64,000 nt of DNA from a virus (lineage: Duplodnaviria > Heunggongvirae > Uroviricota > Caudoviricetes). Under the pieces are notes generated by a model. The model did no database searches and was not told where the DNA came from. It saw only the letters and a list, made by a program, of their open reading frames with translations. The stretch lies in the IMG/VR virus record IMGVR_UViG_2541047873_000001; one strand, written 5' to 3'. The position numbers and the translations under genes are program-made. Of this stretch, positions 1-64,000 are shown piece after piece; position 1 is the first letter of the stretch, and the number at the start of each line of letters is the position of its first letter.

Positions 1-870
1 GGTAATCAGAGCACTACCGGCAATGCTGCAACCGCAACGAAACTTCAGACGGCAAGAACAATCGGCGGGGTGGCATTTGATGGCACTGCCAATATCAACC
101 TGCCGGGTGTGAACATTGCTGGTAACCAGAACACAACAGGTAATGCTGCAACCGCTACAAAACTGCAAACAGCCCGCACAATCAACGGTGTTAAGTTTGA
201 TGGTTCTGCGAACATTTCGATACCAACAATTACGTCCAGAGGGCGTGTTACTGCGCTCACCAGTACAACGCAAGGTGCTACTACTGGATTGCAGATGTAT
301 GAGGCGTACAACAACGGCTATCCTTCTGCTTACGGGAATGTGCTTCATCTTAAGGGCGCAGCTGCCGCTGGTGAAGGCGAGTTGTTCATAGGTTGGAGCG
401 GTACAAGTGGTGCTCATGCGCCTGTACATGTACGTTCGCGACGAGATGCTGATACAGCCAGTTGGTCTGAGTGGGCGCAGGTCTACACATCGAAAGATTC
501 CATCCCTGGTGTAAATACCACGGGCAACCAGAACACAACTGGGAACGCGGCGTCTGCAACGAAATTACAAACGGCAAGAACTATTGGTGGTGTTTCATTT
601 AATGGCACCGCAAATATCGACCTGCCGGGCGTGAATAAAACAGGTAATCAGAGCACTACCGGCAATGCTGCAACTGCAACGAAACTTCAGACGGCACGCA
701 CAATCGGCGGGGTTTCGTTTGATGGTACAGCAAACATCAATCTTCCGGGCGTTAATATTGCCGGAAATCAAAATACAAGTGGTAATGCAGCTACAGCGAC
801 AAAGTTAAAAACTGCCAGAAAAATAAGTGGAGTGGCTTTTGATGGTTCTGCAGACATCAGATTAACGGCA
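1..870 (+). repeat. In-frame tandem ~120-bp repeats inside the fibre gene
   Basis: Segments 1-110, 118-225, 523-640, 641-760 and 761-870 are near-identical at DNA level (ggtaa[ct]cag..actacc/acagg[ct]aatgc[tg]gcaac[ct]gc..aaactgcaaacggc). Confidence 0.8.
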
Positions 871-1464
871 AGTCATGTTGGTGCGTTACCAACAACAGGT
901 GGTACTGTTACCGGTGAAATTATATCCAGCAGCCAAAATGCTATACGCCTAACTTATAATAATAACTATGGATTCCTAATAACTAATACTGGATATAGTT
1001 TCCAGATATCAACCACTGGGCAAAATGTTAATGGTGATGTCGTTTACACTCCATTAAAGATAGATGGCGGTGATGGTCGCGTAGAATTAGGACGTGCTGA
1101 TGGTCATGTAAGGGTTATGGGGAATTTATCTGCCGCTGGTCAGATTACCCCTGGTAACTATAGTAATTTCAACACGAAATATCAGGCTAAAAACACAGCA
1201 TATGCCAACATTCATGGATGGCATAAGGATACATCAACTAAGGTGATGATGCAGTGGGGGTTTATAACAAATTTAACTCCAGGAAGCGTGGTTAAATTTC
1301 CGACTGCTTTTCCTGAGGCGTGTGCGGTAGTTGTGATTTCGCCTCACAGCGGGAATGCTGTCAATTCAATTCTTTATACATACAACCACTCAGCCACTGG
1401 TTTTACAGTGAAAAGTAGCTCCACTGATAAAATATATGCACAGTATGTTGCTTATGGGTATTAA
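1..1464 (+). CDS. Tail fibre protein, 5'-truncated by the window edge
   Basis: Frame is open from position 1 (the ORF-track start at 70 is an internal GTG). At least five ~40-aa repeats GNQxTTGNAATATKLQTARTIGGVxFDGxANI typical of phage tail-fibre repeats; a Tfa gene follows. Confidence 0.85.
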   Translation, partial: GNQSTTGNAATATKLQTARTIGGVAFDGTANINLPGVNIAGNQNTTGNAATATKLQTARTINGVKFDGSANISIPTITSRGRVTALTSTTQGATTGLQMYEAYNNGYPSAYGNVLHLKGAAAAGEGELFIGWSGTSGAHAPVHVRSRRDADTASWSEWAQVYTSKDSIPGVNTTGNQNTTGNAASATKLQTARTIGGVSFNGTANIDLPGVNKTGNQSTTGNAATATKLQTARTIGGVSFDGTANINLPGVNIAGNQNTSGNAATATKLKTARKISGVAFDGSADIRLTASHVGALPTTGGTVTGEIISSSQNAIRLTYNNNYGFLITNTGYSFQISTTGQNVNGDVVYTPLKIDGGDGRVELGRADGHVRVMGNLSAAGQITPGNYSNFNTKYQAKNTAYANIHGWHKDTSTKVMMQWGFITNLTPGSVVKFPTAFPEACAVVVISPHSGNAVNSILYTYNHSATGFTVKSSSTDKIYAQYVAYGY

Positions 1465-1495
1465 AAATATAGTTAATTAGAATGAAGGTGCTTAA

Positions 1496-1918
1496 ATGGC
1501 AAAGTATTACAGCAAAGAGACTGGTGGTTTCTACGACGACAGACTAAAAGAAGATTACGATAAAAACGGTTCATGGCCGTCCGATACTGTACATATACCT
1601 GATGACTTATATGATGAATTGTTATCAGGGTATGGCAATGGGAAAATAATAATTGCAAATGGCGATGGTTATCCAATGTTATCTGACCCACAACCTATGA
1701 GCTTAGAGGATAGAGTCAGCATTGCTGAAAACACCAAAAGTAGTCTTATGAATGATGTGAGCATAAAAATATCAACGCTTCAGGATGCTGTTGATATGGA
1801 TATTGCCACTGATGAGGAAATAGAAATGTTGACAAAGTTAAAGAGGTATAGAGTTCTTCTTAATAGAGTTGACACTTCTGTTGATGCAGATATCTCATGG
1901 CCTGAGATGCCTGTATAA
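1496..1918 (+). CDS. Tail fibre assembly protein (Tfa, P1 U-like)
   Basis: 140 aa, directly downstream of the fibre gene; N-terminus MAKYYSKETGGFYDD is characteristic of Tfa chaperones; good spacing for an RBS. Confidence 0.8.
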   Translation: MAKYYSKETGGFYDDRLKEDYDKNGSWPSDTVHIPDDLYDELLSGYGNGKIIIANGDGYPMLSDPQPMSLEDRVSIAENTKSSLMNDVSIKISTLQDAVDMDIATDEEIEMLTKLKRYRVLLNRVDTSVDADISWPEMPV

Positions 1919-1960
1919 ACAATCATAACAATCCAATCAGCACTGCTTTTTTGATATTTC

Positions 1961-1989
1961 AAGCCCTCTTTTGTTGAGGGCTTTATTAG
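1961..1989 (+). terminator. Hairpin after the fibre-Tfa operon
   Basis: aagccctc-ttttgtt-gagggctt stem-loop followed by a T-rich stretch. Confidence 0.4.
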
Positions 1990-2378
1990 TGAGTGCTTTT
2001 GTGACCTTTTTTAGTAATACAATCCTTTGGTACAAAAAAGCCGCCGTCCAGTCAATGACGGCGGGCAAAATGAACACTCAGTTAGTGGTATCTGAGAGGG
2101 GGGCATTATATTCACTGAATGACGCTTGTGAAGACTCACATGTCATCATTTTGTCCTCAAGAATCAGCTCACATCTTGCGCATTCAAGCGTATTTCTCTT
2201 TAAAGCCGTGTTTGGACCATTTTGTTGATACGCGAATTTGGCATCCTCCACGCTCTGAGTGACGAGGTTTACGGACCACCGGGCCATCATATGCATCCAT
2301 TTTGTGTGAATGGCATTTAGTCGGGAAATAACAAACTGGATAAGTTGAAGCCGCGTTAAACGTCATTTCTGGAGGGGT

Positions 2379-2705
2379 ATGTTTGCAGATTATGAAAATC
2401 TGGCTGTAGCAGTCATAACATCCCTGCTGAGTGGAACCGGCGTATTCCTTCTCGGAGTTAGAGACGGGCGCATTTCTGCGTCACTGCTCAACCTCGCGAG
2501 TGAATTGTTTACTGCAGTAACTGCCGGGCTTGCGGGGTTTTGGGTGGCTGATAGCTATGAATGGCCGGAAGGCATCATTTACTGCGTTGTTCTGATTGCC
2601 AGTAACAACGGAAGTGAAATTTTACAGGGCTTGAAGTCCAGAGCTAGTAACGTCTTGAATCTCTTAAGCGTAATAGCGAGTGGGGGAAAAGGTGGAGAGA
2701 AGTAA
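2379..2705 (+). CDS. Small membrane protein with three predicted TM segments; holin candidate (P1 LydA-like by size and position)
   Basis: 108 aa with three hydrophobic segments; GGAGGGG RBS; first gene of a block that ends in DarA/DdrB-like genes, as I recall for the P1 dar operon. Confidence 0.5.
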   Translation: MFADYENLAVAVITSLLSGTGVFLLGVRDGRISASLLNLASELFTAVTAGLAGFWVADSYEWPEGIIYCVVLIASNNGSEILQGLKSRASNVLNLLSVIASGGKGGEK

Positions 2706-3151
2706 TGGGTGACTTTGGAAATTATTTCATTTTTATCATGGCATTTGTTGCCGTTATTGACCGTTTCTTATTTCGTCGCAAGAGTGTTGATATTTTGAGC
2801 ATTGGCGAAGCTGTAGTGAAAGAGTCTGCTATAGCGTTTCCCGTGTCGCTTCGCGTTAAGCGAAGCTGGGTAAGCAATGCACAAATCGAATATTGGTTGC
2901 AGGACTTGAAAAATCCATCTGTGGTTATTTCGGGGAAAACAAGACCAGTTGACGCATCAAAACGCGGTGAGAGAGAAGAATATTTGCTCATCGACACGAA
3001 ATATCTTGAGCCAGCGAAGTGGGATCTAAAGGTCACATTGACTAACGGTAATTGCCGCCTGAATCCGCTTTATCGCATTTTCCCTATCAATGACTGCATA
3101 GAACGTCAGTTTATGATTGAAAAGTGTGAAGGAGACTGGAATGTCAAATAA
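2705..3151 (+). CDS. N-terminally membrane-anchored protein (P1 LydB-like by size and position)
   Basis: 148 aa; ATG overlaps the upstream stop (translational coupling); N-terminal hydrophobic helix. Confidence 0.4.
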   Translation: MGDFGNYFIFIMAFVAVIDRFLFRRKSVDILSIGEAVVKESAIAFPVSLRVKRSWVSNAQIEYWLQDLKNPSVVISGKTRPVDASKRGEREEYLLIDTKYLEPAKWDLKVTLTNGNCRLNPLYRIFPINDCIERQFMIEKCEGDWNVK

Positions 3152-3758
3152 ATCTAATTATGTTCTTCTTAATTATGATGAGTTAAACGAAAAGGGGCTG
3201 GCAAAACTCGTCAAAGAAATCGGTAAAGGAGGCTACAAGATAGCGAGGGTGATCCCCGCCAGTAATGGCAGGAAGAAAGACGGGATCATGACGCGCACGT
3301 TTACCCTTATCGGAATCGATGAGCAGACGATGGACGTTCAGGTTAATGATACTGGTGATATTTCTGGTGTAAAACTGAACGGAAAAATTGTTCCTTTCAA
3401 GCCAGTTAAAACGCTGATGGCTTTAGGGCAATCACTGGCTGCTTTATTTAATAAAGGCGCATCATCATTTCAGAAATCATTGGCGCGTAAGTTAGCTCGT
3501 GCGGCGAAAGATATTGATGATGGGAATAAGAAAATAAAAGGCGTTAAGTCCAATGCGCAGAAACTAGCAGAGGCAAAGGAATCTCGCGATGCGATCCGCG
3601 AGGATATTGAAAGGGCCAAAGAAAAATTAAATCAGGTGCAAGGTAATTCAGACCGCGCAACAAGAGAAACTGAAATCATTAGAACCGAGATGGCGCAGGA
3701 ACTGGCGAAAACTCGCGTATTGAAAGAAGAAATAGCGCGCCTGGAGGAAGATGCATGA
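3141..3758 (+). CDS. Coiled-coil protein, Hdf-like (homolog of DarA fragment)
   Basis: Start ATG at 3141 with an AGGAG RBS (the ORF-track start at 3117 is less likely); charged coiled-coil C-terminus resembles the central part of the next ORF. Confidence 0.4.
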   Translation: MSNKSNYVLLNYDELNEKGLAKLVKEIGKGGYKIARVIPASNGRKKDGIMTRTFTLIGIDEQTMDVQVNDTGDISGVKLNGKIVPFKPVKTLMALGQSLAALFNKGASSFQKSLARKLARAAKDIDDGNKKIKGVKSNAQKLAEAKESRDAIREDIERAKEKLNQVQGNSDRATRETEIIRTEMAQELAKTRVLKEEIARLEEDA

Positions 3759-5680
3759 TAAAGAAACCTATTCGAATAAATATCCAGTCCACTTTTGCAG
3801 ATACGCTCACTGGATATACGCCTAATCGTTGGGTGGCGGAAGATATCACCGAGGATGATTTACTTATCGAGCCTGCGACGCTGGAAGATATCGAGCTGGC
3901 CTATATGGGCAACGAAATTTTGGTAACTACCAATGAGGCAATGTTCGAAGCTTTAACCACAACAAAATTGCGGTTAGCGCAAACAATGCGAGCATTTGTC
4001 CGGGCGCTTAATCGCGGCCTGAATGGCACTGACATTGCTGCGGGTACGGATGAGGCAGGTGAATATGAAGACGGACGTAATAGTATCGGTGGGGCAATCA
4101 TTGGGCGCGTGCGCCGGGTTGCTAATATCCCTGTTGTAACAGCACAAATACCTCTAACCGATGGACAAACGACAAGCATAATTTTCCATTCTCCAACCGC
4201 AGACGGCACAAGAATTAAAGGGGATGACGAGCTGGTTGCGTTTCAGTTTCTTCTTAACAAAAGAAACGTTACGCATGTTGTTGCGCCAATCGGTGGGCGT
4301 GATGTATCTCTGAGCCAGGTGTGTCAGGCGCTTTCTAACCTCATTGAGCGTAACAGTGCAAAATTCAAAAAAGCAAAGGAGCGCCAGGACAAAATGAAGG
4401 CTGATATTGAGGGGTATCTCAATGAAGCCGACAAGCTGGCAGAAGAACGTTCTGTGCTGATTGAGCAGGTTGAAGACGCACAGCGGGGGCTGGCAGAGAA
4501 ACGCTCAACACTCAATGATATGCAGAATAAATTAGACGCACAAAAAGCCCTTAACGCGGAATTGCAGGCTAAGCGCGATAATTTATTGTCAGCTAAGAGC
4601 CAAGGAACTAAAGAGCGTGCCTTCAATGATCAACTGCGACACATAAAACATAATCTTGCTACAGAAGGCCAAACAACGCTGGATAATGGTGCTGTAGTTA
4701 AGTATGTCACGTCAGGCAGTGATAGCTTTGTCACGATTGAGGCACCAGAAGGCAATTTCAGTATTGATGTCAGTGCTGTTAAAGGTGGGAGTTCAGCGGA
4801 CGCTGCAACCAAATTACTTAAAGCCTATCGTGAACATAATGCTGATCAATACAAAGTGGATGTGTTGCCGGGCCAGCCTGAGCCAACTGATCAGCCGCAG
4901 CCTGAACAGGAGCCACAACCAGCATCACATCCTGATCCCCTGGAGGTTGGTAAATATCGCTATGCGCTACAATCTCGCCCGGCGGGTGTTGGTGCGGTTC
5001 CTGAAGGAAATAAAGCTGTACTTGACCGTCCTGATCAGGCTGATCCGTATTACGAATATGCTCGTCACGGAATCATTACGTATGACCGCAAACTGACAGA
5101 CGAAGAAGTCAGTCAGTACGAATTACGCTATCTGCCTGATGACGATGAACTGAGAGGGATGGCGAACGAGCTGGTTGCGTCCAGCATGGTAAAACATATT
5201 GATGGCTATGTAGATCTGTTTGGAAGTGACCTGAAAACATTCAAGGCGCAAGTTAAAATTCTTTTCCGCAAAGCGTTCCCGAACGTGGCATATCCACTTG
5301 GTGATGGGGAGAACCTTTTCATTATGGACGTGTATAACGCCCTTCAAAATCATTCAAGCGAAGTAAAAACAGATCCTGTAGTTGAGCCAGAATCGCAACC
5401 TGCACCAGCACCAGAACAGGAGCCGGAGCCAGAAGAAGCGGGTGAATCAGCAAGCGAAGCTGACCAGGAAGCAGATAAAGCGCTTGAGTACCTGAAATCC
5501 GTTCCGGAGCAGTTCACATCCCGCGATCTGACGGTCATAAGTGCTGAACTTGATCATGTGCAGGAAGCTGCAAACGCTCTTATCAGTGCTGGTCGATATG
5601 ACGAGAACGAAGCAACTGTAGGTGCAGCCGTTGACTACCTGATCAATATTCTGGCTGAAATTCAGCAGGGAGGTGCTTAA
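3755..5680 (+). CDS. darA: DarA-like internal head / antirestriction protein
   Basis: 641 aa, close to the ~639 aa I recall for P1 DarA; coiled-coil centre and PE/PQ-rich linkers; sits in a lydAB-hdf-darA-ddrA-ddrB-like order. Assignment is positional plus size, not motif-based. Confidence 0.5.
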   Translation: MIKKPIRINIQSTFADTLTGYTPNRWVAEDITEDDLLIEPATLEDIELAYMGNEILVTTNEAMFEALTTTKLRLAQTMRAFVRALNRGLNGTDIAAGTDEAGEYEDGRNSIGGAIIGRVRRVANIPVVTAQIPLTDGQTTSIIFHSPTADGTRIKGDDELVAFQFLLNKRNVTHVVAPIGGRDVSLSQVCQALSNLIERNSAKFKKAKERQDKMKADIEGYLNEADKLAEERSVLIEQVEDAQRGLAEKRSTLNDMQNKLDAQKALNAELQAKRDNLLSAKSQGTKERAFNDQLRHIKHNLATEGQTTLDNGAVVKYVTSGSDSFVTIEAPEGNFSIDVSAVKGGSSADAATKLLKAYREHNADQYKVDVLPGQPEPTDQPQPEQEPQPASHPDPLEVGKYRYALQSRPAGVGAVPEGNKAVLDRPDQADPYYEYARHGIITYDRKLTDEEVSQYELRYLPDDDELRGMANELVASSMVKHIDGYVDLFGSDLKTFKAQVKILFRKAFPNVAYPLGDGENLFIMDVYNALQNHSSEVKTDPVVEPESQPAPAPEQEPEPEEAGESASEADQEADKALEYLKSVPEQFTSRDLTVISAELDHVQEAANALISAGRYDENEATVGAAVDYLINILAEIQQGGA

Positions 5681-6048
5681 TGGCTATCTCTGTTTTAGAA
5701 CGCCTGAAATTAGGTAAAGAGCTATCAGATCTAATGCAGGCGCAGAAAACCGCGCCAGTATTGCAACGCGTCTCAATTGGTAAGCAGATTGTTGATGTGA
5801 TGCTTAAACTGGGGCTTGGGGCTGCGGCCCAATCAGTATCGGATCCGCAGGCGCAGCCAGATACTGTTGCAGGTGACATTCCTAAGATAGTGACAGACTT
5901 CCTTGGAGGTGCATTCACAAAGTCCACGCAAATGGAATTTATTGATGCGCTACGTGGGATCTCAAACTATGTAGGCGAGTTCCTTACGTTGGAACAGGCT
6001 AAAGAGCAGACCATAAGCTGGGTGAAAGCCAACGGTTATGCAGGGTAA
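5680..6048 (+). CDS. DdrA-like small protein
   Basis: 122 aa; start overlaps the darA-like stop; position matches ddrA in the dar operon. Confidence 0.4.
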   Translation: MAISVLERLKLGKELSDLMQAQKTAPVLQRVSIGKQIVDVMLKLGLGAAAQSVSDPQAQPDTVAGDIPKIVTDFLGGAFTKSTQMEFIDALRGISNYVGEFLTLEQAKEQTISWVKANGYAG

Positions 6049-6141
6049 TCAAAGGGGCTGAAATGCCCCTTTCACTTTCCTGTAAGTCCATAAATCACAC
6101 ACTTTTTACACTTCCTGCTTTCTATGTAAGGGGAGTGTATT

Positions 6142-9100
6142 TTGAACAAGTCAGTTACTTCCGCGCTATCCGAAGCAGCAGACATTAACAGTGTTATTGC
6201 GCTGGTTTCTTCATTAGAGAGGCGAGAAACACGCCAGGGGCGCAGTAGTTACGTAGTCACCAGTAAAGGGGCAGAGGTAAAGACGGCTTTTAAGGTCGTT
6301 GATGCCAGCAGTCTGATCATTTCGAACAACCTTGACGGTACGATTAATCCGGCCTTCCCGGAAGAACTCCAGCCACGTGACCGTACACGGCTATCCAGCA
6401 AACTCCAGGTTAACCGTATTGCCTCCAATTTACGCCCGGCACAATTAACGGATTCCGGCATGAGCAGCCACGGAGCGCCGATAGTTGGTCCGGACAACGT
6501 TGTTGAATCCGGCAACGGAAGGAGCATGGGTATCTGGCGTGCCTATGAGCAAGGGCAGGCGGATGAATATCGCCAGTACCTGATCGATCATGCAAAAGAG
6601 TTTGGTCTGAATCCTGACGACATTTCACAAATGTCTATGCCCGTATTGGTGCGCGAAAGACTCACTGATGTTGATCGTGCGCAGTTCGCCCGCGATTCAA
6701 ACATCAGCGATCTGCAAGAGATGGCTGCAAGTGAAAAAGCGTATGCGGATGCGCAATTTCTCACTGAGAGCGTCATGGCGCTATTTAATCCTTCAGATGA
6801 TGGGAATCTACTGGCGCGGTCCAATGATGCGTTTATTCGTGCGTTTTTGCGCGAAATAGGTGATACGGCGACGGCAGGTTTGCTTACAGCCGATGGGCGT
6901 CCAACGAAACAACTTATCGACCGCATCCAGAATGCAATTTTTGCCAAAGCGTACAAGGATGAAAGGCTTGTTCGGTTGGTGGCGGAAGAGCCAGATCCGG
7001 AAATGCGTAACATCCTTACCGCATTAAATACGGCAGCCAGCGATTTTGCGCAAATGCAGTCGCTTTCAGGTGATGTTCACCATGACACGGTAACCGGACT
7101 GGTAGACGGTATAGAGCAATTGAATGGTCTGGATAAACAGGCTATTGCCGCGCTACAGGAAGCAATTAACCTTGTTCGTGAAGCAAAAGATAACGGTCAG
7201 GCAGTAGAAGAGGTGATCGCACAGCGTGGATTGTTTGGAGATAGCACTCCGGAAGCAGAAGCGCTTGCTCTGTTTATTGTTGCCAACAACCGAAGCGCTA
7301 AGCGAATGGGGGCAGCTTTCAAGAAACTGGCGCAAAAAATTAACGATGAACTTATTCACCAGCAACAAGCGTTAGGCGATATGTTCGGCGGCGGAGATGT
7401 CGATCTGCGTAGCATTTTATCTGCCGTTTCTGATGAAATTGAGGCTGAGTATGGCGAAGGTAAAGGGCTTAATTTCGCCATGTTCGAATCGGTTTCGGGA
7501 GATGTCGAACCATACATTTCAAAGCTAATTGCTGATGCGACCAGCGTGGAGGACTTGATCCGAATCGTGAAGGCGTCAGAAAAAATTAAGGAGTCCGCAA
7601 AAAAAATAAAGCGCAATGTATTTTTGGAACTTGGTTTTTATATTCGCAATGTCACCGTTAATGAGATTAAGGCGTGGGCTAAACGTTATGGATACAGCAA
7701 CGCTGTGTTAACAACGATGTTATTGTCTTATCAACGCAGCAATTTTTATGCTAACGCACTGCGTGACGCGATTGAAAAAGGAGATGAAGCTCCTTCACTC
7801 GCAGATGAAAGAAATATTGATTGTGACATTGAAACGTTTTGCAATATGTCAGAAGAAGGCGTGCCCGCTGAACAATTTATACGTGTTTTACATAATGCAG
7901 CAAAACATATTCCTGATGACTTTAGCATTGATGAATTGCGCAATGGTTGTCTTGTTTGGTTAGGTAACTATTTAAAATCTCCAGCGTCTATTGCAGAGAA
8001 AACAGCTTTAAGATTTAGAAAGGAAATGAATAAAGCTGGAAGCGCAGAAGAGATGGTGCGCATAATCCAAAATACTTTGAAGTTATTCAAAAAGAGCTTG
8101 CATAATATCAACGATATTATGGCGGCTGGTAGGAAAATAACAGCCAGCGTCGGAGTTAGCTCCGAACTAACGGCAGAGGAGATCGCTGATGCGTATATTG
8201 AGACACTTGTCAGGCTTAAGGAGATAGTGGAATTAGCAGAGCATTCCTCATATTACGGAATCAAGGAGCGCGTTGACTTTACTATAGAACAAATCAATAA
8301 AGTTAGGTCAAATAAGGAAAAACTCACTGACTACCTTGCTGAGGTTTTGCACCAGAATGATCATGGGATTGGATATGATCTGAAAAAAATGCTTGTTTTT
8401 AATCTGGACATACCGGAAGACTTGCAAGCAGAATTATATGAAATAGCTTCATTAACACGTGGACAAAAAGCCTATCCTAATGCGCTTGAAAATGTAGTAC
8501 ATAAAAAAGTCAGAGCCGCATTTGACATGATTCTTGAATCGTCAAATGTGTCACATGACCAGTCTAAGGAATGGAGTCGTGGGATTGCTATTTCTGATGA
8601 AGCAGAGCAGTTAAGTGGTCACGATAATGAAACTTTCTCCCGTAAAGCATACAGTATTCGCGAGACAATTGAAAAAGCCTATATTATTTCAGGAGGGACT
8701 TTATCTACATTAAAAAATATTAACCACAAGAACAATGTTCGTGCTTTTGCAAGTCGAAATGGGAATATAACAATTGATGCTAATAGTGATCATGAGCGTG
8801 TATTATGGCATGAAATAGGTCACCATATAGAACATTCAAATCCCCATCTATTGGAGAGGGCCAAAGCCTTCATTAAATCAAAAACTAACGGTAAAGTTTC
8901 TTATCATAATATTGGTAGCCGTGGCAGTGCTGAGTATTTGGTGCGAACCGACCTAAGTCATGGATATATGTCTAAAATTTATATGGAAAATACGGTAAGT
9001 TCTGTCAGCGGCAGATTTATATCAAAGCCACCTGCATTAAGCAATTGCAGGGCGACTGAGATTTTTTCTATGGCCTTGCAGATGTATGCCGATCCTGAGC

Positions 9101-9183
9101 AGGCGACTAACTCTGTATTAAACAATGACGGCGTGCTGGAATTTTTCTTGGGATGTATGAAGGAGTTGCAAAATGAAGTATAG
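6142..9183 (+). CDS. Large DdrB-like protein
   Basis: 1013-aa ORF after a short hairpin (6051-6076); size and position fit P1 DdrB; no catalytic motif recognised. Confidence 0.45.
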   Translation: MNKSVTSALSEAADINSVIALVSSLERRETRQGRSSYVVTSKGAEVKTAFKVVDASSLIISNNLDGTINPAFPEELQPRDRTRLSSKLQVNRIASNLRPAQLTDSGMSSHGAPIVGPDNVVESGNGRSMGIWRAYEQGQADEYRQYLIDHAKEFGLNPDDISQMSMPVLVRERLTDVDRAQFARDSNISDLQEMAASEKAYADAQFLTESVMALFNPSDDGNLLARSNDAFIRAFLREIGDTATAGLLTADGRPTKQLIDRIQNAIFAKAYKDERLVRLVAEEPDPEMRNILTALNTAASDFAQMQSLSGDVHHDTVTGLVDGIEQLNGLDKQAIAALQEAINLVREAKDNGQAVEEVIAQRGLFGDSTPEAEALALFIVANNRSAKRMGAAFKKLAQKINDELIHQQQALGDMFGGGDVDLRSILSAVSDEIEAEYGEGKGLNFAMFESVSGDVEPYISKLIADATSVEDLIRIVKASEKIKESAKKIKRNVFLELGFYIRNVTVNEIKAWAKRYGYSNAVLTTMLLSYQRSNFYANALRDAIEKGDEAPSLADERNIDCDIETFCNMSEEGVPAEQFIRVLHNAAKHIPDDFSIDELRNGCLVWLGNYLKSPASIAEKTALRFRKEMNKAGSAEEMVRIIQNTLKLFKKSLHNINDIMAAGRKITASVGVSSELTAEEIADAYIETLVRLKEIVELAEHSSYYGIKERVDFTIEQINKVRSNKEKLTDYLAEVLHQNDHGIGYDLKKMLVFNLDIPEDLQAELYEIASLTRGQKAYPNALENVVHKKVRAAFDMILESSNVSHDQSKEWSRGIAISDEAEQLSGHDNETFSRKAYSIRETIEKAYIISGGTLSTLKNINHKNNVRAFASRNGNITIDANSDHERVLWHEIGHHIEHSNPHLLERAKAFIKSKTNGKVSYHNIGSRGSAEYLVRTDLSHGYMSKIYMENTVSSVSGRFISKPPALSNCRATEIFSMALQMYADPEQATNSVLNNDGVLEFFLGCMKELQNEV

Positions 9184-9466
9184 CATTGTGAGTCCCGCTG
9201 GGATTAGAGGGATTGTTGAATGCTCTGATGACGGCACATTGCGTATATTTGAAGGCGATATTTCGGAAGAAAATATTGCGCAAGATTTACGCTTTATCAA
9301 CACAAATTCCGCAATGGGGATCGTGAATACCATTCATGCCGATGGGGTGTTTGTTCTGCGGAGCCTGGAAACTGTTGGCTGGGAGGTTGAGTGGCCAGAG
9401 GTGGAAGGAGATCCTGACGACGAAGACGATACTGGCGAATCATATCAAGACATTGATGTGAATTGA
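9173..9466 (+). CDS. Hypothetical acidic protein
   Basis: 97 aa; AAGGAG RBS; overlaps the upstream stop; terminator follows. Confidence 0.4.
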   Translation: MKYSIVSPAGIRGIVECSDDGTLRIFEGDISEENIAQDLRFINTNSAMGIVNTIHADGVFVLRSLETVGWEVEWPEVEGDPDDEDDTGESYQDIDVN

Positions 9467-9479
9467 TATGATTGATAAT

Positions 9480-9502
9480 CCCGCCGTCAGGCGGGTTTTT
9501 TT
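9480..9502. terminator. Rho-independent terminator between convergent genes
   Basis: cccgccgtcaggcggg hairpin plus a T7 run. Confidence 0.65.
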
Positions 9503-9764
9503 AGCGTGGTGTAAGAATAAATTCAGGATGCTCTCCAGCAAGCAATAACAGGTACTCAAATTCACCAGCCATAAGGCGTCTCGGTTTATTTCTATCTTCT
9601 TTGAATTGCCAAGCCCGGAGTTGATACCCCATTTTGTGGGCTAACTCCGTTTGCGTTAGCCCCATTCGCTGGCGGATTTCAATTATGGTTTCCGGGGTGT
9701 TTGGTGGGAGTTGTTTCACAATATGCCCTTTGCCAATGCTGTGATTCGCAACGAAGTATATCAT
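9501..9764 (-). CDS. XRE-family HTH regulator (Hxr-like)
   Basis: 87 aa with MGLTQTELAHKMG helix-turn-helix signature. Confidence 0.55.
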   Translation of the reverse strand: MIYFVANHSIGKGHIVKQLPPNTPETIIEIRQRMGLTQTELAHKMGYQLRAWQFKEDRNKPRRLMAGEFEYLLLLAGEHPEFILTPR

Positions 9765-9776
9765 CGTTGAATCGAT

Positions 9777-10079
9777 TCACAGAGCTGCGCCGAACAGACC
9801 GCAGCATGGCATCCCTTCATCACAGTACCTGGCCCATTCTTTTTGGCATTCTTCTGTTTGCGCGTATTGGCTTAACGCGTCATCCAGCATATCCCAGGCC
9901 TTATAGGAATCCTCTGCAACGCTAAACAAAGTCCTGCCTTCCCGGCTTAGAATTTGCAGATTGTAAATGTTTTCATTGCTCAGACATGCGTGGCTGATAT
10001 GCATGTAAACCGACCATGCAGGAACTCGATTTTTGATAGCAAGTTGGTGTAATTTGGAGTTAATTAAAGAGCTTTTCAT
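9777..10079 (-). CDS. Hypothetical protein
   Basis: ATG at 10079 (MKSSLINSKL); the ORF-track start further upstream is less likely. Confidence 0.3.
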   Translation of the reverse strand: MKSSLINSKLHQLAIKNRVPAWSVYMHISHACLSNENIYNLQILSREGRTLFSVAEDSYKAWDMLDDALSQYAQTEECQKEWARYCDEGMPCCGLFGAAL

Positions 10080-10262
10080 GGAATTTCTCCGCAGCAAAGT
10101 GGTCAACTTTTTTAATCTTAATACGCACAATGTGCATATTCAAGTTTTATTCTTCACTTTGTTACGAGAGGGGCCAGCCAATATTTCTAGTTGAAAAGAT
10201 CCATCATCAAAAATCACATACTGACTATGCTGCCGCAAACTGAAAACATTTCGCGGTGACTC

Positions 10263-11948
10263 ATGGCAACGAAAGACAAAAACAAAGGCTTTCTGTCGGC
10301 ATTGAAGAAAGCCTTCAACAGTGGCGATGTCACGCCTGCTGATCCGGTCGTTTTTACAAGCGGTCATAGTGTCGTTGCGCGTTCTGGTCTGTCTGCTTTA
10401 CGTCCGGGTATCCTGGGTGGCAATAGCGATGGCATGACAAGCGCGGCAGATACAGTATCAATTTCGGCAGAACTGCCCGGCGACCGCCTGCAAAAATACA
10501 ACATACTGGAGACGATGGCGAAAAGTCCGACTATCTCCACAGCATTAAACATTCACATTGCGCATTCTCTGGCTCCATCAAAAAAAACAGGCCTCGCATT
10601 TATTCTCGCTCCGAAAAATGGGGCAGATAAGGAGGCTGTAAGTCGATGTGAGGAATTGACCGCTGATTTAAGCTCAATGATTAATGATGGCCTGCCATCG
10701 TGGGCCATGATCATGGCTATTTTCGGTGTGTCGTATATCCGTCCATATGCAGAGCAAGGGAAGGGGATAACTGGAATTGAGTCGAGCTATTACACGCTCC
10801 CTCATTTCGTTCAGGAGTTTTATCGCGGTAGCCAACTTGTCGGATTCAGCGGTGATTACATTCTGGATACGCATACTTTGCGCAGAGTTATAACCGAACC
10901 ATGGAATCTGGTTTCCATGAAAAACCCGTACTGGACGCCTCAGCATAATGTAATGCCAGTAACTTACGGCACTAAAGGCTATTCCTTGCTTAGTGAACAG
11001 CAGGACAAGCCGTTAATGGAGACGCAGAACTACGGTACGTCATTTCTTGAATACAGTTATGAACCCTACCTGAATTTATGTGCCGCGCTTGCTGCGCTGA
11101 AAGCAACGCGAAACAACGCTGCAAAAATTGATCGCCTGATTGCACTCACAACGAACACGATAGATCCGGTAAATGCGGCGAATTATACGCGCGGGGTCAG
11201 CCAGGCACTGAAGCGTCATAGCGACCTCGTAGCGCAACGGTCGATTAATTCTAATGCTCTCCCATCTGTACTTAACCATCTGATACCCGTCATGGGGGAT
11301 GGGAAGAACGGGATCACCATTGATACGCAATCTATACCCGCAGATATCAGTGGTATCGAAGACGTTATGTTTCATCTCCGACAGCTCGCGGCAAGCCTCG
11401 GTATTGACGCAACAATGCTTGGCTGGGCTGATCAGATGAGTGGTGGACTTGGAGAAGGCGGTTGGCAGCAAACAGCTATCCAGGCCGCCTTACGCGCGAA
11501 CTGGATCAGACAGGCCGCCCAGCGGACTATTTATCGGCTTCATGACATTCACCTCGCTTATAAATACGGGAAGGTTTACACCGAAAAAAACCGTCCTTAT
11601 GACGTGCAATTCAACTCAATGAACACAGCTATCCAGGAAGAGGAAAACCGAGAGCTGGATGCGCGCGCCAACTTCGTAGCTGTCATCTCGCAAATAATGG
11701 ACCAGATCCAGAACAACCCGAAACTGGCGGGTAGCGACGCGTTTATGCGTTATCTGTTCACCGAACAGCTTTGTATCGACGATGACACTCTCAACGTAAT
11801 GATCAAAGAGTTTAAAGCGAATGAATCAGAGCAAAACAACGAGCATGGTATGTACGAATCCGCGCCGTTGTCGTCCGGTGACGATCCGGAAAACTGGACG
11901 CAAGAACAATTAATCAACTTTGCAAAATTTGTGATGAGCAATAATTAA
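10263..11948 (+). CDS. Putative portal protein (Prt-like, positional)
   Basis: 561 aa, followed by a 332-aa gene, mirroring the P1 prt-pro pair; no Walker motifs, so not a terminase. Confidence 0.4.
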   Translation: MATKDKNKGFLSALKKAFNSGDVTPADPVVFTSGHSVVARSGLSALRPGILGGNSDGMTSAADTVSISAELPGDRLQKYNILETMAKSPTISTALNIHIAHSLAPSKKTGLAFILAPKNGADKEAVSRCEELTADLSSMINDGLPSWAMIMAIFGVSYIRPYAEQGKGITGIESSYYTLPHFVQEFYRGSQLVGFSGDYILDTHTLRRVITEPWNLVSMKNPYWTPQHNVMPVTYGTKGYSLLSEQQDKPLMETQNYGTSFLEYSYEPYLNLCAALAALKATRNNAAKIDRLIALTTNTIDPVNAANYTRGVSQALKRHSDLVAQRSINSNALPSVLNHLIPVMGDGKNGITIDTQSIPADISGIEDVMFHLRQLAASLGIDATMLGWADQMSGGLGEGGWQQTAIQAALRANWIRQAAQRTIYRLHDIHLAYKYGKVYTEKNRPYDVQFNSMNTAIQEEENRELDARANFVAVISQIMDQIQNNPKLAGSDAFMRYLFTEQLCIDDDTLNVMIKEFKANESEQNNEHGMYESAPLSSGDDPENWTQEQLINFAKFVMSNN

Positions 11949-11961
11949 CCGGAGGGAAATA

Positions 11962-12960
11962 ATGCAATCACTGAATACCGTTACGGATCGCTTCTCCCTG
12001 GTAGAGAAAATCCGCAAACACACACCTCAGAACAATCGCAATTACGTTATCCAGTCGGTACGAGACACATTCAACTCGCCAGAAACAAAAGAGCGTATCG
12101 CACTGGGTGAGATGTATGGTTATTACGGTCATGGTCGCCGGGCGATGCACTATAACAAAACGAAAAGCCTGGACTTGCCGGAAGTCTCTGTTGTGATGGT
12201 AGATGGGAAGCCTGTTGTATTGGAGAACGTGCCGTCAAACAGGACTATCGACATTTCAATTGACGACAACGGCATTGTTACCCATACACAGGAAATACTG
12301 GATACGGACACCGGACGTATTGTTCAGGGTATGATTAATTCTGGCGCAGGTGGTTGGTCATGGGCTACATCTGGTCCAGATTACTCTGTATCCCTGGTAA
12401 AGTCTTTTCACGGTTTTGATTACGTAACTGTGCCTAACTATATCAGCCTCGACAAGAAAAGCCTGATGCTTGAATCAGCAGAAGAACGCGACGCGGCGAT
12501 TCATGCGGCACTTATCGAACAAGGTTTTACCGATAATGCTGCTACGGATCTGGTTCACCACTTTTCAGCAATGAAGAGTCAGCAAGCCATATTCGAATCA
12601 GCACAACGTGAAGTTCTGGAGTCGGAACTGATACATCTTGAAGTGGAAAATATGCAGCTTCGCGACAAACTACGCGACCAGGCCGCGATGATGGAAAGCC
12701 AGGGGGAGAACGCGAAGAAATGCCGCCGTATTTTGCGTGATGCTATCCAGGAAATGCCTGTTTTTATCAGCGCAGAACAGCGCCGGGCGCTCTGCCGTAT
12801 GCAGTCAGAGGATGATGCACGCATTGTCGCAGCGATGCTTGAATCCCTGGGGGCTAATGCCACTTATGGTCTGCCAATATCAGCCAATAAACAACAAGAA
12901 ATACCGGTGAAAGAGAACAAGACGGTGACTCCGCTGATCTTTGTGTCTAAGAGGATGTGA
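11962..12960 (+). CDS. Putative head maturation protease or scaffold (Pro-like, positional)
   Basis: 332 aa directly after the portal-like gene; coiled-coil C-terminus. Confidence 0.35.
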   Translation: MQSLNTVTDRFSLVEKIRKHTPQNNRNYVIQSVRDTFNSPETKERIALGEMYGYYGHGRRAMHYNKTKSLDLPEVSVVMVDGKPVVLENVPSNRTIDISIDDNGIVTHTQEILDTDTGRIVQGMINSGAGGWSWATSGPDYSVSLVKSFHGFDYVTVPNYISLDKKSLMLESAEERDAAIHAALIEQGFTDNAATDLVHHFSAMKSQQAIFESAQREVLESELIHLEVENMQLRDKLRDQAAMMESQGENAKKCRRILRDAIQEMPVFISAEQRRALCRMQSEDDARIVAAMLESLGANATYGLPISANKQQEIPVKENKTVTPLIFVSKRM

Positions 12961-12973
12961 GCTAAAAGCTAGC

Positions 12974-12990
12974 TTAATTTTCTAACACAG
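12974..12990. promoter_or_regulatory. Operator-like site (TTAATTTTCTAACACAG)
   Basis: Copy of the dispersed AATTTTCTAACA motif, 14 bp after the stop of the upstream gene. Confidence 0.5.
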
Positions 12991-13159
12991 TGTGTTTTTA
13001 TACACTGTTGATCCGACGGCACGTGATCGAGTAGGATCGCGGTCACTGCTCCGGTAGCGACTGCCAAAAAAAGCAAAAGCCGCTGAGTAGCGGCTTTTGG
13101 GTGTATAAATCCACTGGCATAGATTTATACGGTAGATAGATTTTTCACGGAACTATCTG

Positions 13160-14122
13160 GTGAGTATTTTAAATTCAGTTTCAGTTACTTTCAACACTTC
13201 TGAGTATAAAAACAACACTGAATACCACAAAAAAATCAAAGGTCATCAGTTGAGTTTTTTTGCTCGTCATAGCGGTTTTCTTTCCCCTTCACATAGCGCC
13301 ATTATTGCCGAGTTCGCCAACCTGGCAGGAGCTACCGATGAATACATGATCCGTCGCTCATATGCGGATATGTCCGAGATTACAGGACGCAGTATTTCTA
13401 CTGTGCGCCGGGCATTTGCCGAAGCGACGAAGTGCGGAATGCTTGTTAAGCAGCATCAGGTAGCGAATAACAATGCTCAGGTGTGTAACGTGTACCGGTT
13501 TACAACACAATTTCTCCACTTCATTCATGTAGCAATGGAGATAGGGAGTAAGCAGGGCATCAAATTTGCCAACGCCACAAAACTGGTTAAGCAGTTGATT
13601 TCAAAGGTTCGTTATTTTTTTGAAACTGGGAACCCCCTGTTCAAATTGAACAAGTCCCCCCATGTTCAAAATGAACAGCCAATAGAAAATAAGAGTCACT
13701 CTATAGCCAAAAGAAGAGAAAGATCATGCGCGGTTCAGCCAAAGGCTTCACCAGCAGATAGTTCTCAAGCGGATAATGGGGGGCTGGATAAAAAACCAGT
13801 AATCAGGGAAGAACATACCAACCACTGCCTGGCGGCGGCAAAAGCGAGAGCTGCAAAGCGTCGTTCAGATGAGGGGCACGCAAAACGGCAGGCTCTGTAT
13901 CGTACCGCTGAAAAGCTGGCAAAAAAATTTGCATGGATACGTAGTGCCGCTACAGCAGTGAATAAGCCTAAACAATCCAGTGCCCTGGATTTCTCAATGG
14001 ATTATTCTGGCTCCCAGGGGTGTGCAAACATTGGTGAAGCCTTTGACCTGATGAAACAGCGTGGCTATCGGTCTGAATTTGACCGGGAAGACTGGTCAAT
14101 TCCGGAGGGCTTTCGGGGATGA
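13160..14122 (+). CDS. HTH DNA-binding protein, possibly from a replication or kil module
   Basis: 320 aa; winged-helix-like segment MSEITGRSISTVRRAFAEATKCGMLV; basic C-terminal half; operator sites on both sides. Confidence 0.4.
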   Translation: MSILNSVSVTFNTSEYKNNTEYHKKIKGHQLSFFARHSGFLSPSHSAIIAEFANLAGATDEYMIRRSYADMSEITGRSISTVRRAFAEATKCGMLVKQHQVANNNAQVCNVYRFTTQFLHFIHVAMEIGSKQGIKFANATKLVKQLISKVRYFFETGNPLFKLNKSPHVQNEQPIENKSHSIAKRRERSCAVQPKASPADSSQADNGGLDKKPVIREEHTNHCLAAAKARAAKRRSDEGHAKRQALYRTAEKLAKKFAWIRSAATAVNKPKQSSALDFSMDYSGSQGCANIGEAFDLMKQRGYRSEFDREDWSIPEGFRG

Positions 14123-14177
14123 TGTTGCGATTGACTGTACAATAACCGTGCGGCGGGAATTTCATCGCTCGAAAATG

Positions 14178-14210
14178 TATGTTAGAAAATTAAATTGATG
14201 TTTCTAATCA
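14178..14210. promoter_or_regulatory. Bipartite operator upstream of the icd-ant locus
   Basis: tatgttagaaaatt..N..tttctaatca inverted half-sites; a further weak half-site at 14269-14277. Confidence 0.55.
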
Positions 14211-14284
14211 AGAATGTATGATTTACATTGTCACTAAAAAACAGCATTTGATAAAAATTCTGTTGATCTTTCTAATGTTCAGGC

Positions 14285-14520
14285 TTATATTCATGCCGTC
14301 GTAGCAAATTCTGCGACCAGGTTTGACAGCCTGAATACTTACGCGGACAACCGCACATTTCCGATATTGCGGTATTTTTGTGTCCGTAAAACCACGTTAC
14401 GCCCGAATTATGGTGGGGCGTGATGGGGAGGCTTCGGCCTGCTGGTTTCGTAAGTGCCAGTCTGTCAACCCTGTCACGTCCTGCCACCTGTTTGACAGCG
14501 GGTCGCAGGTTGTTTATCAA
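14285..14520 (+). ncRNA. Candidate C4-like antisense RNA or immI leader (approximate bounds)
   Basis: ORF-free leader before icd with a UUCG-loop hairpin (gaggcttcggcctg) and repeated ttgacag / ctgtcaa complementary elements, resembling the P1 c4-icd-ant layout. Confidence 0.3.
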
Positions 14521-14537
14521 CTTACGAGGCCGTAACT

Positions 14538-14762
14538 ATGGTTAATGCCAATCATTGCTCACGTCCAGAATTCATCTGGCGTTTCCACTCCCTGCAAAAA
14601 CATTGTGATCACTTCGCAATTGCCGCAACTGAAAAAGAAGCCCGTTCTCTGATCCCTGATCAGTATGGCGTTCTCACTGGTCGTTTCTCTACTTCCCCAC
14701 AACCAAACACTAATCCCTGGTATCGCAATATTACCAATCCCGGCATTGCGGAGGCTCACTGA
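14538..14762 (+). CDS. icd: Icd-like cell division inhibitor
   Basis: 74 aa immediately upstream of and overlapping the Rha/Ant gene; paralog of 52369..52584 (EFIWRF..C..H..AATE.EAR motif). Confidence 0.55.
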   Translation: MVNANHCSRPEFIWRFHSLQKHCDHFAIAATEKEARSLIPDQYGVLTGRFSTSPQPNTNPWYRNITNPGIAEAH

Positions 14763-15469
14763 TGGATATCTGCATTCTCGAAAAACTATCAATGACCAGC
14801 ATTGAGATTGCGGAGCTGGTGGGAAGTCAACACTCTGACGTTAAACGTAGTATTGAGCGTATGGTTGCTCGAAGCATTATCCGAAAACCGCCAATGGCTG
14901 TTTTCGAAAAAATCAATAACTTAGGATTGCGTCGTGGCGTTGAGGCTTACGTCTTCGAAGGCGAGCAAGGCAAACGAGACAGCATTATTGTCGTTGCGCA
15001 GCTCTCTCCGGAATTCACCGCCCGGCTGGTGGACCGCTGGCGCGAACTGGAAGAACAAGTACGCCAGCCGTTGACCGAAATAGAGATGATCGCTGCAATG
15101 GCTGCGAATGCAGTTCAGCAGCAAAAGCGGCTTCATGCTGTTGAGTCAAAGGTTAGCCAGGTCGCTGAAACCGTCGAGCAGATCAAGAAAGGCAACATAC
15201 CAGAAGGCTACATTGGCTACCGCCAACTGGCGGCGAAATGCGGCCTGACTGAAGCCAAATGCCGTAACCTGGTCAACGCTTACCGGATCCCCACAGATAC
15301 GCATGAGTTTTTGACGCCAGAGGGGGTATTGTCGCGTCGTACTATTGTGGCCTTATCTCCCTTCATGAATGCCTTTACCCTGATGATGTCGGAGGCTGAA
15401 CACCGAGGAAAACGCTGGTATCACCCAAGGATGGGGCAATTCCAGGTAATCGGTTGGGGAGGCGAGTGA
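14762..15469 (+). CDS. ant: Antirepressor, Rha/Ant family
   Basis: N-terminal TSIEIAELVGSQHSDVKRSIER (Rha-type) and conserved central/C-terminal blocks shared with 52584..53525. Confidence 0.7.
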   Translation: MDICILEKLSMTSIEIAELVGSQHSDVKRSIERMVARSIIRKPPMAVFEKINNLGLRRGVEAYVFEGEQGKRDSIIVVAQLSPEFTARLVDRWRELEEQVRQPLTEIEMIAAMAANAVQQQKRLHAVESKVSQVAETVEQIKKGNIPEGYIGYRQLAAKCGLTEAKCRNLVNAYRIPTDTHEFLTPEGVLSRRTIVALSPFMNAFTLMMSEAEHRGKRWYHPRMGQFQVIGWGGE

Positions 15470-15666
15470 TGGACATCATGCAGGCGGTAAAAAAAATCAG
15501 GGAAGGACAGGCTGAAGTGTGCCGCCGTAAAGCATGGAGTGTTGGTGTATGGGTCTGGCCTGATAATAGCTCTACTACTGGATGGTTTTGTATTAATGGA
15601 TACCAGATCCGGGAAGTCGATTTATCGACGGCGGATGCAGTCGGTAATGATTGGATCGTAACTTGA
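15454..15666 (+). CDS. Small DUF2829-like (Tad2-like) protein
   Basis: 70 aa, AVKKIREGQAEVCRRKAW...DAVGNDWIVT; homologous to the C-terminal extension of the second Ant copy. Confidence 0.45.
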   Translation: MGRRVMDIMQAVKKIREGQAEVCRRKAWSVGVWVWPDNSSTTGWFCINGYQIREVDLSTADAVGNDWIVT

Positions 15667-15674
15667 AGTGTGAT

Positions 15675-15699
15675 GCCCCGGCTTGGCCGGGGCTTTTTT
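15675..15699 (+). terminator. Rho-independent terminator
   Basis: gccccggcttggccggggc hairpin plus a T6 run, between convergent genes. Confidence 0.65.
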
Positions 15700-16183
15700 A
15701 TGCCTCATTAGTTGAGGTTGCTGCGTCTCCGACTGGTAACAGAGCTGTATTGCGTGGTTCGCCAGCAGGCCAGCGATAGCCAGACACTCTTGATGTTGGG
15801 AATGCGCGAATATTAACAGCATCCCCCTGGTTCCCACCCAAGACAAGCAGATCGCCATTGGCGCGGTGTCCGACAACAAAGCCTACATGCCCACCGCCTG
15901 CGCGAGTAAATACAACGATACATCCGTATGCCGGTGTATCTAATTTCTCGCCCCAATCCAGATAGGATTTTGCCGACTCAAATCTTGTTGAGCGGATACC
16001 TACACGTTCCAGCATTGCACCAACAAATGCAGCGCACCACGGCGTTTCGTCGTCTTTAATTCCGCTGCGCTTAATATCCCGCCAGAACTGAACGATCTCA
16101 GGATTGTGTTTCGCTCCTTTTATTTCGGTGACTCCAATATTTTTACGGGCCTCAATAAGCCAGCGAGGTTCAATGTTTGCCAT
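15698..16183 (-). CDS. Cys/His cell-wall hydrolase candidate (NlpC/P60 or CHAP-like, TIGR02594-type)
   Basis: 161 aa with PWCAAFVGAMLE and GHVGFVVG motifs typical of papain-like peptidoglycan hydrolases. Confidence 0.45.
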   Translation of the reverse strand: MANIEPRWLIEARKNIGVTEIKGAKHNPEIVQFWRDIKRSGIKDDETPWCAAFVGAMLERVGIRSTRFESAKSYLDWGEKLDTPAYGCIVVFTRAGGGHVGFVVGHRANGDLLVLGGNQGDAVNIRAFPTSRVSGYRWPAGEPRNTALLPVGDAATSTNEA

Positions 16184-16320
16184 ATATTTCTCCCGCTCAT
16201 GGGTTAATAAGTAGGCAAACTATGGTGAGTATGTGATTTTGACGGTAGTGTCGTTCATCCCTGAAAATAACATTCTCCATACCCTCTCAAACCGAACCGC
16301 TTAAGGCGGATTTAACGGTT

Positions 16321-19300
16321 TTGAGGGGGCTTCCTTTGGACAAAATAATTGATTCAATTAGCCAGGCCACCAGCATTGGGGCGCTGATTGAAATTGTTAG
16401 TCGGTTGCATAAACCGCGAGCTGTAGTGACCTTTGGCGTTAAGAAAGTCGATGGCGTCAGTATTCAGAAAACACGCCGGACAGCAAACAACGCCGCAGTA
16501 GATCTTCTTAATTCCCTTCCGCCCGGCTTCGATGGAGCGAAATTAACTGACGAACAGCGTCAGATTCTTGCCGGGTATACCGGTGAAGGCGGCCTGACAG
16601 ATGGTGAGGGCAGCCAATACGAATACTATACGCCACAGTTTATGGCAGAAGGTATATGGGATCTCTTCGGCGACTACGGTATTGATAGCGGTCACGTACT
16701 GGAACCGTCAGCAGGCACAGGTATTTTCCAGGAGACAAAACGGCAGGGCATGATAATGACCAGCGCCGAACTGTCTCCGATCTCCGGTCGAATAAACCAG
16801 CTTTTGCACCCGGAAGATGATGTGAATATCGGGGCGTTTGAGGCGCTGGCGGCGAAAGATGCAATGTATGACCACGCAGTTGGTAACGTACCGTTTGGCG
16901 AAGGGCGTTCCGGCGTCGCCGGGCTTGATCCGGCATATGCAAACGAGAAGAACGTTGGCAATTATTTTGTGCTGCGCACGATCGACAAGGTTAAGCCTGG
17001 TGGGCTAATTGTATTGGTGGTGCCGAATGGCATGACCGATGGTACGAAATACAAAAAATTGCGCGATAAAGTCAGCCGTAAAGCGGAATTTTTGGGCGCG
17101 CATCGTATGCCTTCTGGTACGTTCAGCGAATCCGGTACAGATACCGTGGTGGACGTATGGGTATTGCGTAAACACCCGGAAACCTTCCTGGAGATGATCC
17201 CCGACACGGATGATGCAACGCTCAAATCGGCAAACGTCCTTTGGGATACCTTCCTCAAAGGGAAATGGTTTACAACCGAAGGGAAGCGATTTGTTTACGG
17301 CGACATGGAACGCACCAGCTTCCGCAATACCCTGGTGGTGAAAAAGGACGGTCGTGTATCCAATGAGTCGATGAAAACCGCGTTATCACGCCGCTTTGAA
17401 AGCCGTATTAATTGGGATTTGCTCGGAGTAACTACCCAGGCATGGCAGGGCGCAAAAGTAGGGGATAAGCGTCTTGTAGGCGGTATCTGGCATGAGTTTG
17501 ATGGCCTGAAATGGGTTAAGGACACGACAACCAAATCCTCCGCGCTTGATGTAAGTCGATATGGTGTTTCGACGTTTGGCGATCTGCAGATCGCGTTCCA
17601 GTCAACAAACGGGATTCTGGCTTTGTCATGGGACCAGATATCGGCGATCGCGTCCGACTATCCATCGGTTGTCAGTGATGAAGTGGCAGCAATGATTCGC
17701 TTTGCTGGCAAACAGCGAGAAAAAGACAGGGAGCGCGTTATGCGCGGTGCGTTGATAGGGCAGTTGATCAACAAGGCACTTGATTTGCGTAACCTGGGGG
17801 TGAACGTTGATGACAAACTGGCAGATGCATCCCGCCTGGCGGCAGCAGAAGTTGCGAAGTATGGACCACCGCACGCGATTAAGCTGAATGGGCTTGCTGA
17901 AGCTGGCGCTAAAAACTGGATGACGTTCACTGGCAATGTGAAACAGGATGGTTCCACTTCTGACCTTCTGGCAGGGCGACTTGATGTAACGGATGGTGCT
18001 GCCGGTATTGACTTTACACGTCCGGAACAAGTGATAGCACATCTTTTCAGTGATGTAGCCCTTAATCCTATAACGCTGGGCGACTTTCGTGAGGCGTTTG
18101 CTGGTGAACTGCCAGAGGACGACGACGCGGCCCTTGAATACCTGGCGAAATTTGATGATATCGCTATTGATGGGTATGGCTGCCTGCTGCCGATGGACCG
18201 CGCCACCAGCGGCGATATTGTAACCAAAACAGCATTGCTGGTGGGCTGGCGTGATGCATCAACAGGTGAGCAGAAAGCGAACTTTGAGCGTCAGTTGGCG
18301 AAAATCGAAGAGAAACGCATTTTCACGCCACTAAATAAAGTCACCGTTAATCTGAACGCCCGCTGGCTGGATCGCCGCTTGATAAAAGAGTTCCTGGCAG
18401 AGCAGGGCTATGACGAGTTTAAGTACACTGAACCTGATCTGAAGGTCGTCGATGGCATTCTGGTATCTCCGGACGATTACGAAGGTAAGGACGGGGTATT
18501 TACCGGCTATCAGCTACGAACCGTAAACGGCAAAAACGGGAATGAGTTCAAGAAGGCCAACAATAAAGACGGCTTCCTGAACCAGTTAGAAAACTACCTG
18601 AACGGTGTTAAACCGCGTGGGCAGAACGCTAACGAGTACCTGGATAAAATTGCTCAACTGGAAGTTAGCTTTAACGACTGGTTACGCACCCACCCGCAGG
18701 CGGATCAGATAGCCCGTGACTATAACGACGCATTCAATGGCTTCATTCCGTTCACGCACTCTAACGCACCGCTTGGCCTGGAAGGGATTAGTGGAAAGCG
18801 CATTCCTCTGACTTATCAGAATGAAGAAGTTCGTCGCTTATCAGAAGATGGGCGCGGCATCATGGGATTTGGCACCGGGCTGGGTAAAACCACGACCGCG
18901 CTTGCGCTTGAGGCGTATAACTTCGAAACAGGTCGTACTAAACGCACGTGTATTGTTGTTCCGAAGGCGGTTTATCAGAACTGGTATCACGAGGCACAGA
19001 GCTTCTACAGTGCTGATGCCTTCGCCAATATGATGTTTATCGGTCTGGATGAAGTTCGTGATGACAGCGGAAATATTCTGACCGCTCCGGTGCTTGATGA
19101 AAATGGCGAACCCCGCCTCGACAGTAACGGGCAGCCTCTTACCAGAAATGTTGTGAAAGAGTCCGCCAGCGCCGTTATCGTTCAGCGCATGAACATGATC
19201 CCGTCGTCAAATTGGCGAACGGTCATCATGACAAAAGAACAATTCGCGTCTATCCCGCTACGAGAAAAAACCATCGAGGAGAACTCACAGCAAGCTGTCT

Positions 19301-22300
19301 TTAATGCTGTGGAAATGGGGCGTCTTGACCTGGCGTCTGGTAAACACCGTGATGCGCAGAAGAAGAACAAGATTAAGGATCAGGCCGCGAATACCGGTAC
19401 AACGAAGAAGCAGAATATCCCGTACTTTGAGGATATGAACTTCGATAGCGTGATAGCCGACGAGGGGCATAACTACCGCAACTCCTTTAATGCCGGGCGT
19501 GAAGCGGGACAACTGGCATATTTGCCTAACCCGGCAGTATCCAAGATGGCCCGCGACATGGCTGTAAAAGCTGCGTACATGATGAAACGCAACAACGGGC
19601 GTGGTGTAGTCATGCTGACGGCAACACCGCTGGTGAACAGTCCGATTGATGCCTTCAACATGCTGTCTACTGTCATTCCGCAGGAAGAGTGGATGCGCAT
19701 GGGCATCATTACGCCTGATGATTTCGTTCGTGTGTTTGGTAAAACAGCCACAGTTCAGGTCCAGAAAATTTCCGGGGAAGTGGAAGAGAAGCAGGGGCTG
19801 GTTGGCTTCCAGAACCTTGATGGCCTGCGTGGCATTTTCCATCGCTGGACTACTCTGAAGACTGCTGCGGACGTCGGGGCGACGGTTAAAATCCCTGATA
19901 TTGTCGAGAATACCTTGCAGATCCCGATGACAGGGGAGCAGGAGGCTGCTTATGAAGAGCTTCGTAAGCGTGCACAGGAGTTAAGTAGTAAAGATGCGCT
20001 GACGGTTGATGAAAACGGGCATATCACAAACGAAAAACCGGATGATTTCATCTTCTCCATCATCCGCGACATGGATAAGGTTGCTATAGATCCGGATCTG
20101 TATGCCAGTGCGATTACATTCCAGTTCCCCGTTGAGCTTGCAGACAAGGTAAAAGCTATTGCTGATGCCCTGCCAAAAGTAGCTGGCGGTAAAGTGGCAG
20201 ATGATGCAGACGAGGCCGAAGAAGACGGCGCTGGTGGGCTGGTTAGTACGCGCACCAGTAAGGTAGTGAAGACCACCTTTAGTGAACATCCGGCGCATGT
20301 TGAAATACGTGCCAGCATTGAACTGGAAGCTGAAATACTGAAGGCCATTGCTGCCGCCGGGATTGATATGCAGCAGGTATCACACCCAATCCCGCCGAAG
20401 TATGCCGCGCTGATCGAAAACCTTCGTGAAGGTCTGAAGAACGGTAAACAAATTGTCTTCATTGATGAAAAAGCCCAGCACCAGAAGCTGCGCCGTATTA
20501 TCGCCAGTGCACTGCAAATGCCGGAGCAGGAGATAGGCATTATCAATGCGACGACCGTTAGCCAGGCTGGCGGCATCAAGCTGAAGAAGGTGAATAAGCC
20601 GACTGAACCTACTCCGAATAAAAACGGTGAATACAAAGAAGGGGCATGGGAAACCTACTACAGCAAACTTGCCCAATATGAGGATTATCTCTCAGCTAAA
20701 AATGATGCTGGCCTTGAGGGTATGGAAGGCATTGCCGCCGACTATAACGAAGGGCGCACGCGCATAATTATCTGTAACAAGAAGGCTGAAGTAGGTATTA
20801 ACCTGCATATCGGGACAACCGATATCCACCACCTGACACTACCCTGGACACCAGCCAGTATCGACCAACGAAATGGGCGCGGTGCGCGCGTAGGTTCACC
20901 GCAAGAGAAGGTCAATGTTCACTACTATTGTGGCAAAGGCACATTCGACGACTTCCGTCTGGATACGCTGAAACGTAAGAAAGACTGGATCAAGATGGTG
21001 ATGACCTCCGACATGTCAGAGATCGCCAATGGTGATGCGGATGATGCTGATGAACGCGCCATTATGCTGGCGGCAAACCCGGAAGAACGCCGCGCAATCA
21101 TGGCTCGCCAGGCGCAAGAGCGTGAAGAACGTCTGAAACTGAAAGCACAGCGCGAGGCCAACAATGCTCTCGATATCTACCTGAAAGCGGCAAACGCCGC
21201 TGGAAAAGATATCGGCATGATGGAGACAGAACTGAAAAGCGCGATGGAACAGATAGAGTATTACCAGCGAAATCTTGACGACCTGATAAAAGCGGGTACG
21301 AACAGGAATGGGCAAAAATTCGCGCTTGAGCAGTTGAGTAGCTACAGAAAACGTGCGCGGGTGCTGCGGTTTGCGATCACCAGGGCAAAAGACGCGGATA
21401 CCATAATGAAACGCTCTCGTGGTGATGTGGAGCGCGCTATTAAGTCTGGTGTGCTGGATATCAGTATCGATGTTATTCAGAACCCACAGGAATATATGCG
21501 CACTGACAAGAATATCCTGTTGCATAAAGGTAGTTATTACCGTGCAGTCATTGATGATCGCGAAACAACAGCGATTGTCCGGGTGGAAAAAATTGACGGT
21601 GAAAAAGCACAATACCTCTGCCGTATCGCCTGGCTGGATAGAGCAAGTCGTTACGCTCGATCACCGGGGTCAATCGTTACATTGCCGTTTGACTCTGTGA
21701 TTGAAGCGGTAACTTTTGAAGAGGGGGTAGCTGAATCGCGCGCAACGGCTGCGCGTGGTGTTCAGTGCCACCAGCTATCAACAATACTTACTCGCGATCA
21801 GTTCTATGATGCTATTCGCAATGGGGTAATGAATGTTATTGCTGGTAAACCTGGTAATGCATGGGGCGGTGGGTCAGCTATTAAATACTGGGCATATCGT
21901 ACAGATGATGGTCAGATCGCGCTGTCATCGGCCTATGATGGCGTGATAGGCCAAAAAATCGGGCGAGCATCGGATATAGCACCTGAACGATGGATATATC
22001 CAGATGGCAACGATGAGGCGCTGAAGCGTGAAGTGGCAAAAATACAAGCCAGTGATAACCCGCTGAATATCGTGGACGGCGAGGGATTCCTCCAGGCATT
22101 GTATGGGTATGATTACATCCAGGGAATGCAGGCATGGGGCGCACAGGCAACGATGGATGATGTTGTCCAGGAGTTCGAAAACTGGATGGCTGGGCGTGGT
22201 CTGTCAGGTCGTTCGCTTAATAAAGTCACTTCTGAAGATATTCTTAGCTTGTTCCGCAAACCGTCCGGAGAAGGTCTGGAATCATTCTGGAGGACCGTGC

Positions 22301-23172
22301 TGGCATACCGTTTATTCAAGGGCAGAATGAAAGCCTTTAGCAATATCGATGATATTGAACGGATGTTTAATCAGGTCAAGATCGCCAAAATTAAGACGAA
22401 GATCGAAAAAACACGTTCTGCGCTGGTGGCCTGGCGCGATGCATTGTTTGAGCAATATAAATCACTCAGTGATGCAGATGGATGGGCGGCATTGGAACAG
22501 TTGGCGAATAATGGGGTAGATGGAGCGAAACTCGCCATAGTCCAGGCTGATAACCCCCTGGAATCACCGGCAGCACAGTGGATTAAGGTGGGGGCTGTCA
22601 TCAATGCATTTGATGAAAAACACATTAGTAAGGACGATTTTGCTGATGCTGTTTCTGTTAATCGCCTGGTAGAAATGGCTACCCGCCGCGCCCGTGAGTT
22701 GAAAGACGGTGACTATGTGAATGAGTTGCCGGATGCGCTCAAATCAGCAACGTGGCAAGACTATGTATCGCTGAAAAACGGCGGGGCAACCGAATCAGAG
22801 ATCGCGGAAAGGCTTGAACAGGCTGAAAGCAAAAGAGAAGAGCAGGCGGCAGTGGCTGAAGCCAGAGCTGATGAAGCGGCGAATGATGACTATATCATTG
22901 TGGTTAATGATAAGCCGATTCGCGCTAAGGCGCGTGTTCGCGGGCGCTGGTGGAGTGTCAGCGAGGACGTCGGTGCGGTTTATCTCATTGCCGACCAACC
23001 TGGTTCCTCGACAATACGGAACGCCAAAGACGCGATTAAGAAGATTGGCGGGCGTTTCTGGAATTTTGAAGCAAACCCGGTTGCTGATGTGAACTTTGAC
23101 CGTCCTGCATGGATGGTATCTACGCGTTACTCGGTAGATGAACTGCGTAAAATAATCGCCGATGCGGCCTAA
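16321..23172 (+). CDS. darB: DarB-type antirestriction protein (N6-adenine methyltransferase plus DExH helicase)
   Basis: 2283 aa; SAM motif EPSAGTGIF and NPPF-like GNVPFG; Walker A GFGTGLGKTTTA and DEGHNYRN box. Start is uncertain (TTG at 16321 or 16336). Confidence 0.8.
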   Translation: MRGLPLDKIIDSISQATSIGALIEIVSRLHKPRAVVTFGVKKVDGVSIQKTRRTANNAAVDLLNSLPPGFDGAKLTDEQRQILAGYTGEGGLTDGEGSQYEYYTPQFMAEGIWDLFGDYGIDSGHVLEPSAGTGIFQETKRQGMIMTSAELSPISGRINQLLHPEDDVNIGAFEALAAKDAMYDHAVGNVPFGEGRSGVAGLDPAYANEKNVGNYFVLRTIDKVKPGGLIVLVVPNGMTDGTKYKKLRDKVSRKAEFLGAHRMPSGTFSESGTDTVVDVWVLRKHPETFLEMIPDTDDATLKSANVLWDTFLKGKWFTTEGKRFVYGDMERTSFRNTLVVKKDGRVSNESMKTALSRRFESRINWDLLGVTTQAWQGAKVGDKRLVGGIWHEFDGLKWVKDTTTKSSALDVSRYGVSTFGDLQIAFQSTNGILALSWDQISAIASDYPSVVSDEVAAMIRFAGKQREKDRERVMRGALIGQLINKALDLRNLGVNVDDKLADASRLAAAEVAKYGPPHAIKLNGLAEAGAKNWMTFTGNVKQDGSTSDLLAGRLDVTDGAAGIDFTRPEQVIAHLFSDVALNPITLGDFREAFAGELPEDDDAALEYLAKFDDIAIDGYGCLLPMDRATSGDIVTKTALLVGWRDASTGEQKANFERQLAKIEEKRIFTPLNKVTVNLNARWLDRRLIKEFLAEQGYDEFKYTEPDLKVVDGILVSPDDYEGKDGVFTGYQLRTVNGKNGNEFKKANNKDGFLNQLENYLNGVKPRGQNANEYLDKIAQLEVSFNDWLRTHPQADQIARDYNDAFNGFIPFTHSNAPLGLEGISGKRIPLTYQNEEVRRLSEDGRGIMGFGTGLGKTTTALALEAYNFETGRTKRTCIVVPKAVYQNWYHEAQSFYSADAFANMMFIGLDEVRDDSGNILTAPVLDENGEPRLDSNGQPLTRNVVKESASAVIVQRMNMIPSSNWRTVIMTKEQFASIPLREKTIEENSQQAVFNAVEMGRLDLASGKHRDAQKKNKIKDQAANTGTTKKQNIPYFEDMNFDSVIADEGHNYRNSFNAGREAGQLAYLPNPAVSKMARDMAVKAAYMMKRNNGRGVVMLTATPLVNSPIDAFNMLSTVIPQEEWMRMGIITPDDFVRVFGKTATVQVQKISGEVEEKQGLVGFQNLDGLRGIFHRWTTLKTAADVGATVKIPDIVENTLQIPMTGEQEAAYEELRKRAQELSSKDALTVDENGHITNEKPDDFIFSIIRDMDKVAIDPDLYASAITFQFPVELADKVKAIADALPKVAGGKVADDADEAEEDGAGGLVSTRTSKVVKTTFSEHPAHVEIRASIELEAEILKAIAAAGIDMQQVSHPIPPKYAALIENLREGLKNGKQIVFIDEKAQHQKLRRIIASALQMPEQEIGIINATTVSQAGGIKLKKVNKPTEPTPNKNGEYKEGAWETYYSKLAQYEDYLSAKNDAGLEGMEGIAADYNEGRTRIIICNKKAEVGINLHIGTTDIHHLTLPWTPASIDQRNGRGARVGSPQEKVNVHYYCGKGTFDDFRLDTLKRKKDWIKMVMTSDMSEIANGDADDADERAIMLAANPEERRAIMARQAQEREERLKLKAQREANNALDIYLKAANAAGKDIGMMETELKSAMEQIEYYQRNLDDLIKAGTNRNGQKFALEQLSSYRKRARVLRFAITRAKDADTIMKRSRGDVERAIKSGVLDISIDVIQNPQEYMRTDKNILLHKGSYYRAVIDDRETTAIVRVEKIDGEKAQYLCRIAWLDRASRYARSPGSIVTLPFDSVIEAVTFEEGVAESRATAARGVQCHQLSTILTRDQFYDAIRNGVMNVIAGKPGNAWGGGSAIKYWAYRTDDGQIALSSAYDGVIGQKIGRASDIAPERWIYPDGNDEALKREVAKIQASDNPLNIVDGEGFLQALYGYDYIQGMQAWGAQATMDDVVQEFENWMAGRGLSGRSLNKVTSEDILSLFRKPSGEGLESFWRTVLAYRLFKGRMKAFSNIDDIERMFNQVKIAKIKTKIEKTRSALVAWRDALFEQYKSLSDADGWAALEQLANNGVDGAKLAIVQADNPLESPAAQWIKVGAVINAFDEKHISKDDFADAVSVNRLVEMATRRARELKDGDYVNELPDALKSATWQDYVSLKNGGATESEIAERLEQAESKREEQAAVAEARADEAANDDYIIVVNDKPIRAKARVRGRWWSVSEDVGAVYLIADQPGSSTIRNAKDAIKKIGGRFWNFEANPVADVNFDRPAWMVSTRYSVDELRKIIADAA

Positions 23173-23208
23173 CAGATAAGGAGCGGCCCCAACCGGGGCC
23201 GAATTTGA

Positions 23209-23643
23209 ATGACGACATTAATTGACACTGTAAAACCGACGGAATCCTACCTTGAGGACATTTTGCCGCAGGCGCTCAATGGCAGGAGTGAAGAGGCGTT
23301 TCTGGATGCATATCTGGATGGCATGGCGGAAAGGCTGAAAAGAGATCCACAGCTTTATCATCTTTATGGGCCGTGGTGGCCTGCGCTTAAAACGTTATTG
23401 CTGGAGCGTGGCGACATATCATTTGGACAAGTTGTAGATAGTGATGTGGCAGAAATCTACAAAATGAGTCGCCCGGCGCTTACGGTTTTAGCCGGGCATC
23501 TGTATTCGAGCGATCGCCTGGAAAATGACGCGGTATACAATCCCGTTCATGCTCTGGAAGTCGCGCCTTATGCTGATGATACAGAGCCATACGTATACAC
23601 AAGTTACGACGAGTCTATAGAGAAATATCGAATCGTGGGGTAG
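23209..23643 (+). CDS. Hypothetical protein
   Basis: 144 aa with RBS, directly after darB. Confidence 0.4.
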   Translation: MTTLIDTVKPTESYLEDILPQALNGRSEEAFLDAYLDGMAERLKRDPQLYHLYGPWWPALKTLLLERGDISFGQVVDSDVAEIYKMSRPALTVLAGHLYSSDRLENDAVYNPVHALEVAPYADDTEPYVYTSYDESIEKYRIVG

Positions 23644-23645
23644 CC

Positions 23646-23906
23646 ATGCGGAAGAATCGTAGGTTTACGATCGACGACTTAAAAGCGTACTCACAAGGGA
23701 AGGGATACGCCCTTGAATACCACCGTTATAAGCGGGTATTTACCCTGCGGCATATAGAAAACCCTTCGAAATGGGGATGGATTTATTTTCCGCACACTGA
23801 CGATAAGCTGGTGGGACTTGTTGATGATTTATCCTATGAAGGATGGATGATTGCTATCGACAAGGCGGTTACGGAAATTAACGAACCTGATAAAATAAAC
23901 CATTAA
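23646..23906 (+). CDS. Hypothetical protein
   Basis: 86 aa, tightly coupled to the upstream ORF. Confidence 0.4.
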   Translation: MRKNRRFTIDDLKAYSQGKGYALEYHRYKRVFTLRHIENPSKWGWIYFPHTDDKLVGLVDDLSYEGWMIAIDKAVTEINEPDKINH

Positions 23907-24080
23907 AAATAACAAGTTGGGTAAATGACATACAATTTACCCGGCTTGTTGACCCGCATCACCATTTACTCTAAAAACAAGTCCGACCTGTTGCATCCGC
24001 CTATCTCTTCAGTAGTATTCCCCTCGGTTTTGATAAAACTAACGCTCTTGTTATTATCGTGTTCATGATTTCAGGAAGTT

Positions 24081-24094
24081 TGTGTTAGAAATTT
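24081..24094. promoter_or_regulatory. Operator-like site (TGTGTTAGAAATTT)
   Basis: Reverse-orientation copy of the dispersed motif, overlapping the start region of the VRR-NUC gene. Confidence 0.5.
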
Positions 24095-24095
24095 G

Positions 24096-24539
24096 ATGCG
24101 AAGACGCAGGCATCATAGTGCGTATTCTGAAATATCCCCGCACGCTGCTGCACTGAGAGAGTTAGAAAGAAATCCTGACTTATTAAAACGGAATTACGAA
24201 CATTACGAACAGGTTCGCGTTCTGGATTGGCTGTATCGCAACATGCGATACGTGTATGAGCACACACACTCAACACCGAACGGCGGCCTGAGAGGCAAAA
24301 GGACAGCCATTAAGATGGTGGCAGAAGGTCAGAAGAAGGGCTATCCGGACCTTTCTATTGACCTTGCTCGTGGTGGGTATCACGGAATGCGCATTGAGAT
24401 GAAGCACGGGAGAAACCGTCTGACTCCCGAACAGCTCGTCTGGATGACTCGCCTCACGGAAGCAGGCTATTACTGCTTTGAGGCGCGCAGTGCCGATGAA
24501 GCCATAAAAGCTATCACGGAATATGTAAATCTTGATTAA
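24096..24539 (+). CDS. VRR-NUC domain nuclease
   Basis: GYPDLSI...GMRIEMKHGRNRLTPEQLVWM matches the VRR-NUC PD-(D/E)xK signature. Confidence 0.6.
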   Translation: MRRRRHHSAYSEISPHAAALRELERNPDLLKRNYEHYEQVRVLDWLYRNMRYVYEHTHSTPNGGLRGKRTAIKMVAEGQKKGYPDLSIDLARGGYHGMRIEMKHGRNRLTPEQLVWMTRLTEAGYYCFEARSADEAIKAITEYVNLD

Positions 24540-24553
24540 ACGGAGAAATCGTT

Positions 24554-24754
24554 TTGCGTTTACTTAACGTGGCTGAACTTATCCCTGCCGGTGCTAACGT
24601 TGTTGCTCGTCGCTGCTCATGGCCTCATTCTTTCTGTATAGAGCTTAAAAAGATGGATGATGGGGCATTAGAAGCCCGAAACATAGTTACCGGCGACAAG
24701 GTATGCATTACCCCGGAAAGCGCGAAAGCCAATGATTGGGAGTTTGTTCATTGA
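24554..24754 (+). CDS. Small DUF2829-like (Tad2-like) protein
   Basis: 66 aa, AELIPAGANVVARRCSW...AKANDWEFV; TTG start with GGAG RBS (GTG at 24569 is an alternative). Confidence 0.4.
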   Translation: MRLLNVAELIPAGANVVARRCSWPHSFCIELKKMDDGALEARNIVTGDKVCITPESAKANDWEFVH

Positions 24755-25062
24755 GCAGAAAACACCACGTAAATCTGACGTTTGCTGATGACGCCGGAAG
24801 AACCAGAAGCATAACCATGAAAGTTGCTTCCAGGAAAGTAACCGCGCCACTTATACGAGAGGCCGTAAGTGAACTTGATATGAGTGAGAATGCAGCTCTG
24901 TTATCGGTAAGCTGGCTGGGGAAAATGACGGATCAGGAATACTCGGATGGTATACCCCACGGTGAGCGGCAGATAGTAAAGCGCGCGTTTAGAATTTCAG
25001 AGGTAGTTGTCGTACTGATAGCTTTGATTTATATGGCATACATGCTACTCCAACACGTCTAA
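24736..25062 (+). CDS. Hypothetical protein with C-terminal TM anchor
   Basis: 108 aa; C-terminal VVVLIALIYMAYMLL hydrophobic helix. Confidence 0.35.
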   Translation: MGVCSLSRKHHVNLTFADDAGRTRSITMKVASRKVTAPLIREAVSELDMSENAALLSVSWLGKMTDQEYSDGIPHGERQIVKRAFRISEVVVVLIALIYMAYMLLQHV

Positions 25063-25073
25063 ACGGTCATAAA

Positions 25074-25097
25074 CCCGCCAGTTGGCGGGTTTTTTTG
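25074..25097 (+). terminator. Rho-independent terminator
   Basis: cccgccagttggcggg hairpin plus a T8 run. Confidence 0.7.
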
Positions 25098-25135
25098 TTG
25101 CCTGAGTCTTTTTATTGAAATTGCATACTAATAAA

Positions 25136-25153
25136 ATATGTTAGAAAACTAAT
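25136..25153. promoter_or_regulatory. Operator-like site (ATGTTAGAAAACT)
   Basis: Motif copy ~20 bp upstream of the 402-aa gene. Confidence 0.45.
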
Positions 25154-25172
25154 TTCAAGAAAGGGAACAAAC

Positions 25173-26381
25173 ATGAGTCAGCAAGTAGAATCATCAAGCC
25201 TGGAGATCATCTCAACCGCAATTGAAACGCTGCGGACACAAATCGCGCTTATACAGAAACGAAATCCGGGCGATGACCTGTCAAAGCGACTGCATGAGAG
25301 CGTCATTGCCACTACAGATAACCTGGTGGCGGAAATCAACCAGCTCCTTGATGATGGGGCAGTTGATTACAATAAGCTGGTGGATCAGTTTGAGGAATAT
25401 CAGCAAGCCGTTAATGATGGCTTGATCCGTTTTTCTCAAGTCACTGGTGTATCAGCGACAGTTGAAAGCCTGGGGGATGCAGTTAATCAATTTGCCGCGA
25501 ATATGCGTAATGAGATCGGCAATCTGGAGGCGCGTCTTGAGCAGGCAAATACACTGCGCAAATCTGCTGAAGTCGATTTGAGTCGTTACAAAAAAGACTA
25601 TCCGCCAAGCCTGACAAAACGACTGGATGTTGCGGAGAAAGATAACCGCACGCTGAAAAGAGAGCGTCGGGAACTAAAAGAGCGTTTAACCAAGCTAAAT
25701 CAGCAATGCGTTGAGTATCAAGGCGAACTCGTCACACTGCGTAAAAAGTTAGCAGCGGCGCAGAGCATTATTGAAACATTGAAACGAGAGTGCTCAGAGC
25801 TTGGTCATGATCTGAATCGCGCCTGTGGCATGGGGCAAAGGCCAGAGACATTCCCGCTAATGTATGACGGAAGAGAAGCTATTGCCTATATCCATGAGTT
25901 TCCGCATGGTCTGGTCGCGGAGACTGGGCAACGTGGCGAAGCGTTGCTGACGGCAAATTACCATCAGCAAATCAGAACCAGCCGCCTGCTGACGATGGAT
26001 GTGATCCCGTCAGTATGGGGAACGCCGCTTTACTACCGAATTCCTGGCTTCGAAACTGACTGGAATACCGACATAGACGAATGTCTGGCAGATAAAATTA
26101 TGGCGTACCTTGAAACGGATTTTCCACGCTTGCATCGCCGGATTATGGACTCTAAGGATGCACCGATCGACGAATTGAAAATGCGTCCAGAGACGTTGGA
26201 GGCAATCAAGCAGACTGAGTTTGATACAGTGTTCAGTGTGGCCTGCATTCCAAGCAGCTTTCATGAAAGCATTCCGTTCATGCAGGGCGATCGCCGTCAG
26301 GAAATAATTGATGCTTGCCGGGTATGGGCGAACGAGTGGGATAAGAAGAACGGTGGAGTTGAAAATCTTTACGGGAAATAA
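25173..26381 (+). CDS. Coiled-coil protein of unknown function, bracketed by operator sites
   Basis: 402 aa; long coiled coil (residues ~100-210) and a globular C-terminus; good RBS. Confidence 0.5.
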   Translation: MSQQVESSSLEIISTAIETLRTQIALIQKRNPGDDLSKRLHESVIATTDNLVAEINQLLDDGAVDYNKLVDQFEEYQQAVNDGLIRFSQVTGVSATVESLGDAVNQFAANMRNEIGNLEARLEQANTLRKSAEVDLSRYKKDYPPSLTKRLDVAEKDNRTLKRERRELKERLTKLNQQCVEYQGELVTLRKKLAAAQSIIETLKRECSELGHDLNRACGMGQRPETFPLMYDGREAIAYIHEFPHGLVAETGQRGEALLTANYHQQIRTSRLLTMDVIPSVWGTPLYYRIPGFETDWNTDIDECLADKIMAYLETDFPRLHRRIMDSKDAPIDELKMRPETLEAIKQTEFDTVFSVACIPSSFHESIPFMQGDRRQEIIDACRVWANEWDKKNGGVENLYGK

Positions 26382-26415
26382 TGTGTTAGAAAATTAAAAT
26401 TGTTTTTCTAACATA
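26382..26415. promoter_or_regulatory. Palindromic operator pair
   Basis: tgtgttagaaaattaaaattgtttttctaacata: perfect inverted half-sites gttagaaaa / ttttctaac. Confidence 0.6.
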
Positions 26416-26532
26416 TTGATTATGTAGTTAACTTAACATAGAATTTTTCGTGCTGGTGGGGAGCTTCCCATGTCGCTTGCGGGTTTGATAGTCACTTCAT
26501 TGTCTTTCCCCACCAGCATCAAACAATTTTAA

Positions 26533-26546
26533 GTGTTAGAAAGTAA
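26533..26546. promoter_or_regulatory. Operator-like half-site (GTGTTAGAAAGT)
   Basis: Motif copy 120 bp downstream of the palindromic pair. Confidence 0.4.
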
Positions 26547-27726
26547 ATTTTAAGGTAAGGGAAAGCTCCGGCACCGTGCAAATACATGCCCGGCAGGTTT
26601 AGTGCGTAAAGTGGTTTCAGCGAGAGCATTTTACGGAGTAAACGACAGTGACTTGAGCCACGGAAGGTCTTTTTATGGTGTTCATTGATGATGATCTGGC
26701 AGTGAGTATGTTAAGTGGGCCAGGCTGCATCGGGTCATCATCAGTGCACATCCTCAACGTTAAGGAGGCGCAGAGTTGGGTTTTCCTCTTATTTTGCTGA
26801 CTCTGAGTCTCCTTAACGTTGCGGTAATGCACCTATGCGGATGTGGCCTTGCATTGTGTCTTGAAAGAATGGGGTAAGGCCGGGGATATTCCCAGGGGGA
26901 GGCACCCCCGCTGCAACGAACAGCCATAGACGGCAGTCGAGTGATGAAAACGTGAAAAGACTTTAAACCTCGTTACGGCTGGCGTGGCAAACGCGACAAC
27001 CGGGATAGGACGGTGACGGGCGGAGAGAGAGCCGCTTCAAGATAAAAGCCGACTATGGATTCCTTTCTGCGGGCCTTTGAAAGTGAATCTTGCTCAGGCA
27101 GTCGGCTTTTATGTTGATACGTAGCGATAACCGCGACAGGCGCGGCGGTAAGTATGGCGGGGTTATTCCTTCCCCGTTGAGGACACCGAGTTGCCAGGTT
27201 GACCATACGCCTAAGTGGCAATACCGCGAGTGGGATATTTGCCCACCTTCGGGTGGGTGTTTTTTCAGTGTTTTCGTCATGGTTAGCGACTTTGCGGCGG
27301 TTTAGAACCCGACCATTAAAGTAAATGCAAACGATGATCTGATGATGGTAGCGGCCTAAGAAGCCTGACGCCACGGGGTATGAGTCGTCCCCCGTCAAAA
27401 AATCGACCGCAGAGTGTCCCCGTCTGTGTATTAGGGAACGGGGAGGCATAACAGGCAAGGGCGCTGGTGTGATTAACCAGATGAATGAGAAGGGTCAGGT
27501 CTTTCTGGTCAGCGCCCTTACCTGTTACGTCCCTCCCGCGTAACAGCCATTGGTTAATGGCTTTCTGGGATAATGTCTTGTAACGGGTATATCCCGTCAT
27601 GCTGAAGGCGCTAATCACGCTGGAAGCCAGGGTTATGCATCCCCTGTTACCGAATTGCAGCCAGGGCGCGGTGCGCCGAAAAGCATACGGAGGTGGAAGC
27701 CCTCGCCGGAGACGTACCCGGCAAGT

Positions 27727-27803
27727 GATGGTGTAGCTCAGTAGGATAGAGCAGCAGCCTTCTAAGCTGTCGGTCGGTGGTTCGAATCCACCCACCATCG
27801 CCA
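27727..27803 (+). tRNA. tRNA-Arg (anticodon UCU)
   Basis: Hand-folded cloverleaf: acceptor gatggtg/caccatc, D arm gctc/gagc, anticodon loop cuUCUaa, T loop ggtgg-ttcgaat-ccacc, encoded CCA. Confidence 0.8.
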
Positions 27804-27808
27804 ATTTA

Positions 27809-27895
27809 GGGGAGTTAGTCCGTAGGGGTAGCGGGGTAGACTGTAAATCTACTGTCATTGCGACTCGGATGGTTCGACTCCATCACTCCCCACCA
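27809..27895 (+). tRNA. tRNA-Tyr (anticodon GUA), long variable arm
   Basis: Acceptor ggggagt/actcccc, anticodon arm gtaga-cuGUAaa-tctac, long variable arm, T arm gatgg-ttcgact-ccatc, CCA; resembles E. coli tRNA-Tyr. Confidence 0.7.
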
Positions 27896-27899
27896 AATT

Positions 27900-27975
27900 G
27901 CCGGTTTAGCTCAGTTGGTAGAGCGCCTGCCTTGTAAGCAGGATGTCAGCGGTTCGAGTCCGTTAACCGGCACCA
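27900..27975 (+). tRNA. tRNA-Thr (anticodon UGU)
   Basis: Acceptor gccggtt/aaccggc, D loop agctcagttggtagagc, anticodon arm cctgc-cuUGUaa-gcagg, T loop ttcgagt, CCA. Confidence 0.85.
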
Positions 27976-27983
27976 ACACAACA

Positions 27984-28056
27984 GGTAAGGGTATTTTGCG
28001 ACGTCGGAGATCGCCGAGCTTGGCAGAGGGTTCGAATCCCTACGAAGTACCCTTAC
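27984..28056 (+). other. tRNA-like element or pseudo-tRNA (T arm plus 10-bp terminal stem; no anticodon arm, no CCA)
   Basis: ggtaagggta...tacccttacc terminal helix encloses a gggttcgaatccc T-arm-like hairpin; too short for a complete tRNA. Confidence 0.25.
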
Positions 28057-28163
28057 CGTTGTGATGAATGCACAGGCTGATGTGCCGCAACTACAGTAGT
28101 GCGCGCTTTGCGGGGCTTGCTACAACCCTGTGTCGGAGTTCAGCACCGACCATCACAATCACT

Positions 28164-28250
28164 GGAGAGTAGGGAGCATGGTGCTCAAGCGGTCTTGAAA
28201 ACCGTCCCATTGCGCAAGCGATGATGGTTCGATTCCATTACTCTCCGCCA
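28164..28250 (+). tRNA. tRNA-Ser (anticodon UGA), type II
   Basis: Acceptor ggagagt/actctcc, anticodon arm gcggt-cuUGAaa-accgt as in E. coli tRNA-Ser(UGA), long variable arm, T loop ttcgatt, CCA. Confidence 0.7.
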
Positions 28251-28679
28251 GCGCAACGTTAAGAGTATTTGGCTAATTAAGCGAATGCCGGAAGCAGAAC
28301 CGGATCACCAAATGCGTACAGGCGTCATCGCCGCCCAGTCAGCCAAATGCTCTTACCATTGCGGTGAATGCGGCTAAGCGCACGCGGAACAGTTAAAACA
28401 GTAAAGGTGGTCTTTTTACTGGCGTAACGAGAATCCATAAGTGATCCGGCGTTAATTGTTAACTGGTTAACGTCACCGGGAGGCACCCGGCACCGCAACC
28501 TAACAGCAATGGCGTTTTGTCTTAAAAGGTGGCTGCAAGTGATGGATTTTTGGGCGTTTGCCGATAAAAACCCGGAGTGGACATTATTGTTTCTGCTGGT
28601 GGTTGCATACGGGGTAGAGCAAGCGGCAAAAGCCTTACGCGGTTCTGGCAAAAAGCGTAAGCGTAATTAACAGTAATCT

Positions 28680-28755
28680 GGCCCTTTAGCTCAGTGGTTA
28701 GAGCGGGCGACTCATAATCGCACGGTCACCGGTTCAAGTCCGGTAGGGGCCACCA
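28680..28755 (+). tRNA. tRNA with CAU anticodon, most like tRNA-Ile2 (AUA-decoding); elongator Met not excluded
   Basis: Near-complete resemblance to E. coli ileX-type tRNA as I recall it (GGCCCUUUAGCUCAGUGGUUAGAGC...CUCAUAAUCGC...GGUUCAAGUCC...GGGGCCACCA). Confidence 0.8.
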
Positions 28756-29207
28756 CATTTGGTTGTAACACGGCGTATGGCACATGCGTCGTTAGCGGTC
28801 TGGTGTAGCTGTTAGGTACCTTTTACTAACACTGCATGGGCACACCAGGTAGCCGGAATGTGCAAGCCCCGTTCATAGCGTCGGACTGCGGATTCACCAT
28901 CCTGGCGATTCGGTGTGACAGCCGGAAGAGCACGGCGTACAACAGGAAAAGGCGTTTAATTAGCGTGAGCGCCGTTTCCGTTGTGGTAATTGCGGCTATG
29001 CGCTCGTGACGAAGCCATTTTCATTCACTACGTTCTGATAAGTGTCGTCGCCGGGCGTGGCTAACCTGGCAGGTGGAGGCACCACCGCCACAACTCCTTT
29101 CAATTCATCATATAGCCGCTCAGGCTGTAACCCTTAATTAATACGAAGTTACGACGTCACTACCGGTTCAGCCGGGGGATAGTCGCGCGTGTAAAAAAGG
29201 AGACGTT

Positions 29208-29783
29208 ATGTTAACGGCGAACGATAACGCGTATTTAGAAGATGATCTCGTTTTGAGTGACTTTATAGGGCGACGAGAATGCTGGACGCAAAAGCGCGAG
29301 GAGCTTTATGCAGCGTTAGTTCGTAAAGGCGTCAACATCGAAACCGCACAGAACGGTGATATGACAGTGGTAAGTGTTGGACTGCACGGCGTAAGTGTGT
29401 CAGCAATCAATCATGAGCCGTACATTGCGTTATCCGAGTCGATGGTAAGGTTAGTTAAGTTCCTGAAGTACACAGAAGCGAATAACGTGCTCATCGCCAA
29501 AAAGAACATCCCGTTCTCATCGGCCTTTTACTGGATGATGAAGGGGCTTGATGCCCGGCGAACATCATGGCCTAAAGGGAGCTATATATCGATGCTCCGT
29601 GGCAGTGTTGGTAGCAAAGAAAAGCTCGTCGAATTCCTGCCGGAAGAGGCATTCGATATTGTTGAAGGTTGTGATGTGATGGTTATGCCTCGCCTGGTAA
29701 TGATGAATGGGGATTTACAGGCGCAGACAGACTGGTTTGCAACTGGAGTTGATATTATCGCTACTGACTGGGAGGTTTTTTGA
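29208..29783 (+). CDS. Hypothetical protein with C-terminal DUF2829-like module
   Basis: 191 aa; AAGGAG RBS; C-terminus FYWMMKGLDARRTSW...DIIATDWEVF. Confidence 0.45.
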   Translation: MLTANDNAYLEDDLVLSDFIGRRECWTQKREELYAALVRKGVNIETAQNGDMTVVSVGLHGVSVSAINHEPYIALSESMVRLVKFLKYTEANNVLIAKKNIPFSSAFYWMMKGLDARRTSWPKGSYISMLRGSVGSKEKLVEFLPEEAFDIVEGCDVMVMPRLVMMNGDLQAQTDWFATGVDIIATDWEVF

Positions 29784-30163
29784 TGTACGAGGCTACTAAA
29801 TTACGCACTGAGGATGCGATGCACATTGGTTGGGACATCATCACCTGCAAGATAACATCATGCAAGGCTACACGCACAGACGCCGGACACAAGAGCACAA
29901 TATCAGGTTATGTCGTGATGTCAGTCAGGAGTGTGCGCATACGCTTCAGATGGAAAGCCAGCCAGGTTACATCATCAATGCCGCTTACCGTCGAGCAGGA
30001 TTATTTATGCTTACCCGAAATAGACGGAGCGTTGCTGGTGGGCAATAGTGGTCGAAAAGCCGATTTTGAAGCCAGTCTGAAGATGGCGCAGGCGGTGATC
30101 AACAAACATAAAGGGAAGTGGGAGGCAAAAGTTAAGCATGTTGTTCGTTTATCCCGCTGGTAG
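29780..30163 (+). CDS. Hypothetical protein
   Basis: 127 aa, start overlaps the upstream stop. Confidence 0.35.
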   Translation: MMYEATKLRTEDAMHIGWDIITCKITSCKATRTDAGHKSTISGYVVMSVRSVRIRFRWKASQVTSSMPLTVEQDYLCLPEIDGALLVGNSGRKADFEASLKMAQAVINKHKGKWEAKVKHVVRLSRW

Positions 30164-30194
30164 TGTTAGCAAATTGATATTAATTTTCTAATAC
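30163..30194. promoter_or_regulatory. Bipartite operator upstream of the lpa-like/pac operon
   Basis: gtgttagcaaattgatattaattttctaata inverted half-sites. Confidence 0.5.
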
Positions 30195-30270
30195 ATCATG
30201 TTTTTGACAGTCTTCTCAGTATTAACAAGCTGATTATCATCCCCTCGGTCTTTTTCTATCCGGGGGATAA

Positions 30271-30663
30271 ATGGAGCAAATCAGTAGCGCCGAAATAGCG
30301 GATATCATGATCAGGGCTAACTGCTATCTGACGGTCACCGAAATCACCAGCCGTGCAAAAGCACAATATCCTCACCTTCATGTGTCGCGCGTAAACGTAA
30401 ATAACATCATACGTTTTTTTGTTCGTTCCAGTCGTGCCATTTGCGAAATAGACGACCGCGTATACCCCCGGAAATATTGGTTACATGGCCTGAATGGATA
30501 CCAGTTCAAGGTGCGCGGGCGCACTCCTGAATTCGGTCGGCTGTTGGTGAAAAACACCAACCGAAAGATAGAAGCTCAATTACGAAAGGAGCAGCGTCAG
30601 TTGGTGGCGATGACTAACCAGCTATGGAACGCCGCTGTGAAAAAACGTGAGGCTTCCCTATGA
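30271..30663 (+). CDS. Putative late-gene activator (Lpa-like, positional)
   Basis: 130-aa gene between an operator and pacA, as lpa sits in P1 (from memory); no motif support. Confidence 0.35.
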   Translation: MEQISSAEIADIMIRANCYLTVTEITSRAKAQYPHLHVSRVNVNNIIRFFVRSSRAICEIDDRVYPRKYWLHGLNGYQFKVRGRTPEFGRLLVKNTNRKIEAQLRKEQRQLVAMTNQLWNAAVKKREASL

Positions 30664-32024
30664 CGTTAATTAACTGGGAAGCGCATCGAGCTAAGTTCCT
30701 GGAGTTAAGAGAAGAAACCGGGATCACCATAAAAGAATATTGCGAGCAGCATGACCTCAGCTTTAACACCGCCAGAAAGCATCTCAATATGAAAAAAAAT
30801 GAGGTTAAGGCGAAAGCTAAGGCTGCCGGGAAAAGTACAAAACAGCGCGCAAAAAGCAGCGCCACCGGCTCAAAAAAAGAGCAAAAAAAGGCTGATAAAA
30901 GCACAGAATTTACAAAAACTGACAAATCGTTAGCTGGTGGACGGTTCCGCGCCATGCCGCAAAAACAAAATGCGGATCACAAAGAAAAGCCAAGTAATAA
31001 CAACAAGATACACAAGGATGTGAAGGGATCATTTTGTGATGAAATGGGAGAAATGATCCCTAAAAGCAGCGAAAAAGCCCAACGAAACAAGGGATCATTG
31101 CAAATGATCCCTGACTCATCAGCTCAAAGCGCCACTTTGCCTGCCACCAACGTCGCCCGTGAGATGATGAAGAACGGCGCGACTGAACATTTACGACTTG
31201 CGATACAGATGGCGCAGGAACGAGCAATTCAGTATCAGGCCATCGTTGACCAGGAAGCGGAGCGACTACAGGAAGAGATTGACGCCCTCGGCGATACACA
31301 GCCAGAGGGGATGCACCCAGGGCAGCGTCTTCTCGGCCTAATAAGCGATGCGGCCTACTACATGAATGACTTTATCAGTAGGTTGGCAGCCATCTACCAG
31401 ACCGAGCAGAAGCTACGCCAGGGGGATGAAAAACTTGCGCAGGGCGCGCGTCAGCAGGCATTCAGGGAGGCTGAGGCCAGAGAAAAACTGGCGATTGCCC
31501 GCCTGCAAGCCGAGCAGCGTGGCAAAGAGATTGAGTATCGCATTGGCGCTGACGCACGCGCCGCCAGGGTTATCGCCGCCGCTATACGTATGCGTGAGCG
31601 CGAGGAGCTGGACGATATAGGCGTAGCTGAATATATCGAGCGGCAGGGCGTCAGTGTCCCGGCTATCCTGGCGGCACGAGCGGCAAAAGCGATCTCACTT
31701 CTGGAGCCTCCGGTTTCTGACGTTAACGATGTTGATGATGAGCAACTGGATAAAGAGGCGAAGCAGTTTGCCGAGCAACAAGCTGGACTCCCACAATGGC
31801 TTGCACAACGCCGGGCTGAAGTAGCGAAAATCGTTGATAGGCTTGGGATGGGGGATTACGACCGGAACGGAGAACGTAAAGCCGGTGAATTTGAGGCCAA
31901 TGATGAAGACCTGAATATAGACCCTTCCGCCACGGCTGATATCTACGGTGATTATGACGCGGGGGATACCGGTTTTGATGCTGTAGATGACGAGATTGCG
32001 ATAGACCAGCCGGAGGATGACTAA
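30660..32024 (+). CDS. pacA: Pacase small subunit PacA
   Basis: 454 aa with N-terminal HTH-like region, lysine-rich linker, acidic C-terminus; directly upstream of the large terminase; contains the GATC-hexamer cluster. Confidence 0.6.
   Translation: MTLINWEAHRAKFLELREETGITIKEYCEQHDLSFNTARKHLNMKKNEVKAKAKAAGKSTKQRAKSSATGSKKEQKKADKSTEFTKTDKSLAGGRFRAMPQKQNADHKEKPSNNNKIHKDVKGSFCDEMGEMIPKSSEKAQRNKGSLQMIPDSSAQSATLPATNVAREMMKNGATEHLRLAIQMAQERAIQYQAIVDQEAERLQEEIDALGDTQPEGMHPGQRLLGLISDAAYYMNDFISRLAAIYQTEQKLRQGDEKLAQGARQQAFREAEAREKLAIARLQAEQRGKEIEYRIGADARAARVIAAAIRMREREELDDIGVAEYIERQGVSVPAILAARAAKAISLLEPPVSDVNDVDDEQLDKEAKQFAEQQAGLPQWLAQRRAEVAKIVDRLGMGDYDRNGERKAGEFEANDEDLNIDPSATADIYGDYDAGDTGFDAVDDEIAIDQPEDD
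30970..31112. other. Candidate pac site: cluster of five Dam (GATC) hexamers inside pacA
   Basis: GATC at 30975, 31027, 31055, 31093 and 31106, arranged as GGGATCATT / AATGATCCC inverted units; P1 pac is a hexamer cluster of this kind inside pacA. Confidence 0.5.
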
Positions 32025-33532
32025 TGGCTGGTGGTCGTAAGATTAAGTGCGTCACCAGTGATCCACGTTGGCGCGATATGGTTATCAGGTATCGATACAA
32101 CTTTACCCAGGCGGTTGTCGATATTTTTGGGATGTTACCCTCCCACCAGCAGCAGCAGATCATTCAGTCAGTGCAGGAGACGGGGAGCAGGACGACCGTT
32201 ACGTCCGGACACGGAACGGGTAAGTCGTCCCTTACCGCGATGTTGCTACTAATTTTCATGATCCTGTTCCCCGACGCCCGCGTCATTATTGTTGCGAACA
32301 AAATAGGCCAGGTAAAAACAGGCGTATTCAAATACGTGAAACAGTTTTGGGCGAATGCTGTTAAGCGTCACGGCTGGTTACAGACCTATTTTGTCCTGTC
32401 TGACACCATGTTTTATGAGCGTTCCCGTAAAGGGATATGGGAAGTGCTCTGTAAAGGTTATCGACTCGGTAACGAAGAGGCACTGGCGGGGGAGCACGCT
32501 GAGCATTTACTGCTAATCCTTGATGAAGCATCGGGCATATCCGATAAGGCGATTAACGTCATGACGGGGGCGTTAACGCAGAAAGATAACCGTATGCTCA
32601 TGCTTTCCCAGCCTACGCGTCCAAGCGGTTACTTTTATGAATCTCACCATTCAAGGGCAAAGGCAGAAGGCAATCCGGAAGGTGTCTGGACGGCAATAGT
32701 CCTTAACTCTGAAGAATCACCATTCGTTGAACCGAGCTTTATTCGTGAGAAATTGCTGGAGTACGGCGGCAGGGATTCGCTGGAGTACATGGTTAAGGTG
32801 CTGGGCCAGTTCCCGCGTGCAATTAACGGGTATTTGCTTGGTCGTGATGAGTGCGACCGCGCCGCACGGCGTAAAGTGTTGCTGGAGAAAGATTGGGGCT
32901 GGGTAGCGACCGCTGACGTCGGTAATGGTCGCGACAAATCGGTGCTCAATATATGCAAAGTATCCGGTTATCGTGAGAAACGACGCGTTGTGAACTTTAA
33001 GATACTGGAGATGCCAGGCACTATGGACCCGTTGGCTTTTGCCGACTTTATCTATAACGAATGCACTCCTGATAAATACCCGAACATCACCATTGCTGTG
33101 GATGCTGATGGCTTTGGTTCAGATACGTGTGCGCAGCTTGTCCGCCGTGGTGCTAATCCCGTTCGCATCCGTTGGGGTAAGCCTATGTTTGCGCTAAGAG
33201 ACAGAGAACGCTTTGTCAATCAGCGTGCTTACGCCAATATTATGGCAGGGGATGCCATTAAATCAGGGCGTATGCGTATCGATAGTGACCCCAAAACCGC
33301 AGATCAGGCATCAAAAATCCCGTATATGCTTAACGAAGAAGGGAAGGTAGCGATGATGCGCAAGGAGCACATGCGGCAGAAGTTAAACATCAAGTCGCCG
33401 GACAGATGGGATACCTACTGCTTCACTATGCTGGTGGATTACGTGCCTGCTAATGAAGACATTGGCGCAGAACTCGCAACATTCCGCGATCAGGTGTTGG
33501 CAGAAGTGGATATTCCTGATATTGACATTTAA
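32024..33532 (+). CDS. pacB: Terminase large subunit PacB
   Basis: Walker A GHGTGKS and Walker B LLILDEASG; 502 aa; start overlaps the pacA stop. Confidence 0.85.
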   Translation: MAGGRKIKCVTSDPRWRDMVIRYRYNFTQAVVDIFGMLPSHQQQQIIQSVQETGSRTTVTSGHGTGKSSLTAMLLLIFMILFPDARVIIVANKIGQVKTGVFKYVKQFWANAVKRHGWLQTYFVLSDTMFYERSRKGIWEVLCKGYRLGNEEALAGEHAEHLLLILDEASGISDKAINVMTGALTQKDNRMLMLSQPTRPSGYFYESHHSRAKAEGNPEGVWTAIVLNSEESPFVEPSFIREKLLEYGGRDSLEYMVKVLGQFPRAINGYLLGRDECDRAARRKVLLEKDWGWVATADVGNGRDKSVLNICKVSGYREKRRVVNFKILEMPGTMDPLAFADFIYNECTPDKYPNITIAVDADGFGSDTCAQLVRRGANPVRIRWGKPMFALRDRERFVNQRAYANIMAGDAIKSGRMRIDSDPKTADQASKIPYMLNEEGKVAMMRKEHMRQKLNIKSPDRWDTYCFTMLVDYVPANEDIGAELATFRDQVLAEVDIPDIDI

Positions 33533-33556
33533 AAGCCCCGGCGATTCGGGGCTTGT
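33532..33556 (-). terminator. Hairpin terminator for the leftward gene
   Basis: agccccggcgattcggggct hairpin; the T-run is on the minus strand. Confidence 0.45.
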
Positions 33557-33569
33557 GGGTGGCTTGCGA

Positions 33570-34607
33570 TTACCAGAGTTTTGCCGCGTACATCGTTTGT
33601 GTGAATGTGTACCCATAGCGTTCTTCAACGCTTTTACCGTATTTTTTCCTGGCTTCAGTAAGGCGGATGCCTGTCAGGTCATCGCCGGAGGCAATCATAA
33701 CTTCCAGTAGTTCCAGGTCCATTTTATCCAGCCTTGCCATTGCATCTTTAGCCTCTTGAATTTTCCGGCTAACGATCTGGTGTATGGCTGGATCGGCTTC
33801 GGCCAGCATTTTATCTGATTTGTTTTTTAAACTCTGATTGCGGATATCAATGTTTCTCAGGATATATGACTTCACGACATAGCTTGGCTGCTGCTTTTCC
33901 AGATCACGAACCCGATAAAGGTCAAATTCGCCGAGAAGTCCGCACGGAAGCGGTTTAATGCCAGTGTAAATGGTAAGGGTGCGGCGCTCACCAACGTTGT
34001 TAACAACGGGAATCTCTGTGTTTGCTTTTTTTGCAAAGATCAGCGCACCGTGCGTACCCACTCTGAAGCGTGAAAGTCCATTGTTGCCCTCGATATTGGT
34101 GGTAATCACCACATCGGTATAACCTTCTTTTCTTGCGCGGTATACCTCGCCCTCACGTTCAGCGGCGAAGAATCTGCGTTCTTCTTCAAGCGCACCGACA
34201 ACCTGTGAAAATATCCTGTTTTTCATGCTTTTCTTTATAGTTTTATCGTATTTTTTCAACAGGTCTTCGCGCGTAAATGTTCTCGTTGTGGTTGCGCTTT
34301 GCATAACGATATGCGTACTCTGATTAGTATCCTCAACAATGAATGGGATCGGTAAATAAACCGACTCAACAATGTTTGAGGCTTTGTCATCATCCTTGCG
34401 ACACAGATCAACAAAGGCTTTCCATTCGGCTACGCATTTTTCAGCTTCTTCTAATACAGCCGGATCATGTGTTAATGCAACATGGCGAAATTCCTCGCCA
34501 ACATAACTGGTATCATGGAAAACAGAGTTTGCGACCACCAGCTCTTTCCACCGTTCAGCGGTTTGCAGGAACCGTTTGTACTCATTCTCGATCGACTTCT
34601 TACTCAT
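33570..34607 (-). CDS. Candidate C1-type immunity repressor (positional inference only)
   Basis: 345 aa (ATG at 34607, MSKKSIENEY; the ORF-track N-terminal extension crosses operator sites). Divergent from the recombinase gene, with operator copies in its 5' region; sits between pacB and the lox-like site where c1 lies in P1. Confidence 0.35.
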   Translation of the reverse strand: MSKKSIENEYKRFLQTAERWKELVVANSVFHDTSYVGEEFRHVALTHDPAVLEEAEKCVAEWKAFVDLCRKDDDKASNIVESVYLPIPFIVEDTNQSTHIVMQSATTTRTFTREDLLKKYDKTIKKSMKNRIFSQVVGALEEERRFFAAEREGEVYRARKEGYTDVVITTNIEGNNGLSRFRVGTHGALIFAKKANTEIPVVNNVGERRTLTIYTGIKPLPCGLLGEFDLYRVRDLEKQQPSYVVKSYILRNIDIRNQSLKNKSDKMLAEADPAIHQIVSRKIQEAKDAMARLDKMDLELLEVMIASGDDLTGIRLTEARKKYGKSVEERYGYTFTQTMYAAKLW

Positions 34608-34623
34608 TATTCCTACTCGATTT

Positions 34624-34637
34624 AGTTTTCTAACATA
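34624..34637. promoter_or_regulatory. Operator-like site (AGTTTTCTAACATA)
   Basis: Motif copy 17 bp upstream of the candidate repressor start. Confidence 0.5.
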
Positions 34638-34710
34638 AAAGTCCTGTGACAAATTTATGCCGAATAACAAGGTGAGTAAAGGATAAAACCGCTTTTTTTT
34701 GATTGTTCCT

Positions 34711-34722
34711 ATTAGAAAATGT
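34711..34722. promoter_or_regulatory. Weak operator-like half-site (ATTAGAAAATGT)
   Basis: One-mismatch variant of the motif in the repressor/recombinase intergenic region. Confidence 0.3.
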
Positions 34723-34802
34723 AACCAGGAGCGGCTACCGCATGGCTGACGGATTTGCGAAGTGATCTGGTCGGTGTTTTTTTGGGAAAAAGTCCCGATT
34801 TC

Positions 34803-34834
34803 TAACTTTAAATAATTGGCATTATTTAAAGTTA
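34803..34834. other. rox-type recombination site (14-bp inverted arms, 4-bp spacer)
   Basis: taactttaaataat-tggc-attatttaaagtta is the reverse complement of the rox sequence TAACTTTAAATAATGCCAATTATTTAAAGTTA as I recall it; 150 bp upstream of the Cre-like gene. Confidence 0.85.
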
Positions 34835-34986
34835 GGCTATAATCTCCAGTAAACAGGCAGTATTGACAAGGATGAAAAATCATGCCTCGAATCAAAGGCT
34901 TGAATTTTGAAAATTAACTTATAACTACCCTGTCAGTTTTCTATTTTTCACGTAGCGTTATCTGTATATAGAGGTTTAATAGTTTC

Positions 34987-36015
34987 ATGGGTGAACTAGT
35001 TATCTCCGGCGGTTCTGGTGGTTTTCTGCGCGATATTGGCACCGAATACCAGGAAGCTGCAAAAAACTTTATGCAGTTCATGAACGACCAGGGAGCTTAT
35101 GCCCCAAATACACTTCGTGATCTCCGTCTGGTGTTTCATTCCTGGGCGCGGTGGTGTAACTCGCGCCAGCGCCCCTGGTTCCCGATTACGCCGGAAATGG
35201 CCCGCGAGTATCTTCTCCAGTTGCATGAGGCCGATCTGGCTTCGACCACCATTGATAAGCACTATGCCATGCTTAACATGCTGCTTTCGCAATGTGGCCT
35301 CCCGCCGCTGTCGGACGATAAAAGTGTGTCTCTGGCCATGCGGCGCATCCGGCGCGAAGCGGCAACGGAAAAAGGCGAGCGAACAGGCCAGGCTATACCG
35401 TTGCGGTGGGATGATCTGAAATTGCTCGACGTGTTGCTGTCCCGTTCCGAGCGGCTGGTGGACCTGCGCAATCGGGCGTTTCTCTTCGTGGCATACAATA
35501 CCCTGATGCGTATGTCAGAAATCTCGCGCATCCGCGTCGGAGATCTGGACCAAACAGGTGACACTGTAACGCTGCATATTTCACACACGAAGACCATCAC
35601 GACCGCCGCAGGACTTGATAAGGTGCTTTCTCGTTACACTACCGCCGTACTGAACGACTGGCTGGAGGTGTCCGGACTTCGAGAACATCCGGACGCGGTG
35701 CTATTCCCGCCAATACACCGCAGTAATAAGGCCAGAATCACGACAACGCCCCTTACTGCACCTGCAATGGAGAAAATATTCAGCGATGCCTGGGGGTTGC
35801 TGAACAAACGAGATGCCACGCCGAACAAGGGAAGATACCGGACGTGGACAGGCCATAGTGCGCGTGTTGGTGCGGCAATTGATATGGCTGAGAAACAGGT
35901 GTCAATGGTCGAGATCATGCAGGAAGGCACATGGAAAAAGCCCGAAACACTTATGCGATATTTGCGCCGTAGCGGGGCATCCGTTGGTGCAAATAGTCGC
36001 CTGATGGATTCATAA
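34987..36015 (+). CDS. dre: Dre-type tyrosine recombinase (Cre homolog)
   Basis: 342 aa, colinear with P1 Cre from memory (HSWARWC, SVSLAMRRIRRE, AYNTLMRMSEISRIRVGD, WTGHSARVGAAIDMA); cognate rox site upstream. Confidence 0.9.
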   Translation: MGELVISGGSGGFLRDIGTEYQEAAKNFMQFMNDQGAYAPNTLRDLRLVFHSWARWCNSRQRPWFPITPEMAREYLLQLHEADLASTTIDKHYAMLNMLLSQCGLPPLSDDKSVSLAMRRIRREAATEKGERTGQAIPLRWDDLKLLDVLLSRSERLVDLRNRAFLFVAYNTLMRMSEISRIRVGDLDQTGDTVTLHISHTKTITTAAGLDKVLSRYTTAVLNDWLEVSGLREHPDAVLFPPIHRSNKARITTTPLTAPAMEKIFSDAWGLLNKRDATPNKGRYRTWTGHSARVGAAIDMAEKQVSMVEIMQEGTWKKPETLMRYLRRSGASVGANSRLMDS

Positions 36016-36016
36016 A

Positions 36017-36030
36017 TTAATTTTCTAACA
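36017..36030. promoter_or_regulatory. Operator-like site (AATTAATTTTCTAACA)
   Basis: Motif copy immediately after the recombinase stop. Confidence 0.45.
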
Positions 36031-36087
36031 ATCTTTTTAGACAGTGCATTTTAATGTAAAGTACCCTCGCCTATTGCGGAGGGTACT

Positions 36088-36432
36088 TTGCACAATCGTA
36101 TTACGGAATCAAAACGCTTCACTGTTGACGGTTACACCATAACCTTCACTGCGGGCGTTAAGCGCGACCAGGCGGTCGTGGTGTTCGGTGTTATGACCGG
36201 GCTTGATGCCGTTCCCGTGTTTAACCTCGAAAAAAACTGGCGAAATCTGGAGGAAGCTGAACGCTACGTCCGGAAAGTAACCGTCATTGCTGCTGAAAAA
36301 CTCCTGGCCCACTATCAGGAAAATTATCGCGCTATGACCGAGAAAATTAACCATGTTTTCACTCGCCCCACCAGCGGCTTCATTGCCCCTGATGCAAATG
36401 CCGGGCGCTATCCGGCAAGGGGGCGCAAATGA
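36088..36432 (+). CDS. Hypothetical protein
   Basis: 114 aa; TTG start with GGAGGG RBS embedded in a hairpin. Confidence 0.35.
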   Translation: MHNRITESKRFTVDGYTITFTAGVKRDQAVVVFGVMTGLDAVPVFNLEKNWRNLEEAERYVRKVTVIAAEKLLAHYQENYRAMTEKINHVFTRPTSGFIAPDANAGRYPARGRK

Positions 36433-36917
36433 AAACTTACTACCCATCCCTGAACTGCTATCCAACCACTAATCCTGAGCTGTCAGGGAAACTTCTGTCC
36501 CTCCTGGCTGATAGTCCTGATGAATGGCATAAGCCTGGTGATATCAACACACAGTTCCCTGAGTACGGGTGTATCCGCACCAGAAATGAGCTGAAGAACC
36601 TCATTGCTCACGGTTTTGTCCGTCACCGTAGCGGGAAAGGCTATCAGTTGGCCATCCCACAAGGAGAGGCAAGAGAACTCTTTGGCTATCGAGAAAGCCA
36701 GACGCAAGCGCGGGTGATCGCAGAAATTATCCGTAATGGCAGCGTCTATGCCCGCAAATTCTGGCTGTCTGGCGGTGGTGATGCATCACAGTTCTTGCGT
36801 GCTGTGCGATCGCTGGAGGAACAAGGTGTTATCGAGAATACCTGCGTCTCCGTTCCGACCGCTCCGCATATCAAACGCCGGATTTATACATTTACCCGGA
36901 GAGCTAAAAAGCAATGA
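36429..36917 (+). CDS. Hypothetical protein
   Basis: 162 aa, overlapping start/stop with neighbours. Confidence 0.4.
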   Translation: MKTYYPSLNCYPTTNPELSGKLLSLLADSPDEWHKPGDINTQFPEYGCIRTRNELKNLIAHGFVRHRSGKGYQLAIPQGEARELFGYRESQTQARVIAEIIRNGSVYARKFWLSGGGDASQFLRAVRSLEEQGVIENTCVSVPTAPHIKRRIYTFTRRAKKQ

Positions 36918-37408
36918 TTAACGTGAAAGTGAAACGCCTTCATCCGGCGGCAAAACTCCCCGTTTACGCCACCGCCGGATCGGCGGCGATGGATTTTGTT
37001 GCTGTTGAAATAACGCCGGGTATCGATAGCAACGGCGCTATTTCCTCAAGCTGGTGGGTGCATACCGGCCTCGCTATGGCGATCCCTCCTGGCTGGTGTC
37101 TGAAACTTTATCCTCGTTCCGGATTGGGCTGCAAAAAGCATACGCGCCTGGCTAACTGCGTAGGAATTATCGACTCCGATTATCGCGGTGAAATCAAAGC
37201 AAAACTGATTACAGATCCCGGTGGTGAAGGCGTTTGCCTCAAGCCAGGAATGGCGGTCATGCAAGGCATTTTTGAGCGTGTTGAACCGGTATCGCTGGTA
37301 GAAGTTGATGAACTCGATGAAACAGAGCGAGGTGCTGGTGGCTTTGGTAGCACATCGGAAGACCGCATTGAAATCAAGCGTACACCGCTTCAGTACGCAA
37401 AGTTTTAA
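36914..37408 (+). CDS. dut: dUTP diphosphatase
   Basis: Conserved dUTPase motifs ATAGSAAMDF, GIIDSDYRGEI and RGAGGFGSTS. Confidence 0.9.
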   Translation: MINVKVKRLHPAAKLPVYATAGSAAMDFVAVEITPGIDSNGAISSSWWVHTGLAMAIPPGWCLKLYPRSGLGCKKHTRLANCVGIIDSDYRGEIKAKLITDPGGEGVCLKPGMAVMQGIFERVEPVSLVEVDELDETERGAGGFGSTSEDRIEIKRTPLQYAKF

Positions 37409-37422
37409 GTAGAGGAAAGGCT

Positions 37423-38073
37423 ATGAATAACATGCCAACGAAAGAGCTTTTTAAGTTCCTTCCCAAATACAAAGCTCACAAAAACGTTAGTGCATCGAAA
37501 ATCAAAAATGTTGTTATTTTCGGCGTAACTGATGCCCCACTTTGGGGCTGCATCGAACTCGTTGAACCAAAAGGGGCAACAGTTTGTGTTGACGCAATGT
37601 TTTTACAAAAACACCGACCAAAAACTGGCGGGTATCTGATCGTTTATGAAAACGGTTATCTGTTCTATGCCCCGGAGAAACCATTTGAGGAATGCTATGG
37701 CCTGGTTAACGACGCCTCCAAAAATGGAACCACGGTCATCATTACGGATGACAACGGCGTGATGATTAATCTTACTGGGAGCGTAACTATTTCTGCTGGT
37801 GGCATCACCACCCAGCAAGAAGAAATCGACCTTGAAGCAGCCGACTTCTCTGATGCGCTAATGTGGTTGAAGGAAGGCAAGAAAGTTGCCCGACGCGAGT
37901 GGAAAGGCGAAAAGCAATTCTGCTGGTTAGTTCTCGCTGGAAGCGTCAATTTACACGGCATTCACGTTCCTTATGGTGACCATTTTGTATTGAAAGATGC
38001 ACAAAATATGGACAGCGTTTGGTTGCCGTCTGTGGATGATTTACTGGCCTGTGACTGGTTTGTTGTGGAGTGA
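37423..38073 (+). CDS. Two-domain protein with C-terminal DUF2829-like (Tad2-like) module
   Basis: C-terminus FSDALMWLKEGKKVARREWKG...DDLLACDWFVVE. Confidence 0.5.
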   Translation: MNNMPTKELFKFLPKYKAHKNVSASKIKNVVIFGVTDAPLWGCIELVEPKGATVCVDAMFLQKHRPKTGGYLIVYENGYLFYAPEKPFEECYGLVNDASKNGTTVIITDDNGVMINLTGSVTISAGGITTQQEEIDLEAADFSDALMWLKEGKKVARREWKGEKQFCWLVLAGSVNLHGIHVPYGDHFVLKDAQNMDSVWLPSVDDLLACDWFVVE

Positions 38074-38079
38074 TTTAAC

Positions 38080-38877
38080 GTGGAAAATACCAAGAACATT
38101 CAATATCGCCTGCGTAACGGCCTGCTGGTGGATGTAAACGATGATATGTCCCTGCCCTTTGCCACCATTGAGCGAACCATCCTTACATACCTGGGTTTAG
38201 ACGAAGAGTTAGATAGTGAGAATGGCATTGCTATCTGGCGTGACGGAAAAACGGGAGTCAGACGTTTTATTACGGCAAGAGGCATTCAGTGCACACAGGA
38301 AGAATTGTTTGAACTGGCGCAGTCTTATGGATGCATCGCGTTAGATCCCCTGCATGACCCAGCCATAGCGCAACAACTCATTCGAGAGCTGTCGCTTTCG
38401 GTCACGCCAATAATCTTCCGCCAGGGAACCTTAACCGGCACATGGCGTGTAGAACGCATCTCTAAATATCAGCCATATAATATCCATTTGAACGGCACTA
38501 TTACTGGTGTGGATCAACCAGTAGCAGGTGAAAACAAAGACCTGGAACTTGCAGTAATGATGGCTGCTTGTCGCGTGCTTGGCCTGGGCAAGCAGATGTT
38601 TATCCATTTCCCAAACGGCGCGGAAGGCGAAGTAGAGCTGATTTCCTGCGACTTTTCCTTAACCTGGATGCTTGATGAATTCCTGGACAAAACAGTATTC
38701 CGTGCTGAAGAACTGGATATGTATGTCACCTCAAGTATTCCTAATGACGTGAAAGTTGAGGCCATCGCTACAGCCAGGGCGAAATGCCGTGCGGCGATTG
38801 CAGAACAGGCCAAAGAAGAACAGTCCGATGAAGTCGCGGCAGATGTGGAAGCAGAGGATGCTGATGCTGACGCCTAA
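38080..38877 (+). CDS. Hypothetical protein with acidic C-terminal tail
   Basis: 265 aa; GTG start; terminator downstream. Confidence 0.4.
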   Translation: MENTKNIQYRLRNGLLVDVNDDMSLPFATIERTILTYLGLDEELDSENGIAIWRDGKTGVRRFITARGIQCTQEELFELAQSYGCIALDPLHDPAIAQQLIRELSLSVTPIIFRQGTLTGTWRVERISKYQPYNIHLNGTITGVDQPVAGENKDLELAVMMAACRVLGLGKQMFIHFPNGAEGEVELISCDFSLTWMLDEFLDKTVFRAEELDMYVTSSIPNDVKVEAIATARAKCRAAIAEQAKEEQSDEVAADVEAEDADADA

Positions 38878-38928
38878 AAGCAAGAAATTAGCTGGCTGAC
38901 AGCAGAAAAAATCATTGAGTGATAGTAG

Positions 38929-38958
38929 GAAGCCCGCTTGGTTGAGCGGGCTTCTTTT
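38929..38958 (+). terminator. Rho-independent terminator
   Basis: gaagcccgcttggttgagcgggcttc hairpin plus a T run. Confidence 0.55.
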
Positions 38959-39338
38959 CAAATATTGGAACCATATAGTTCACGTAGTTTTTCCGCTACT
39001 GAAGATACGGGGATTTCACCAGTTGCAGCCCCCACCGCAAGTTCCACCAGCACGGGAGAATCATATACCTGTATACCGTTACGGCGTAGAAATAGCAGCG
39101 CACTGTTTAGCGCGGTACGCTTATTGGCATCATTGAATATATGCCCTCTCGCTGTAGCCACCAGGTAGGTGGCGGAGACTTCGAAAAGGTCGGTGATCTC
39201 TTCGTAGGCAACTCTGGCCTGAACTCTCCCGATAATGGCCTCTGCCCTACCCGGATCTGACATTCCCGGCAGGCCGCCGTAGCGGTTTATATTCGCATCA
39301 TGAAGCGCAATAAGTTCTTCCGGTGATATATGCCTCAT
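38958..39338 (-). CDS. doc: Doc toxin (Fic/Doc family)
   Basis: 126 aa, near-identical to P1 Doc as remembered ([17 protein letters not shown]...[15 protein letters not shown]). Confidence 0.9.
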
Positions 39339-39559
39339 TATCGGTTAACCAGTTCCTTGTTGGTGGAGTCCAGGGTGTCAAACAGGGATGCAAATTCAGC
39401 ATCCAGCGCCGCTTTTTTGTAGGCTTCGAAAGTAGCCTTGCTGACAATTACTGCTGGCTCACGGCCTCTGCGGGTGATTTCAACCTCTTCCCCTGCTTCA
39501 ACATTATTGAGCACTTCGCTAAGGTTGCCGCGTGCGGTACGGAAGTTAATGGATTGCAT
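39338..39559 (-). CDS. phd: Phd antitoxin
   Basis: [39 protein letters not shown]; ATG at 39559 (the ORF-track start is an upstream GTG); stop overlaps the doc start. Confidence 0.9.
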
Positions 39560-39565
39560 AAACAC

Positions 39566-39592
39566 CTCGTGTACTCGTTATGTGTACGCAAT
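39566..39592. promoter_or_regulatory. Putative Phd/Doc operator (repeated GTGTAC half-sites)
   Basis: cgtgtactcgttatgtgtacgca directly upstream of phd. Confidence 0.4.
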
Positions 39593-39667
39593 TATAGGTT
39601 TTAATGATGCTGAATACCACTTCTTGGTGCCTTAAATCCTCGAGATGCAGTCTTGCAATTGCTGGGA

Positions 39668-40090
39668 TTAAGCAGAATAAGTGGTTGGAATTCTGAGCAG
39701 TAATCCAATCTTGGCTATGTGCTCATATGGCAGCTCTCCGGTTTTACCATCATGTATCGAGGCTATCAGATTCAATTCATGCGCCGCTTTACGAATTTCA
39801 GTTTCTGATGGAACAAGGCGAAAACCGATGGGTAACATTTTGATATAGAAAGGTAATAGTTCGTACTTCACCCGTAACTGTGCTGCCGCATCTTTCAAAT
39901 CATGGATGATTTCTTGTTTTAAGTCAGAGCGGGGATTCGATAGCTTTGCTTGGTTAGACAATAACAGATGCGATATTTCCCCCAACTGTTCCTTGAATGA
40001 AATGTAAGACTCAACCCCCTTGATGATGAGTCGACCTAGGACAAAAACGCTTACTCCAGTGACAACAGTGACAAAAGCAGACGAACTCAT
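39668..40090 (-). CDS. Small membrane-anchored protein of unknown function
   Basis: 140 aa, N-terminal TM helix, somewhat AT-rich; inserted between phd-doc and humD. Confidence 0.4.
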   Translation of the reverse strand: MSSSAFVTVVTGVSVFVLGRLIIKGVESYISFKEQLGEISHLLLSNQAKLSNPRSDLKQEIIHDLKDAAAQLRVKYELLPFYIKMLPIGFRLVPSETEIRKAAHELNLIASIHDGKTGELPYEHIAKIGLLLRIPTTYSA

Positions 40091-40224
40091 TCGCGTACCT
40101 AAAAAGAGAATTATAACCTCATCTTATCTTCAAGTGAGTAACCGCGTCTAATGGGAGGAATCATTTAAATGGCCAGGGCGATATAGGTCCAGTCATGCCT
40201 CTCTATGGTTTCTCTGAAAACAAA

Positions 40225-40614
40225 TCATATAGCAGGACTATCATCAAATTCACCGCCCCTGGCGTCATTGATAATGTGGGTGATCACACCAAAAACAGCA
40301 TTACTGCCCGTGTATCCATCGTCATCCACTGGTAACGCCTCTTTCTTCCCGGTGCTTAAATCCTCCAGGTGCTGGCGCGGATACTTCCTGTATCTCTTTA
40401 TGCGATATTCACCCTCCATAGCGCATATAAGCAGTGAACCATCAACCGGAGTAAGTGAGGAATCAACCACCAGCAAAGCACCTTGCAATATTCCCTCACG
40501 GTGATGGCTGTCTGCCGCCCGCATGAAGTAGGTCGCAGAAGGATGTCTGATTAGTTGCTGATCAAGAGAAATTCGGCTTTCAACATAATCCGCCGCAGGA
40601 GAAGGGAAGCCCAT
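40225..40614 (-). CDS. humD: HumD (UmuD homolog, S24 peptidase-like)
   Basis: 129 aa as in P1 HumD; UmuD-type C-terminal core; LexA box in its promoter. Confidence 0.75.
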   Translation of the reverse strand: MGFPSPAADYVESRISLDQQLIRHPSATYFMRAADSHHREGILQGALLVVDSSLTPVDGSLLICAMEGEYRIKRYRKYPRQHLEDLSTGKKEALPVDDDGYTGSNAVFGVITHIINDARGGEFDDSPAI

Positions 40615-40633
40615 AGCGTTTTACCTCAATAAT

Positions 40634-40653
40634 ACTGTTTATTCATACAGTAT
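40634..40653. promoter_or_regulatory. LexA (SOS) box
   Basis: TACTGTTTATTCATACAGTA fits CTGT-N8-ACAG, 20 bp upstream of the humD start. Confidence 0.65.
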
Positions 40654-40737
40654 ACATTGAAAAGGCATAGTTTGTGAAAGCGGGGTTTGTAGGCGCGCCA
40701 CGCTGGGGGCTAATCACATTTCTCCCCCAGCTTGCCG

Positions 40738-40989
40738 TTATTTTTTTGGTGCATCCTCGTTCTGATACACCGGATCGCTCCCTTTTGGCAACTGGAGGCT
40801 TAACTGCCGGTAGTGCCGTAGCCGTTCCATGAAATAGGCGCGCAGGTTTTCCGGTTGCTCACGGGCCACCTGCTCTGCAATCACAGGTATATTCAGCCGT
40901 TCTTTGTAAGCAACGCCGCTGGCGGCAAGGTCTACGTTCACCTTGTCTCGCTCTTCCTGGCTTTTAGCTGCTATATTTCGATCTGACAC
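40738..40989 (-). CDS. Hypothetical protein
   Basis: 83 aa, upstream of humD on the same strand. Confidence 0.4.
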
Positions 40990-41021
40990 AAGAAACCTCC
41001 AGGAGTTAGTGGATCAGGCAC

Positions 41022-41372
41022 ATGCACAATAACGTTCTCAATGTTAGCCGTTCAATTCAGACAATCAGGGACTGCACCAGTGTGGTGGCATCAATCCCAT
41101 TGCGAAACAGCATAGACGAACTGCAAATTCGTGTATTGAATCCGAATCAGGCTAATAAGCAATTGCGCTTTATTTTGACGCTGAAAAGTGAAACAGAGGG
41201 GATAAAGCACAGCGTAAAAGTGTTTTCTGAGGCCATTCTGCTTAATGGGAAGCTCCGGCATCTGATAAGGCCAGAACGTCAATATCCTGACGTCCTGGCG
41301 CGAGAAAAAGACCTTCTTTCTGAAGTTCAGGATAGGGTGATCGATTTCGTCAAATGCTATCCCCTGCATTGA
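41022..41372 (+). CDS. Hypothetical protein
   Basis: 116 aa; lone rightward ORF with a competing antisense ORF. Confidence 0.3.
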   Translation: MHNNVLNVSRSIQTIRDCTSVVASIPLRNSIDELQIRVLNPNQANKQLRFILTLKSETEGIKHSVKVFSEAILLNGKLRHLIRPERQYPDVLAREKDLLSEVQDRVIDFVKCYPLH

Positions 41373-41624
41373 GGGCAGATGTTCCCTTCCGCAAAGTAGG
41401 GAAAACTGCTATCAAGTTCATCACACCATCTGCGATGGTCGTAGCACCAAAACGCCTCCCACGGTGCACGGAAATACTTCATCCATCAGGACACGCGATC
41501 AGGTATATCTGCTGGTGGCAGTTCTTCTGGCAATAATTTGCCTGATAATTCCCTTTCCGCCCGCGACAGCATTTTTTTGAGGCTCGCGTTCTCTTTTTCA
41601 AGCTCATCTACGCGCACCTGTAAT

Positions 41625-42077
41625 TCAGCTTTCGTTGGCATGGTCCGCCTCATGCTTTTCAGCCACCAGCGGCAATAAAGCCCTGGCCATCTTATGAACC
41701 AACAGAGCATCGATAATGCCAAGCGTATGCCCCGGCTTAATGTTTAATGCCGCCTCAAGGTGACACCTTTCCAGGTCACTTTTCTCGGCTTGTTTATGAT
41801 GATCTGGCGTAATAACGTCGCCCAAAACACGGCTAATTCTTTCTCGTAATTGCTGGGTGCCAGCACACTTGATCGCTGTATCGTGGAGACGGTTAACCAG
41901 TTCGCGATAAACATGCGGCTTAATTCGGATACGTTCACCGGTGACGCCCTTTCCTGGTGCTGGCACCGAACTATCCGGAATATCCGGATAGTTGCCAGCC
42001 AGTCTGCGCAAAACAGCCTTAACACCCTCAATACGGTCATCATCGCAATTTTCCAGCGTATCTATGCGGTCGTGCAT
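41625..42077 (-). CDS. Hypothetical protein sharing a domain with the C-terminus of the DUF4406 protein
   Basis: HVYRELVNRLHDTAIKCAGTQQLRERISRVL parallels HIYRELVNALRDIAAVYHGTEQLRERLAHTI in 50097..50708. Confidence 0.4.
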   Translation of the reverse strand: MHDRIDTLENCDDDRIEGVKAVLRRLAGNYPDIPDSSVPAPGKGVTGERIRIKPHVYRELVNRLHDTAIKCAGTQQLRERISRVLGDVITPDHHKQAEKSDLERCHLEAALNIKPGHTLGIIDALLVHKMARALLPLVAEKHEADHANES

Positions 42078-42131
42078 GATGATTGCGTTATCAATATCAG
42101 GATTGCCGGTCCACTCATTACCGCGATTGGA

Positions 42132-42707
42132 TTAGGCAGCCTGGTTGCCGCGTACTGGTTGATTCTCGGCTTTACCCTGTCTGTCGTCGCTGCATGAATG
42201 CCCTTCCAGCCAGACCAGTGCTTGTCGCATGAAATACGCAATATGCTTGCCGTGGTAATCGTCTTCATCGATGTGAAAAGCGATACTGCGGATATATTCA
42301 ATTGCGTTTTCAATGGCCTCCGGCGTTACCGGTGCTGACATATTTTGATTTTGGAGTGCCAAGACGCGGCTGGCATCCTCTACGCCTTTAACTGCATCTG
42401 CGCAGTAGTTATAGCGATTGCATTCCACTAACTTCTGCTTGAGATTTTCAATTGCTTGTGCGACATCAGCCTGCAATTCCGGAACTGGCGGAGTGGCATA
42501 TAACGGCACCCACTTTGGTGCTTTATCCCCGACCGAACGCTGATACCAGTCACCCGGTTTGTATTCATAAAACTCACCAACAGGCTCTGCTTCCAGCGAT
42601 GCCAGCGCAATTTCATAAGCACGGCGCTCAATATTGTCTCGCACGTCCAGACTGCCTATGCGCTCTTTGATTTCTTTAATCAGTTCTTTGTCGGTTAAAG
42701 TGGTCAT
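42132..42707 (-). CDS. Hypothetical protein
   Basis: 191 aa within the long leftward operon. Confidence 0.4.
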   Translation of the reverse strand: MTTLTDKELIKEIKERIGSLDVRDNIERRAYEIALASLEAEPVGEFYEYKPGDWYQRSVGDKAPKWVPLYATPPVPELQADVAQAIENLKQKLVECNRYNYCADAVKGVEDASRVLALQNQNMSAPVTPEAIENAIEYIRSIAFHIDEDDYHGKHIAYFMRQALVWLEGHSCSDDRQGKAENQPVRGNQAA

Positions 42708-42717
42708 AAATTATGCC

Positions 42718-43251
42718 TCAGTTGTATCCGATTGGATTAACCGCAACAATAACGCCATCCGCGAACAAATCTTTAATGAGGTGTTCGCTCGGCTCGCCTT
42801 TTTCGTACTCTTCAATAAGGTAAGTGTCTCCATCCTCATTGATATAAACTGGAAGAATGGAACCGTTGATGAAGTAGGTTCCGTTGTTATCGAGGATTTT
42901 TGCCTCGGCGATTTGTTTTTTGGTAAAAAGATCTTCTTTTTTCAAAGTTGCCATATCTGTTTCCTTATGTGGGTTAATTTTATTGTGTAGCTTCCTGAAT
43001 GGGGTCCACACTATATCGATATACAGTTCAACTAACGGTTCAAATACTTTCCCCATTAGAACAGTCACTAATATTGAGGCTATTGGTATCAGCAACACGA
43101 AAAACAGAATGATAAACAGCAATTCTATTGCTCTACTCTTTCGCGGATATTCTTTTCTGAATAAAGTGGGCATTTCCTCCCCATTAAATGCCTCAATGAT
43201 TTCTCCAGTGTTTTGCGCTGCACCTGAATTATCTTTAAATCCTTCTTTCAT
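42718..43251 (-). CDS. Membrane protein, AT-rich gene
   Basis: 177 aa with a central TM helix; an internal ATG at 42954 with RBS could give a separate 78-aa product. Confidence 0.35.
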   Translation of the reverse strand: MKEGFKDNSGAAQNTGEIIEAFNGEEMPTLFRKEYPRKSRAIELLFIILFFVLLIPIASILVTVLMGKVFEPLVELYIDIVWTPFRKLHNKINPHKETDMATLKKEDLFTKKQIAEAKILDNNGTYFINGSILPVYINEDGDTYLIEEYEKGEPSEHLIKDLFADGVIVAVNPIGYN

Positions 43252-43979
43252 CGTTTGCTATCTTCCTCACACCCAAGATATGAAAGAGATGTAATTGCTT
43301 TTGCACGGAAACCACCAACCTTGCTAAGTGCGCTTTTAAGTGCGTCAAGGTCAGATTGTGATTTGATCATGAAAGTTAACCGCGCAATTCCAGACATAGA
43401 GTCAGAACCATTCACTGCGTTGTAGTGATATATGTATCGGGTGACTGATTGAGTCACGCCCTCCTGCTGGTGGTTTATATTGGCGTCCTGTCTTGTGTTG
43501 GCCTGCTCCAACTCTTCGATACGTTCAGCCATCGCAGCACACTCTTCAAAGTTGCTTAATGCTTTTCGCTCCGATTCAGCGCATTGTTTTTCCAGTTCTG
43601 CTATGCGCTTACCTCCATCCGCGATTACTCCCTCGTAATGCTCGCGCTGCTCGTTGAGTTTTGATTTTGCCGACTCCAGTTGTTTTGTTAGTTCCGCAAT
43701 ACGGCAAACATCGTTGATACGCGTTTCCTCTAATGCGTTGATCTCATCCAGTAGTGCCAGCGCAACTTTTGGTGGGATAGCCGCGATATAACGGGCATTA
43801 GCACCAGCATTCCTTTGCCCATCAATGCCAGGCCAGTCAATAAAGTATCCGCAATGCCTACCCTCAGACGTGCGCGAAGGATAAATGCCGTTATGACCCG
43901 GCAAAATATATGCTACCCATTCATCTTGCGTTGCCTGTTCCGCCGCCTCGCGCAGTTCTTGATAGTTAATTTTGCTCAC
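43248..43979 (-). CDS. Ea22-like coiled-coil protein
   Basis: N-terminus MSKINYQELREAAEQATQDEW, shared with 48436..49122; typical of ead/Ea22-like prophage proteins. Confidence 0.5.
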   Translation of the reverse strand: MSKINYQELREAAEQATQDEWVAYILPGHNGIYPSRTSEGRHCGYFIDWPGIDGQRNAGANARYIAAIPPKVALALLDEINALEETRINDVCRIAELTKQLESAKSKLNEQREHYEGVIADGGKRIAELEKQCAESERKALSNFEECAAMAERIEELEQANTRQDANINHQQEGVTQSVTRYIYHYNAVNGSDSMSGIARLTFMIKSQSDLDALKSALSKVGGFRAKAITSLSYLGCEEDSKR

Positions 43980-44232
43980 TGGTTGCCTCCGCTTCCCACG
44001 TTTTCAGACTTTCACCACAGAACGGGCAAAATGAAATTCGAATCGGCGATTTAGAAAACTCGCCTGACCGCAGCATGATCAGGTCTTGTGAATGAATTAA
44101 TGCATGGTTATAGATTTTGTATTTCAGCAGACCTTTTCGCGTCGTGTATTCAGCGTCATGTTCCAGGGATTGCGTCAACGCCGCGCACGGTTCTATCTTG
44201 TTGCCATTAATTTGGCATTTTGACTCACTCAC
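43966..44232 (-). CDS. Hypothetical Cys-containing small protein
   Basis: 88 aa, in-operon. Confidence 0.3.
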   Translation of the reverse strand: MSESKCQINGNKIEPCAALTQSLEHDAEYTTRKGLLKYKIYNHALIHSQDLIMLRSGEFSKSPIRISFCPFCGESLKTWEAEATSEQN

Positions 44233-44815
44233 TGGTTGCCCCCTGAATACGCTTAAACTCGATTACCCATACCCACGGGTTAGATAGCCAGTTATCCTGC
44301 CCGTAAATACTGCGCCAGATATCACCAAAACCAACGCGATAAACAGCTTCAGGTGGCGTAATCTTGTACGTCGCCGGAGTTGCGCCTTCTGCTTTAGCAT
44401 CTGCCTCGCTCATGTCATGCAGCCGTTCCACACGCACGTCGGTAATTTCCAGAAGAATGCGCGATGCCCAGCGCGGCATGTGAATTGATGGCGTCCACTT
44501 TTCTGATACTGGTTTATTACAAACATCGACCGGAACCCGGTGCGTTTGTTCTGTCCAGGAGTTACGCACGCTTGCGCGATAAACCAGCGTTGCGACGTCC
44601 GTCGCTTTGCCATGTACCCGGTAGGTTTCGCGAACCCAAATACGATCGCCCGGTTGACCATATGGACAATGCTTGGCAAGCAACTCTGCGGCAACTGCTC
44701 GTCCATAGAATTTTTCTTCAACAATCCTGCGAGTCTGTGTTTTATTCCCGCCAAGAATTGCCCGGACCATCTCATCGTTAAAAATCATCCCGCGTTCTTT
44801 CATTTTTTGATCCAC
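44225..44815 (-). CDS. Conserved phage protein of unknown function
   Basis: 196 aa; N-terminus MIFNDEMVRAILGGNKTQTRR recurs in prophage proteins. Confidence 0.4.
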   Translation of the reverse strand: MDQKMKERGMIFNDEMVRAILGGNKTQTRRIVEEKFYGRAVAAELLAKHCPYGQPGDRIWVRETYRVHGKATDVATLVYRASVRNSWTEQTHRVPVDVCNKPVSEKWTPSIHMPRWASRILLEITDVRVERLHDMSEADAKAEGATPATYKITPPEAVYRVGFGDIWRSIYGQDNWLSNPWVWVIEFKRIQGATSE

Positions 44816-44819
44816 TCCA

Positions 44820-45815
44820 TCAGTTATTGAACGTGATCACTCCGCGCTCGATGGCGAAGTCGAAAAGCTGGTTGGCGGCTACGTAAAGGCGTATGCCATG
44901 TGCTTTTTCCCATGCCCGGACATCGTTTTCTGCGCTTCTGGCGCATTCATCGCAAAGAGGAACGGCCCAGCGATCGTGTTCGTTTAACGAGCGGGCGCGG
45001 TACATGAACGGGTGATTAACTTTGCCTCCGCATCCGATGCACGGACGAGAAATCACAAACCGGAGATAAGCCGGGCTTTTACCGAGAACCGCTTTTGGTC
45101 GGCGCATATACAGCAGGCCGGAATCCTCATCTACAGACAGGTTGACGATCTGCTCTGCGGTTATGTCCACCAGCTCACGGGTGCTGTGCTCCCAGGTGAT
45201 ATCCGATTCTTTCAGTGTGCCGGTAGGGATTTCCTGTTTTGGCTGACAAAATGCAATGCGACCGGCTTCATCTGGCAGCTCGTCTTTCAGATTCCGGCGA
45301 ATGGCCCAAAAAGTGAGTTCAACCATGCTCAGATCGCGTTCTGGCGGTAGTTTTAACTCGCTCGCAGCCCAGTTCATAACCCAGTTGGCACGATTCAGGG
45401 ATAACTGGTCATCCAGCTTGCCGTACCCCTTCATCATGTATTCCGCATCATGCTTCCAGCACAGGCGAACGGCAGAGCCGTTATAGAAATGAGTGGTTAG
45501 CTGGTGGCTGCAATCGCGCTTATCGTGCGCCTGGCAATCGTGGATATTGGAACTTACCCAATGAACAAGCGAATCTTCACCGCCTAATGCGTTAAATACG
45601 CGCTCGCTTTGAAAAAATGCTTTCAGAGACTGGTTGGCAACCAGCGAATAGTTCAGATCCACTACGCCATCTGGCGTGTTTTCAGCCTGTTCGCGCGGAA
45701 GTGGAGAGATAATGAAACGGCGACCTGCGCCAATGTAGTTGCTGGTGGGCTTGTCTACCGGAAAGACAGCCACACCAGCTCCGTTTACGAAATGAGGTGT
45801 GATTATTGCACTCAT
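44820..45815 (-). CDS. DUF968-like protein with C-terminal Cys cluster
   Basis: 331 aa; CIGCGG...PLCDEC motif. Confidence 0.35.
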   Translation of the reverse strand: MSAIITPHFVNGAGVAVFPVDKPTSNYIGAGRRFIISPLPREQAENTPDGVVDLNYSLVANQSLKAFFQSERVFNALGGEDSLVHWVSSNIHDCQAHDKRDCSHQLTTHFYNGSAVRLCWKHDAEYMMKGYGKLDDQLSLNRANWVMNWAASELKLPPERDLSMVELTFWAIRRNLKDELPDEAGRIAFCQPKQEIPTGTLKESDITWEHSTRELVDITAEQIVNLSVDEDSGLLYMRRPKAVLGKSPAYLRFVISRPCIGCGGKVNHPFMYRARSLNEHDRWAVPLCDECARSAENDVRAWEKAHGIRLYVAANQLFDFAIERGVITFNN

Positions 45816-45856
45816 AATGTATACCGACTCTGTTTTGTTCCGAGCGGTAAAATAAT

Positions 45857-45888
45857 ATGTTAGAAAATTAAAATCAATATTCTAACAC
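45857..45888. promoter_or_regulatory. Bipartite operator
   Basis: atgttagaaaattaaaatcaatattctaaca inverted half-sites, intergenic. Confidence 0.55.
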
Positions 45889-45919
45889 GGTTATGAGTGC
45901 ATAAACGATGTGTTCAGGA

Positions 45920-46606
45920 TTACGGCTGTCCTCCCTTCACCTGCTTTAGCGTCAGATTTCCGCAAAAAACCGCGCCAGTGTCTATGTAGTGCTGGTTCCA
46001 GAAAGATTTCGGGCTGTTTACTGGCGTATGCCCGAAAATAAAGCTATCTGCACCAGTGATCATTCCACCAACACCATCAACCGCGTCATAAAATCGCTCA
46101 CGCCGCCAGGTAACATTGAGATCGCTAACAGGTTTACCAAACTGGTATTCGTTATCAGGATAGTCGGCATGGGCTATAACGATAGTTTTATGCCCGGTGT
46201 TCAACTCAATGATATAGGGTAAACGTCTTACCAGCTCCACCAGCGCCCTGGCTAATATTTCCCGATCAGCGTCCAGCATGAAGAACCATTGGCCGCCATT
46301 CATTAGCCAGTTATTCACGTTGCCTGCGGGGCTTAACGCATCGATCATTAATCGCTCGTGGTTTCCCATAACCGACCGAAACCAGGGCATCTGCAATAGC
46401 TCCAGGCATTCAACATTTTCGGTGCCGCGATCGATAAGGTCGCCAACCGATATCAGTAAATCCTGTGTCGGGTCAAAGTCCACACGATGAAGTTCAGACA
46501 TCAATCTGGTGTAGCAACCATGCAGATCACCAACAACCCATATGTTTCTGTAGCCTGAACCATCAATACGGCTATATAAATTCACTTCATGCAGCGCCTG
46601 GGTCAT
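45920..46606 (-). CDS. ppp: Ser/Thr protein phosphatase (lambda PPase / P1 Ppp-like)
   Basis: GDLHGC, GDLIDRG and GNHE metallophosphatase motifs; ATG at 46606 overlaps the upstream stop. Confidence 0.8.
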
Positions 46607-46914
46607 GCGGCAACCTTCTCCCGCAGCCAGATACAAACCGGGCCATCTTCAGTGTCATGAATAGAGCCAACAAACCATCCTTCGCCCTCTGGTCGCTCTG
46701 GTTCCCAGGCGGCAATATCGGGACCATCTGCGTCCAGATTAAAATGATCTTCATCCATACTGCGAATAGTCCACTGAAGATTATTTTCCTTCATCCAGGC
46801 GTCAAATTCCTCAGTGGATATATATTCACGATCTGCGCAAAACTTTTCATACTCCGGATGTGTCCAGCAGCCATATTCATCACGTTCTACCGGCATTTCT
46901 TTAATGATGCTCAC
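46603..46914 (-). CDS. Hypothetical protein
   Basis: 103 aa, coupled to ppp. Confidence 0.4.
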
Positions 46915-47135
46915 TCTTCATCCTCCAAGTCGGCAACGGCCTCCATCACATCAGAACCGCGAATAACCTCAAAAGCACGGCAGGCCATTTCAAACACCTG
47001 TTGTTCTTGCGGATGCGGTGACTCCCAATACTTAAAACCAGGTCGATGCTCGTAACCCAACATGGAATAAAAATCGCCAGCAAGTTCAATCGCGGCATCA
47101 ACAAGTTCGCGATTTGTCATCGTCTGTTCTGTCAT
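46911..47135 (-). CDS. Hypothetical protein
   Basis: 74 aa, coupled. Confidence 0.35.
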   Translation of the reverse strand: MTEQTMTNRELVDAAIELAGDFYSMLGYEHRPGFKYWESPHPQEQQVFEMACRAFEVIRGSDVMEAVADLEDEE

Positions 47136-47407
47136 TTTGTTTTCTCCTGTCTGAACATCACTATCATCAGGTCGCCTTTTGTCGCTATCCTGGCTGTTGT
47201 ACCTGGTTCAATGCGGCTAAGCTCAAATGCGTCATAGAACGCTTCTAATGCCTTCTGGCGTAGTTCCTGTTTGCGCCGTTTTTTCCACTGTTTTAGGAAA
47301 ATGGAACCCAGCCATCGCCATGTACGGGACATGATGTAAAGCCAACCGAGAAGTGCCAGACCGGTATTTAGGAGCGTATCGATCGTTATTGTCGTGTCGA
47401 TATTCAC
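47132..47407 (-). CDS. Small membrane protein
   Basis: 91 aa with TM helix LLNTGLALLGWLYIM. Confidence 0.35.
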   Translation of the reverse strand: MNIDTTITIDTLLNTGLALLGWLYIMSRTWRWLGSIFLKQWKKRRKQELRQKALEAFYDAFELSRIEPGTTARIATKGDLMIVMFRQEKTK

Positions 47408-48114
47408 TGGCTGCCTCCTTTGCGAAGCTGTTCAGCAATACTTACGCATATCTCTGCGCCTCTAATCAGCCCCGGAACGTTCTTGTTTGGCCCAACTTCA
47501 CCATCGACAAAATCAATCATCGCGTTACGAGCCATATCCACGCCCTGCGCACGTACTTCAGCCAGGAAAGCATCGGTGGCTGGGGTGTCAACACGGATAC
47601 TGTCGCGCAAGATGAAAAATGCATTGAGCATTCCAGTCTCTGGCACTTCATCCTGATGCTTCTCATACGCATCAAGAGCCTTCATCATCTCAGCTCCGAA
47701 TGGTTGAGGGTGCACAGACTTCAGCTCCGCATTCTCCGCCGCCAGCACCACGCGTTCGCTCTCCAGTTCTGTAATGCGCCGTCTTGCAGCATCCAGTTCA
47801 ATCGACAATTTTCCCAACTGCTCTTTATGCTTCTTGTATTCCTGATATGCGTGCCAAGACTGACCTTTGCGCACACTATCCGTGATATCAGTAATCTGTT
47901 CTGGTGTTAGCGTGGTCAGTGGCTGTGCTGGGAAAATCAGCACTTTCCCGGCATCCCAATCAAAACCCACCTGAATTGACTGAACCTCAACTGATGGTGT
48001 TGAACCGATGCGACCAGGCGAATGAACAACGATCGTTACATTCATATCGCGACGATGGCTGTGGTTGTTGGACAAAATACGATTCACCAACTCCGAGAAT
48101 TTGGAAAATTTCAT
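47404..48114 (-). CDS. Ea22-like family protein
   Basis: ATG at 48114 ([10 protein letters not shown]) overlapping the upstream stop; C-terminus related to 49119..49793. Confidence 0.4.
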
Positions 48115-48434
48115 GCTGATTCCCTTTGCTCTTCCTGGATAATGTTGTTGCAATCTTTCACGCACTCGTTGCAGATGAAAACGTTGTCCCCGGCAATTAA
48201 CTTTTTAACGGTGTGCTGGGATTTGTTGCAGAAGCTGCAATAAAGCGTTGGACTGGCTGATACGGATGGTGCGCCAGATGTCAGCCGCGCGATGTCGTTC
48301 TTGCGACGCAATATCACACGGCTGCACTCGACCAGCATCTCCGGGGATATATCCTCCTCCGTGGCGAGCGCCTCCAGACGTTCGAGCAAGCGAAATACTT
48401 TTTCCTGGGTGATTGCAGAATGCGATGTGGTCAT
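48111..48434 (-). CDS. Stand-alone ClpX-type C4 zinc-finger (ZBD-like) protein
   Basis: [39 protein letters not shown] closely parallels the ClpX N-terminal zinc-binding domain; AAGGAGAG RBS; no AAA+ module. Confidence 0.55.
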
Positions 48435-48435
48435 C

Positions 48436-49122
48436 TCACTCTCCTTTGAGGCGAATGCCAGCGGCACGGGAATCATTCCATCGCTTTACTTCTTCACGAA
48501 TTACGTCAATGCATTCTTTCGAATCCATTAGGTAATCTTCATCAAAAAGCCTTTCCTGTTCGTTTTCTATCGCAACAATGATTGCTTCAACTAACTTTTG
48601 TGCCTGAGAACCACTTTCTAACTCTGCAATGCGCTTCTCTGCGGCTTCCAGCTTCTCGCGCATATCGTCAACGTACTCGACCAGAGATCCGCCAGCAGGA
48701 ATTTCGCACTCCTCGACCAGTTGGAAGTAGATATCAGCTGCGGCCCGTGTGTTGCTATGCCTAGCGTCGCCCATCTCACCTTCACGAAGAGCATCGCGTT
48801 CGGCGGTAAGATTGGCTATTTTGCTGTCTTTGCCTTCAAGCTCAACGCGCAGCTTCCCTACCGTTAGCGCAATATCCTCGTTCTCCTGGTCGCGGCGTTT
48901 GATGTATTGCTGGTTTCTTTCCCGTTCACCCAGTAGTGCCAGCACGGTTTCTGGTCCGGCCAGAAATTTGAAGGCGTTGAGCGCATCAATATCCACACCG
49001 TAATCTTTAAGTTCCTGTTCACTTAACAAATCATCATCAGCTGGCAACATTAACAGGCGTTCCATTGCTGGAATTGCACGTTCCGCCGCCTCACGCAGTG
49101 CCTGGTAATTAATTTCGCTCAT
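48436..49122 (-). CDS. Ea22-like coiled-coil protein
   Basis: N-terminus [16 protein letters not shown], paralogous to 43248..43979. Confidence 0.5.
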
Positions 49123-49793
49123 TGGTTGCCTCCTTTGCGAAGCTGGGCAGCGAACCTATCAGCTGCATCCGCGCAAGCAGAAGCAACGGAATCAAAAAAT
49201 GGATCATCTCCTGTATCGCGCATCGTCAAAGCGAATGCCTCCACCCCTTGTGCCTGTATTTCTACAAGGGATGCCTTAGATGTACTGCTTTTCGCCTCGC
49301 CTAATTCGTTATGAGCGATGTTCGCTATACATGCGATGTCTATATCTGGATGATTAATTGGGCAATGGCTAAGAATTGCCTCAAGTGCTGCTTTTTTGCT
49401 TTGGCATTCCGCCACCAGCGCCCCGCAATTGCTTTCCAGCTCTGCAATACACTTTTTAGCGGCCTCCAGCTCAACACGCAGATTCTCAAGCGTTAGAGCC
49501 TTCTCCACGTTCTCGTCCAGCAGTTCAATCACATCAGGATCGCTACCATCAACTACTGATATGCGCGAATTTTTGTAATGCTCGTCAGCATAAGTTCGTC
49601 CAGTTTTGAAGCATCCGTCATCCTCCATGCCGGAACAGGCATAAACAACATGTGATCCAGATATGCGCTGCATTGACATTTCCTCGCCACAAACAGGGCA
49701 TTTAGGCGCTGGTTTCGGTGAATAACGTTCACGTAACGGATAGTAAAGCTCGATCTCCGCCAGTTGCTCTGGCGTTAAACCTTCAGACTTCAT
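49119..49793 (-). CDS. Ea22-like protein with Cys-rich N-terminal region
   Basis: C-terminus matches 47404..48114; CPVCGEE...C..C motif. Confidence 0.45.
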   Translation of the reverse strand: MKSEGLTPEQLAEIELYYPLRERYSPKPAPKCPVCGEEMSMQRISGSHVVYACSGMEDDGCFKTGRTYADEHYKNSRISVVDGSDPDVIELLDENVEKALTLENLRVELEAAKKCIAELESNCGALVAECQSKKAALEAILSHCPINHPDIDIACIANIAHNELGEAKSSTSKASLVEIQAQGVEAFALTMRDTGDDPFFDSVASACADAADRFAAQLRKGGNQ

Positions 49794-50100
49794 GTACTCT
49801 CCTTTCGAAATAAACGTACTGATTAATCATTCCCAGGGGCATTTCGAGTTTTTCTGCGATCTCACGGCGGGGAACACCACACTGATGAAGCTGCCGCGCC
49901 AGTTCTATATCGCTCTGCCGGTATTTGGCTGACTGGTGAAAGTCTCCTTTCAGAATCATGCTGATCCGCAGTTGCCGCGCTTTAGTCCTGACAGCACCAC
50001 CGGTACGCCCGATCAGTCTCCCAATACCCTCGACTGTCATAGTCCCGGCGCACTGGCGGAGTATCATGATTTCTGCCCTTCCCCATCCCCGCCAGCTCAC
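49783..50100 (-). CDS. Hypothetical protein, possible HTH
   Basis: 105 aa; ARQLHQCGVPRREIAEKLEMP resembles a helix-turn-helix. Confidence 0.35.
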   Translation of the reverse strand: MSWRGWGRAEIMILRQCAGTMTVEGIGRLIGRTGGAVRTKARQLRISMILKGDFHQSAKYRQSDIELARQLHQCGVPRREIAEKLEMPLGMINQYVYFERRVHEV

Positions 50101-50708
50101 GCAGAACTCCTTCTAACCAAAAGAACGCCATCTTCAGAAACAACGTTGCAGGACTTCAGGTAATTCATTGCCTCTTTCGGTAATGGATTCTTTGGATCGG
50201 CGCTTGCCAGGGATTTCGATAACCTCATGATAAATTTGATCATTACCTTCTGACGGAGCTTGTGCTCATGAGATGCAGACAGGTAATAGGAAATGGTATG
50301 GGCTAAACGCTCACGAAGCTGTTCTGTGCCGTGATATACAGCAGCGATATCACGCAGTGCATTGACCAGTTCCCGGTAAATATGCGGAGCAACCTGGCAT
50401 TCAATGTTGGTTGGTGACTCATAAATTACATTCAGCCCCAGCTTTTGAGCCAGCTCGTGCTCTGCACGAGCGCCAACTGATTCCTCCCACCCCTTGAGCA
50501 AATAGACCGCATTAGCCGAACGCACCATTGCAAGGCAAATATCCATGTATTCGCTCTGGCAGAGGCCAGCAGGTAACAGCGCCGGATTCAGAACAATATG
50601 CCCTACCTCCATCAGCTCTTTTGCTTTCGAAAAAAACGCTGTGCGGTTGTAGTCGGGATAACCAGTCATCGGACCCGCGATGTAAATTTTCATAATGCGT
50701 TTTGACAT
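50097..50708 (-). CDS. DUF4406 (nucleoside 2-deoxyribosyltransferase-like) protein with extra C-terminal domain
   Basis: MKIYIAGPMTGYPDYNRTAFF...GHIVLNPA signature; ATG at 50706-50708 overlaps the stop of the small ORF upstream (TGATG). Confidence 0.5.
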   Translation of the reverse strand: MSKRIMKIYIAGPMTGYPDYNRTAFFSKAKELMEVGHIVLNPALLPAGLCQSEYMDICLAMVRSANAVYLLKGWEESVGARAEHELAQKLGLNVIYESPTNIECQVAPHIYRELVNALRDIAAVYHGTEQLRERLAHTISYYLSASHEHKLRQKVMIKFIMRLSKSLASADPKNPLPKEAMNYLKSCNVVSEDGVLLVRRSSA

Positions 50709-50860
50709 CAAAGTTTCCCCAGGAACGTTACGCAAAAGTTGATGAGAGCAAAGAGTTCAATGCCCAGCTCAAACAACGCCAGGACAGTGAAAAACAGGGC
50801 ATATAGCAACCCAATTTCTGTACCGGATTGCTGGTGGATTGCACTTATTGCGACAAGCAT
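50708..50860 (-). CDS. Small hydrophobic peptide (~50 aa), first gene of the leftward operon
   Basis: GGAGG RBS, then MLVAISAIHQQSGTEIGLLYALFFTVLALFELGIELFALINFCVTFLGKL; not in the ORF track (under 60 aa). Confidence 0.3.
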   Translation of the reverse strand: MLVAISAIHQQSGTEIGLLYALFFTVLALFELGIELFALINFCVTFLGKL

Positions 50861-50904
50861 CATGACCTCCTGATATAGCGTCTGAAAAAAAGTATCTTCA
50901 TTTT

Positions 50905-50938
50905 GTGTTAGAAAATCAATTTTGATTTTCTAACACAT
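50905..50938. promoter_or_regulatory. 34-bp palindromic operator between divergent operons
   Basis: tgtgttagaaaatcaa-tt-ttgattttctaacaca: perfect 16-bp inverted repeat. Confidence 0.65.
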
Positions 50939-50980
50939 TTGATCAACCATAGCGGCGATGTAGACAAACCGGGTATTTCT

Positions 50981-51556
50981 ATGAAGCAAAGCTATTGGGA
51001 GAAACAGACACAAAAAGCCCTGCAAAAACTGGCTGATCCGAAATGGCGGGAGGAACAAAGGGCAAAGCGTCTTCAGCAAGCTCAACGCCAGCAGCAGCGT
51101 GCGCGAGAAAAAGCCGCATCGCCTGAATATCGGCAAAAGAAAATTGAAAAAGCGAAGCAATATGAACAGCGAAGAAAAGAGAAGGCCGCTTCTGCTCCTG
51201 TCAAAAAAACTCGCGCGTCACGCGGCCTGAAAGGCAGAACACTCACAGCAGATGAGCGCCGGATACAAACTGCCATCGGTGCTCTCCCCTGCATTGCCTG
51301 CCATATGCACGGACAGCATAGCCCTGTGGTATCCCTGCACCACATCTTCGGAAGAACAGCAGAGAACGCGCATAAATACGTCCTCCCTTTGTGTAAATGG
51401 CACCATCAACACGCAGCGCCAGCAGAGATCCGCGAGCAATACCCCTGGTTGGTTCCTGTTCATGCTGATGGAAAAATAGGCGGCAAAGCAGATTTCAGGC
51501 GGCACAATGCTGATGAAATGACGTTGTATCAGATGGTGACTGAATTAATAAATTAA
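50981..51556 (+). CDS. Ref-like HNH-type nuclease (recombination enhancement function-like)
   Basis: Basic N-terminus, then His/Cys cluster CIACHMHGQHSPVVSLHHIFG...PLCKWHH; sits next to an operator as ref does in P1. Start is uncertain (50939 or 50981). Confidence 0.45.
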   Translation: MKQSYWEKQTQKALQKLADPKWREEQRAKRLQQAQRQQQRAREKAASPEYRQKKIEKAKQYEQRRKEKAASAPVKKTRASRGLKGRTLTADERRIQTAIGALPCIACHMHGQHSPVVSLHHIFGRTAENAHKYVLPLCKWHHQHAAPAEIREQYPWLVPVHADGKIGGKADFRRHNADEMTLYQMVTELIN

Positions 51557-51568
51557 TTTTCTAACATT
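51551..51568. promoter_or_regulatory. Operator-like site (AATTAATTTTCTAACATT)
   Basis: Motif copy immediately after the ref-like stop. Confidence 0.45.
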
Positions 51569-51887
51569 TTAAGTTGAATTATGAGATCCACCGTTGTACA
51601 TTCACAACCGATTGGTACACCGGTCAACTTTTTGAGACAAACCGTTTGGTTTTTCGTATGATTGCCGCCGCCATACCAATGGCGGTGCAATATAGGTGGC
51701 TGAAAAGCCCCCGTTGACTCACGGTGTTCCAGCCTTTATTGCGCCGCCACCAGACCGTGGAACAGTCGATGGCGGCTCCGAAAGCAAGGAGTCACTACAC
51801 TATGAACAGCTACTGTCTTTTCCCATCACTCGTTGTCCGCCACTCACGCGATAATCTGCATTCTTTACTCGCGCTGGGGGTGTCAAA

Positions 51888-52055
51888 ATGACCGTTCGCT
51901 ACCTCAACTTTCAAATCCAGAACATCACTGGCGGTTGCTATGACTGGTTTGTCACTCTCGGAAAAGAAGTGATCACCGGGAAGCTGGATGAAGTGAAAGC
52001 TAAAGCAATGGCCTACGCCTGCAAGCAAGCCCAAAAGAAGAAAAGAAAAGCATAA
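51888..52055 (+). CDS. Small basic protein (55 aa), tentative
   Basis: GGGGG RBS then MTVRYLNFQIQNITGGCYDWFVTLGKEV...KKKRKA; terminator follows. Confidence 0.25.
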   Translation: MTVRYLNFQIQNITGGCYDWFVTLGKEVITGKLDEVKAKAMAYACKQAQKKKRKA

Positions 52056-52160
52056 GAAAACACACAGTTGCGCCCTGGCATTATCGTGGGGTATATTTCT
52101 ACGGCACCTTAGAAAAACGGGTGCCGGGATTGGAACCCCGGATAATGCAAAAGGCGACAC

Positions 52161-52184
52161 AGACGCCGAAAGCGTCTTTTTTTG
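52161..52184 (+). terminator. Rho-independent terminator
   Basis: agacgccgaaagcgtct hairpin plus a T7 run. Confidence 0.6.
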
Positions 52185-52199
52185 TGTCATGCCATCGCA

Positions 52200-52345
52200 C
52201 AGCCATGCGTAGCGTTTAGCTCAGAGATCAATGGTAGTGCTGGCTGGGCTGCCGAAAGGCAGGCCGGTTCCCTTTTGCGCCGGTAGTTCCAACCCAGTCA
52301 GTGCTACCGCCATTGAGATTGGAACCTCACGCGGTAGCTCCTTAA
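52200..52345 (+). ncRNA. Candidate C4-like antisense RNA or immI leader, second copy (approximate bounds)
   Basis: GAAA-loop hairpin ggctgccgaaaggcagcc-like and elements complementary to the icd RBS region (ggaggctgcc); same architecture as 14285..14520. Confidence 0.3.
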
Positions 52346-52368
52346 ATTAGCAAAAGGAGGCTGCCAAT

Positions 52369-52584
52369 ATGGCTACTATCCCTACCCCAACTCATTCTGA
52401 ATTTATCTGGCGTTTCTATTCCTGCCAAAAACACCTCTATATCTGCGTAATGGCTGCTACCGAAGCAGAGGCGCGCTCATACCTTCCCGAAGAACCCTGT
52501 ATTTTTGCTGCTCGCTTCACTCTTGATGCGATGGAGATCCTCAATTACTGGAATCTGCCGATGAACTGCGTGGAGGTGCACTGA
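52369..52584 (+). CDS. icd: Icd-like cell division inhibitor, second copy
   Basis: 71 aa, paralog of 14538..14762; overlaps the start of the second Ant gene. Confidence 0.55.
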   Translation: MATIPTPTHSEFIWRFYSCQKHLYICVMAATEAEARSYLPEEPCIFAARFTLDAMEILNYWNLPMNCVEVH

Positions 52585-53525
52585 TGAATCTGTCCATCTC
52601 TCAAAAAGCGACAATGACCAGCATTGAGATCGCGGAACTGGTGGGAAGTCGTCACTCTGATGTTAAACGCAGCATCGAAAGACTTGTTGCTAAAGGAGTT
52701 ATCCAACATACGCCATTGGCTACAGTTGAGAATAATCAATCACTTAGCCCTAATAAATACACAAAAGCCTATTTCTTCGAAGGCGAACAAGGCAAGCGCG
52801 ATAGTATTATCGTCGTCGCGCAGCTCTCTCCGGAATTCACCGCCCGGCTGGTGGACCGCTGGCGCGAACTGGAGAATGTCAGGGGACCGTTAAAATCAAA
52901 AGCCGAAATCCTGGCTGAAATGGCGCAAATGCATCTTGAGCATGAACGCAGGATCAACGCCGTAAATGCCCAGGTAGCCGAGGTATCGGCACAAGTGTCC
53001 AGGGTCACCGAAACACTTGAGCAGATCAAGAAAGGCAATATTCCAGAAGGCTACATTGGCTATCGCCAGTTGGCGGCAAAATGCGGCCTGACTGAAGCCA
53101 AATGCCGCAACCTGGTCAACGCTTACCGGATACCCACTGATACGCATGAGTTTTTAACTCCCGACGGTTTGCTTGCGCGACGCTCCATTGTGGCCCTGGC
53201 CCCCTTCCGGAAAGCCTTTAAGCAGGTTATGTCGGAGGCAGAACCACGTAACAAACGCTGGTATCATCCCAGGATGGGGCTATTTCAGGCCATTCACCAT
53301 CCTGTGCCTGAAAGTCCAAAGGCAAACCTGTCGTTGCATACCGCCAGAGAGAAGATTAAAACAGGGTATGCAACCGTATGCCGTCGAGCATCCTGGCCTG
53401 AAAGTGTCTGGGTATGGCCCGAAAGAGGCTCACGGAAAAACTGGCGCACCATTCGCGACGGCAAGATCTGTGCGATTGATTTACAGCCAGAAGATGTAGC
53501 AGCGACCGACTGGATTGTTAGTTAA
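52584..53525 (+). CDS. ant: Antirepressor (Rha/Ant family) fused to a C-terminal DUF2829-like module
   Basis: Rha-type N-terminus; 56-bp block identical to the first ant; C-terminus TVCRRASWPESVWVWP...AATDWIVS. Confidence 0.7.
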   Translation: MNLSISQKATMTSIEIAELVGSRHSDVKRSIERLVAKGVIQHTPLATVENNQSLSPNKYTKAYFFEGEQGKRDSIIVVAQLSPEFTARLVDRWRELENVRGPLKSKAEILAEMAQMHLEHERRINAVNAQVAEVSAQVSRVTETLEQIKKGNIPEGYIGYRQLAAKCGLTEAKCRNLVNAYRIPTDTHEFLTPDGLLARRSIVALAPFRKAFKQVMSEAEPRNKRWYHPRMGLFQAIHHPVPESPKANLSLHTAREKIKTGYATVCRRASWPESVWVWPERGSRKNWRTIRDGKICAIDLQPEDVAATDWIVS

Positions 53526-53532
53526 TAGATTT

Positions 53533-53555
53533 GCCCCGGTCATGCCGGGGCTTTA
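53533..53555 (+). terminator. Hairpin terminator
   Basis: gccccggtcatgccggggc hairpin plus a short T run. Confidence 0.5.
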
Positions 53556-53563
53556 ACTACTAA

Positions 53564-53902
53564 GTGACCGGACACAGCAAAATGTATGCCACGAAAAAAA
53601 TTGATTTCACTTATTCTTCCGCCACAATTGAGCGGCGCTTCACCCTCATTAGAGAGTTGGAACTGTCAAAAGTCTGGTATCAAATTCTACTGGATGAAGA
53701 GTTCTCACTGATGATAATGGCTAAAAAAGAAGCAATGCCGAATGACCGGCATAAAGTCATTGCCAGCCTTGACCTGGTGACAAACAGATACTGGGAGACA
53801 GAGGAACTGCGTGAAGCGGGAGTAATTCGTGACCTGATGGAGAGTTCCGTTCCCCGCCGCTATCGTGCGGGAAACGAAATCTCCGTGATTAAAGGGGCTT
53901 AA
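53564..53902 (+). CDS. Hypothetical protein
   Basis: 112 aa; start ambiguous (53564 or 53582). Confidence 0.35.
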   Translation: MTGHSKMYATKKIDFTYSSATIERRFTLIRELELSKVWYQILLDEEFSLMIMAKKEAMPNDRHKVIASLDLVTNRYWETEELREAGVIRDLMESSVPRRYRAGNEISVIKGA

Positions 53903-54342
53903 AGCTCACCAGCACGCTGTTTTTCAAGCGTAGATTTAACATTGGGCGCTTTCCCTTTAAAAGAATGGAAAGTGCCACATTTTTCTGTTTTAACCTCGCG
54001 CAGAGCTTCGCCATCGGCGTTCTGCCATTGATGAGATAACGTCATATCACCGCGAGAAGGAACATCCAGCGAGTACAACGTGTAAGTTCCCCCCATCTCG
54101 GCATACTCCTGGAACACATAGCTCATTACGTCAGATTCAGTTTTCCGGTGCGCGTTATCAACCTTATTCCCATTCAGAAATATGGCGTTCGGATAGATTT
54201 TTATATCAAACCTACCGCACTTTACCTGCAAATTCCCAGCATTAGCAATCAAAGGAAAAAACATTAATGCCGCTATAGCCAGCTTATTCAAGTTTGATGT
54301 CTTTGTTGAAGAAAATGGTTTCTCTTTTTTTATGCGTATCAT
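53899..54342 (-). CDS. Exported protein with signal peptide
   Basis: ATG at 54342 with GGAG RBS; N-terminus MIRIKKEK...LAIAALMFFPLIANA is signal-peptide-like. Confidence 0.4.
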   Translation of the reverse strand: MIRIKKEKPFSSTKTSNLNKLAIAALMFFPLIANAGNLQVKCGRFDIKIYPNAIFLNGNKVDNAHRKTESDVMSYVFQEYAEMGGTYTLYSLDVPSRGDMTLSHQWQNADGEALREVKTEKCGTFHSFKGKAPNVKSTLEKQRAGEL

Positions 54343-54385
54343 TTCATTAACTCCAGACATTGTTGTCTTTTCATCCAATTTGAGG

Positions 54386-55015
54386 TTAATTAGTACAATT
54401 CATTTTTGCAGCGACTTCGGCTACCCCACGATCAATGTAAGGCTGCTCACTTAATATCTTTTGGATCTCACTACGAATGCATTCCGCTGTAGGTTGCTTA
54501 GGTGCTTGTTTTTGCTTCGCGGATCGTTCAAGTTCCATCATGTTATTGAATCCTGCCACATCACTTTGCCGAAGCATCCCTTTCCGGATAAGAAACTGCT
54601 GCCCTTCAGGCACCCAAGCCAGCATATACAAAGGCTGCAATAGATCTCCCATTCCTTGCTGACGATAAAGCTCAAACTGCAACACGCCGTTACTTAACAC
54701 CGACATTGTGTCTTTGGTGGAATACCCTGTCTTTTGTATGGCTTTGCCTGTTTCATCTGCTGCATATGCAAATACACAGAACTCAATGTTGCTTTTAAAG
54801 AATGGCTCTACAGGTTTCAGCGGGATATTTTCTTTCTGGCAATAGTTTGAAACTTCATCAGGCGTATAGTTTGTTTTGGCGTTTCGCAACACCTTCAGCC
54901 CAGCCTCATACTTTGCAGGTAACGCGCCTGCATAGGCAGCATTAAGAGAAACTCCCCCCAATATAACCGCGAGCACTGCTCCCAAAACCCTTAACTTCAC
55001 AAAACCATCCTTCAT
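54386..55015 (-). CDS. Exported protein with signal peptide
   Basis: ATG at 55015; N-terminus MKDGFVKLRVLGAVLAVILGGVSLNAAYA is signal-peptide-like. Confidence 0.4.
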   Translation of the reverse strand: MKDGFVKLRVLGAVLAVILGGVSLNAAYAGALPAKYEAGLKVLRNAKTNYTPDEVSNYCQKENIPLKPVEPFFKSNIEFCVFAYAADETGKAIQKTGYSTKDTMSVLSNGVLQFELYRQQGMGDLLQPLYMLAWVPEGQQFLIRKGMLRQSDVAGFNNMMELERSAKQKQAPKQPTAECIRSEIQKILSEQPYIDRGVAEVAAKMNCTN

Positions 55016-55280
55016 GTAAACAAACTGAAGTTTTATGTTACAAAAACAAACATCTACGCCAAAATGACTTAGGCCAAATTCAGCGCGAATAAAAAAATCA
55101 AAAAAATTGTTGACACTATTCTGGAAATCACAATCTGGACAAAATCCATTGCGCAAACGGCTCCCGTTGAAGGTTCTTTTGACGACTAACTTTCAGCCGA
55201 TGCGCGGTAGGGAGTCATAACGCCAAAGCAGGCCGCCATGTGCGGCCTTTTTTTGTGCCTGCTATCGTGGAGTAAAAGCC

Positions 55281-55934
55281 ATGCAAAAGATCGCAATATT
55301 CAGTCTTTCTACTAACAAGCCGCTGATGGCTACGGCAGTCCTGAAAGACGGCGCGCTTGTAATTGACAAAGTAAAGCCGCTCCCTGCATCTGCTATTGAA
55401 CAAAAACGAAAAATTCCACCAGCAATTGCCGAGCTGCGTAAAAGTGAATTTAAGGTGCTGGTTGACGAAATCACGCCAACCATTTCAGCCGGTACAGGTG
55501 CCAGCCAGGTAACATTAAAAACACGGCACGCCGACGGCAGAGCAGCGATCATTGTCGGCATGGAGAGATACCGGGAGCTGAAACTACAAAGGCTGCTATC
55601 CCTGCCTGACAAGAACAAAGGGGCATTTGAGATCCCCGACTCTATCGTCGATACCGAATACAACGGCAACGGTGAAGAGGTTTATCGAGTTAACTGGCAA
55701 GATATCCGACCAGAGCACATCCTGATGATTCTGTGCTGCTATGCAACGGTATACCACAATGTTGCCAGCGCGGATTACCTGAAACAAATGACAGGAGCGG
55801 TAGAGAAAGAAAACAAAGCAGGGATAATGGCCTCGTTCCTGTCCATTATCAGCGATCAAAAAGCTAAAGCAGGAAATACCCAACCAAAATCGCTGGCCGG
55901 GCAAGTAATTGATGAAGATACGGTGATACTTTAA
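55281..55934 (+). CDS. Hypothetical protein
   Basis: 217 aa; preceded by a hairpin plus T-run at 55230-55255. Confidence 0.4.
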   Translation: MQKIAIFSLSTNKPLMATAVLKDGALVIDKVKPLPASAIEQKRKIPPAIAELRKSEFKVLVDEITPTISAGTGASQVTLKTRHADGRAAIIVGMERYRELKLQRLLSLPDKNKGAFEIPDSIVDTEYNGNGEEVYRVNWQDIRPEHILMILCCYATVYHNVASADYLKQMTGAVEKENKAGIMASFLSIISDQKAKAGNTQPKSLAGQVIDEDTVIL

Positions 55935-56265
55935 TCAACTCAGTAGCTTTGTTAACTCCCTTAATACCAGGTAGAAGAGTAACAAAAATACTAACGCCAG
56001 TATTTGCGTGGTCAACGAGGCGTTCATAAACAGAACAATTAGCTTTAACAATTCGAGAATAACGTCCATGTCATTCACACTATTTAATTTTTAATCTACA
56101 GCCAGCAAACAATGAAGCTGGCCCCCGCATAAAGATTAATGAAAGTCACTTGTCACCAGTGAGGGGATTTATGAACCACATCCCCCTGAACTGGTGGACT
56201 GTCTATTTCTCGCATTTCACACCCTGCATACAGTTCCCCCCAGGTTATGACTGTGAGGAACTGTT

Positions 56266-56595
56266 ATGAGTTACAGCAGGCTCGACGATCGATGCATTGA
56301 AGACGATGTGCTGCGCGCACTATTCCATCAGGAGATGATCAAGCGGGTATCGGAGTACCACTCCGATAATTTCCAGTACACGATAAAAATTGATGAGGTT
56401 TATCGCTCAGACCTGGCGGCCTATCGCGCCTATGGCAACGCTGATTTGCGCTGGGTATTTCGCGTGCTGGTGGGCCATGAGTCAGAAATGGAAGAAATGC
56501 CGGTAGGGACAACGTTAACTCTTCCTGACGCAGCATGGCTAAGAAACAAGATTCGCGATTACGCTGGCTCGGCACCGGAGATAGAAAATGCCTGA
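56266..56595 (+). CDS. Hypothetical protein
   Basis: 109 aa, coupled to the next gene. Confidence 0.4.
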   Translation: MSYSRLDDRCIEDDVLRALFHQEMIKRVSEYHSDNFQYTIKIDEVYRSDLAAYRAYGNADLRWVFRVLVGHESEMEEMPVGTTLTLPDAAWLRNKIRDYAGSAPEIENA

Positions 56596-57784
56596 CTTCC
56601 TGAAAAATCAGGACGGGCGATATATCACTGACGGCCTGTCCTCTAAGGATTTCACACGCGTATTTGAACTCATCAGGAAAGAGCAAAACCGCAAACGCCG
56701 CCAGGCGCACAGGACACTCACGCCGGGCAGGCTTAGGAATAAATCAGCCGAAGACATTCTTAAGCTGGGGAAAAAGAAAGGCGGCACGTTCTTTACGCGT
56801 GACGATCTGAAAGGCTTCGAAAAGCTGCGAAGCAAAGCACGCGAAAAATACGACAGCAAGACGGCTGGCATTACATACGCACAACTGGTAGCGTCCAGCC
56901 AGGCTATCGATATTAAGCGAGCAAATAACGCCGTAGACGACGGTTCTGGTATCAAAAGAGCTACGCCCGTATCTCTTCGTCACAATGTGATTAATATCCG
57001 CGTGGAAGCGTCCGATATATCCGTTCACCAGCACCACATTGTCCGGGTACGTTTTGAAGAATGGGATCAGATGGTCGATGACATCGCAGAAGACGATAAA
57101 TCAGCCCTGAAAGTCACAAAATCACTGTGTGCCGGGCGAGTGTCTTTCGATTGTGACTGCGGTCGCCATCAATACTGGTATCGCTACATCGCCACTGCGG
57201 GTAACTTTGCCCTGGCCCCGCCAAAAGAATACGCCTATCCAAAAGTTCGCAACCCTAAGCTGCAAGGCGTCGCCTGTAAACATGTGATCCACTCAATGAC
57301 ACGACTACAGTCTGCCAGTTGGCAGATGAGTATTGCTCGCGCCCTGCAAAAAGCTGCAACGCAAGTTGCCTTTGGTGACGATCGCCGCCGCACGACAAAA
57401 CACTTCACAAAAGAAGACGAGAAGGCGTTCAATCGAAACCGTAGCAGCAAAACGAATGTTGAGGCAGCTAAACGTGAATGGAAGCTCTATCAGAAACGCC
57501 AGGCCGCTTTAAGCACAAAACTGGCAAAGGACAACGGCAAGATTGACAAGCTACGTGACCAGCTGACCAGGGCCAGAAAGTTGTCCGATGCACAGAAAAA
57601 ACGGGCAGCAGCAAAAGAAGCAGCCTTGCAACGTGAGAAACAGAAAAACAAGGAGCTTCAGCAACGCCTTGCCGATCAATTCGCACTGAAGAAGCAAGCG
57701 TTCATTGATGCGCTGGTCATGACAGGAACGTCACCTGAGCAAGCTGAAAAAATGTTTATGGAGTATGTGAAGAAAGGTTCTTAA
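56588..57784 (+). CDS. Hypothetical protein with SWIM-type zinc finger and basic coiled-coil C-terminus
   Basis: CDCGRHQYWYRY...CKH fits CxCxnCxH. Confidence 0.4.
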   Translation: MPDFLKNQDGRYITDGLSSKDFTRVFELIRKEQNRKRRQAHRTLTPGRLRNKSAEDILKLGKKKGGTFFTRDDLKGFEKLRSKAREKYDSKTAGITYAQLVASSQAIDIKRANNAVDDGSGIKRATPVSLRHNVINIRVEASDISVHQHHIVRVRFEEWDQMVDDIAEDDKSALKVTKSLCAGRVSFDCDCGRHQYWYRYIATAGNFALAPPKEYAYPKVRNPKLQGVACKHVIHSMTRLQSASWQMSIARALQKAATQVAFGDDRRRTTKHFTKEDEKAFNRNRSSKTNVEAAKREWKLYQKRQAALSTKLAKDNGKIDKLRDQLTRARKLSDAQKKRAAAKEAALQREKQKNKELQQRLADQFALKKQAFIDALVMTGTSPEQAEKMFMEYVKKGS

Positions 57785-57792
57785 TTTACAAC

Positions 57793-57816
57793 AAAGGCGG
57801 TTATCCCGCCTTTTAT
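57793..57816. terminator. Bidirectional terminator
   Basis: aaaggcggttatcccgcctttt hairpin between convergent genes. Confidence 0.6.
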
Positions 57817-57817
57817 A

Positions 57818-58555
57818 TTACTTGTCCTTTGATGTCGATTGAGACTCATATATTGTCTCTACGTCATCTATTAGTTTATTAATACCCCACAATCCAGTGT
57901 CTTTATAAAAATCGCTTTCTTCAATTGCTTTTAATAAATCGGCAAAATCTTCTTGGGTGGAAATTCTTTTCTTTTTTGCTTTATATACATCGACAATTAC
58001 TTTTATGCCGTGATACAGAGCCAATCTGGCACTCTCAGTCTCTCTCTTCTTCTCTTCAATTGCAGACAATAATTTATATTGATCTTCTGTTTGCTTTTCT
58101 AGACTTAAAAGCTTGCTCTCTTTTTGCTTCAAGTTGATCTGCAACTCTTTTATTCTTGCCCTCTCTTCTAAATCAAACTCATAGTCAATGTATCTAATTC
58201 TTGCATAGTTCCTGCCTGTTGCTTTTGATATATACATTGTTATATAAGGCATTACCACTGACGCAGTGGTTCCATATATAAATGGCATAACAAAATGAGC
58301 CACAAACGGAGATACAATGATGGGGCCAACATAAGGAAAGTGATATTTCTCACCAACCCATACTATAGACAATGTTGTATATATATCGTACTTTGATTTA
58401 AATAATATAATAATATCCTGCCAGTTAACGACAAAGAAAGAAACCACAACATATGCAAACAACTTATTGAATAACTTGTCTCTTATGGCTTCTTCTATTG
58501 TGTTCCTGACTGTGACATTTTCATCTTTATTTTCTAATGATGAATCTTTGCTCAT
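57818..58555 (-). CDS. AT-rich gene for a multi-TM membrane protein with cytoplasmic coiled coil; exclusion or abortive-infection candidate
   Basis: ATG at 58555 (MSKDSSLENK); ~33% GC by eye against ~50% in flanks; three hydrophobic helices then a KE-rich coiled coil; downstream of higA on the same strand. Confidence 0.45.
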   Translation of the reverse strand: MSKDSSLENKDENVTVRNTIEEAIRDKLFNKLFAYVVVSFFVVNWQDIIILFKSKYDIYTTLSIVWVGEKYHFPYVGPIIVSPFVAHFVMPFIYGTTASVVMPYITMYISKATGRNYARIRYIDYEFDLEERARIKELQINLKQKESKLLSLEKQTEDQYKLLSAIEEKKRETESARLALYHGIKVIVDVYKAKKKRISTQEDFADLLKAIEESDFYKDTGLWGINKLIDDVETIYESQSTSKDK

Positions 58556-58616
58556 ATAAAAATTCAAACCTTCTTATCTTTATTTTTGGTGAAGGCGGTC
58601 TTCCAGACCGCCAAAC

Positions 58617-58976
58617 TCAAACACCAACCAGGCTTTCAAGAGGAATGCCAAACTGGGAATGTAAACGACGAATCATAGGTAACGTCAAATTTCGCGTGCC
58701 ATTAAGCACTTCGTAAACACGGTTTGACTTACCAATTGCCGGTTCCAGATCCTTCACTGTCAGCCCTTGCTGTTCCATACGAAACTTAATGGCTTCAATA
58801 GGTGATGGTGGCTCAATTGGGTAATGCTTTTTCTCGTACTCTTCGATGAGCAGGCACATTACTTCAAAGAAATCGCCTTCCGGTGTGTTCATTTCCGGTT
58901 CGTTATCGAACATCGGTTCGACCGCACGCAGTGCGGCCTCATAATCTTGTTCTGTACGGATAGGTTTAATGTTCAT
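58617..58976 (-). CDS. higA: HigA antitoxin (HTH)
   Basis: MNIKPIRTEQDYEAALRAVEPMFDNEPEMNTPEGD...MIRRLHSQFGIP matches the HigA family. Confidence 0.85.
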   Translation of the reverse strand: MNIKPIRTEQDYEAALRAVEPMFDNEPEMNTPEGDFFEVMCLLIEEYEKKHYPIEPPSPIEAIKFRMEQQGLTVKDLEPAIGKSNRVYEVLNGTRNLTLPMIRRLHSQFGIPLESLVGV

Positions 58977-58979
58977 GAT

Positions 58980-59282
58980 TTACTCCAGTTCTATTGTATC
59001 CGCTTCAATGGCATCATATTCCTTATGTGTTCCAATAAACTTAACGAACATCCATCCTCGCTGATAAGCAATTGCGACAATTAACCTGTAATCATTTCCC
59101 TTAATATTAAACACCACGCGCCTGTTTTTAAGGATGCTGGCTGTCCGGTACTGTTCTTTGATCTCAGCCGGATTTTTCCAGTCAGCCTTTGTTGCTTCAT
59201 CAACCCATGCCTTTAATGGCTGTTCTGCATCGGGATTCTTCGCCCAGAAATCCCTTAGTGTTTTTACCGAAATTATTTTCAT
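58980..59282 (-). CDS. higB: HigB toxin (RelE/ParE superfamily mRNA interferase)
   Basis: ATG at 59282 (MKIISVKTLRDFW...GNDYRL...THKEYD); toxin-first order. Confidence 0.85.
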   Translation of the reverse strand: MKIISVKTLRDFWAKNPDAEQPLKAWVDEATKADWKNPAEIKEQYRTASILKNRRVVFNIKGNDYRLIVAIAYQRGWMFVKFIGTHKEYDAIEADTIELE

Positions 59283-59312
59283 CACAGATTCCTTCTCTCT
59301 GAAAGTATAGTA

Positions 59313-59357
59313 GTCCCAATATGGGACAATGTAAAGCACTTTAGTCCCATGCTGGGA
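59313..59357. promoter_or_regulatory. higBA operator palindromes
   Basis: gtcccaatatgggac and tcccatgctggga palindromes overlapping the higB promoter. Confidence 0.5.
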
Positions 59358-59426
59358 TATGAATTGAAATCACAATCTCCAGACAATGCCCCTCGATACC
59401 AGATAAATCGACCTTTGAGGACGCTT

Positions 59427-60218
59427 ATGGGCCGTTTTGATGAATGGCTTGCTGATGATGCAAGCCTGATGAGAAAGGGAACAGAACATGACAGCACGCA
59501 GAGAGAAGAGACAACGACGGTTGAAGCGAATGAAGGAAGCACAACGGAAAATGGGAATGTCAGTGCAGGGCCATTCAGTATTCTGGAAGAGCACGCCGCC
59601 ACCCAATCTAATAGCCATGATAATTGGCCTGATAATGCTGGTGACTCTGTTACGGAAGTGATTGAACCTGACATCGCTCCCCTACCGGCATCGCTCGCTA
59701 ACAGAGAACCAAACCAGCAGCTTAAAACCCGATATAACGGACACAAAGCGTTCAACGACCAGATCCGCGCCGATTGGATGCTCATTATTGAATCAAGCCC
59801 TGACGCATTCGAGGCGCTTTTATATCGCCCGGCTGATGGCACCTATGGCGTCGTAAACGATGAAACAGGTGAAGAGTCATTCACGCAACTGGACAACAAC
59901 CAGCGTGAGCTTACCTATCTGGAACCGGAAATCGTATACGTCCTGGACAACCCGGACGGAAGGGATTCGTTTCATGCCATTGATGCCGATGGAGAACAGG
60001 ATGGTCTTGCTGATGAAGTGCTAATCCTGCGTATTGCTGCAAACAACGTACCTGTTGGTTCAATCCTGGAATGGAACGAAGAAATGGCGAATGGCCTCGC
60101 CCGCCGCTGGTGGTACGTGCACCGAATCTTCAGCTACGGAACACAACACGTCGGCTCCCTTTATTACTGCATCCCGGCTAGGAACTTTGATACCACTCAA
60201 AACGGAGTGATCGAATGA
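59427..60218 (+). CDS. Hypothetical acidic protein (start uncertain)
   Basis: ORF 59349..60218; an internal ATG at 59427 avoids overlap with the higB promoter. Confidence 0.35.
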   Translation: MGRFDEWLADDASLMRKGTEHDSTQREETTTVEANEGSTTENGNVSAGPFSILEEHAATQSNSHDNWPDNAGDSVTEVIEPDIAPLPASLANREPNQQLKTRYNGHKAFNDQIRADWMLIIESSPDAFEALLYRPADGTYGVVNDETGEESFTQLDNNQRELTYLEPEIVYVLDNPDGRDSFHAIDADGEQDGLADEVLILRIAANNVPVGSILEWNEEMANGLARRWWYVHRIFSYGTQHVGSLYYCIPARNFDTTQNGVIE

Positions 60219-60982
60219 CATCCAACAAAACTCTCCTGTCCCGCATTGGCGAGTGGCAGACAACGCGTACTGGAAAATTCCAGACAACTGGTCTGGAAAG
60301 AGTGGATAACGCTTTTGCTACGCTAATCAGCGACATTTTTTCTGACGTAACGCTGGTGGAACCAGCAAAAGAAGAAAGGCGCTTTGCATCATTCCTGAGT
60401 CGCCCACCAGCGGAGCGTGTTTATGTTGCCCGTTTTGATAACGCGGTCGAGTTCCTTAAAGCGGTTCGCCGTGCTAATGCCGGGCAAGGGAGAAAGCCAG
60501 AGAATCCGAACATTAATCGCGATGCGCTCCCTCTGATTAATATCTCGCGCTCAATGGATATCAGCTATATCAACAATGACCAGCAGATAGACCGCAAAAG
60601 CTGTGATCACTTCTGCGAACCTGACAGCGGTATGCCTTTAGTAGCCCTGGAATACACCCAGGCAAATCTGACGTATGACGTTACGTTAATGGCGACGGAT
60701 AAGGCGACCATGAGTCTGATGTGTAATTCGCTAGGAGCACGTCTTCGCTTGATGGCAGGAACGCAGTTTGAAGCAACAACCCCGCTGGTACGAGTACCCG
60801 TCCCGCTAATTTGCGCGGTTCAGGATGCTAAAGACATCAGTTTTACTGATGTTTCAGCCCCAATTGGGGAAGAGCGTATTTATGCTGCACAAACGGCAAT
60901 TAGTGTTATAGCAGACGTGATCACCGCCTGGGAGCTGGACGCGAAACGAATTATTACTGAAACCTCTCTGAGAATGGGGTAA
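60215..60982 (+). CDS. Hypothetical protein, possibly part of a baseplate module
   Basis: 255 aa, coupled to neighbours. Confidence 0.35.
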   Translation: MTSNKTLLSRIGEWQTTRTGKFQTTGLERVDNAFATLISDIFSDVTLVEPAKEERRFASFLSRPPAERVYVARFDNAVEFLKAVRRANAGQGRKPENPNINRDALPLINISRSMDISYINNDQQIDRKSCDHFCEPDSGMPLVALEYTQANLTYDVTLMATDKATMSLMCNSLGARLRLMAGTQFEATTPLVRVPVPLICAVQDAKDISFTDVSAPIGEERIYAAQTAISVIADVITAWELDAKRIITETSLRMG

Positions 60983-60985
60983 GCC

Positions 60986-61966
60986 ATGTCCCAGGAGCTA
61001 CAGCAATACTTTCTACAGTCCATTACCATCAACGGAAACAAAGTGCCCAGGGAGTGGATATTCACTGCCGTATATGTGGAAAAGGCAAACCTGCGAGCAC
61101 CATTGCTGAAACTGGAAATTCACGACATTACCGGCACCATAATTGATGACTGGAAAACAAAATACGGCGCAGCACTGGTTGCAGAGATGGGAGATCCACA
61201 AGGCAATTCAGGCACGTTTAAAACAACTTTTTTCGTAACATCTGCGGTGCTGGCTGGTGATGTCATCACGGTCATTGCAGTCAGTGAAGACGTTCGGATA
61301 TTTAAGATCCCCGCTATACGGGCTAACCTGCATACAAATAAAACGCCTGATACCATTTTCAAGACGTATACCGGTACACTGAAAATCGCCTCCAGCGCAT
61401 TGAAACGAAGCTGTACGTACCATCTTTCCGCCGGGGAAAAACCCTCCAAAATGCTATCTGAAATGGCCCGCGATAAAGGCGCTTTATGCTGGGCCTGCCG
61501 TGGTCAGTTTAACTTTTATACATTAGCTGACCTTATGAAAGCCAAACCATCATTCACCTATGAAGGGAACAACCCCAGGGCGGAATACACGATTTCAAAA
61601 ATGAGGCTTATACAGCAAGAGTATGCCGTTACGGCAAATACTCAGTATCGATTTACCGGCTATTCAATGACTGAAGGCTATGTCGAATATGGCGATAGCT
61701 CACTTCCAATACGCTATATATCCGATCCGGATATGGAAACTCTGCGCAATATGCAATTGTCGCTCGTACCCAAAATGGATATTGAGGTCGCGGGTAATCC
61801 CGACATCACGCCGGGAATGGTTATTGAGATCCTCGTGTATCGTTACGACCAGGAAAATAAGCTGGACGAATCGTTGCCTCGTAAGCTGTTGGTGAAAAAC
61901 GTAGCCCATTTTGAGGACCGGATCGGCTATACAACACGAATGATATTAGGAGTACCCAACCAGTGA
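60986..61966 (+). CDS. Putative baseplate or tail protein
   Basis: 326 aa directly upstream of the gpV-like spike gene. Confidence 0.35.
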   Translation: MSQELQQYFLQSITINGNKVPREWIFTAVYVEKANLRAPLLKLEIHDITGTIIDDWKTKYGAALVAEMGDPQGNSGTFKTTFFVTSAVLAGDVITVIAVSEDVRIFKIPAIRANLHTNKTPDTIFKTYTGTLKIASSALKRSCTYHLSAGEKPSKMLSEMARDKGALCWACRGQFNFYTLADLMKAKPSFTYEGNNPRAEYTISKMRLIQQEYAVTANTQYRFTGYSMTEGYVEYGDSSLPIRYISDPDMETLRNMQLSLVPKMDIEVAGNPDITPGMVIEILVYRYDQENKLDESLPRKLLVKNVAHFEDRIGYTTRMILGVPNQ

Positions 61967-62640
61967 AACGCAGAGCGCAAATCGTAGGGACCAAACACCC
62001 TGCCGGACTTATGCGAGCGCAGGTCCGCATACTGCCTGACTGGAACGGTGTACCGGATGAAGACCTCCCATGGGCAGAGTATCAAATGCCTATCGGTAAC
62101 GCCTTTACACCTACAGTCAGCGGCGATTTAGTCTGGGTCGAATTTCCTTATCTGGATGCTAAAGGCAGGATAGACACGCGCCGACCTTTAATCGTTGGTG
62201 CGGCGCAGGATGCCCCAGGAGGCGTACCAAATGTGCCTCCGGAAGCCTCCGGACAAGGAAGTGGATGGTCGCCAGAAGAAGTTGATGGTGCCCCTGCCCG
62301 CCCCCAGTTTTCGGCGACTGAAGATTTTGTTATTCACCGAAACAATATCCTTGAGGTCAGAACGGCTGGCGGTGGCTATGAAATAGCAAACACCGCCGCA
62401 GGATCAAGGATAGGGATGAACGAATCCGGCCAGATTTACATAATCGGCCCGGCGAATATAGTGCTTAATGCTGGAGGTGAGGTTAACGTCAAATCAAGCA
62501 GCAAAACCAATGTATCCTCAGATGGAGACGTTAATGTAAAAGGCAGCAATGTAACCGTCGCAGCTGATGGTGATATAGCCCTGAAAGCTGGTGGCGCGCT
62601 AAAAGCAACAGCGAGCAATTTCTCCTTTGTGAAGGGATAG
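61963..62640 (+). CDS. Baseplate hub/spike protein (gpV / gp5-like)
   Basis: N-terminal OB-fold-like RILPDWNGVP...GDLVWVEF...RPLIVG and Gly-rich beta-helical C-terminus. Confidence 0.5.
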   Translation: MKRRAQIVGTKHPAGLMRAQVRILPDWNGVPDEDLPWAEYQMPIGNAFTPTVSGDLVWVEFPYLDAKGRIDTRRPLIVGAAQDAPGGVPNVPPEASGQGSGWSPEEVDGAPARPQFSATEDFVIHRNNILEVRTAGGGYEIANTAAGSRIGMNESGQIYIIGPANIVLNAGGEVNVKSSSKTNVSSDGDVNVKGSNVTVAADGDIALKAGGALKATASNFSFVKG

Positions 62641-62654
62641 CAAAATGCAAAACT

Positions 62655-62688
62655 GTATTAGATAATTGAGTTTTATTTTCTAACACAG
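62655..62688. promoter_or_regulatory. Bipartite operator upstream of rdgC
   Basis: gtattagataattgagttttattttctaacacag, with a degenerate left half-site. Confidence 0.5.
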
Positions 62689-62690
62689 TT

Positions 62691-63605
62691 TTGCTAAACA
62701 TGAGATTAGTCGCCTTTAAAAACATATACGTCTATCGCCTTGCCCGCGAAATAAAACTGGACTCAACCACCGTTAGTGATGCCTTAAGCCAATTCACATT
62801 CACTCCATGCGCATCACAAGAAATGGCAAAAGTCGGATGGGTGCCGGTTCTGGCTGACAACCTGATCCATGAATACCACGGTTTTCTACTTCTCCAGCAA
62901 CAGCGAGAAATTAAGCTCCTGCCCTCTCATGTCATTAAGGAGGAAGTGCAGAAAAAAGTGGAAAAGCTCGAAAATGAGCAATCTCGTAAGCTGAAGAAGT
63001 CGGAAAAAAACACCCTGAAGGATGAAGTTCTCCACTCTTTGTTGCCTCGTGCATTCACTCGCAAATCATTGTCGCGAATCCTTATTGATCGCGACAACTA
63101 TCTGGTCTTCGTAGAAGCTTCCAGCGCCAGAAAAGCTGAAGAAATGCTGGCGCTCTTACGTAAATCACTTGGCAGCCTGCCAGTGATTCCATTCACGCCG
63201 ATAGAACCGCTCGAAATGACTATGACCGAATGGTTCAAGTCAACATTTCCTCAAGGCTTTAAAGCAGGCGAAGAAGCCATATTGAAATCTCTGTTCGATG
63301 ACGGCGGCGCAGTTCGTTGCAAGAAAGTAGACCTACAGTCAGAGGAAATAATGACTCATATTGAAGCCGGAAAAGTTGCAACAACAGTTGCAATCAACTG
63401 GCAGGACCGCGCGACCTTCAGGTTAAACGATGACATGAGCATCAAAGCACTGACGTTTTGCGATGATCTCTATGACCAGAACGATGACATCGACCGTGAA
63501 GATGTTGCCCAGCGATTTGATGCTGACTTCATTCTGTTCACAAGCGAATTATCCGCGATGTTTAGCTCGCTGGTGGAGGCCATTGGCGGTGAAGCAGAGC
63601 ATTAA
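62691..63605 (+). CDS. rdgC: Recombination-associated protein RdgC
   Basis: Colinear with E. coli RdgC from memory (FTPC.SQ.MAK.GWVP, LKDEVLHSLLPRAF, ALLRKSLGSLPV, EDIDREDVAQRFDADFIL). Confidence 0.9.
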   Translation: MLNMRLVAFKNIYVYRLAREIKLDSTTVSDALSQFTFTPCASQEMAKVGWVPVLADNLIHEYHGFLLLQQQREIKLLPSHVIKEEVQKKVEKLENEQSRKLKKSEKNTLKDEVLHSLLPRAFTRKSLSRILIDRDNYLVFVEASSARKAEEMLALLRKSLGSLPVIPFTPIEPLEMTMTEWFKSTFPQGFKAGEEAILKSLFDDGGAVRCKKVDLQSEEIMTHIEAGKVATTVAINWQDRATFRLNDDMSIKALTFCDDLYDQNDDIDREDVAQRFDADFILFTSELSAMFSSLVEAIGGEAEH

Positions 63606-63621
63606 TAACCGACCGCTGGCG

Positions 63622-64000
63622 GTGAGTCTTTGTGATTATACAGGGAATATGGTTTCCCCCTGGCTGGAACACGGCATTGATGCAGTCATTGTCGATCCGC
63701 AACACCAGGAGTCCGGCAGCCAATTGATGGAGTCAGGTGCTGTACTCACACGTATCAGCGCAATTATTGACAGTGATGAGGTCTACAATTTCCTTCGGAA
63801 AAATTTGCACAGAGTTGTATTTTTAGCCGGTTTCCCTCCGTGTACTGACCTGGCTGTATCTGGCGCACGCTGGTTCGCAGATAAAGCGAAAAAAGATCCG
63901 GTTTTCCAGTTCAAAGCAATGCAGGTTGTCTGGCAGTGTTACGACATTGCAAAGATGATTGGTTGCCCGTACATGATTGAAAACCCGGTCAGCCAAATAT
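63622..64000 (+). CDS. Partial ORF (3'-truncated by window edge), possible Cys-dependent pyrimidine-modifying or C5-methyltransferase-like enzyme
   Basis: VVFLAGFPPCTDLAVSG resembles motif IV (GFPCQ.FS) of C5-cytosine methyltransferases, but no clear motif I; GTG 63622 or ATG 63649 start. Confidence 0.3.
   Translation, partial: MSLCDYTGNMVSPWLEHGIDAVIVDPQHQESGSQLMESGAVLTRISAIIDSDEVYNFLRKNLHRVVFLAGFPPCTDLAVSGARWFADKAKKDPVFQFKAMQVVWQCYDIAKMIGCPYMIENPVSQI

Follow-up and report, generated by a model that had tools for sequence, protein, structure and literature searches.

A cluster of TGATCC hexamers inside pacA as the probable packaging-site recognition region of a D6-like phage-plasmid

Where a D6-like phage-plasmid begins to package its DNA is the question raised by five closely spaced GATC sites inside the pacA gene of the virus sequence examined here (hereafter the window, meaning the whole 64-kb stretch of DNA that was analysed). 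In phage P1, pac is a 161-bp region whose seven TGATCA/G repeats contain Dam sites; it is proposed to be recognised and cut depending on its methylation state, IHF and HU participate, and the phage titre falls about 9-fold when the hexamers are recoded synonymously (PMC10028697, which also summarises the P1 pac work of Sternberg and Coulby 1987, 1990 and Skorupski et al. 1994). An earlier note on the window had likened the cluster to P1 pac. Here, we conclude with a probability of about 80% that the cluster is the recognition part of pac, the start of headful packaging, in a D6-like phage-plasmid of the P1 supergroup.

The cluster lies within the first of three features that define its genomic setting:

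30660..32024, plus strand: pacA, 454 aa, small-terminase/recognition subunit; 74% amino-acid identity to D6 PacA, phrog_1711 at E=1e-167
32024..33532, plus strand: pacB, 502 aa, large terminase/nuclease-ATPase subunit; 56% identity to P1 PacB over 488 aa, phrog_2 large terminase
34803..34834, minus strand: rox, the 32-bp target of the Dre recombinase; exact 32/32 match, the same sequence being annotated rox in D6

The identification of the gene as pacA, which the earlier note had made, is borne out by the D6 record, where the homologue of this reading frame is labelled pacA, and by phrog_1711, which is matched over its full length by window PacA and P1 PacA alike. Direct alignment of the two proteins is weak (pairwise E=1e-5), and they are barely alignable beyond a helix-turn-helix (HTH) and the C-terminus. 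A tblastn search of the phage collection with PacA returned D6 as the sole match and did not find P1; the link to P1 therefore runs through the PHROG profiles and PacB. Among plasmids, 121 entries of PLSDB match the window pacA, and a profile search of genome contigs with the PacA alignment yielded zero relatives. For PacA, neither Pfam at its default thresholds nor sequence and fold searches of the PDB returned a significant match; HTH families appear below the Pfam threshold only, and the fold search was likewise sub-threshold. An AF2 single-sequence model predicts a three-helix HTH in PacA residues 1-45 (pLDDT 79-93 over residues 1-40), with helices at 6-20, 24-30 and 35-42, the third reading FNTARKHL. 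For residues ~50-160 the same model predicts no secondary structure, with low pLDDT, and since the cluster codes for residues 106-151, it lies inside a stretch that is predicted to be unstructured. Judged by sequence, a PacA with a predicted N-terminal HTH and a PacB encoded downstream make this a PacA/PacB pacase, the terminase of the P1 supergroup.

Upstream of pacA sits lpa, and rox lies 3.7 kb to the right of the GATC cluster. Based on the pacA, pacB and lpa matches together with the exact rox, we assign the window to a D6-like phage-plasmid within the P1 supergroup. We noticed that rox is identical to that of D6 (32/32) although PacA is merely 74% identical, and that a dre-like reading frame follows at 34987-36015. 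Elsewhere in the neighbourhood, the reading frame at 29208-29783 encodes a Tad2-like (anti-Thoeris) domain (Pfam PF11195, E=4e-10); its homologues on related plasmids bear the annotation 'MW1434 family type I TA system toxin'.

The five GATC sites of the cluster start at window positions 30975, 31027, 31055, 31093 and 31106 and span 135 bp, corresponding to nt 316-451 of the 1365-nt pacA; number, span and location in the 5' third of the gene are thus as the earlier note had described them, and pacB is directly downstream. The individual sites are:

30974..30979, plus strand: site A, GGATCA (TGATCC on the other strand), within CGGATCAC at 30973-30980; codes for Asp-His
31024..31033, plus strand: site B, AGGGATCATT, left arm of pair 1
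31052..31061, minus strand: site C, AATGATCCCT (that is, AGGGATCATT on the minus strand), right arm of pair 1
31090..31099, plus strand: site D, AGGGATCATT, left arm of pair 2
31103..31112, minus strand: site E, AATGATCCCT, right arm of pair 2

All five sites belong to a single hexamer class, TGATCC/GGATCA, and none is TGATCA or TGATCG, so that the hexamer named by the earlier note as distinct from the TGATCA/G of P1 recurs at 5/5 sites. Its inverted 9-mers are likewise found where the sites are (GGGATCATT at 31025 and 31091, AATGATCCC at 31052 and 31103), as is the additional word CGGATCAC of site A. The repeat unit in fact extends to a 10-11-mer, (A)AGGGATCATT. Four of the five sites are perfect copies of AGGGATCATT, paired as two inverted repeats, of which the first (31024-31034/31051-31061) is 100% complementary around a spacer of 16 nt and the second (31090-31099/31103-31112) is 100% complementary around a spacer of 3 nt. 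Overall, the layout is 1+(2+2): site A, a gap of 52 bp, pair 1, a gap of 38 bp, and pair 2.

Could such a grouping have arisen by chance, with no function attached? The cluster is the densest group of five GATC sites in the 64-kb window, but an at least equally dense one occurs somewhere in 64 kb in 19% of Markov-1 simulations (scan statistic, P ~0.19), and GATC density by itself was therefore rejected as evidence. The words around the GATC cores tell against chance. The TGATCC/GGATCA class accounts for 5/5 sites in the cluster vs 44/234 GATC sites across the window (P ~2e-4). Furthermore, AGGGATCATT is present in four exact copies within 89 bp and in zero copies elsewhere in the 64-kb window, where the chance expectation for a given 10-mer is ~0.1 copies; in a relative of 94,247 bp (NZ_CP099353), it is confined to the homologous place. 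The motifs are also unchanged across lineages whose surrounding DNA is only ~60% identical. The non-random part of the cluster is thus the repeated 10-mer and its conservation, and given the uniqueness of the 10-mer and its lineage-wide invariance, we regard the chance explanation as effectively refuted, with almost no probability left to it.

Comparison with P1 places the cluster where a pac site would be looked for. In the P1 record (NC_005856), pac is annotated at nt 195-352 of the 1194-nt pacA, in the order four TGATCA, an IHF site, staggered cuts and three TGATCA/G; the window cluster, at nt 316-451, occupies an equivalent position, in line with what the earlier note had stated. As in P1, it lies in the 5' third of pacA beside pacB, comprises several TGATCN hexamers within ~135-160 bp, and falls in a poorly conserved, low-complexity coding stretch, which in the window protein is predicted to be unstructured. 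The spacing to the recombination site is also similar, with ~4 kb between pac and lox in P1 and 3.7 kb between the cluster and rox here. In contrast to the palindromic TGATCA/G of P1, the window hexamer TGATCC is asymmetric and extended to AGGGATCATT, and instead of the 4+3 arrangement around a ~90-bp spacer there is a 1+2+2 arrangement with two inverted pairs. Because the P1 hexamer is not found here and no clear 4+3 layout is seen, we class the cluster not as an ordinary P1 pac but as a variant that would work in the same way: most likely a P1-type, Dam-gated pac with an altered, asymmetric hexamer and a different layout. A pac site recognised by the small terminase inside its own gene is also a property of P22 (gene 3), SPP1 (gene 1) and Sf6, whose pac sites are not known to consist of GATC arrays or to be subject to Dam gating.

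The closest counterpart is D6 itself, represented by AY753669 (Sauer and McDermott 2004) and MF356679 (Gilcrease and Casjens 2018). GATC lies at identical pacA coordinates in D6 and the window (316, 368, 396, 434 and 447), which also have in common the TGATCC core, the rox sequence and the order of their genes, lpa-pacA-pacB-c1-rox-dre. The two differ in PacA (74% amino-acid identity) and in the DNA of its linker (~60% nucleotide identity), and two of the four 10-mers are degenerate in D6 (GAGATCATT, GGGATCTTC), whereas all four are perfect in the window. A pac feature annotation is absent from both D6 GenBank records, and searches of full texts turned up no account of a D6-type pac, prior mention being possible in two older D6 papers.

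To what extent the DNA itself is conserved can be read from the D6 clade, which divides into a window type, a D6 type and an L062/L006 type; these three deep lineages are ~60% identical in nucleotides at pacA nt 145-480, with no indels between them across the cluster stretch. The GATC core columns are invariant at 20/20 positions across the three lineages, and the hexamer columns at 27/30, vs 133/306 of the other linker columns (Fisher P=5e-7). Gene-wide, where the amino acid is unchanged, the three lineages share one codon in only 37% of cases; the motif-internal codons GAT, TCA, ATC and ATC are fixed, and the third positions of the adjoining Pro and His codons vary. Site by site, all 6/6 columns of site A are invariant in the three lineages in differing codon contexts (A/S/E-D-H-K/E/A). 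At site B, GATCATT is invariant, and the change from KGSF to RRSL in D6 keeps the GATC through a GGA to AGA replacement. At site C, AAATGATCC is invariant next to a Pro codon whose third position is T, C, A or G; at site D, GATC is invariant despite GGA/AGA (Gly/Arg) and TCA/TCT variation; and at site E, AATGATCC is unchanged in all clade members. One D6-type contig from IMG/VR (L095) has GACC in place of GATC at site B (pacA nt 368), with the other four sites intact, which suggests that the cluster tolerates losing a single site.

Several of these conservation results speak for selection at the level of the DNA, and they bear on the alternative that the repeats are a by-product of coding repeated peptides in the PacA linker (Gly-Ser-Phe/Leu, Met-Ile-Pro). 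In keeping with such a protein-level origin, the motif-coded residues D106, S124 and MIP (twice) are invariant among the six aligned PacA proteins in a linker that is otherwise variable, and some protein-level constraint may act on them. However, one DNA word, read in three frames and both orientations, gives the unrelated peptides Asp-His, Gly-Ser and Met-Ile-Pro, and as two unrelated peptides are encoded by reverse-complement copies of the same word, only a DNA-level constraint fits. Synonymous positions are fixed inside GATC and variable just outside it, and the Gly/Arg replacements at sites B and D preserve GATC by way of GGA and AGA, which are rare codons in E. coli. In addition, the lineages L064 and L066 carry the motif at other positions and in other frames, and the PacA region concerned has no predicted structure and low model confidence. 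We therefore consider a purely coding origin very improbable.

The inverted arrangement of the sites could alternatively reflect hairpins, whether as mRNA structure, an antisense intrinsic terminator or a cruciform. The D/E pair would fold into a stem of 10 perfectly matched bp closed by a 3-nt loop, which on the minus strand resembles a terminator, and folding of the cluster region is better than that of shuffled sequences (z=-3.9). Among nine clade sequences, by contrast, there was zero compensatory change, and the covariation score was no better than in controls; variable stem positions are unpaired in 5/9, 5/9 and 7/9 of the sequences. Site A has no partner, and the T-run after the stem is poor. 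That variable stem positions break the pairing without compensation indicates that half-sites are conserved, not hairpins. With no covariation and a weak T-run, the hairpin and terminator explanation was rejected, and the odds that we would still grant it are slight.

We surveyed the supergroup using 80 loci around PacB relatives in IMG/VR plus four from plasmids, taking the reading frame upstream of pacB in each. A GATC cluster at pacA nt ~150-480 is found in nearly every gamma-proteobacterial lineage examined and is usually bipartite, and GATC density reaches 16/kb at nt 100-500, compared with 4.4/kb over the remainder of pacA (P=3e-15, from 15 lineage representatives that are partly related). 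The two parts lie at nt 195-229 and 325-348 in P1, 119-163 and 300-330 in L090, 199-243 and 326-363 in L092, and 183-235 and 310-347 in Vibrio parahaemolyticus; in the L072 type, an array at nt 154-214 with an exact 12-bp period is accompanied by sites at 363/379. The sister lineage L064 is also bipartite, its left cluster (nt 157-181) lying in a 12-nt insertion that codes for GDHLGDH; the window clade is without this left cluster. An observation in its own right is that the IMG/VR loci L072-L085 and L087 carry, at pacA nt 154-217, 5-7 TGATCA at an exact 12-bp period, coding for (x-x-Asp-His/Gln)n, an array far more regular than P1 pac.

At most of the surveyed lineages the hexamer is TGATCA, while GGGATCA/TGATCCC characterises the clade of D6 and the window, the Enterobacter-type lineage L064, L066, and the distant L098. 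TGATCA goes with a putative recognition helix of the form NTARR[YE]L, NTVRRQ or NTCRRH, and TGATCC with NTARKHL, STGRKKL or NTLRKHF. From this co-variation of helix and hexamer, which is as expected and comes from a handful of lineages, we infer that the PacA HTH probably reads the hexamers. The rule is not a simple one, as L102 combines a VRREF helix with GCGATCA. Since hexamer type tracks the PacA HTH, the proposal of a related but distinct pacase specificity, put forward in the earlier note, gains support, also from the DNA-level conservation of the motif. Outside the gamma-proteobacterial loci, plasmid pBVIE05 of Burkholderia vietnamiensis (L124) encodes a PacB relative (37% identity), and the gene upstream of it is without a GATC cluster. 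Burkholderia is assumed here to lack Dam; if so, L124 would be consistent with a GATC-based pac that is tied to Dam-positive hosts.

The survey also bears on a further explanation, namely that the cluster is a Dam- or SeqA-dependent regulatory element that has no part in initiating packaging, be it for methylation-sensitive control of pacB or of antisense transcription, or as a patch for SeqA sequestration. SeqA and Dam-sensitive regulators typically act on clustered GATC sites, and in arrays such as oriC and the heptamers of P1 oriR, a protein reads the methylation state of clustered Dam sites. Those arrays serve the control of replication initiation and lie outside terminase genes, and unlike theirs, the flanks of the window cluster form a lineage-specific word. 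Dam-linked regulation is probably present in this genome, as a second small cluster is found upstream of a repL-like gene: three GATC in 29 bp at 13010-13038, intergenic and ahead of the repL-like lytic replication gene at 13160-14122. It is the densest group of three GATC in the window, has an inverted repeat beside it at ~12986-13008, and may represent Dam-sensitive control of lytic replication. For the pacA cluster, a regulatory role has less in its favour: there is no sigma-70-like promoter in or near it on either strand, the flanks (GGGATCATT) are conserved as well and co-vary with the PacA HTH, not with a host factor, and the homologous position of P1 has been determined experimentally to be pac (PMC10028697). 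We thus consider the regulatory explanations, taken jointly, to be unlikely, and pac recognition to be the better account of the cluster.

All five sites of the cluster are targets for Dam. No Dam-like gene is present in the 64-kb window; in NZ_CP099353, the closest complete relative, a reading frame carries an adenine methyltransferase domain of the D12 class (Dam family; Pfam E=3e-51). This frame (NZ_CP099353.1 67434-68855, L121) fuses the D12 domain to a fragment of a C5-cytosine methylase, similar to Dmt of P1, so that the lineage of the window, like P1, encodes a Dam-family methyltransferase. The frame is absent from the PLSDB gene table and could be either a pseudogene or a gene that the table omits.

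Two further blocks near the sites were considered, both as tentative features:

30998..31010, plus strand: AT-rich block TAACAACAAGATA, in the A-B gap, the widest of the cluster; partly invariant across D6-clade lineages
30904..30925, plus strand: 22-bp block CAGAATTTACAAAAACTGACAA, upstream of site A; 18/22 positions invariant in the D6 clade

The AT-rich block is identical to the annotated P1 IHF site (AAACAAAGAGTTA) at 9/13 positions (10/13 for L062), a similarity that is not significant alone, and it matches the IHF consensus WATCAANNNNTTR poorly, with 2 mismatches. Across the cluster stretch there was no good match to that consensus, WATCAANNNNTTR giving 2-mismatch matches only, and the cluster is thus unlike P1 pac in having no convincing IHF site. 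The 22-bp block is kept in L064, which is 55% identical, where it lies midway between the two GATC clusters; it sits in an otherwise fast-evolving stretch, and amino-acid changes (E/K, T/I) preserve its DNA. It could be a bending or cleavage centre of pac. The CTGACAA within 30904-30925 is the reverse complement of the P1 cut-site heptamer TTGTCAG, a match that we judged to be a coincidence because D6 has TTGACAA there and other lineages are without it.

By analogy with P1, we infer binding, cleavage, Dam dependence, cut position and packaging direction at the cluster as follows. Late in infection, the pacase (PacA and PacB) would assemble on the five TGATCC hexamers, which the N-terminal HTH of PacA would read. 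For binding to lead on to cleavage, the adenines of the GATC sites would have to be methylated on both strands, a task for host Dam and, probably, for a Dmt-like enzyme of the phage as well; a host bending protein may assist. PacB would then cut inside the cluster or beside it, and packaging would proceed rightwards through pacB, c1 and rox, such that the first headful would carry rox in its terminal redundancy and Dre could circularise it. The predicted unstructured stretch of PacA would tolerate almost any sequence, leaving its DNA free to carry the packaging signal.

The biology of the cluster is what is expected for a relative of P1. Beyond it, we advance with some reserve, at rather less than even odds, that the P1 supergroup has a readable code of packaging specificity set by the PacA helix, and that the pacase geometry of the D6 clade may differ from that of P1. 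One or two residues of the recognition helix (NTAR-R-Y/E vs xxxR-K-H/K) would set the base flanking GATC (TGATCA, TGATCC or GCGATCA), and the asymmetric inverted 10-mers with a lone flanking site may correspond to a geometry unlike the 4+3 of P1. The cluster allows a test of a simple hypothesis on how the DNA specificity of a small terminase changes, and it would offer a second natural example for the study of methylation-gated packaging. Phagemids carrying P1 pac are already in use for CRISPR delivery (PMC10028697). A known pac site in the D6 type would permit phagemids that are packaged by D6-type helpers but not by P1, or vice versa, and from it the starting point of packaging series and the neighbouring genes enriched in virions could be predicted. 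E. coli, Salmonella and Shigella commonly harbour D6-like phage-plasmids, which carry DNA between strains; if the specificity code is true, P1-type and D6-type elements residing in the same cell would each package their own DNA only.

Follow-up and report, generated by a model that had tools for sequence, protein, structure and literature searches.

The window, i.e. the whole 64-kb stretch of DNA analysed here, is a D6-like phage-plasmid of the P1 family, of a kind frequent in E. coli, that carries the known Dre/rox site-specific recombination module, and in this sense the finding is an ordinary one. The module very probably acts as the functional counterpart of the Cre/loxP system of phage P1. 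Both the module and the sub-lineage are already known and present in public databases under generic annotation, and nothing reported here changes knowledge of the system. The value is mainly one of annotation: the RefSeq label of the recombinase is generic and rox is unannotated on these plasmids. Once the module is recognised, the element can be typed as D6-like and its conventional map origin located. The possible promoter in rox, the rox variants, the junctions at rox, the candidate pac site and the candidate C1 operators described below are modest leads, not discoveries.

Identification of the recombinase

The recombinase and its putative ribosome-binding sequence were located as follows.

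34987..36015, plus strand: dre allele, Cre-type tyrosine recombinase of 342 aa, assigned from Dre identity, PDB and Pfam searches and residue mapping
34970..34974, plus strand: Shine–Dalgarno-like AGAGG, 12 nt before the dre ATG, in a block conserved in D6

The preliminary description had called this protein Cre-like but not Cre, and the alignments agreed. The protein was identical to D6 Dre (AAV84949) at 322 of 342 residues (94 %), with equal length and no gaps, as for an orthologue, and was 41 % identical to P1 Cre over a full-length alignment. A search of all PDB chains returned Cre structures as the best matches (E=4e-72, residues 22–341) and no deposited structure of Dre; because of this full-length match to Cre crystal structures, the fold of the recombinase was taken as settled. 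Pfam domains PF00589 (Phage_integrase catalytic domain) and PF02899 (N-terminal SAM-like domain) were both found. The catalytic residues R175, E178, K202, H290, R293, W316 and Y325 are all kept, equivalent to R173, E176, K201, H289, R292, W315 and Y324 of Cre, and this R-E-K-H-R-W-Y set together with the two-domain architecture places the protein among the Cre-type recombinases. The published catalytic residues of Dre are Arg175, His290, Arg293, Trp316 and Tyr325 (PMC4777119), with numbering equal to that in the window protein.

Discrimination between loxP and rox was assigned by Karimova et al. to Cre residues K43, R259 and G263, whose counterparts in both Dre and Panto are R, P and K (PMC4957104). 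The window protein has R44, P259 and K263 and is of the rox type at these positions. Judged by its sequence, the window enzyme is a 94 %-identical Dre allele with an intact active site and the residues by which Dre distinguishes rox from loxP, and it would be expected to recombine rox with rox without accessory factors and not to recombine loxP. It was 100 % identical to RefSeq entry WP_021551777.1, which is labelled only 'tyrosine-type recombinase/integrase'.

The window protein departs from Dre at 20 residues, namely 2, 5, 9, 16, 19, 26, 30, 58, 59, 62, 63, 68, 76, 81, 102, 217, 227, 270, 329 and 331, of which 15 lie within the first 102. None falls at a catalytic position, a specificity position (R44/P259/K263) or any other checked Cre-equivalent position. 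In nucleotide sequence, the gene is 87 % identical to D6 dre (135 differences in 1029 positions), and among the differing codons 106 are synonymous and 20 non-synonymous. This excess of synonymous differences shows purifying selection on dre, under which the gene has undergone a long divergence from its D6 counterpart.

The rox site and search for loxP

A single recombination site was found upstream of the recombinase gene.

34803..34834, no strand assigned: rox site, TAACTTTAAATAAT-TGGC-ATTATTTAAAGTTA, 32 bp
34803..34816: left arm of rox
34817..34820: asymmetric core, TGGC
34821..34834: right arm of rox

Read from the sequence, positions 34803..34834 are TAACTTTAAATAATTGGCATTATTTAAAGTTA, a perfect 14-4-14 inverted repeat that in the window lineage extends by one further base per side to 15-4-15 (34802..34835). 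All 32 positions are identical to the rox annotation of D6 (AY753669, D6 immC region, 4909..4940, misc_recomb, 'crossover (rox) site for Dre recombinase'), with equal orientation relative to the recombinase gene. Wild-type rox has been published as 5'-TAACTTTAAATAATGCCAATTATTTAAAGTTA-3' (PMC4777119), and the window site is its reverse complement, as had been stated when the site was first described. The window site is a canonical rox. It has the 14-bp repeats of TAACTTTAAATAAT around a 4-bp asymmetric core (GCCA/TGGC) that characterize the Dre/rox system, and its placement is likewise typical, as a single site per genome in the order c1-rox-dre within a P1-family phage-plasmid. The distance from the end of rox to the dre ATG is 152 bp, close to the approximately 150 bp originally given.

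Allowing a free 4-base core and up to three mismatches, the rox pattern had this one match in the 64-kb window, against 0.00 expected from dinucleotide shuffles. No further rox or pseudo-rox was found in the window, the sole other arm-like match (950..963, two mismatches) being without a partner. A second rox was also absent from the complete plasmid NZ_CP085065 and from D6, each of which has exactly one.

The window was described at the outset as lacking loxP, and the loxP pattern (ATAACTTCGTATA-N8-TATACGAAGTTAT) indeed had 0 matches in it at up to three mismatches; on this measure the element does not belong to the Cre/loxP group. A loxP-arm match at up to two mismatches was found only at 29140..29152 on the minus strand (11/13). 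This half-site, previously pointed out as partnerless, is at chance level, with 0.94 such matches expected and at least one in 59 of 100 shuffles.

Genome context

The typing of the element as D6-like rather than P1- or P7-like was borne out by nucleotide comparison. In local blastn searches, the window was collinear with the complete D6 genome, which covered 53.8 of 64 kb (84 %) at a mean identity of 86.6 %, while P1 covered 8.6 kb (13.5 %). The alignment to D6 runs through the D6 map origin, which is rox itself, and the window is equally diverged from D6 to the left and right of rox. Among 50,697 phage records, only D6 had large coverage of window positions 22000..46000; P1, P7, SJ46 and RCS47 matched 7–13 % of this 24-kb query, mostly in the phd/doc/humD region. 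The genes to the left of rox are as follows.

30660..32024, plus strand: pacA terminase gene, RefSeq label 'DNA pacase A subunit'
32024..33532, plus strand: pacB terminase gene, next to pacA
33570..34607, minus strand: c1-like prophage repressor gene, 345 aa, 80 % identical to D6 C1; left neighbour of rox, as in D6 and P1

The order lpa, pacA, pacB, c1, rox, dre, two small ORFs, dut is that of D6. A departure of gene order from P1 had been proposed for the whole element, and this stood only in part. Locally, the order lpa-pacA-pacB-c1-site-recombinase equals the pac-c1-lox-cre order of P1; the departure consists of the missing coi, imcA/B and cra genes and of differing downstream genes.

P1-like phage-plasmids have been reported to decay into plain plasmids (PMC10879196), and the module might on that account be an inactive remnant, its host plasmid being in decay and no longer phage-like. 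We consider this extremely unlikely. The terminase, portal, head, tail, lytic replication and immunity regions are all retained and collinear with D6, the recombinase ORF is intact and of full length with the codon differences from D6 weighted towards synonymous ones as above, and the perfect palindrome is kept across dozens of elements. Multimer resolution would moreover be useful even to a plain plasmid.

Several other features of the window were recorded. Positions 39597..43747 are approximately 95 % identical to D6, whereas the near-identical NZ_CP085065 has a type I restriction-modification locus (hsdR/S/M) there beside phd/doc; the region is therefore taken as swapped accessory cargo. 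A ddrB-like ORF of 1013 aa with a ddrB-ParB domain occupies 6142..9183 on the plus strand; neither D6, whose ddrB is shorter, nor NZ_CP085065 has an equivalent of positions 7476..10210. Clustered at 27727..28755 are five tRNA genes (Arg-TCT, Tyr-GTA, Thr-TGT, Ser-TGA and Met-CAT), compared with three annotated (Ser, Thr and Asn) at the corresponding place in D6. Two C4 antisense-RNA immunity loci (Rfam RF01695) were found at 14285..14491 and 52104..52314, one with c4-a1b1 targets and the other with an isrK match, in agreement with the two icd/anti-repressor modules of D6.

Candidate pac site and putative C1 operators

Four exact copies of the decamer AGGGATCATT lie at 31024..31112 inside pacA, in alternating orientation and each with a Dam GATC, against 0.19 expected, and D6 pacA has GATC motifs at equal positions. 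This cluster is a candidate pac site approximately 3.7 kb from rox. The pac site of P1 is a GATC-hexamer site, to which the decamer cluster is alike in design but unlike in sequence, and a P1-type cluster of TGATCA/G hexamers is absent from the window pacA. In P1, pac and lox are separated by a comparable distance of roughly 4 kb.

The P1 C1 operator consensus ATTGCTCTAATAAATTT had 0 matches in the window at up to three mismatches. A different repeat, TTTTCTAACA, occurs in twelve exact copies against 0.20 expected, with the extended consensus AATTTAATTTTCTAACAYAT. The copies are at 12978, 14180, 25139, 26384/26404, 34626, 36021, 45858, 50906/50926, 51557 and 62676; two pairs form inverted repeats, one copy is in the c1 leader, one is right after the dre stop codon and one closely precedes a C4 antisense RNA locus. 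These repeats are likely the C1 operators of the window's immunity type.

Sequences flanking rox and dre

Three further features were identified around the site and the recombinase gene.

34702..34802, no strand assigned: hypervariable segment of approximately 100 bp directly left of rox, unalignable among at least three c1/immunity types
34816..34843, plus strand: sigma-70 promoter-like element, TTGGCA-16 nt-TATAAT (11/12), reading toward dre
36055..36092, plus strand: hairpin with 14-nt arms and a 10-nt loop, 40 bp past the dre stop codon

The −35 hexamer of the promoter-like element (34816..34821) consists of the four core bases of rox plus one adjoining base from each arm, and the −10 hexamer, TATAAT (34838..34843), starts 3 bases past the right arm. 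A promoter scan of the region gave three promoter-like sites against 2.1 expected, and the one overlapping rox was the best at 11/12. The offset of TATAAT is equal in D6 and in 33 of 35 IMG/VR relatives, including a locus with a 69 %-identical enzyme, while the triplets flanking it vary (GGC, AGC, GTA, TCA or GGT before; CTC, CAT, TAT, AAT, ATT or GTA after). From its consensus match and this conservation, the element looks like a conserved dre promoter.

The segment at 34702..34802 could not be aligned among elements of the window type, of the D6 type and of a third type represented by L014, although the c1 leader further left and all sequence right of rox do align, and it may be an immunity-specific control region. 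The 20-mer at 34702 is not repeated. The hairpin past dre is a possible but weak terminator, and a terminator scan made no call there.

Distribution in plasmids and genomes

The 1.6-kb region matched 144 PLSDB plasmids, from Escherichia (118), Salmonella (16), Shigella (9) and Enterobacter (1), with 116 of the 144 records typed as non-mobilizable. It was also found in 124 of 5,426 complete E. coli genomes (~2 %), a frequency that makes the Dre-like recombinase gene relevant where wild E. coli are the host for Dre/rox tools. That natural strains of E. coli harbour copies of Dre/rox was reported earlier by Karimova et al. in 2016 (PMC4957104). Among 125 matching E. coli records, 15 were at least 99 % identical to the 1.6-kb query and 82 fell in the 80–90 % band, which includes the D6-type copies; the window element falls in a separate sub-lineage of the D6-like group. 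The closest record, NZ_CP085065.1 (94,191 bp), was 99.9 % identical over the region and encodes a protein identical to that of the window, with no rox feature annotated. The element lives as a plasmid of approximately 90 kb.

The recombinase has the Pfam Phage_integrase domain and 3 of the 127 places in E. coli were chromosomal, as would suit a conventional phage integrase for which the palindrome is the attP core for chromosomal integration. Such a role is scarcely conceivable, as the other 124 places were on plasmids of ~90 kb and the element does not group with integrative ones. Moreover, the palindrome, with its perfectly matching arms and asymmetric core of 4 bp, is of the lox type and has the sequence of a site on which Dre alone was shown to act (PMC4777119, PMC4957104), and a scan of 185,579 species-representative genomes for exact rox arms found no genuine rox, the one match being a coincidental hairpin in a Clostridia MAG.

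The Clostridia match (OZ007016.1, L046 6381..6412) was rejected as rox; its core, TAAT, is symmetric, it lies within a longer AT-rich palindrome that separates convergent genes, no recombinase is encoded in its vicinity, and it looks like a terminator hairpin. In the same scan applied to IMG/VR, every matching contig also encodes the recombinase.

Variation of rox among relatives

A scan of IMG/VR with the window recombinase protein gave 36 loci, 35 of which have a full-length gene, and in all 35 a rox-type palindrome lies 151–153 bp upstream of the recombinase ATG. Site variants were found in a number of these. A change confined to the left (c1-side) arm, A9G, was present in 11 loci, including L035 and L036; L037 has it too, together with the core TGGA, a substitution at the first position of its right arm, and an 87 %-identical enzyme. 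The core is GGGG in L020 and TAGC in L039, whose enzyme is 69 % identical. In L041 and L042, with enzymes 55–56 % identical, the site is TAACTTTATATAAT-GTCA-GTTATATAAAGTTA. The full set of loci listed as rox variants comprises L014, L018, L021, L024, L030–L032, L035–L037, L020, L039, L041 and L042, with rox at ~2317 in each. These natural Dre alleles (94, 87, 69 and 55 %) and their cognate site variants form a small free dataset for engineers of Cre-type recombinases.

The variant sites bear on whether the 20 substitutions in the window enzyme have shifted or relaxed its specificity, such that the adjacent rox is not its preferred or not its sole substrate. Several lox-like sites are cross-reactive substrates of Dre, and sequence identity is no simple guide to specificity in the family (PMC10250229); activity of Cre-type enzymes is also modulated by neighbours of the specificity determinants and by yet-unknown determinants (PMC10250229). 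A shift is nevertheless very unlikely, given that the substitutions spare the catalytic, R44/P259/K263 and other checked positions and that purifying selection on dre is strong. In addition, all five loci with 99–100 % identical proteins (L007–L011) have canonical rox at the fixed 152-bp spacing. Canonical rox is retained here as the predicted substrate of the window enzyme.

Identity between relatives changes abruptly at the site. The L014 type is 71–87 % identical to D6 (L001) across c1 and 94–100 % from rox rightward, and L035 is 88–98 % identical to L014 left of rox, 74–86 % from rox through dre, and 94–98 % beyond. These jumps in two independent comparisons therefore indicate a mosaic junction at rox. 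A9G in the left arm is seen in L014-like loci with the third type of flank and in the 87 %-enzyme loci L035–L037, whose own left flanks differ, and is absent from window-type and D6-type loci and from the L014-type locus L019. Junctions at rox fit, but do not prove, a two-step history in which Dre occasionally cointegrates different D6-like elements and homologous recombination provides the second crossover. A broader proposal is that rox may carry the −35 of the dre promoter, with Dre autoregulating dre, and may also be a preferred swap junction for c1/recombinase modules between co-resident elements, the A9G, GGGG, TAGC and TGGA variants deciding which elements recombine. We regard this proposal as possible but doubtful.

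Proposed function and comparison with known systems

By extension from Cre/loxP and published work on Dre, two Dre monomers would bind each rox, giving four on the four 14-bp arms of two sites. Tyr325 would then cleave and exchange strands across a TGGC-centred crossover region via a Holliday intermediate, with accessory factors not needed; mutational data suggest that this region reaches into the first base of each rox arm (PMC4777119). As in P1, the module would circularise injected, terminally redundant DNA in which rox is present at both ends, and would resolve multimers of the plasmid-prophage to monomers for segregation by the partition system. Roles in cyclisation and multimer resolution are likely for Dre/rox in D6-like elements by this analogy, and the candidate pac site in pacA at 3.7 kb from rox was counted in support of the former. 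More speculatively, dre would be transcribed from the promoter with its −35 inside rox, so that bound Dre could limit its own synthesis.

The closest known system is Dre/rox of D6, described by Sauer & McDermott in 2004 (consulted as reported in PMC3553980 and PMC4777119) and present in records AY753669 and MF356679. The window shares with it the 32-bp site, its orientation and 152-bp distance to the ATG, the protein length, the catalytic and specificity residues, the neighbours pacA, pacB, c1, rox, dre, two small ORFs and dut, and the TATAAT right of rox. It differs in the 20 amino acid changes in Dre, a C1 that is 80 % identical, the unrelated ~100 bp left of rox and an inverted repeat that in D6 is one base shorter per side.

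Cre/loxP of P1 (NC_005856) is alike in enzyme family, in the seven active-site residues, in the genome position pac-c1-site-recombinase and in presumed roles. The P1 site is 13-8-13 whereas the window rox is 14-4-14, and Cre has K43/R259/G263 where the window enzyme has R/P/K. The P1 genes coi, imcA and imcB, which separate c1 from loxP, and cra, which separates loxP from cre, are all lacking in the window, and the annotated cre promoters of P1 are all downstream of lox, whereas the best promoter-like element of the window overlaps rox.

Panto/pox, Vika/vox, Nigri/nox, VCre and the YR series are likewise Cre-type recombinases that act independently of accessory factors on lox-like palindromes, and Panto also recombines rox (PMC4957104). 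Panto is reported to be only 52 % identical to Dre, whereas the window enzyme is 94 % identical, and the latter is therefore assigned to Dre rather than to Panto, Vika, Nigri, VCre or the YR series.

What the first reader, a model, noticed from the sequence alone, without database searches (positions are those of the whole stretch)
38958..40653. phd-doc and LexA-controlled humD separated by an inserted membrane-protein gene
phd-doc and humD are near-canonical P1 modules, but between them lies a 140-aa membrane-anchored protein (39668..40090) in somewhat AT-rich DNA with no P1 counterpart that I recall. humD carries a textbook LexA box (TACTGTTTATTCATACAGTA), so the humD operon is SOS-inducible.
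Basis: partly seen in the sequence, partly recalled or inferred. Interest (0 to 1): 0.4.

Follow-up and report, generated by a model that had tools for sequence, protein, structure and literature searches.

The report
D6-type humD–orfX–phd/doc region
This is the known hot–humD–phd/doc region of a D6-like relative of phage P1, and the extra 140-residue membrane-anchored protein in it is an old partner of humD from a large, uncharacterised family found in the accessory-gene slots of many temperate phages and plasmids.

Summary
On the minus strand lie doc (38958-39338), phd (39338-39559), a 140-aa ORF ("orfX", 39668-40090), humD (40225-40614) and a unique LexA box (40633-40652).

- **Already sequenced:** the same gene is syntenic in phage D6 (orf109, "hypothetical protein", 99.2% nt). 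It is also in 34 PLSDB plasmids and 22 of 5,426 complete E. coli genomes.
- **The LexA box is not new:** it is the homologue of the LexA site annotated in P1 and P7.
- **orfX is probably not the insert:** a second, about 70%-diverged D6-like lineage carries hot–LexA box–humD–orfX colinearly and has no phd-doc. So orfX is a long-standing partner of humD, and phd-doc is the mobile cassette.
- **What orfX is:** it has a strongly hydrophobic, highly conserved N-terminal helix that continues into a four-helix bundle (AF2 pLDDT 94). It belongs to a family of about 1,000 clusters with no Pfam, NCBIfam, PADLOC or PDB match. Its promoter-like motif is conserved in five replicon contexts.
- **Where the family sits:** in lambdoid, P2-like and phage-plasmid accessory slots and in IncF plasmids.

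The likeliest function is a prophage-expressed membrane protein for exclusion or defence. That is inferred, not shown. Interest is modest.

The parts
38929..38954 (.). G+C-rich hairpin just after the doc stop codon. The T-run lies on the + strand only, so it is a terminator-like site for the convergent isaA-like gene and only a possible stop for doc transcripts.
   Evidence: RNA fold of -23.4 kcal/mol, z = -3.6, 0 of 200 shuffles as stable. The terminator scan hit the + strand at 38936-38951. The flank 38884-38923 is homologous to the post-orfX region of L045.
38958..39338 (-). doc, the toxin of the phd-doc addiction module (126 aa)
   Evidence: Fic/DOC PF02661, E = 2e-9. 113/126 identical to P1 Doc. 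Annotated as Doc-like toxin in D6 and P1.
39338..39559 (-). phd, the antitoxin (73 aa). Its stop overlaps the doc start (ATGA).
   Evidence: PhdYeFM PF02604, E = 3e-13. 73/73 identical to P1 Phd.
39569..39596 (-). Pphd -10 (TATAAT, 39591-39596) and the operator-like region upstream of phd. This is the left edge of the DNA shared with P1 and with phd-doc cassettes of other plasmids.
   Evidence: Alignment with P1, where Pphd is annotated. P1 homology ends at 39596. Plasmids that hold only phd-doc match 39338-39596.
39597..39667 (-). Spacer between orfX and Pphd, specific to the D6 lineage. No terminator hairpin.
   Evidence: Not homologous to P1 or L045. The fold is no better than shuffles, z = 0.19.
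39668..40090 (-). orfX (D6 orf109): 140 aa, an N-terminal hydrophobic helix continuing into a four-helix bundle. Uncharacterised family, phrog_7512.
   Evidence: ORF. 138/140 identical to D6 orf109. phrog_7512 E = 1e-76 and no Pfam, NCBIfam or PADLOC match. 994 cluster representatives at E <= 1e-3. AF2 pLDDT 94.2. Third-codon-position excess of differences, 25/22/55.
40097..40150 (-). Promoter-like elements and ribosome-binding site of orfX: -35-like TAGACG 40145-40150, -10-like TAAGAT 40121-40126, an alternative perfect TATAAT 40110-40115, and AGG(T) 40097-40101.
   Evidence: TAGAC[GAT]-N17/18-TA[AG]GAT plus AGG is kept upstream of orfX homologues in five replicon contexts whose other flanks are unrelated. 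The strict consensus scan did not call it.
40091..40224 (-). humD-orfX intergenic region with no terminator hairpin. This permits read-through from the LexA-controlled promoter.
   Evidence: Fold is weaker than shuffles, z = +1.5. No terminator-like site. The proximal 75 nt are 79% identical to L045 and the distal part cannot be aligned.
40225..40614 (-). humD: a UmuD'-like protein of 129 aa that starts at the position of the UmuD cleavage product.
   Evidence: Peptidase_S24 PF00717, E = 1e-8. 123/129 identical to P1 HumD and 128/129 to D6.
40633..40652 (.). LexA (SOS) box, TACTGTTTATTCATACAGTA
   Evidence: Unique in the window, 17/20 to consensus, 0 of 100 shuffles. Identical in D6. It is the homologue of the P1 feature 'LexA binding site in the regulatory region of lxr and humD'. 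P7 also annotates LexA here.
40649..40678 (-). Promoter-like site for humD: TTCACA, 18 nt, TATACT. The -10 overlaps the LexA box.
   Evidence: It is the only sigma-70-type consensus hit in 38800-41100, matching 10/12. A TATACT -10 overlapped by a LexA box recurs in L045.
40738..40989 (-). hot: homologue of the DNA polymerase III theta subunit (83 aa), upstream of humD and co-oriented with it.
   Evidence: PF06440, E = 3e-33. 75/83 identical to P1 Hot. Part of the block colinear with L045.

Best explanation
The interval is the hot-humD-orfX-phd-doc segment of a D6-like member of the P1 family of phage-plasmids.

**Shown by sequence**
- humD encodes a ready-processed UmuD'-type subunit. It sits behind a promoter-like site whose -10 is overlapped by a strong LexA box.
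- No terminator separates humD from orfX, or orfX from phd.
- orfX has its own conserved promoter-like motif.
- orfX is colinear with hot and humD in two D6-like lineages that differ by about 30% in sequence. One of those lineages lacks phd-doc.
- phd-doc is a cassette with a sharp boundary at the -10 of its own promoter.

**Inferred**
- In a lysogen, orfX is made at a basal level from its own promoter.
- After DNA damage LexA is cleaved, and read-through from the humD promoter raises humD, orfX and probably phd-doc transcripts.
- orfX is a single-pass inner-membrane protein with N-out, C-in topology. Its transmembrane helix continues rigidly into a cytoplasmic four-helix bundle.
- Relatives sit as self-contained, often opposite-strand accessory genes in lambdoid prophages, P2-like prophages, 48-kb phage-plasmids and IncF plasmids. 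I therefore think orfX most likely acts for the resident element at the membrane, by excluding or aborting infection by other phages or incoming DNA. Its very conserved transmembrane helix would do this by binding a membrane partner or by self-association.

My confidence in the anatomy and evolutionary reading is about 0.85. My confidence in the exclusion/defence function is about 0.35-0.4. The single figure given for this explanation (0.55) blends the two.
For: **Anatomy**
- Gene calls and domain hits.
- LexA box unique and non-random, overlapping a promoter-like -10, and homologous to the annotated P1/P7 sites.
- No hairpins in either intergenic region.

**Synteny**
- D6 carries the same arrangement.
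- L045-L047 align colinearly with window 40977-39676 at 69.7% overall: hot 74%, humD 71%, orfX 78.5%. They have a LexA box (TACTGTATATAAACACAGTA) and no phd-doc.
- phd-doc boundary at 39596.

**orfX is a real gene**
- 994 cluster representatives.
- Third-codon-position excess of differences.
- AF2 pLDDT 94.2, pTM 0.84.

**Own promoter**
- TAGACN-N17/18-TA[AG]GAT plus AGG is kept in five contexts.

**Membrane topology**
- Kyte-Doolittle mean 2.19 over residues 5-23.
- K+R count of 0.12 in the N-flank against 2.6 in the C-flank across 97 members.
- Residues 8-24 are the best-conserved segment of the protein.

**Accessory-gene behaviour**
- Opposite strand between the replication genes and ninB in lambdoid prophages.
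- Opposite strand between the tail-fibre-assembly and sheath genes in P2-like prophages.
- 48-kb IncFII-repA phage-plasmids.
- An IS1-flanked islet of ColV/ColBM plasmids, next to a DpnII/MboI-type nuclease-domain protein.
- Low G+C.
Against: - More distant members lie in ordinary-looking chromosomal neighbourhoods with no conserved partner.
- The orfX promoter motif fell below the threshold of the strict consensus scan.
- The D6/window allele carries R20 and S28 where 93/97 and 95/97 relatives have Q and P. It may be functionally altered or decaying.
- Model coordinates could not be inspected, so burial of the N-terminal helix in a soluble bundle is not strictly excluded.
- The direction of gain or loss in the common ancestor of P1 and D6 is not rooted by an outgroup.
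Confidence: 0.55

Rival explanations
1. orfX is a recent foreign insertion (a moron) dropped into a P1-type humD-phd junction, and it split an originally contiguous humD-phd-doc unit.
For: P1, P7, SJ46, RCS47 and most P1-like plasmids have humD directly followed by phd (span 684 bp). The 638-bp segment has 42% G+C against 49-51% in the flanks. The window's humD and phd-doc are 91-93% identical to P1, while the segment between them has no P1 counterpart.
Against: A phd-doc-less D6-like lineage has humD-orfX colinear with the window and co-diverged from it: humD 71%, orfX 78.5%. phd-doc is itself the widely shared cassette, with a boundary at 39596. In P1 that cassette abuts, and even overlaps, the humD 3' end.
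Confidence: 0.2
2. orfX works with HumD and Hot in the SOS response. It would be a damage-induced membrane protein that slows growth or division or alters membrane potential, in the manner of TisB/DinQ-type SOS membrane peptides, or that tethers a repair factor.
For: It lies downstream of the LexA-controlled humD with no terminator, and this is so in two diverged lineages.
Against: Homologues in 14 other contexts have no humD, no hot and no LexA-like box within 400 nt upstream. orfX keeps its own promoter-like motif. At 140 aa with a folded bundle it is unlike the 20-30-aa SOS toxins.
Confidence: 0.12
3. orfX is a lysis-timing component, either a holin/antiholin-like protein or an inhibitor of lysis.
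For: It is a small protein with one N-terminal hydrophobic helix carried by a phage. SOS-linked expression would coincide with induction.
Against: There is no endolysin, spanin or holin gene nearby. In lambdoid prophages it sits far from the lysis cassette and on the opposite strand. It occurs on non-phage IncF plasmids and on chromosomes. The predicted C-in folded bundle is unlike holins. BFVD gave no holin match with support.
Confidence: 0.05
4. The D6/window allele is a functionless or decaying passenger, maintained only by linkage.
For: It carries R20 and S28 at two of the most invariant family positions, plus a one-residue deletion next to them. All 34 plasmid copies are >=99% identical, so selection cannot be read within the lineage.
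Against: The reading frame is intact and full length in D6, in 34 plasmids and in 22 E. coli genomes. The promoter motif and ribosome-binding site are intact. AF2 folds this allele itself with pLDDT 94.
Confidence: 0.1

Closest known systems
Escherichia phage D6, orf107-orf111 region (NC_050154 / MF356679): hot, humD, orf109, phd, doc
   Same: Same gene order and orientation. The segment 39566-40224 is 99.2% identical, orfX is 138/140 identical, and the LexA box is identical.
   Different: The window has a full-length hot where D6 annotates a 48-aa stump. It lacks pdcA after doc, and its isaA-like gene is only 73% identical. D6 gives orf109 no function.
Phage P1 humD-phd-doc with its LexA site (NC_005856), and P7
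   Same: Homologous LexA box at the same distance from humD. HumD is 95%, Phd 100% and Doc 90% identical. The Pphd -10 and operator region are conserved.
   Different: P1 has 45 bp where the window has 638 bp carrying orfX. P1 has lxr between the LexA box and hot, and the window does not.
A phd-doc-less D6-like lineage (loci L045-L047, from E. coli assemblies)
   Same: hot, LexA box, humD and orfX are colinear with the window. The orfX promoter-like motif is kept, and the post-gene hairpin flank is homologous.
   Different: About 30% nucleotide divergence throughout. The orfX allele has the family-typical Q20 and P28. There is no phd-doc, and a hairpin follows orfX directly.
Prophage-encoded membrane exclusion proteins carried as accessory genes (HK97 gp15, P22 SieA, T4 Imm/Sp, P2 Z/fun locus). 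Named from my own knowledge.
   Same: A small protein with a predicted membrane anchor, carried by temperate elements in accessory slots. These slots include the site between tail-fibre assembly and sheath in P2-like prophages, which from memory is where P2 carries Z/fun.
   Different: No sequence similarity. tblastn against 50,697 phage genomes found only D6. There was no PADLOC hit and no structural match in BFVD. The function is untested.

Membership tests
E. coli-type LexA (SOS) operator | 20-bp palindrome TACTG(TA)5CAGTA with intact CTGT-N8-ACAG | tested here: met
   17/20 to consensus, both half-sites perfect, unique in 64 kb, 0 of 100 shuffles.
E. coli-type LexA (SOS) operator | Placed so that bound LexA occludes a promoter | tested here: inconclusive
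   It overlaps the -10 of the only consensus promoter-like site (TTCACA-18-TATACT) upstream of humD. The promoter itself is not mapped.
E. coli-type LexA (SOS) operator | LexA binds and the gene is derepressed by DNA damage | not testable with these tools
   The only support is that the homologous site is annotated as a LexA site in the P1 and P7 records.
HumD / UmuD'-like (peptidase S24) | S24 domain; starts at the UmuD cleavage site (pre-processed form); close to P1 HumD | tested here: met
   PF00717 E = 1e-8. 123/129 identical to P1 HumD. The alignment to UmuD begins at G25 (UmuD sequence from memory).
Phd-Doc type II toxin-antitoxin module | Phd/YefM antitoxin followed by an overlapping Fic/Doc toxin, behind the Pphd promoter and operator | tested here: met
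   PF02604 and PF02661. 100% and 90% identity to P1. The ATGA overlap is at 39338. The -10 and operator region align with P1's annotated Pphd.
Moron / lysogenic-conversion accessory gene | Present or absent among otherwise related phages, with deviating base composition | tested here: met
   Absent from P1, P7 and most P1-like plasmids, present in 34. 42% G+C against 49-51%.
Moron / lysogenic-conversion accessory gene | Own promoter and own terminator | tested here: inconclusive
   A promoter-like motif is conserved in five contexts but is not mapped. There is no terminator after orfX in the window, whereas a hairpin follows it in L045.
Moron / lysogenic-conversion accessory gene | Transcribed against the surrounding lytic operon in other phages | tested here: met
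   Opposite strand in lambdoid prophages and in P2-like prophages. Not so in the window, where it is co-oriented with humD.
Known superinfection-exclusion or anti-phage defence proteins | Sequence or profile similarity to a described system | tested here: not met
Known superinfection-exclusion or anti-phage defence proteins | Protects the cell against phage infection | not testable with these tools
   Needs plating and DNA-entry assays.
Holins | Membrane protein encoded next to an endolysin or spanin, with a charged C-terminal tail | tested here: not met
   No lysis genes in the neighbourhood. In lambdoid prophages it is several kb from the lysis cassette and on the other strand. The C-terminal part is a folded bundle.

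The most novel reading that the evidence does not exclude
orfX is the first recognised member of a widespread family (about 1,000 clusters at 50% identity) of single-gene, membrane-anchored four-helix-bundle proteins. Temperate phages (lambdoid, P2-like, P1/D6-like, 48-kb phage-plasmids) and IncF plasmids would carry them in their accessory hotspots as a new kind of exclusion or abortive-infection function. In D6-like elements this function would additionally be wired to the SOS response through read-through from the LexA-controlled humD promoter.
Probability: 0.3. Interest if true: 0.6.

Novelty: new member of a known kind. Interest (0 to 1): 0.35.

Why it matters
The humD/LexA and phd-doc parts are textbook P1 biology and add nothing new.

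The useful result concerns the "extra" gene. It is a stable, self-promoted partner of humD in the D6 clade. It also belongs to a large protein family with no annotation in any database, and that family recurs in the accessory slots of several temperate-phage types and in virulence plasmids.

If the gene proves to be an exclusion or defence function, it would add a very compact single-gene system to the catalogue. It would also be carried on phage-plasmids common in clinical and livestock E. coli and Salmonella.

The analysis also corrects the evolutionary reading. In this region the addiction cassette is the mobile piece, not the membrane gene.

Tried and rejected
**Database and structure searches for orfX**
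- Pfam, NCBIfam and PADLOC on orfX and on 97 relatives gave no consistent hit.
- PHROGs gave only phrog_7512, of unknown function.
- A profile search against PDB sequences gave only noise, E >= 0.015.
- Foldseek against BFVD gave nothing at E < 0.6.
- The afdb50 library was unavailable.

**Conserved partner gene**
- Neighbours in 10+ contexts share no family with each other or with orfX.

**HEPN-like nuclease idea**
- Residues R100-x3-H104 suggested it. I rejected it because these residues are not conserved.

**Other checks**
- LexA boxes upstream of homologues elsewhere: none found.
- Rfam scan of 38700-41200: only sub-threshold noise.
- Terminators between humD, orfX and phd: none.
- The search for related loci with the broad alignment failed for lack of a conserved stretch.

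**Literature**
- No paper mentions the protein accessions or the PHROG.
- The D6 genome paper, the P1 genome paper, the HumD paper and Brenes & Laub 2025 are not held.
- The P2 hotspot papers that are held describe the gpA-gpQ locus, not the G/FI site. The Z/fun comparison therefore rests on memory.
Full report
**1. What is in the sequence**

All features lie on the minus strand:
- doc, 38958-39338.
- phd, 39338-39559. Its stop overlaps the doc start.
- A 140-codon ORF, 39668-40090, called orfX here.
- humD, 40225-40614.
- hot, 40738-40989.

Pfam confirms Fic/DOC, PhdYeFM, Peptidase_S24 and DNA_pol3_theta for the four known genes. It gives nothing for orfX.

Against P1 proteins, Phd is 73/73 identical, Doc 113/126 and HumD 123/129.

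The 20-mer TACTGTTTATTCATACAGTA lies at 40633-40652. It matches the LexA consensus at 17/20 positions with both half-sites intact. It is the only such site in the 64-kb window, and none appeared in 100 shuffles. It overlaps the -10 of the only sigma-70-like consensus hit in the region, TTCACA-18-TATACT at 40678-40649.

The orfX-bearing DNA has 42% G+C, against 49-51% for the flanking genes.

**2. Comparison with P1, P7 and D6**

megablast against 50,697 phage records shows that P1, P7, SJ46, RCS47 and others match humD and phd-doc but not the DNA between them. Only phage D6 covers it: 99.2% identity over 39566-40224, annotated as orf109, "hypothetical protein".

P1 homology covers 38968-39596 and 40235-40667. 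So 638 bp of the window replace 45 bp of P1.

The P1 record annotates a "LexA binding site in the regulatory region of lxr and humD" at the homologous position, and P7 annotates LexA there too. P1's lxr gene is absent from the window and from D6.

The full humD-orfX-phd arrangement occurs in:
- 34 of 72,556 PLSDB plasmids.
- 22 of 5,426 complete E. coli genomes, always on plasmids, the 20 listed ranging from about 75 to 120 kb and mostly about 90 kb.

The window is therefore a D6-like phage-plasmid. It is not D6 itself: hot is intact, pdcA is missing, and the isaA-like gene is only 73% identical.

**3. Which piece is the insert?**

A 71%-identical orfX allele (P0007) lies in a second D6-like lineage, loci L045-L047. 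These loci also carry cre, c1, dUTPase and Tad2-like genes. Their gene order is hot, LexA box (TACTGTATATAAACACAGTA), humD, orfX, a hairpin, and then convergent genes. There is no phd-doc.

Window 40977-39676 aligns colinearly with L045 at 69.7%:

| Segment | Identity to L045 |
|---|---|
| hot | 74% |
| humD | 71% |
| orfX | 78.5% |
| Last 75 nt before orfX | 79% |
| Rest of the humD-orfX spacer | cannot be aligned |

Homology resumes after doc, at 38923-38884.

Many other plasmids match only 39338-39596, that is, phd up to the -10 of Pphd. In P1 the shared cassette abuts the humD 3' end.

The simplest reading is that orfX is a long-standing partner of humD in the D6 clade, and that phd-doc is the mobile cassette. 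It landed after orfX in the D6/window lineage and directly after humD in the P1 lineage. The alternative is that P1 lost orfX. Without an outgroup, the state in the common ancestor stays open.

**4. Transcription logic (inferred)**

Neither the humD-orfX spacer nor the orfX-phd spacer folds better than shuffled sequence, and no terminator-like site is found there. A strong hairpin follows doc at 38929-38954, but its T-run is on the other strand.

Upstream of orfX, the motif TAGAC[GAT]-N17/18-TA[AG]GAT followed by AGG and the ATG is preserved in five settings. These are the window, L045, 48-kb phage-plasmids, ColBM plasmids and pJIE186-2, and their remaining flanks are unrelated. In the window, the -35-like element is at 40145-40150 and the -10-like element at 40121-40126. 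A perfect TATAAT also lies at 40110-40115.

I infer basal expression from this promoter, plus SOS-induced read-through from the humD promoter into orfX and phd-doc. Homologues elsewhere have no LexA-like box within 400 nt. SOS control is therefore a property of the D6 context and not of the family.

**5. What orfX is**

*It is a real gene.*
- Differences from three homologues are concentrated at third codon positions, for example 25/22/55.
- A profile search of 1.84 billion cluster representatives finds 994 relatives at E <= 1e-3 and 226 at E <= 1e-10. Nearly all are 135-155 aa long.

*It matches no described family.*
- Neither orfX nor 97 relatives hit any Pfam, NCBIfam or PADLOC family consistently. 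The family has no PDB relative by sequence.
- PHROGs places it in phrog_7512, of unknown function.

*Predicted structure.*
- AlphaFold2 with the 97-sequence alignment gives pLDDT 94.2 and pTM 0.84. There is one long helix (residues 2-45) and helices at 59-77, 96-113 and 121-132.
- BFVD gives nothing.

*Membrane anchor and topology.*
- Residues 5-23 have a Kyte-Doolittle mean of 2.19.
- Across the family, the N-terminal flank has 0.12 K+R and the C-terminal flank 2.6. This predicts N-out, C-in.
- The hydrophobic helix is the best-conserved part of the protein: T8, G12, V13, V15, F16, V17, G/S19, Q20, K24, E27, P28. This argues for a specific interaction within the membrane rather than a mere anchor.
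- No conserved polar constellation suggests an enzyme.
- The D6/window allele is odd. It has R20 and S28 where 93/97 and 95/97 relatives have Q and P.

**6. Where the family lives**

- A 43%-identical member sits in lambdoid prophages of Atlantibacter and relatives. It lies between the replication genes (lambda-P-like or DnaB) and ninB, on the strand opposite to the early operon.
- Members 31-39% identical sit in P2-like prophages, between the tail-fibre-assembly gene and the sheath gene, again on the opposite strand. From memory, that is the site where P2 carries the exclusion gene Z/fun. The papers I could read describe only the other P2 hotspot.
- A 73%-identical member lies in 48-kb IncFII-repA phage-plasmids, beside an HTH gene and a Gp49/HTH toxin-antitoxin pair.
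- 311 plasmids, mostly conjugative (264 of all 345 matching records), match the coding region at 60-80% identity. In pAPEC-O1-ColBM the gene lies in an IS1-flanked islet with a DpnII/MboI-type nuclease-domain protein.
- More distant members occur singly in chromosomes, near toxin-antitoxin genes, a CHAT protease, a DUF5677 protein or a type IV secretion cluster. No partner recurs.
- Among cultured phage genomes, only D6 encodes it.

**7. Explanation and rivals**

The best-supported account is a self-promoted accessory membrane protein that serves the resident element. It most plausibly excludes or aborts infection by other phages or incoming DNA. Its very conserved transmembrane helix would engage a membrane partner or self-associate, with the four-helix bundle on the cytoplasmic side.

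This rests on architecture and on genomic behaviour only. I put it at about 0.35-0.4.

| Rival | Probability |
|---|---|
| A role in the SOS response alongside HumD | 0.12 |
| A decaying passenger allele | 0.1 |
| A lysis-timing protein | 0.05 |

Evidence for and against each rival is in the structured fields.

**8. Verdict**

The LexA-humD and phd-doc parts are known biology. The gene arrangement is already in GenBank as phage D6.

Three points are worth keeping:
- The corrected history: orfX belongs with humD, and phd-doc is the mobile cassette.
- orfX has a conserved promoter-like motif of its own.
- orfX belongs to a large, entirely unannotated family that recurs in accessory slots of several temperate-phage types.

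Interest is modest (0.35). It would rise to about 0.6 if a protective phenotype were shown.

Noticed in passing
window 40738-40989 (-): hot (homologue of the DNA polymerase III theta subunit) is full length here at 83 aa, whereas the D6 record annotates only a 48-aa truncated version. The window is therefore not D6 itself.
   Followed up: partly
window 38878-38957: pdcA, which follows doc in both P1 and D6, is absent. doc is followed directly by a hairpin and the convergent isaA-like gene (38080-38877, +), which is only 73% identical to its D6 counterpart.
   Followed up: partly
window 40990-41372: P1's LexA-regulated lxr gene is missing in the window and in D6. Beyond hot lies a divergent 116-aa ORF (41022-41372, +) that belongs to phrog_2594 and has no Pfam, NCBIfam or PADLOC match.
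   Followed up: no
window 39668-40090 (residues 20 and 28 of orfX): The D6/window allele has R20 and S28, plus a one-residue deletion nearby. In the family, 93/97 and 95/97 members have Q and P at these positions, including the allele of the phd-doc-less D6-like lineage.
   Followed up: partly
L003 (pAPEC-O1-ColBM, NC_009837 135927-140212): The IncF-plasmid homologue lies in an IS1-flanked islet. Its neighbours are a 500-aa protein with no family hit, a similarly built 159-aa protein (N-terminal hydrophobic helix plus helical domain), and a 220-aa protein with a DpnII/MboI-type nuclease domain that hits PADLOC pAgo-associated models. The islet may be an undescribed defence islet.
   Followed up: partly
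L003 and L005, about 60-90 nt upstream of the orfX homologues: The F-plasmid copies carry an inverted repeat, GTACAG-N6-CTGTAC, immediately upstream of the -35-like TAGACA. It could be an operator. It is not a LexA box.
   Followed up: no
protein P0015 (Logan assembly): An orfX homologue whose C-terminal part is replaced by a tail resembling the maturase of a group II intron. This suggests an intron insertion into the gene.
   Followed up: no
L030 5481-5675 (IMG/VR D6-like contig): In this D6-like contig humD appears to be cut to 64 codons, while the downstream orfX is intact.
   Followed up: no
L041 5512-5886 and 6690-7439: In the P2-like prophage slot, the family member is flanked by two more opposite-strand ORFs of 124 and 249 aa. 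Both have hydrophobic N-termini and no Pfam or PADLOC hit.
   Followed up: partly

Follow-up and report, generated by a model that had tools for sequence, protein, structure and literature searches.

The window, the whole 64,000-nt stretch of DNA analysed, is a D6-like P1-family phage-plasmid (plasmid prophage) of E. coli. Phage D6 matches it with 91% identity over 72% coverage, and a 91.7-kb E. coli plasmid with 99.3% identity and 96% coverage. The locus considered here consists of a leftward gene string (17 ORFs when counted to 42132, 18 genes when counted to 41486), a palindrome at its head, and the rightward gene ref. From right to left, the genes are as follows.

50981..51556, plus strand, ref (RecA-dependent nuclease; PF16786, E 5e-36), diverging from the leftward string
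50708..50863, minus strand, g01, first gene, 51-aa hydrophobic protein with an AGGAGG RBS (phrog_8890, E 7e-31)
50097..50708, minus strand, g02, DUF4406 / nucleoside 2-deoxyribosyltransferase-like (PF14359, E 7e-35; phrog_355, E 4e-44)
49783..50100, minus strand, g03, 105 aa, possible helix-turn-helix (phrog_323, 'transcriptional regulator, D5-like', E 1e-26)
49119..49793, minus strand, g04, Ea22-like paralog a (PF13935, E 3e-10; phrog_368)
48436..49122, minus strand, g05, Ea22-like paralog b (PF13935, E 4e-28)
48111..48434, minus strand, g06, protein with a C-terminal ClpX C4 zinc finger (PF06689, E 1e-17, residues 65-101)
47404..48114, minus strand, g07, Ea22-like paralog c (phrog_368, E 1e-54, common to g04 and g05)
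47132..47407, minus strand, g08, DUF4752 protein (PF15944, E 1e-42), core gene
46911..47135, minus strand, g09, 74-aa protein (phrog_4132), core gene
46603..46914, minus strand, g10, 103-aa protein (phrog_1372), found in most relatives
45920..46606, minus strand, g11, Ppp, NinI-like Ser/Thr phosphatase (PF00149, E 2e-15; phrog_246, E 4e-106)
44820..45815, minus strand, g12, DUF968 / HNH protein, P1 PdcB-like (PF06147, E 1e-44; phrog_96, E 1e-102)
44225..44815, minus strand, g13, variable 196-aa protein (phrog_874), patchy among relatives
43966..44232, minus strand, g14, variable 88-aa protein (phrog_4030)
43248..43979, minus strand, g15, Ea22-like paralog d (PF13935, E 7e-26)
42718..43251, minus strand, g16, DUF4014 protein (PF13198, E 1e-19)
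41625..42707, minus strand, g17, pmgU-like gene of 360 codons with an in-frame TAA at 42134-42132
41486..41641, minus strand, g18, last gene, 51-aa coiled-coil protein, 100% identical to D6 orf105

Most junctions in the string are ATGA, GTGA or TGATG overlaps or gaps of ≤10 nt, and the sole large gap is one of 104 nt (45816-45919). The earlier note had described a hydrophobic first ORF whose stop overlaps the start of a DUF4406 gene; this was confirmed, with 51 codons (50863->50711) and a TGA whose A is also the first base of the g02 ATG (TGATG, 50710-50706). Every D6-like relative carries g01, at 68-100% identity. The ClpX zinc finger, Ppp and DUF968 genes named in that note were also recovered, with the matches given above, as were its four Ea22-like paralogs. 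Three of these pass the Pfam Ead_Ea22 model, and the fourth, g07, for which no Pfam match (Ead_Ea22 included) was found, is joined to them by phrog_368 and by a central coiled coil that the paralogs have in common (alignment A1). The conserved frame of the string comprises g01, the DUF4406 gene, g03, the DUF4752 gene, g09, g10, ppp and the DUF968 gene, with exchangeable cassettes (Ea22-like, ClpX zinc-finger and others) common to lambdoid phages lying between frame genes. Of the frame genes, g03 is a conserved core gene with a weak Sigma70_r4_2 match under Pfam's cutoff, and the D6 counterpart of g11 is annotated as 'similar to P1 gene ppp'.

The closest comparison is D6 orf88-orf105 (NC_050154, 76689-84804), in which the conserved frame has the same order: orf88, DUF4406, orf90, DUF4752, orf95, orf96, ppp, pdcB-like, DUF4014, pmgU-like and orf105. 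D6 also has the same operators, ahead of orf88 and in the interval from ppp to the pdcB-like gene. However, the Ea22 and other cassettes are not the same, the D6 pmgU-like gene is intact, and the ref-side arm of the D6 head operator is degenerate (GTTAGATATTCAA), so that D6 has no perfect palindrome. Patches of the window also resemble lambdoid and P22-like phages at 92-97% nucleotide identity. In lambda, ea22 is an early gene that is transcribed from pL and repressed by CI. Unlike the lambda exo-xis/ea22 region, the window region has no flanking exo, xis or int, its repressor and operators appear P1-type, with asymmetric sites of the monomer type rather than lambda CI/OL, no N-type antitermination is evident, and the element is a plasmid prophage.

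The predicted regulatory features of the string and of ref are as follows.

50904..50937, unstranded, putative bivalent D6-type C1 operator of 16+2+16 nt (left arm 50904-50919, right arm 50922-50937)
50891..50919, minus strand, predicted leftward promoter (-35 TTGATT 50919-50914, 17-nt spacer, -10 GATACT 50896-50891)
50922..50950, plus strand, predicted weak rightward ref promoter (-35 TTGATT 50922-50927, 17 nt, -10 AACCAT 50945-50950)
51553..51568, minus strand, putative monovalent operator overlapping the ref stop codon, upstream of isrK/C4-icd-ant
45856..45889, unstranded, putative internal bivalent operator (strong arm 45856-45871, degenerate inverted arm 45874-45889)
45849..45877, minus strand, predicted internal promoter (-35 TTGATT 45877-45872, 17 nt, -10 TATTTT 45854-45849)

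The head palindrome lies between the leftward string and ref. A perfect 34-bp palindrome at 50905..50938 had been reported as the operator of a leftward operon. It is real, but its span is one base off and, instead of a strictly perfect 34-mer, it is formed of two 16-nt arms, 100% complementary, around a TT centre. An immunity-type operator does appear to head the string, as claimed, but it also faces ref; its right arm corresponds to P1 Oref, so the palindrome is not exclusive to the leftward genes. On the site matrix each arm reaches about 30 bits; no other pair in the window has both arms at full strength. Across 27 non-redundant relatives, the left arm (TGTGTTAGAAAATCAA), on the side of the leftward genes, has a mean column conservation (the majority-residue fraction) of 0.98 and stays near-invariant while the leader beyond it diverges, making it the best-conserved part of the intergenic region.

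Each arm contains a candidate -35 element. The leftward TTGATT falls inside the left arm and belongs to the best leftward candidate of a heuristic sigma-70 scan (score 9.4, ~95th percentile of background), whose arrangement recurs in D6-type relatives (TTGATT-16-TAATAT) and in the relative L037; in 3/3 sequence types the best leftward candidate overlaps the left arm. The ref TTGATT falls inside the right arm, and its candidate is weak (score 7.5, estimated ~80-85th percentile), with a position conserved in D6-type relatives as TTGAAT-17-AATCAT. The ref product itself shares 92% identity with D6 Ref. As promoters, the candidates are weak, matching the consensus at 8/12 positions, and a stricter consensus scan reported none of them, the leftward one at the head included.

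The palindrome might instead be essentially a ref operator, the counterpart of P1 Oref, with the leftward genes unrepressed and carried as lysogenic-conversion cargo. Lysogens often express the accessory genes of their plasmid prophages, P1 ref is C1-controlled via Oref, and lambda Ea22 favours lysogeny (PMC7093339). This is nonetheless considered unlikely, since in D6-type relatives it is the ref-side arm that is degenerate while the leftward-side arm is near-invariant, the only reasonable leftward -35 falls inside the latter, a second operator pair lies within the string, and the homologous P1 ppp unit is annotated as C1-controlled.

The arm sequence recurs across the window. The half-site TRTGTTAGAAAATYAA has 15 matches against 0.14 expected, nearly always intergenic, and with ≤3 mismatches allowed there are 16 against 0.72 expected, a count reached by 0/100 shuffles. 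By a rough gene call, which counts 92% of the window as coding, 15/17 listed sites are intergenic, and one of the two 'inside gene' sites (34622) is spurious, the c1 ORF having been extended too far. The D6 genome has 16 matches against about 0.4 expected, and its sites are syntenic with those of the window although DNA identity is only 75-95%. Five operator pairs occur in the window, all with identical 18-nt spacing. The placement of these putative operator sites relative to genes elsewhere in the window is as follows.

34622-34637, operator upstream of c1, 14 nt 5' of the c1 ATG
33570..34607, minus strand, c1 repressor gene, 80% identical to D6 C1, beyond the region 42132-50938
30162/30180, operators upstream of lpa
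12974, operator upstream of repL
14178 and 51553, operators upstream of both C4 RNAs (C4/icd modules)
62654/62672, operators upstream of hrdC

Short inverted repeats are frequent in AT-rich intergenic DNA, and the palindrome could in principle have no part in regulation, being a chance AT-rich repeat, a hairpin terminator or an element of a replication origin. This is most improbable: the half-site enrichment, together with conservation of the site across relatives, effectively refutes it, the five pairs share one spacing, and the head operator has no G+C-rich stem or T-run, its leader folding no better than shuffles. The motif is best read as a D6-type C1 operator because it is placed before c1, lpa, repL, C4/icd, hrdC and ref, as are the C1 operators of P1. 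These features, their enrichment and conservation, and their synteny with the annotated P1 operators are observed directly.

The operators are presumably bound by the C1 encoded in the window. This C1 is only remotely homologous to P1 C1 (21% identity over 241 aa, pairwise E 1e-7), and a database-wide tblastn gave no match between the two. This remoteness, and the match of g03 to a PHROG of transcriptional regulators, would accommodate a different regulator, such as the g03 product, an Lpa-type late activator or a host protein, in which case the palindrome would not be an immunity operator. Such a regulator seems quite improbable, as the motif immediately precedes c1 and lpa themselves and occupies the positions of the experimentally defined C1 operators of P1, and another protein would poorly explain the site-by-site match upstream of ref, at the ref stop, and at lpa, c1, C4 and hrdC/dmt. 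A P1-type late-promoter box was looked for and not found.

P1 carries 22 dispersed, asymmetric 17-bp C1 operators (PMC8546580). Among those annotated, Oppp/Op83 heads pmgN-pmgO-pmgP-ppp-pmgQ and OpmgT heads pmgT-U-V, and Oref/Op2a, Omat/Op2b, Olpa and Oc1a-e are also present (NC_005856 annotation; Lobocka et al. 2004). The window likewise has many dispersed asymmetric sites of ~17 bp with, apparently, one master repressor, the C1 homolog, which is collinear and adjoins pacB. The sites overlap predicted sigma-70 promoters of early genes and stand before c1, lpa, ref, the C4 region, hrdC/dmt and a ppp-containing unit. P1 Oref sits between the -35 and -10 of P2ref and P1 Omat overlaps the ref stop; correspondingly, the head operator faces ref as Oref does, and the operator at 51553..51568 (one mismatch to the half-site, 29.6 bits), upstream of the C4 RNA at 52227-52314, takes the Omat position. 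The differences are that the two operators are heterospecific (TRTGTTAGAAAATYAA in the window and ATTGCTCTAATAAATTT in P1, with 6/17 positions in common), that C1 has 345 aa in the window and 283 aa in P1, that ref adjoins cre/c8 in P1 whereas it diverges from the accessory string in the window, and that the ppp-containing unit has 18 genes rather than 5 and is filled with lambdoid-type genes. In P1 Obanab (Op72ab) and Oc1ab (Op99ab), inverted half-sites also lie on a promoter with their A/T-rich ends inward, but those arms overlap by 6 bp in a 28-bp operator with centres 11 bp apart, whereas in all five pairs of the window the arms are 2 bp apart in a 34-bp operator with centres 18 bp apart, and the head pair would also serve two divergent predicted promoters. 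The arrangement is thus the ordinary P1-family one with a different operator sequence. The core of the earlier proposal, an Ea22-rich leftward accessory string under an immunity operator, holds on sequence and marks no departure from known phages; the placement is not new, because P1 Oppp, a C1 operator, heads the P1 ppp operon.

Taken together, the palindrome is with good probability the bivalent C1 operator of a D6-like plasmid prophage, with both the leftward string and ref silenced in the lysogen. Judging from the DNA, the 9.4-kb accessory string and the neighbouring ref are most likely kept silent by this operator. We infer C1 binding, promoter positions, expression timing and read-through across the 45816-45919 gap as follows. 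The palindrome would straddle two back-to-back divergent promoters, with the innermost TTGATT of each arm (6 nt) as its -35. In the lysogen, C1 bound to both arms would keep RNA polymerase from the leftward promoter and from the weak rightward ref promoter. Inactivation of C1, on induction or in a fresh infection, would allow the string to be read as an early lytic message, with the leftward promoter driving g01 through ppp and probably reading on to 41486, and the start/stop overlaps would hand ribosomes from each small gene to the next. The internal bivalent operator and promoter in the 104-nt gap may provide an independent C1-controlled entry to the DUF968-to-orf105 half.

A second operator pair had been noted at 45857, and it is real. 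It has the 16+2+16 geometry of the head palindrome, with arms of 31.5 and 18.9 bits, and is conserved in 25/25 non-redundant relatives. Its promoter candidate (score 10.8, >95th percentile of background) is the highest among the three intergenic regions scanned and is fully conserved in relatives. The relative L037 has another gene upstream, one ending in a GC-rich hairpin, yet it retains the operator pair and the 5' region of DUF968 as a block. Since the internal operator carries the best promoter candidate and travels with the DUF968 gene, the string is one regulon but not demonstrably one operon; the 9.4 kb are probably one regulon of two transcription units. The single leftward operon proposed previously thus survives as a putative regulon. 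A stricter separation, in which the head operator governs g01-ppp only and DUF968-to-orf105 is independent with little read-through, can be entertained tentatively. The internal promoter score and the block in L037 favour it, as does the division of comparable P1 genes into short C1-controlled units (Oppp, OpmgR, OpmgT), but the string genes are all on one strand, ppp adjoins DUF968 in nearly all relatives, and no terminator-like structure was found between the ppp stop and the internal operator. No stable structure was found in the ppp-DUF968 gap, nor any intergenic terminator-like hairpin within the string.

At its far end, the string had been described as about 20 tightly coupled genes running to ~42132. 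The tight packing stands, but 42132 is a premature TAA, and the string runs to 41486, where no clear intrinsic terminator was found; a convergent plus-strand ORF lies downstream of g18 at 41022-41372. In a tblastn search with D6 orf104, residues 1-360 align with g17 in one frame at 96.7% identity, and the interrupting codon is TAA in the window and in one relative (L005) and GAA in 12 other relatives.

The stretch 42000-51600 aligns with the P1-family plasmid prophage Escherichia phage D6 (72% coverage, 91% identity) and with a 91.7-kb E. coli plasmid (96% coverage, 99.3% identity). By whole-window blastn, the collinearity with D6 runs backwards from ~36 kb to ~63 kb, passing through the origin. 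A cluster of four tRNA genes (27727-28752) is the counterpart of the D6 tRNA region. The window's version of the 50690-51010 region was found in 22 of 5,426 complete E. coli genomes, in every case on a plasmid of ~90 kb, and D6-like elements have also been reported in Salmonella and Shigella (bioRxiv 10.1101/2025.09.12.675607). Judged by its sequence, the locus is the D6-lineage counterpart of the well-described P1 design, in which one master repressor keeps many scattered early promoters off, including those before the ppp-containing unit and before ref.

The earlier note placed a perfect 34-bp palindrome at 50905-50938. The inverted repeat exists, though its coordinates were off by one base and its structure is 16+2+16 instead of a strict 34-nt palindrome: two fully complementary 16-nt arms, 50904-50919 (TGTGTTAGAAAATCAA) and 50922-50937, flank a 2-nt centre. 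It sits in a 117-bp intergenic gap between a leftward 51-codon ORF (ATG at 50863) and the rightward ref gene (ATG at 50981; PF16786, E 5e-36), with arm-to-start-codon distances of 40 and 43 nt, respectively. A single arm, here called the half-site, recurs throughout the element. With up to three mismatches, 16 copies are present in the window against 0.72 expected, and the degenerate form TRTGTTAGAAAATYAA, with up to two mismatches, gives 15 sites in the window against 0.14 expected and 16 in D6 against ~0.4 expected. The D6 copies lie at syntenic positions. By a crude gene call, under which the window is 92% coding, 15 of the 17 listed sites fall between genes; of the other two, 34622 counts as genic only because the c1 ORF was called too long. 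Sites outside the leftward gene string and its head operator include the following.

12974, upstream of repL
14178 (14178-14193), before the c4-a1b1/C4 module at 14285-14491 (14285-14337; 14406-14491)
25137, upstream of pmgS
30162/30180, upstream of lpa
34622, 14 nt upstream of the c1 start
36017, downstream of the cre-like recombinase gene
51553-51568, before the isrK/C4 module at 52104-52314 (52104-52182; 52227-52314), overlapping the ref stop codon at 51554-51556
62654/62672, upstream of hrdC

Further predicted sites lie at 24081, 26382/26400, and 26532. The two C4 modules are immI-like and carry C4 antisense RNA (Rfam RF01695; also isrK and c4-a1b1), with an operator before each. A weak half-site-like sequence of opposite orientation, TTACATTTTCTAATAGG, lies on the minus strand at 34700-34730, ~100 nt upstream of the c1 operator; by analogy with P1 Oc1a-e, it may be a second operator of the c1 region.

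The likely ligand of these sites is encoded by the element itself. The C1 gene (34607 to 33570, 345 aa) is 80% identical to D6 C1 and occupies the same position as in the P1 family, adjoining pacB and the recombinase site. In a direct pairwise comparison, the window and P1 C1 proteins are collinear, with 21% identity over 241 residues (pairwise E 1e-7), while a tblastn search of all phage records with the window C1 matched D6 alone. P1 has been reported to possess 22 scattered, asymmetric, 17-bp C1 operators with the consensus ATTGCTCTAATAAATTT (PMC8546580). Its annotation (NC_005856), from which the P1 operator facts were taken, shows C1 operators in comparable settings (Oc1a-e, Olpa, OpmgR, and OpmgT). 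P1 Odmt lies before uhr-hrdC-dmt, as the pair 62654/62672 lies before hrdC, and P1 Oppp (formerly Op83) precedes pmgN-pmgO-pmgP-ppp-pmgQ, as an operator in the window precedes the ppp-containing unit. Two further P1 operators are mirrored exactly in the window. Oref, located between the -35 and -10 elements of P2ref, has its counterpart in the arm of the head operator immediately before ref, and Omat, which overlaps the ref stop codon, in the site 51553-51568. As in a P1-family regulon, the window has many dispersed copies of one asymmetric ~17-bp site, these copies lie in intergenic promoter regions of c1 and early lytic genes (lpa, repL, C4/ant, ref, dmt/hrdC, and the ppp unit), and the element encodes a C1-family repressor. 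The half-site does not match the P1/P7 consensus, sharing only 6 of 17 positions with it, and the motif is therefore read as a heterospecific C1 operator of the D6 lineage, C1 binding being inferred from these correspondences. Such an operator is predicted to be P1-like in action and to stand outside the P1/P7 immunity group. A full-text literature search with the operator core sequence returned no relevant paper, although a D6 operator consensus may already be in print.

Five site pairs occur in the window (26382/26400, 30162/30180, 45856/45874, 50904/50922, and 62654/62672), all with the same geometry, the minus-strand site lying exactly 18 nt after the plus-strand one. The pair at 50904/50922 is the only one with two identical full-strength arms, at ~30 bits; in the other four, one arm is weak (16-19 bits) or falls below its partner (31.7 and 26.7 bits for 26382/26400). 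The head operator has the form of a bivalent site, with two inverted half-sites in one promoter region and their A/T-rich ends inward, and the window pairs share the inward-facing topology of P1 Obanab and Oc1ab. The spacing differs. In Obanab and Oc1ab, the arms overlap by 6 bp to give a 28-bp operator, whereas in all five window pairs the 16-nt arms are separated by a 2-nt gap to give 34 bp. The locus departs from P1 in its operator sequence as well, in having one divergent double site that combines the ref operator with that of the accessory string, and in the length and lambdoid-style content of the unit.

Conservation at the head operator was followed in relatives of the DUF4406 protein encoded by the second leftward gene, for which 46 loci were fetched. 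In 33 of 33 loci with a close DUF4406 relative, the arm nearest the leftward genes precedes the DUF4406 start by 203-211 nt. When 27 non-redundant upstream regions are aligned, this arm is near-invariant (mean column conservation 0.98), and the mRNA leader beyond it diverges (0.60). The ref-side arm is degenerate in D6-type relatives (nnnGTTAGATATTCAA), so the perfect palindrome is specific to the sub-lineage of the window and to L037 (IMGVR_UViG_2908543018_000007). In L037, the palindrome is perfect with the same substitution in both arms (GAAATTCAA), and this symmetric substitution may go with a variant C1. L037 is a more distant relative, in which TGTGTTAGAAATTCAA-AA-TTGAATTTCTAACACA lies ~210-245 nt upstream of the DUF4406 match. 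The reading of the repeat as a terminator or a chance palindrome is rejected on the strength of the motif enrichment and of this conservation.

Candidate promoters accompany the operator. In a home-made weight-matrix scan, in which scores were modest, the best leftward sigma-70 candidate has its -35 element, TTGATT, at the inner end of the near-invariant arm, a 17-nt spacer holding the rest of that arm, and GATACT as its -10 element (score 9.4, ~95th percentile of background). Counterparts occur at the same place in D6-type relatives (TTGATT-16-TAATAT) and in L037 (TTGAAT-16-TAGTCT). The ref-side candidate, TTGATT-17-AACCAT, is weaker (7.5), with TTGAAT-17-AATCAT in D6. A stricter consensus promoter and terminator scan of 40500-52500 returned no promoter at either the head or the internal operator and no convincing intergenic terminator, and the leader RNA folded no better than shuffled sequences. 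Promoters at the head operator are plausible on these predictions.

It is conceivable, if on balance doubtful, that D6-type phage-plasmids use a re-specified and re-spaced P1 immunity system in which operator positions have been retained gene by gene. This reading draws on the 21% identity of C1 to that of P1, the new half-site, and a 34-bp operator with arm centers 18 bp apart, compared with 28 bp and 11 bp in P1; the retained positions include the pair bracketing ref. If it were true, 50904-50937 would bind a single repressor complex shutting two back-to-back promoters at once, and the family would offer a natural system for a joint change in specificity of over 15 operators and the repressor that binds them as a monomer. 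For D6-like plasmid prophages, the analysis supplies a workable operator consensus, TRTGTTAGAAAATYAA, and maps the probable C1 regulon. It also predicts that the large accessory block would go unexpressed in lysogens and come on early during lytic growth, which matters for judging the effects of its cargo on the host. Understanding of P1-family regulation is unchanged by this result, which is a useful annotation and no surprise.

Leftward from the head operator, a chain of 18 minus-strand genes (numbered here g01-g18) extends from 50863 to 41486. Its junctions comprise 11 start/stop overlaps (ATGA, GTGA, TGATG, or longer), five gaps of 0-10 nt, and one gap of 104 nt between ppp and the DUF968 gene (45816-45919). 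The earlier note saw a single operon running from the palindrome, with a second operator pair at 45857. That pair was recovered in the 104-nt gap, with a strong arm at 45856 and a degenerate partner at 45874 in the 16+2+16 arrangement. Read in the direction of transcription, it is CGTGTTAGAATATTGA-TT-TTAATTTTCTAACATA, with the upstream arm degenerate and the bivalent geometry of the head operator. The best promoter candidate in the gap, TTGATT-17-TATTTT, has the highest score (10.8) of the three intergenic regions scanned and forms a predicted operator-promoter block with the pair at 45849-45889. From this block down to the DUF968 start codon, the sequence is kept in 25 non-redundant relatives, including L037 despite its different upstream gene.

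The common strand and tight junctions are those of an operon, while the conserved operator pair and predicted promoter at 45849-45889 speak against transcription from one promoter, so the claim of a single operon stands only in part. RNA folding of the gap gave no hairpin between the ppp stop codon and the operator, the gap being unstructured relative to shuffled sequences, and read-through from upstream is therefore likely. A consensus scan for intrinsic terminators inside the string gave only weak terminator-like hairpins within coding sequence, an Rfam scan matched no RNA family inside it, and a search for P1-type late-promoter -22 boxes found none, though it used the P1 box and that of D6 may differ. 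The distal half, from DUF968 onward, probably has its own C1-controlled entry point. The arrangement fits one regulon; a single operon is not demonstrated.

The leftward end had been put at 42132, which proves to be a premature in-frame stop and not the end of a gene. The pmgU-like gene (41625-42707, minus strand, 360 codons) is split by TAA at 42132-42134 into ORFs of 191 and 150 aa. Its D6 homolog, orf104 (360 aa), aligns with 42707-41629 in a single frame with 96.7% identity. The codon is GAA in D6 and 11 other relatives, and TAA occurs only in the window and in L005, a near-identical metagenomic IMG/VR contig. After the pmgU-like gene, a 51-codon homolog of orf105 (41641 to 41486) ends the string, and a plus-strand ORF (41022-41372) beyond it converges on the string. 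Scanning revealed no convincing intrinsic terminator at the 41486 end, and RNA folding there was no better than that of shuffles.

Profile matches bear out the naming of the DUF4406, ClpX C4 zinc finger, Metallophos (Ppp), and DUF968 proteins, and DUF4752 and DUF4014 domains are also present. The four Ea22-like proteins are likewise upheld, three above the threshold of Pfam Ead_Ea22 (PF13935) and the fourth (47404-48114) through phrog_368 (E 1e-54). With 18-27% identity to the first and mainly a central coiled coil in common, they are old mosaic paralogs and not recent duplicates. A presence/absence matrix of 35 loci separates a conserved frame (ref, g01, DUF4406, g03, DUF4752, g09, g10, Ppp, and DUF968) from variable cassettes (the Ea22-like genes, the ClpX zinc-finger protein, g13-g16, and the pmgU-like gene). 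The Ea22 block contains patches of 92-97% nucleotide identity with lambdoid and P22-like phages (among them HK106, HF4s, VSe13, and many Stx phages), and cassettes are exchanged between the accessory block and lambdoid phages, those of the Stx type included. Three gene boundaries (49119-49151, 47404-47436, and 43976-44008) carry copies of a 33-nt repeat, 70-88% identical, that spans the 3′ end of the upstream gene together with the ribosome-binding site and start of the downstream one; the upstream genes are the Ea22-like g04 and g07 and, in the third case, g14, which precedes the Ea22-like g15. The repeat may serve as a recombination joint for cassette exchange.

In lambda, ea22 is an early gene favoring lysogeny (PMC7093339, PMC10834534). 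As in the lambdoid exo-xis region, Ead/Ea22 proteins here (three PF13935 members and one phrog_368 relative) lie among small, predicted early genes. The lambdoid region lies in the pL operon, with exo on one side and xis/int on the other; the region here is flanked by ref, hot, humD, and phd/doc, genes of a P1-family plasmid prophage. The core of the proposal that an Ea22-rich, lambdoid-like accessory region lies under the immunity operator is sound, and its implied contrast with lambdoid phages needs correction.

A PADLOC search with ten operon proteins matched no known defence system and returned only coiled-coil noise. The ClpX-type C4 zinc finger forms the C-terminal 37 residues of a 107-aa protein (48111-48434) that has no ATPase. 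It is a possibility that this free-standing zinc-finger protein acts in lytic growth as a decoy or competitor for ClpX adaptors or substrates; the P1 antitoxin Phd has been reported as a ClpXP substrate. The C-terminal part of the DUF4406 protein (50259-50396, residues ~105-150) and the distal fragment of the pmgU-like gene (41793-41928, residues ~50-95) have PHROG matches in common (21459, 38634, 20174, 21749, and 15065), which suggests a ~45-aa module common to both ends of the gene string.
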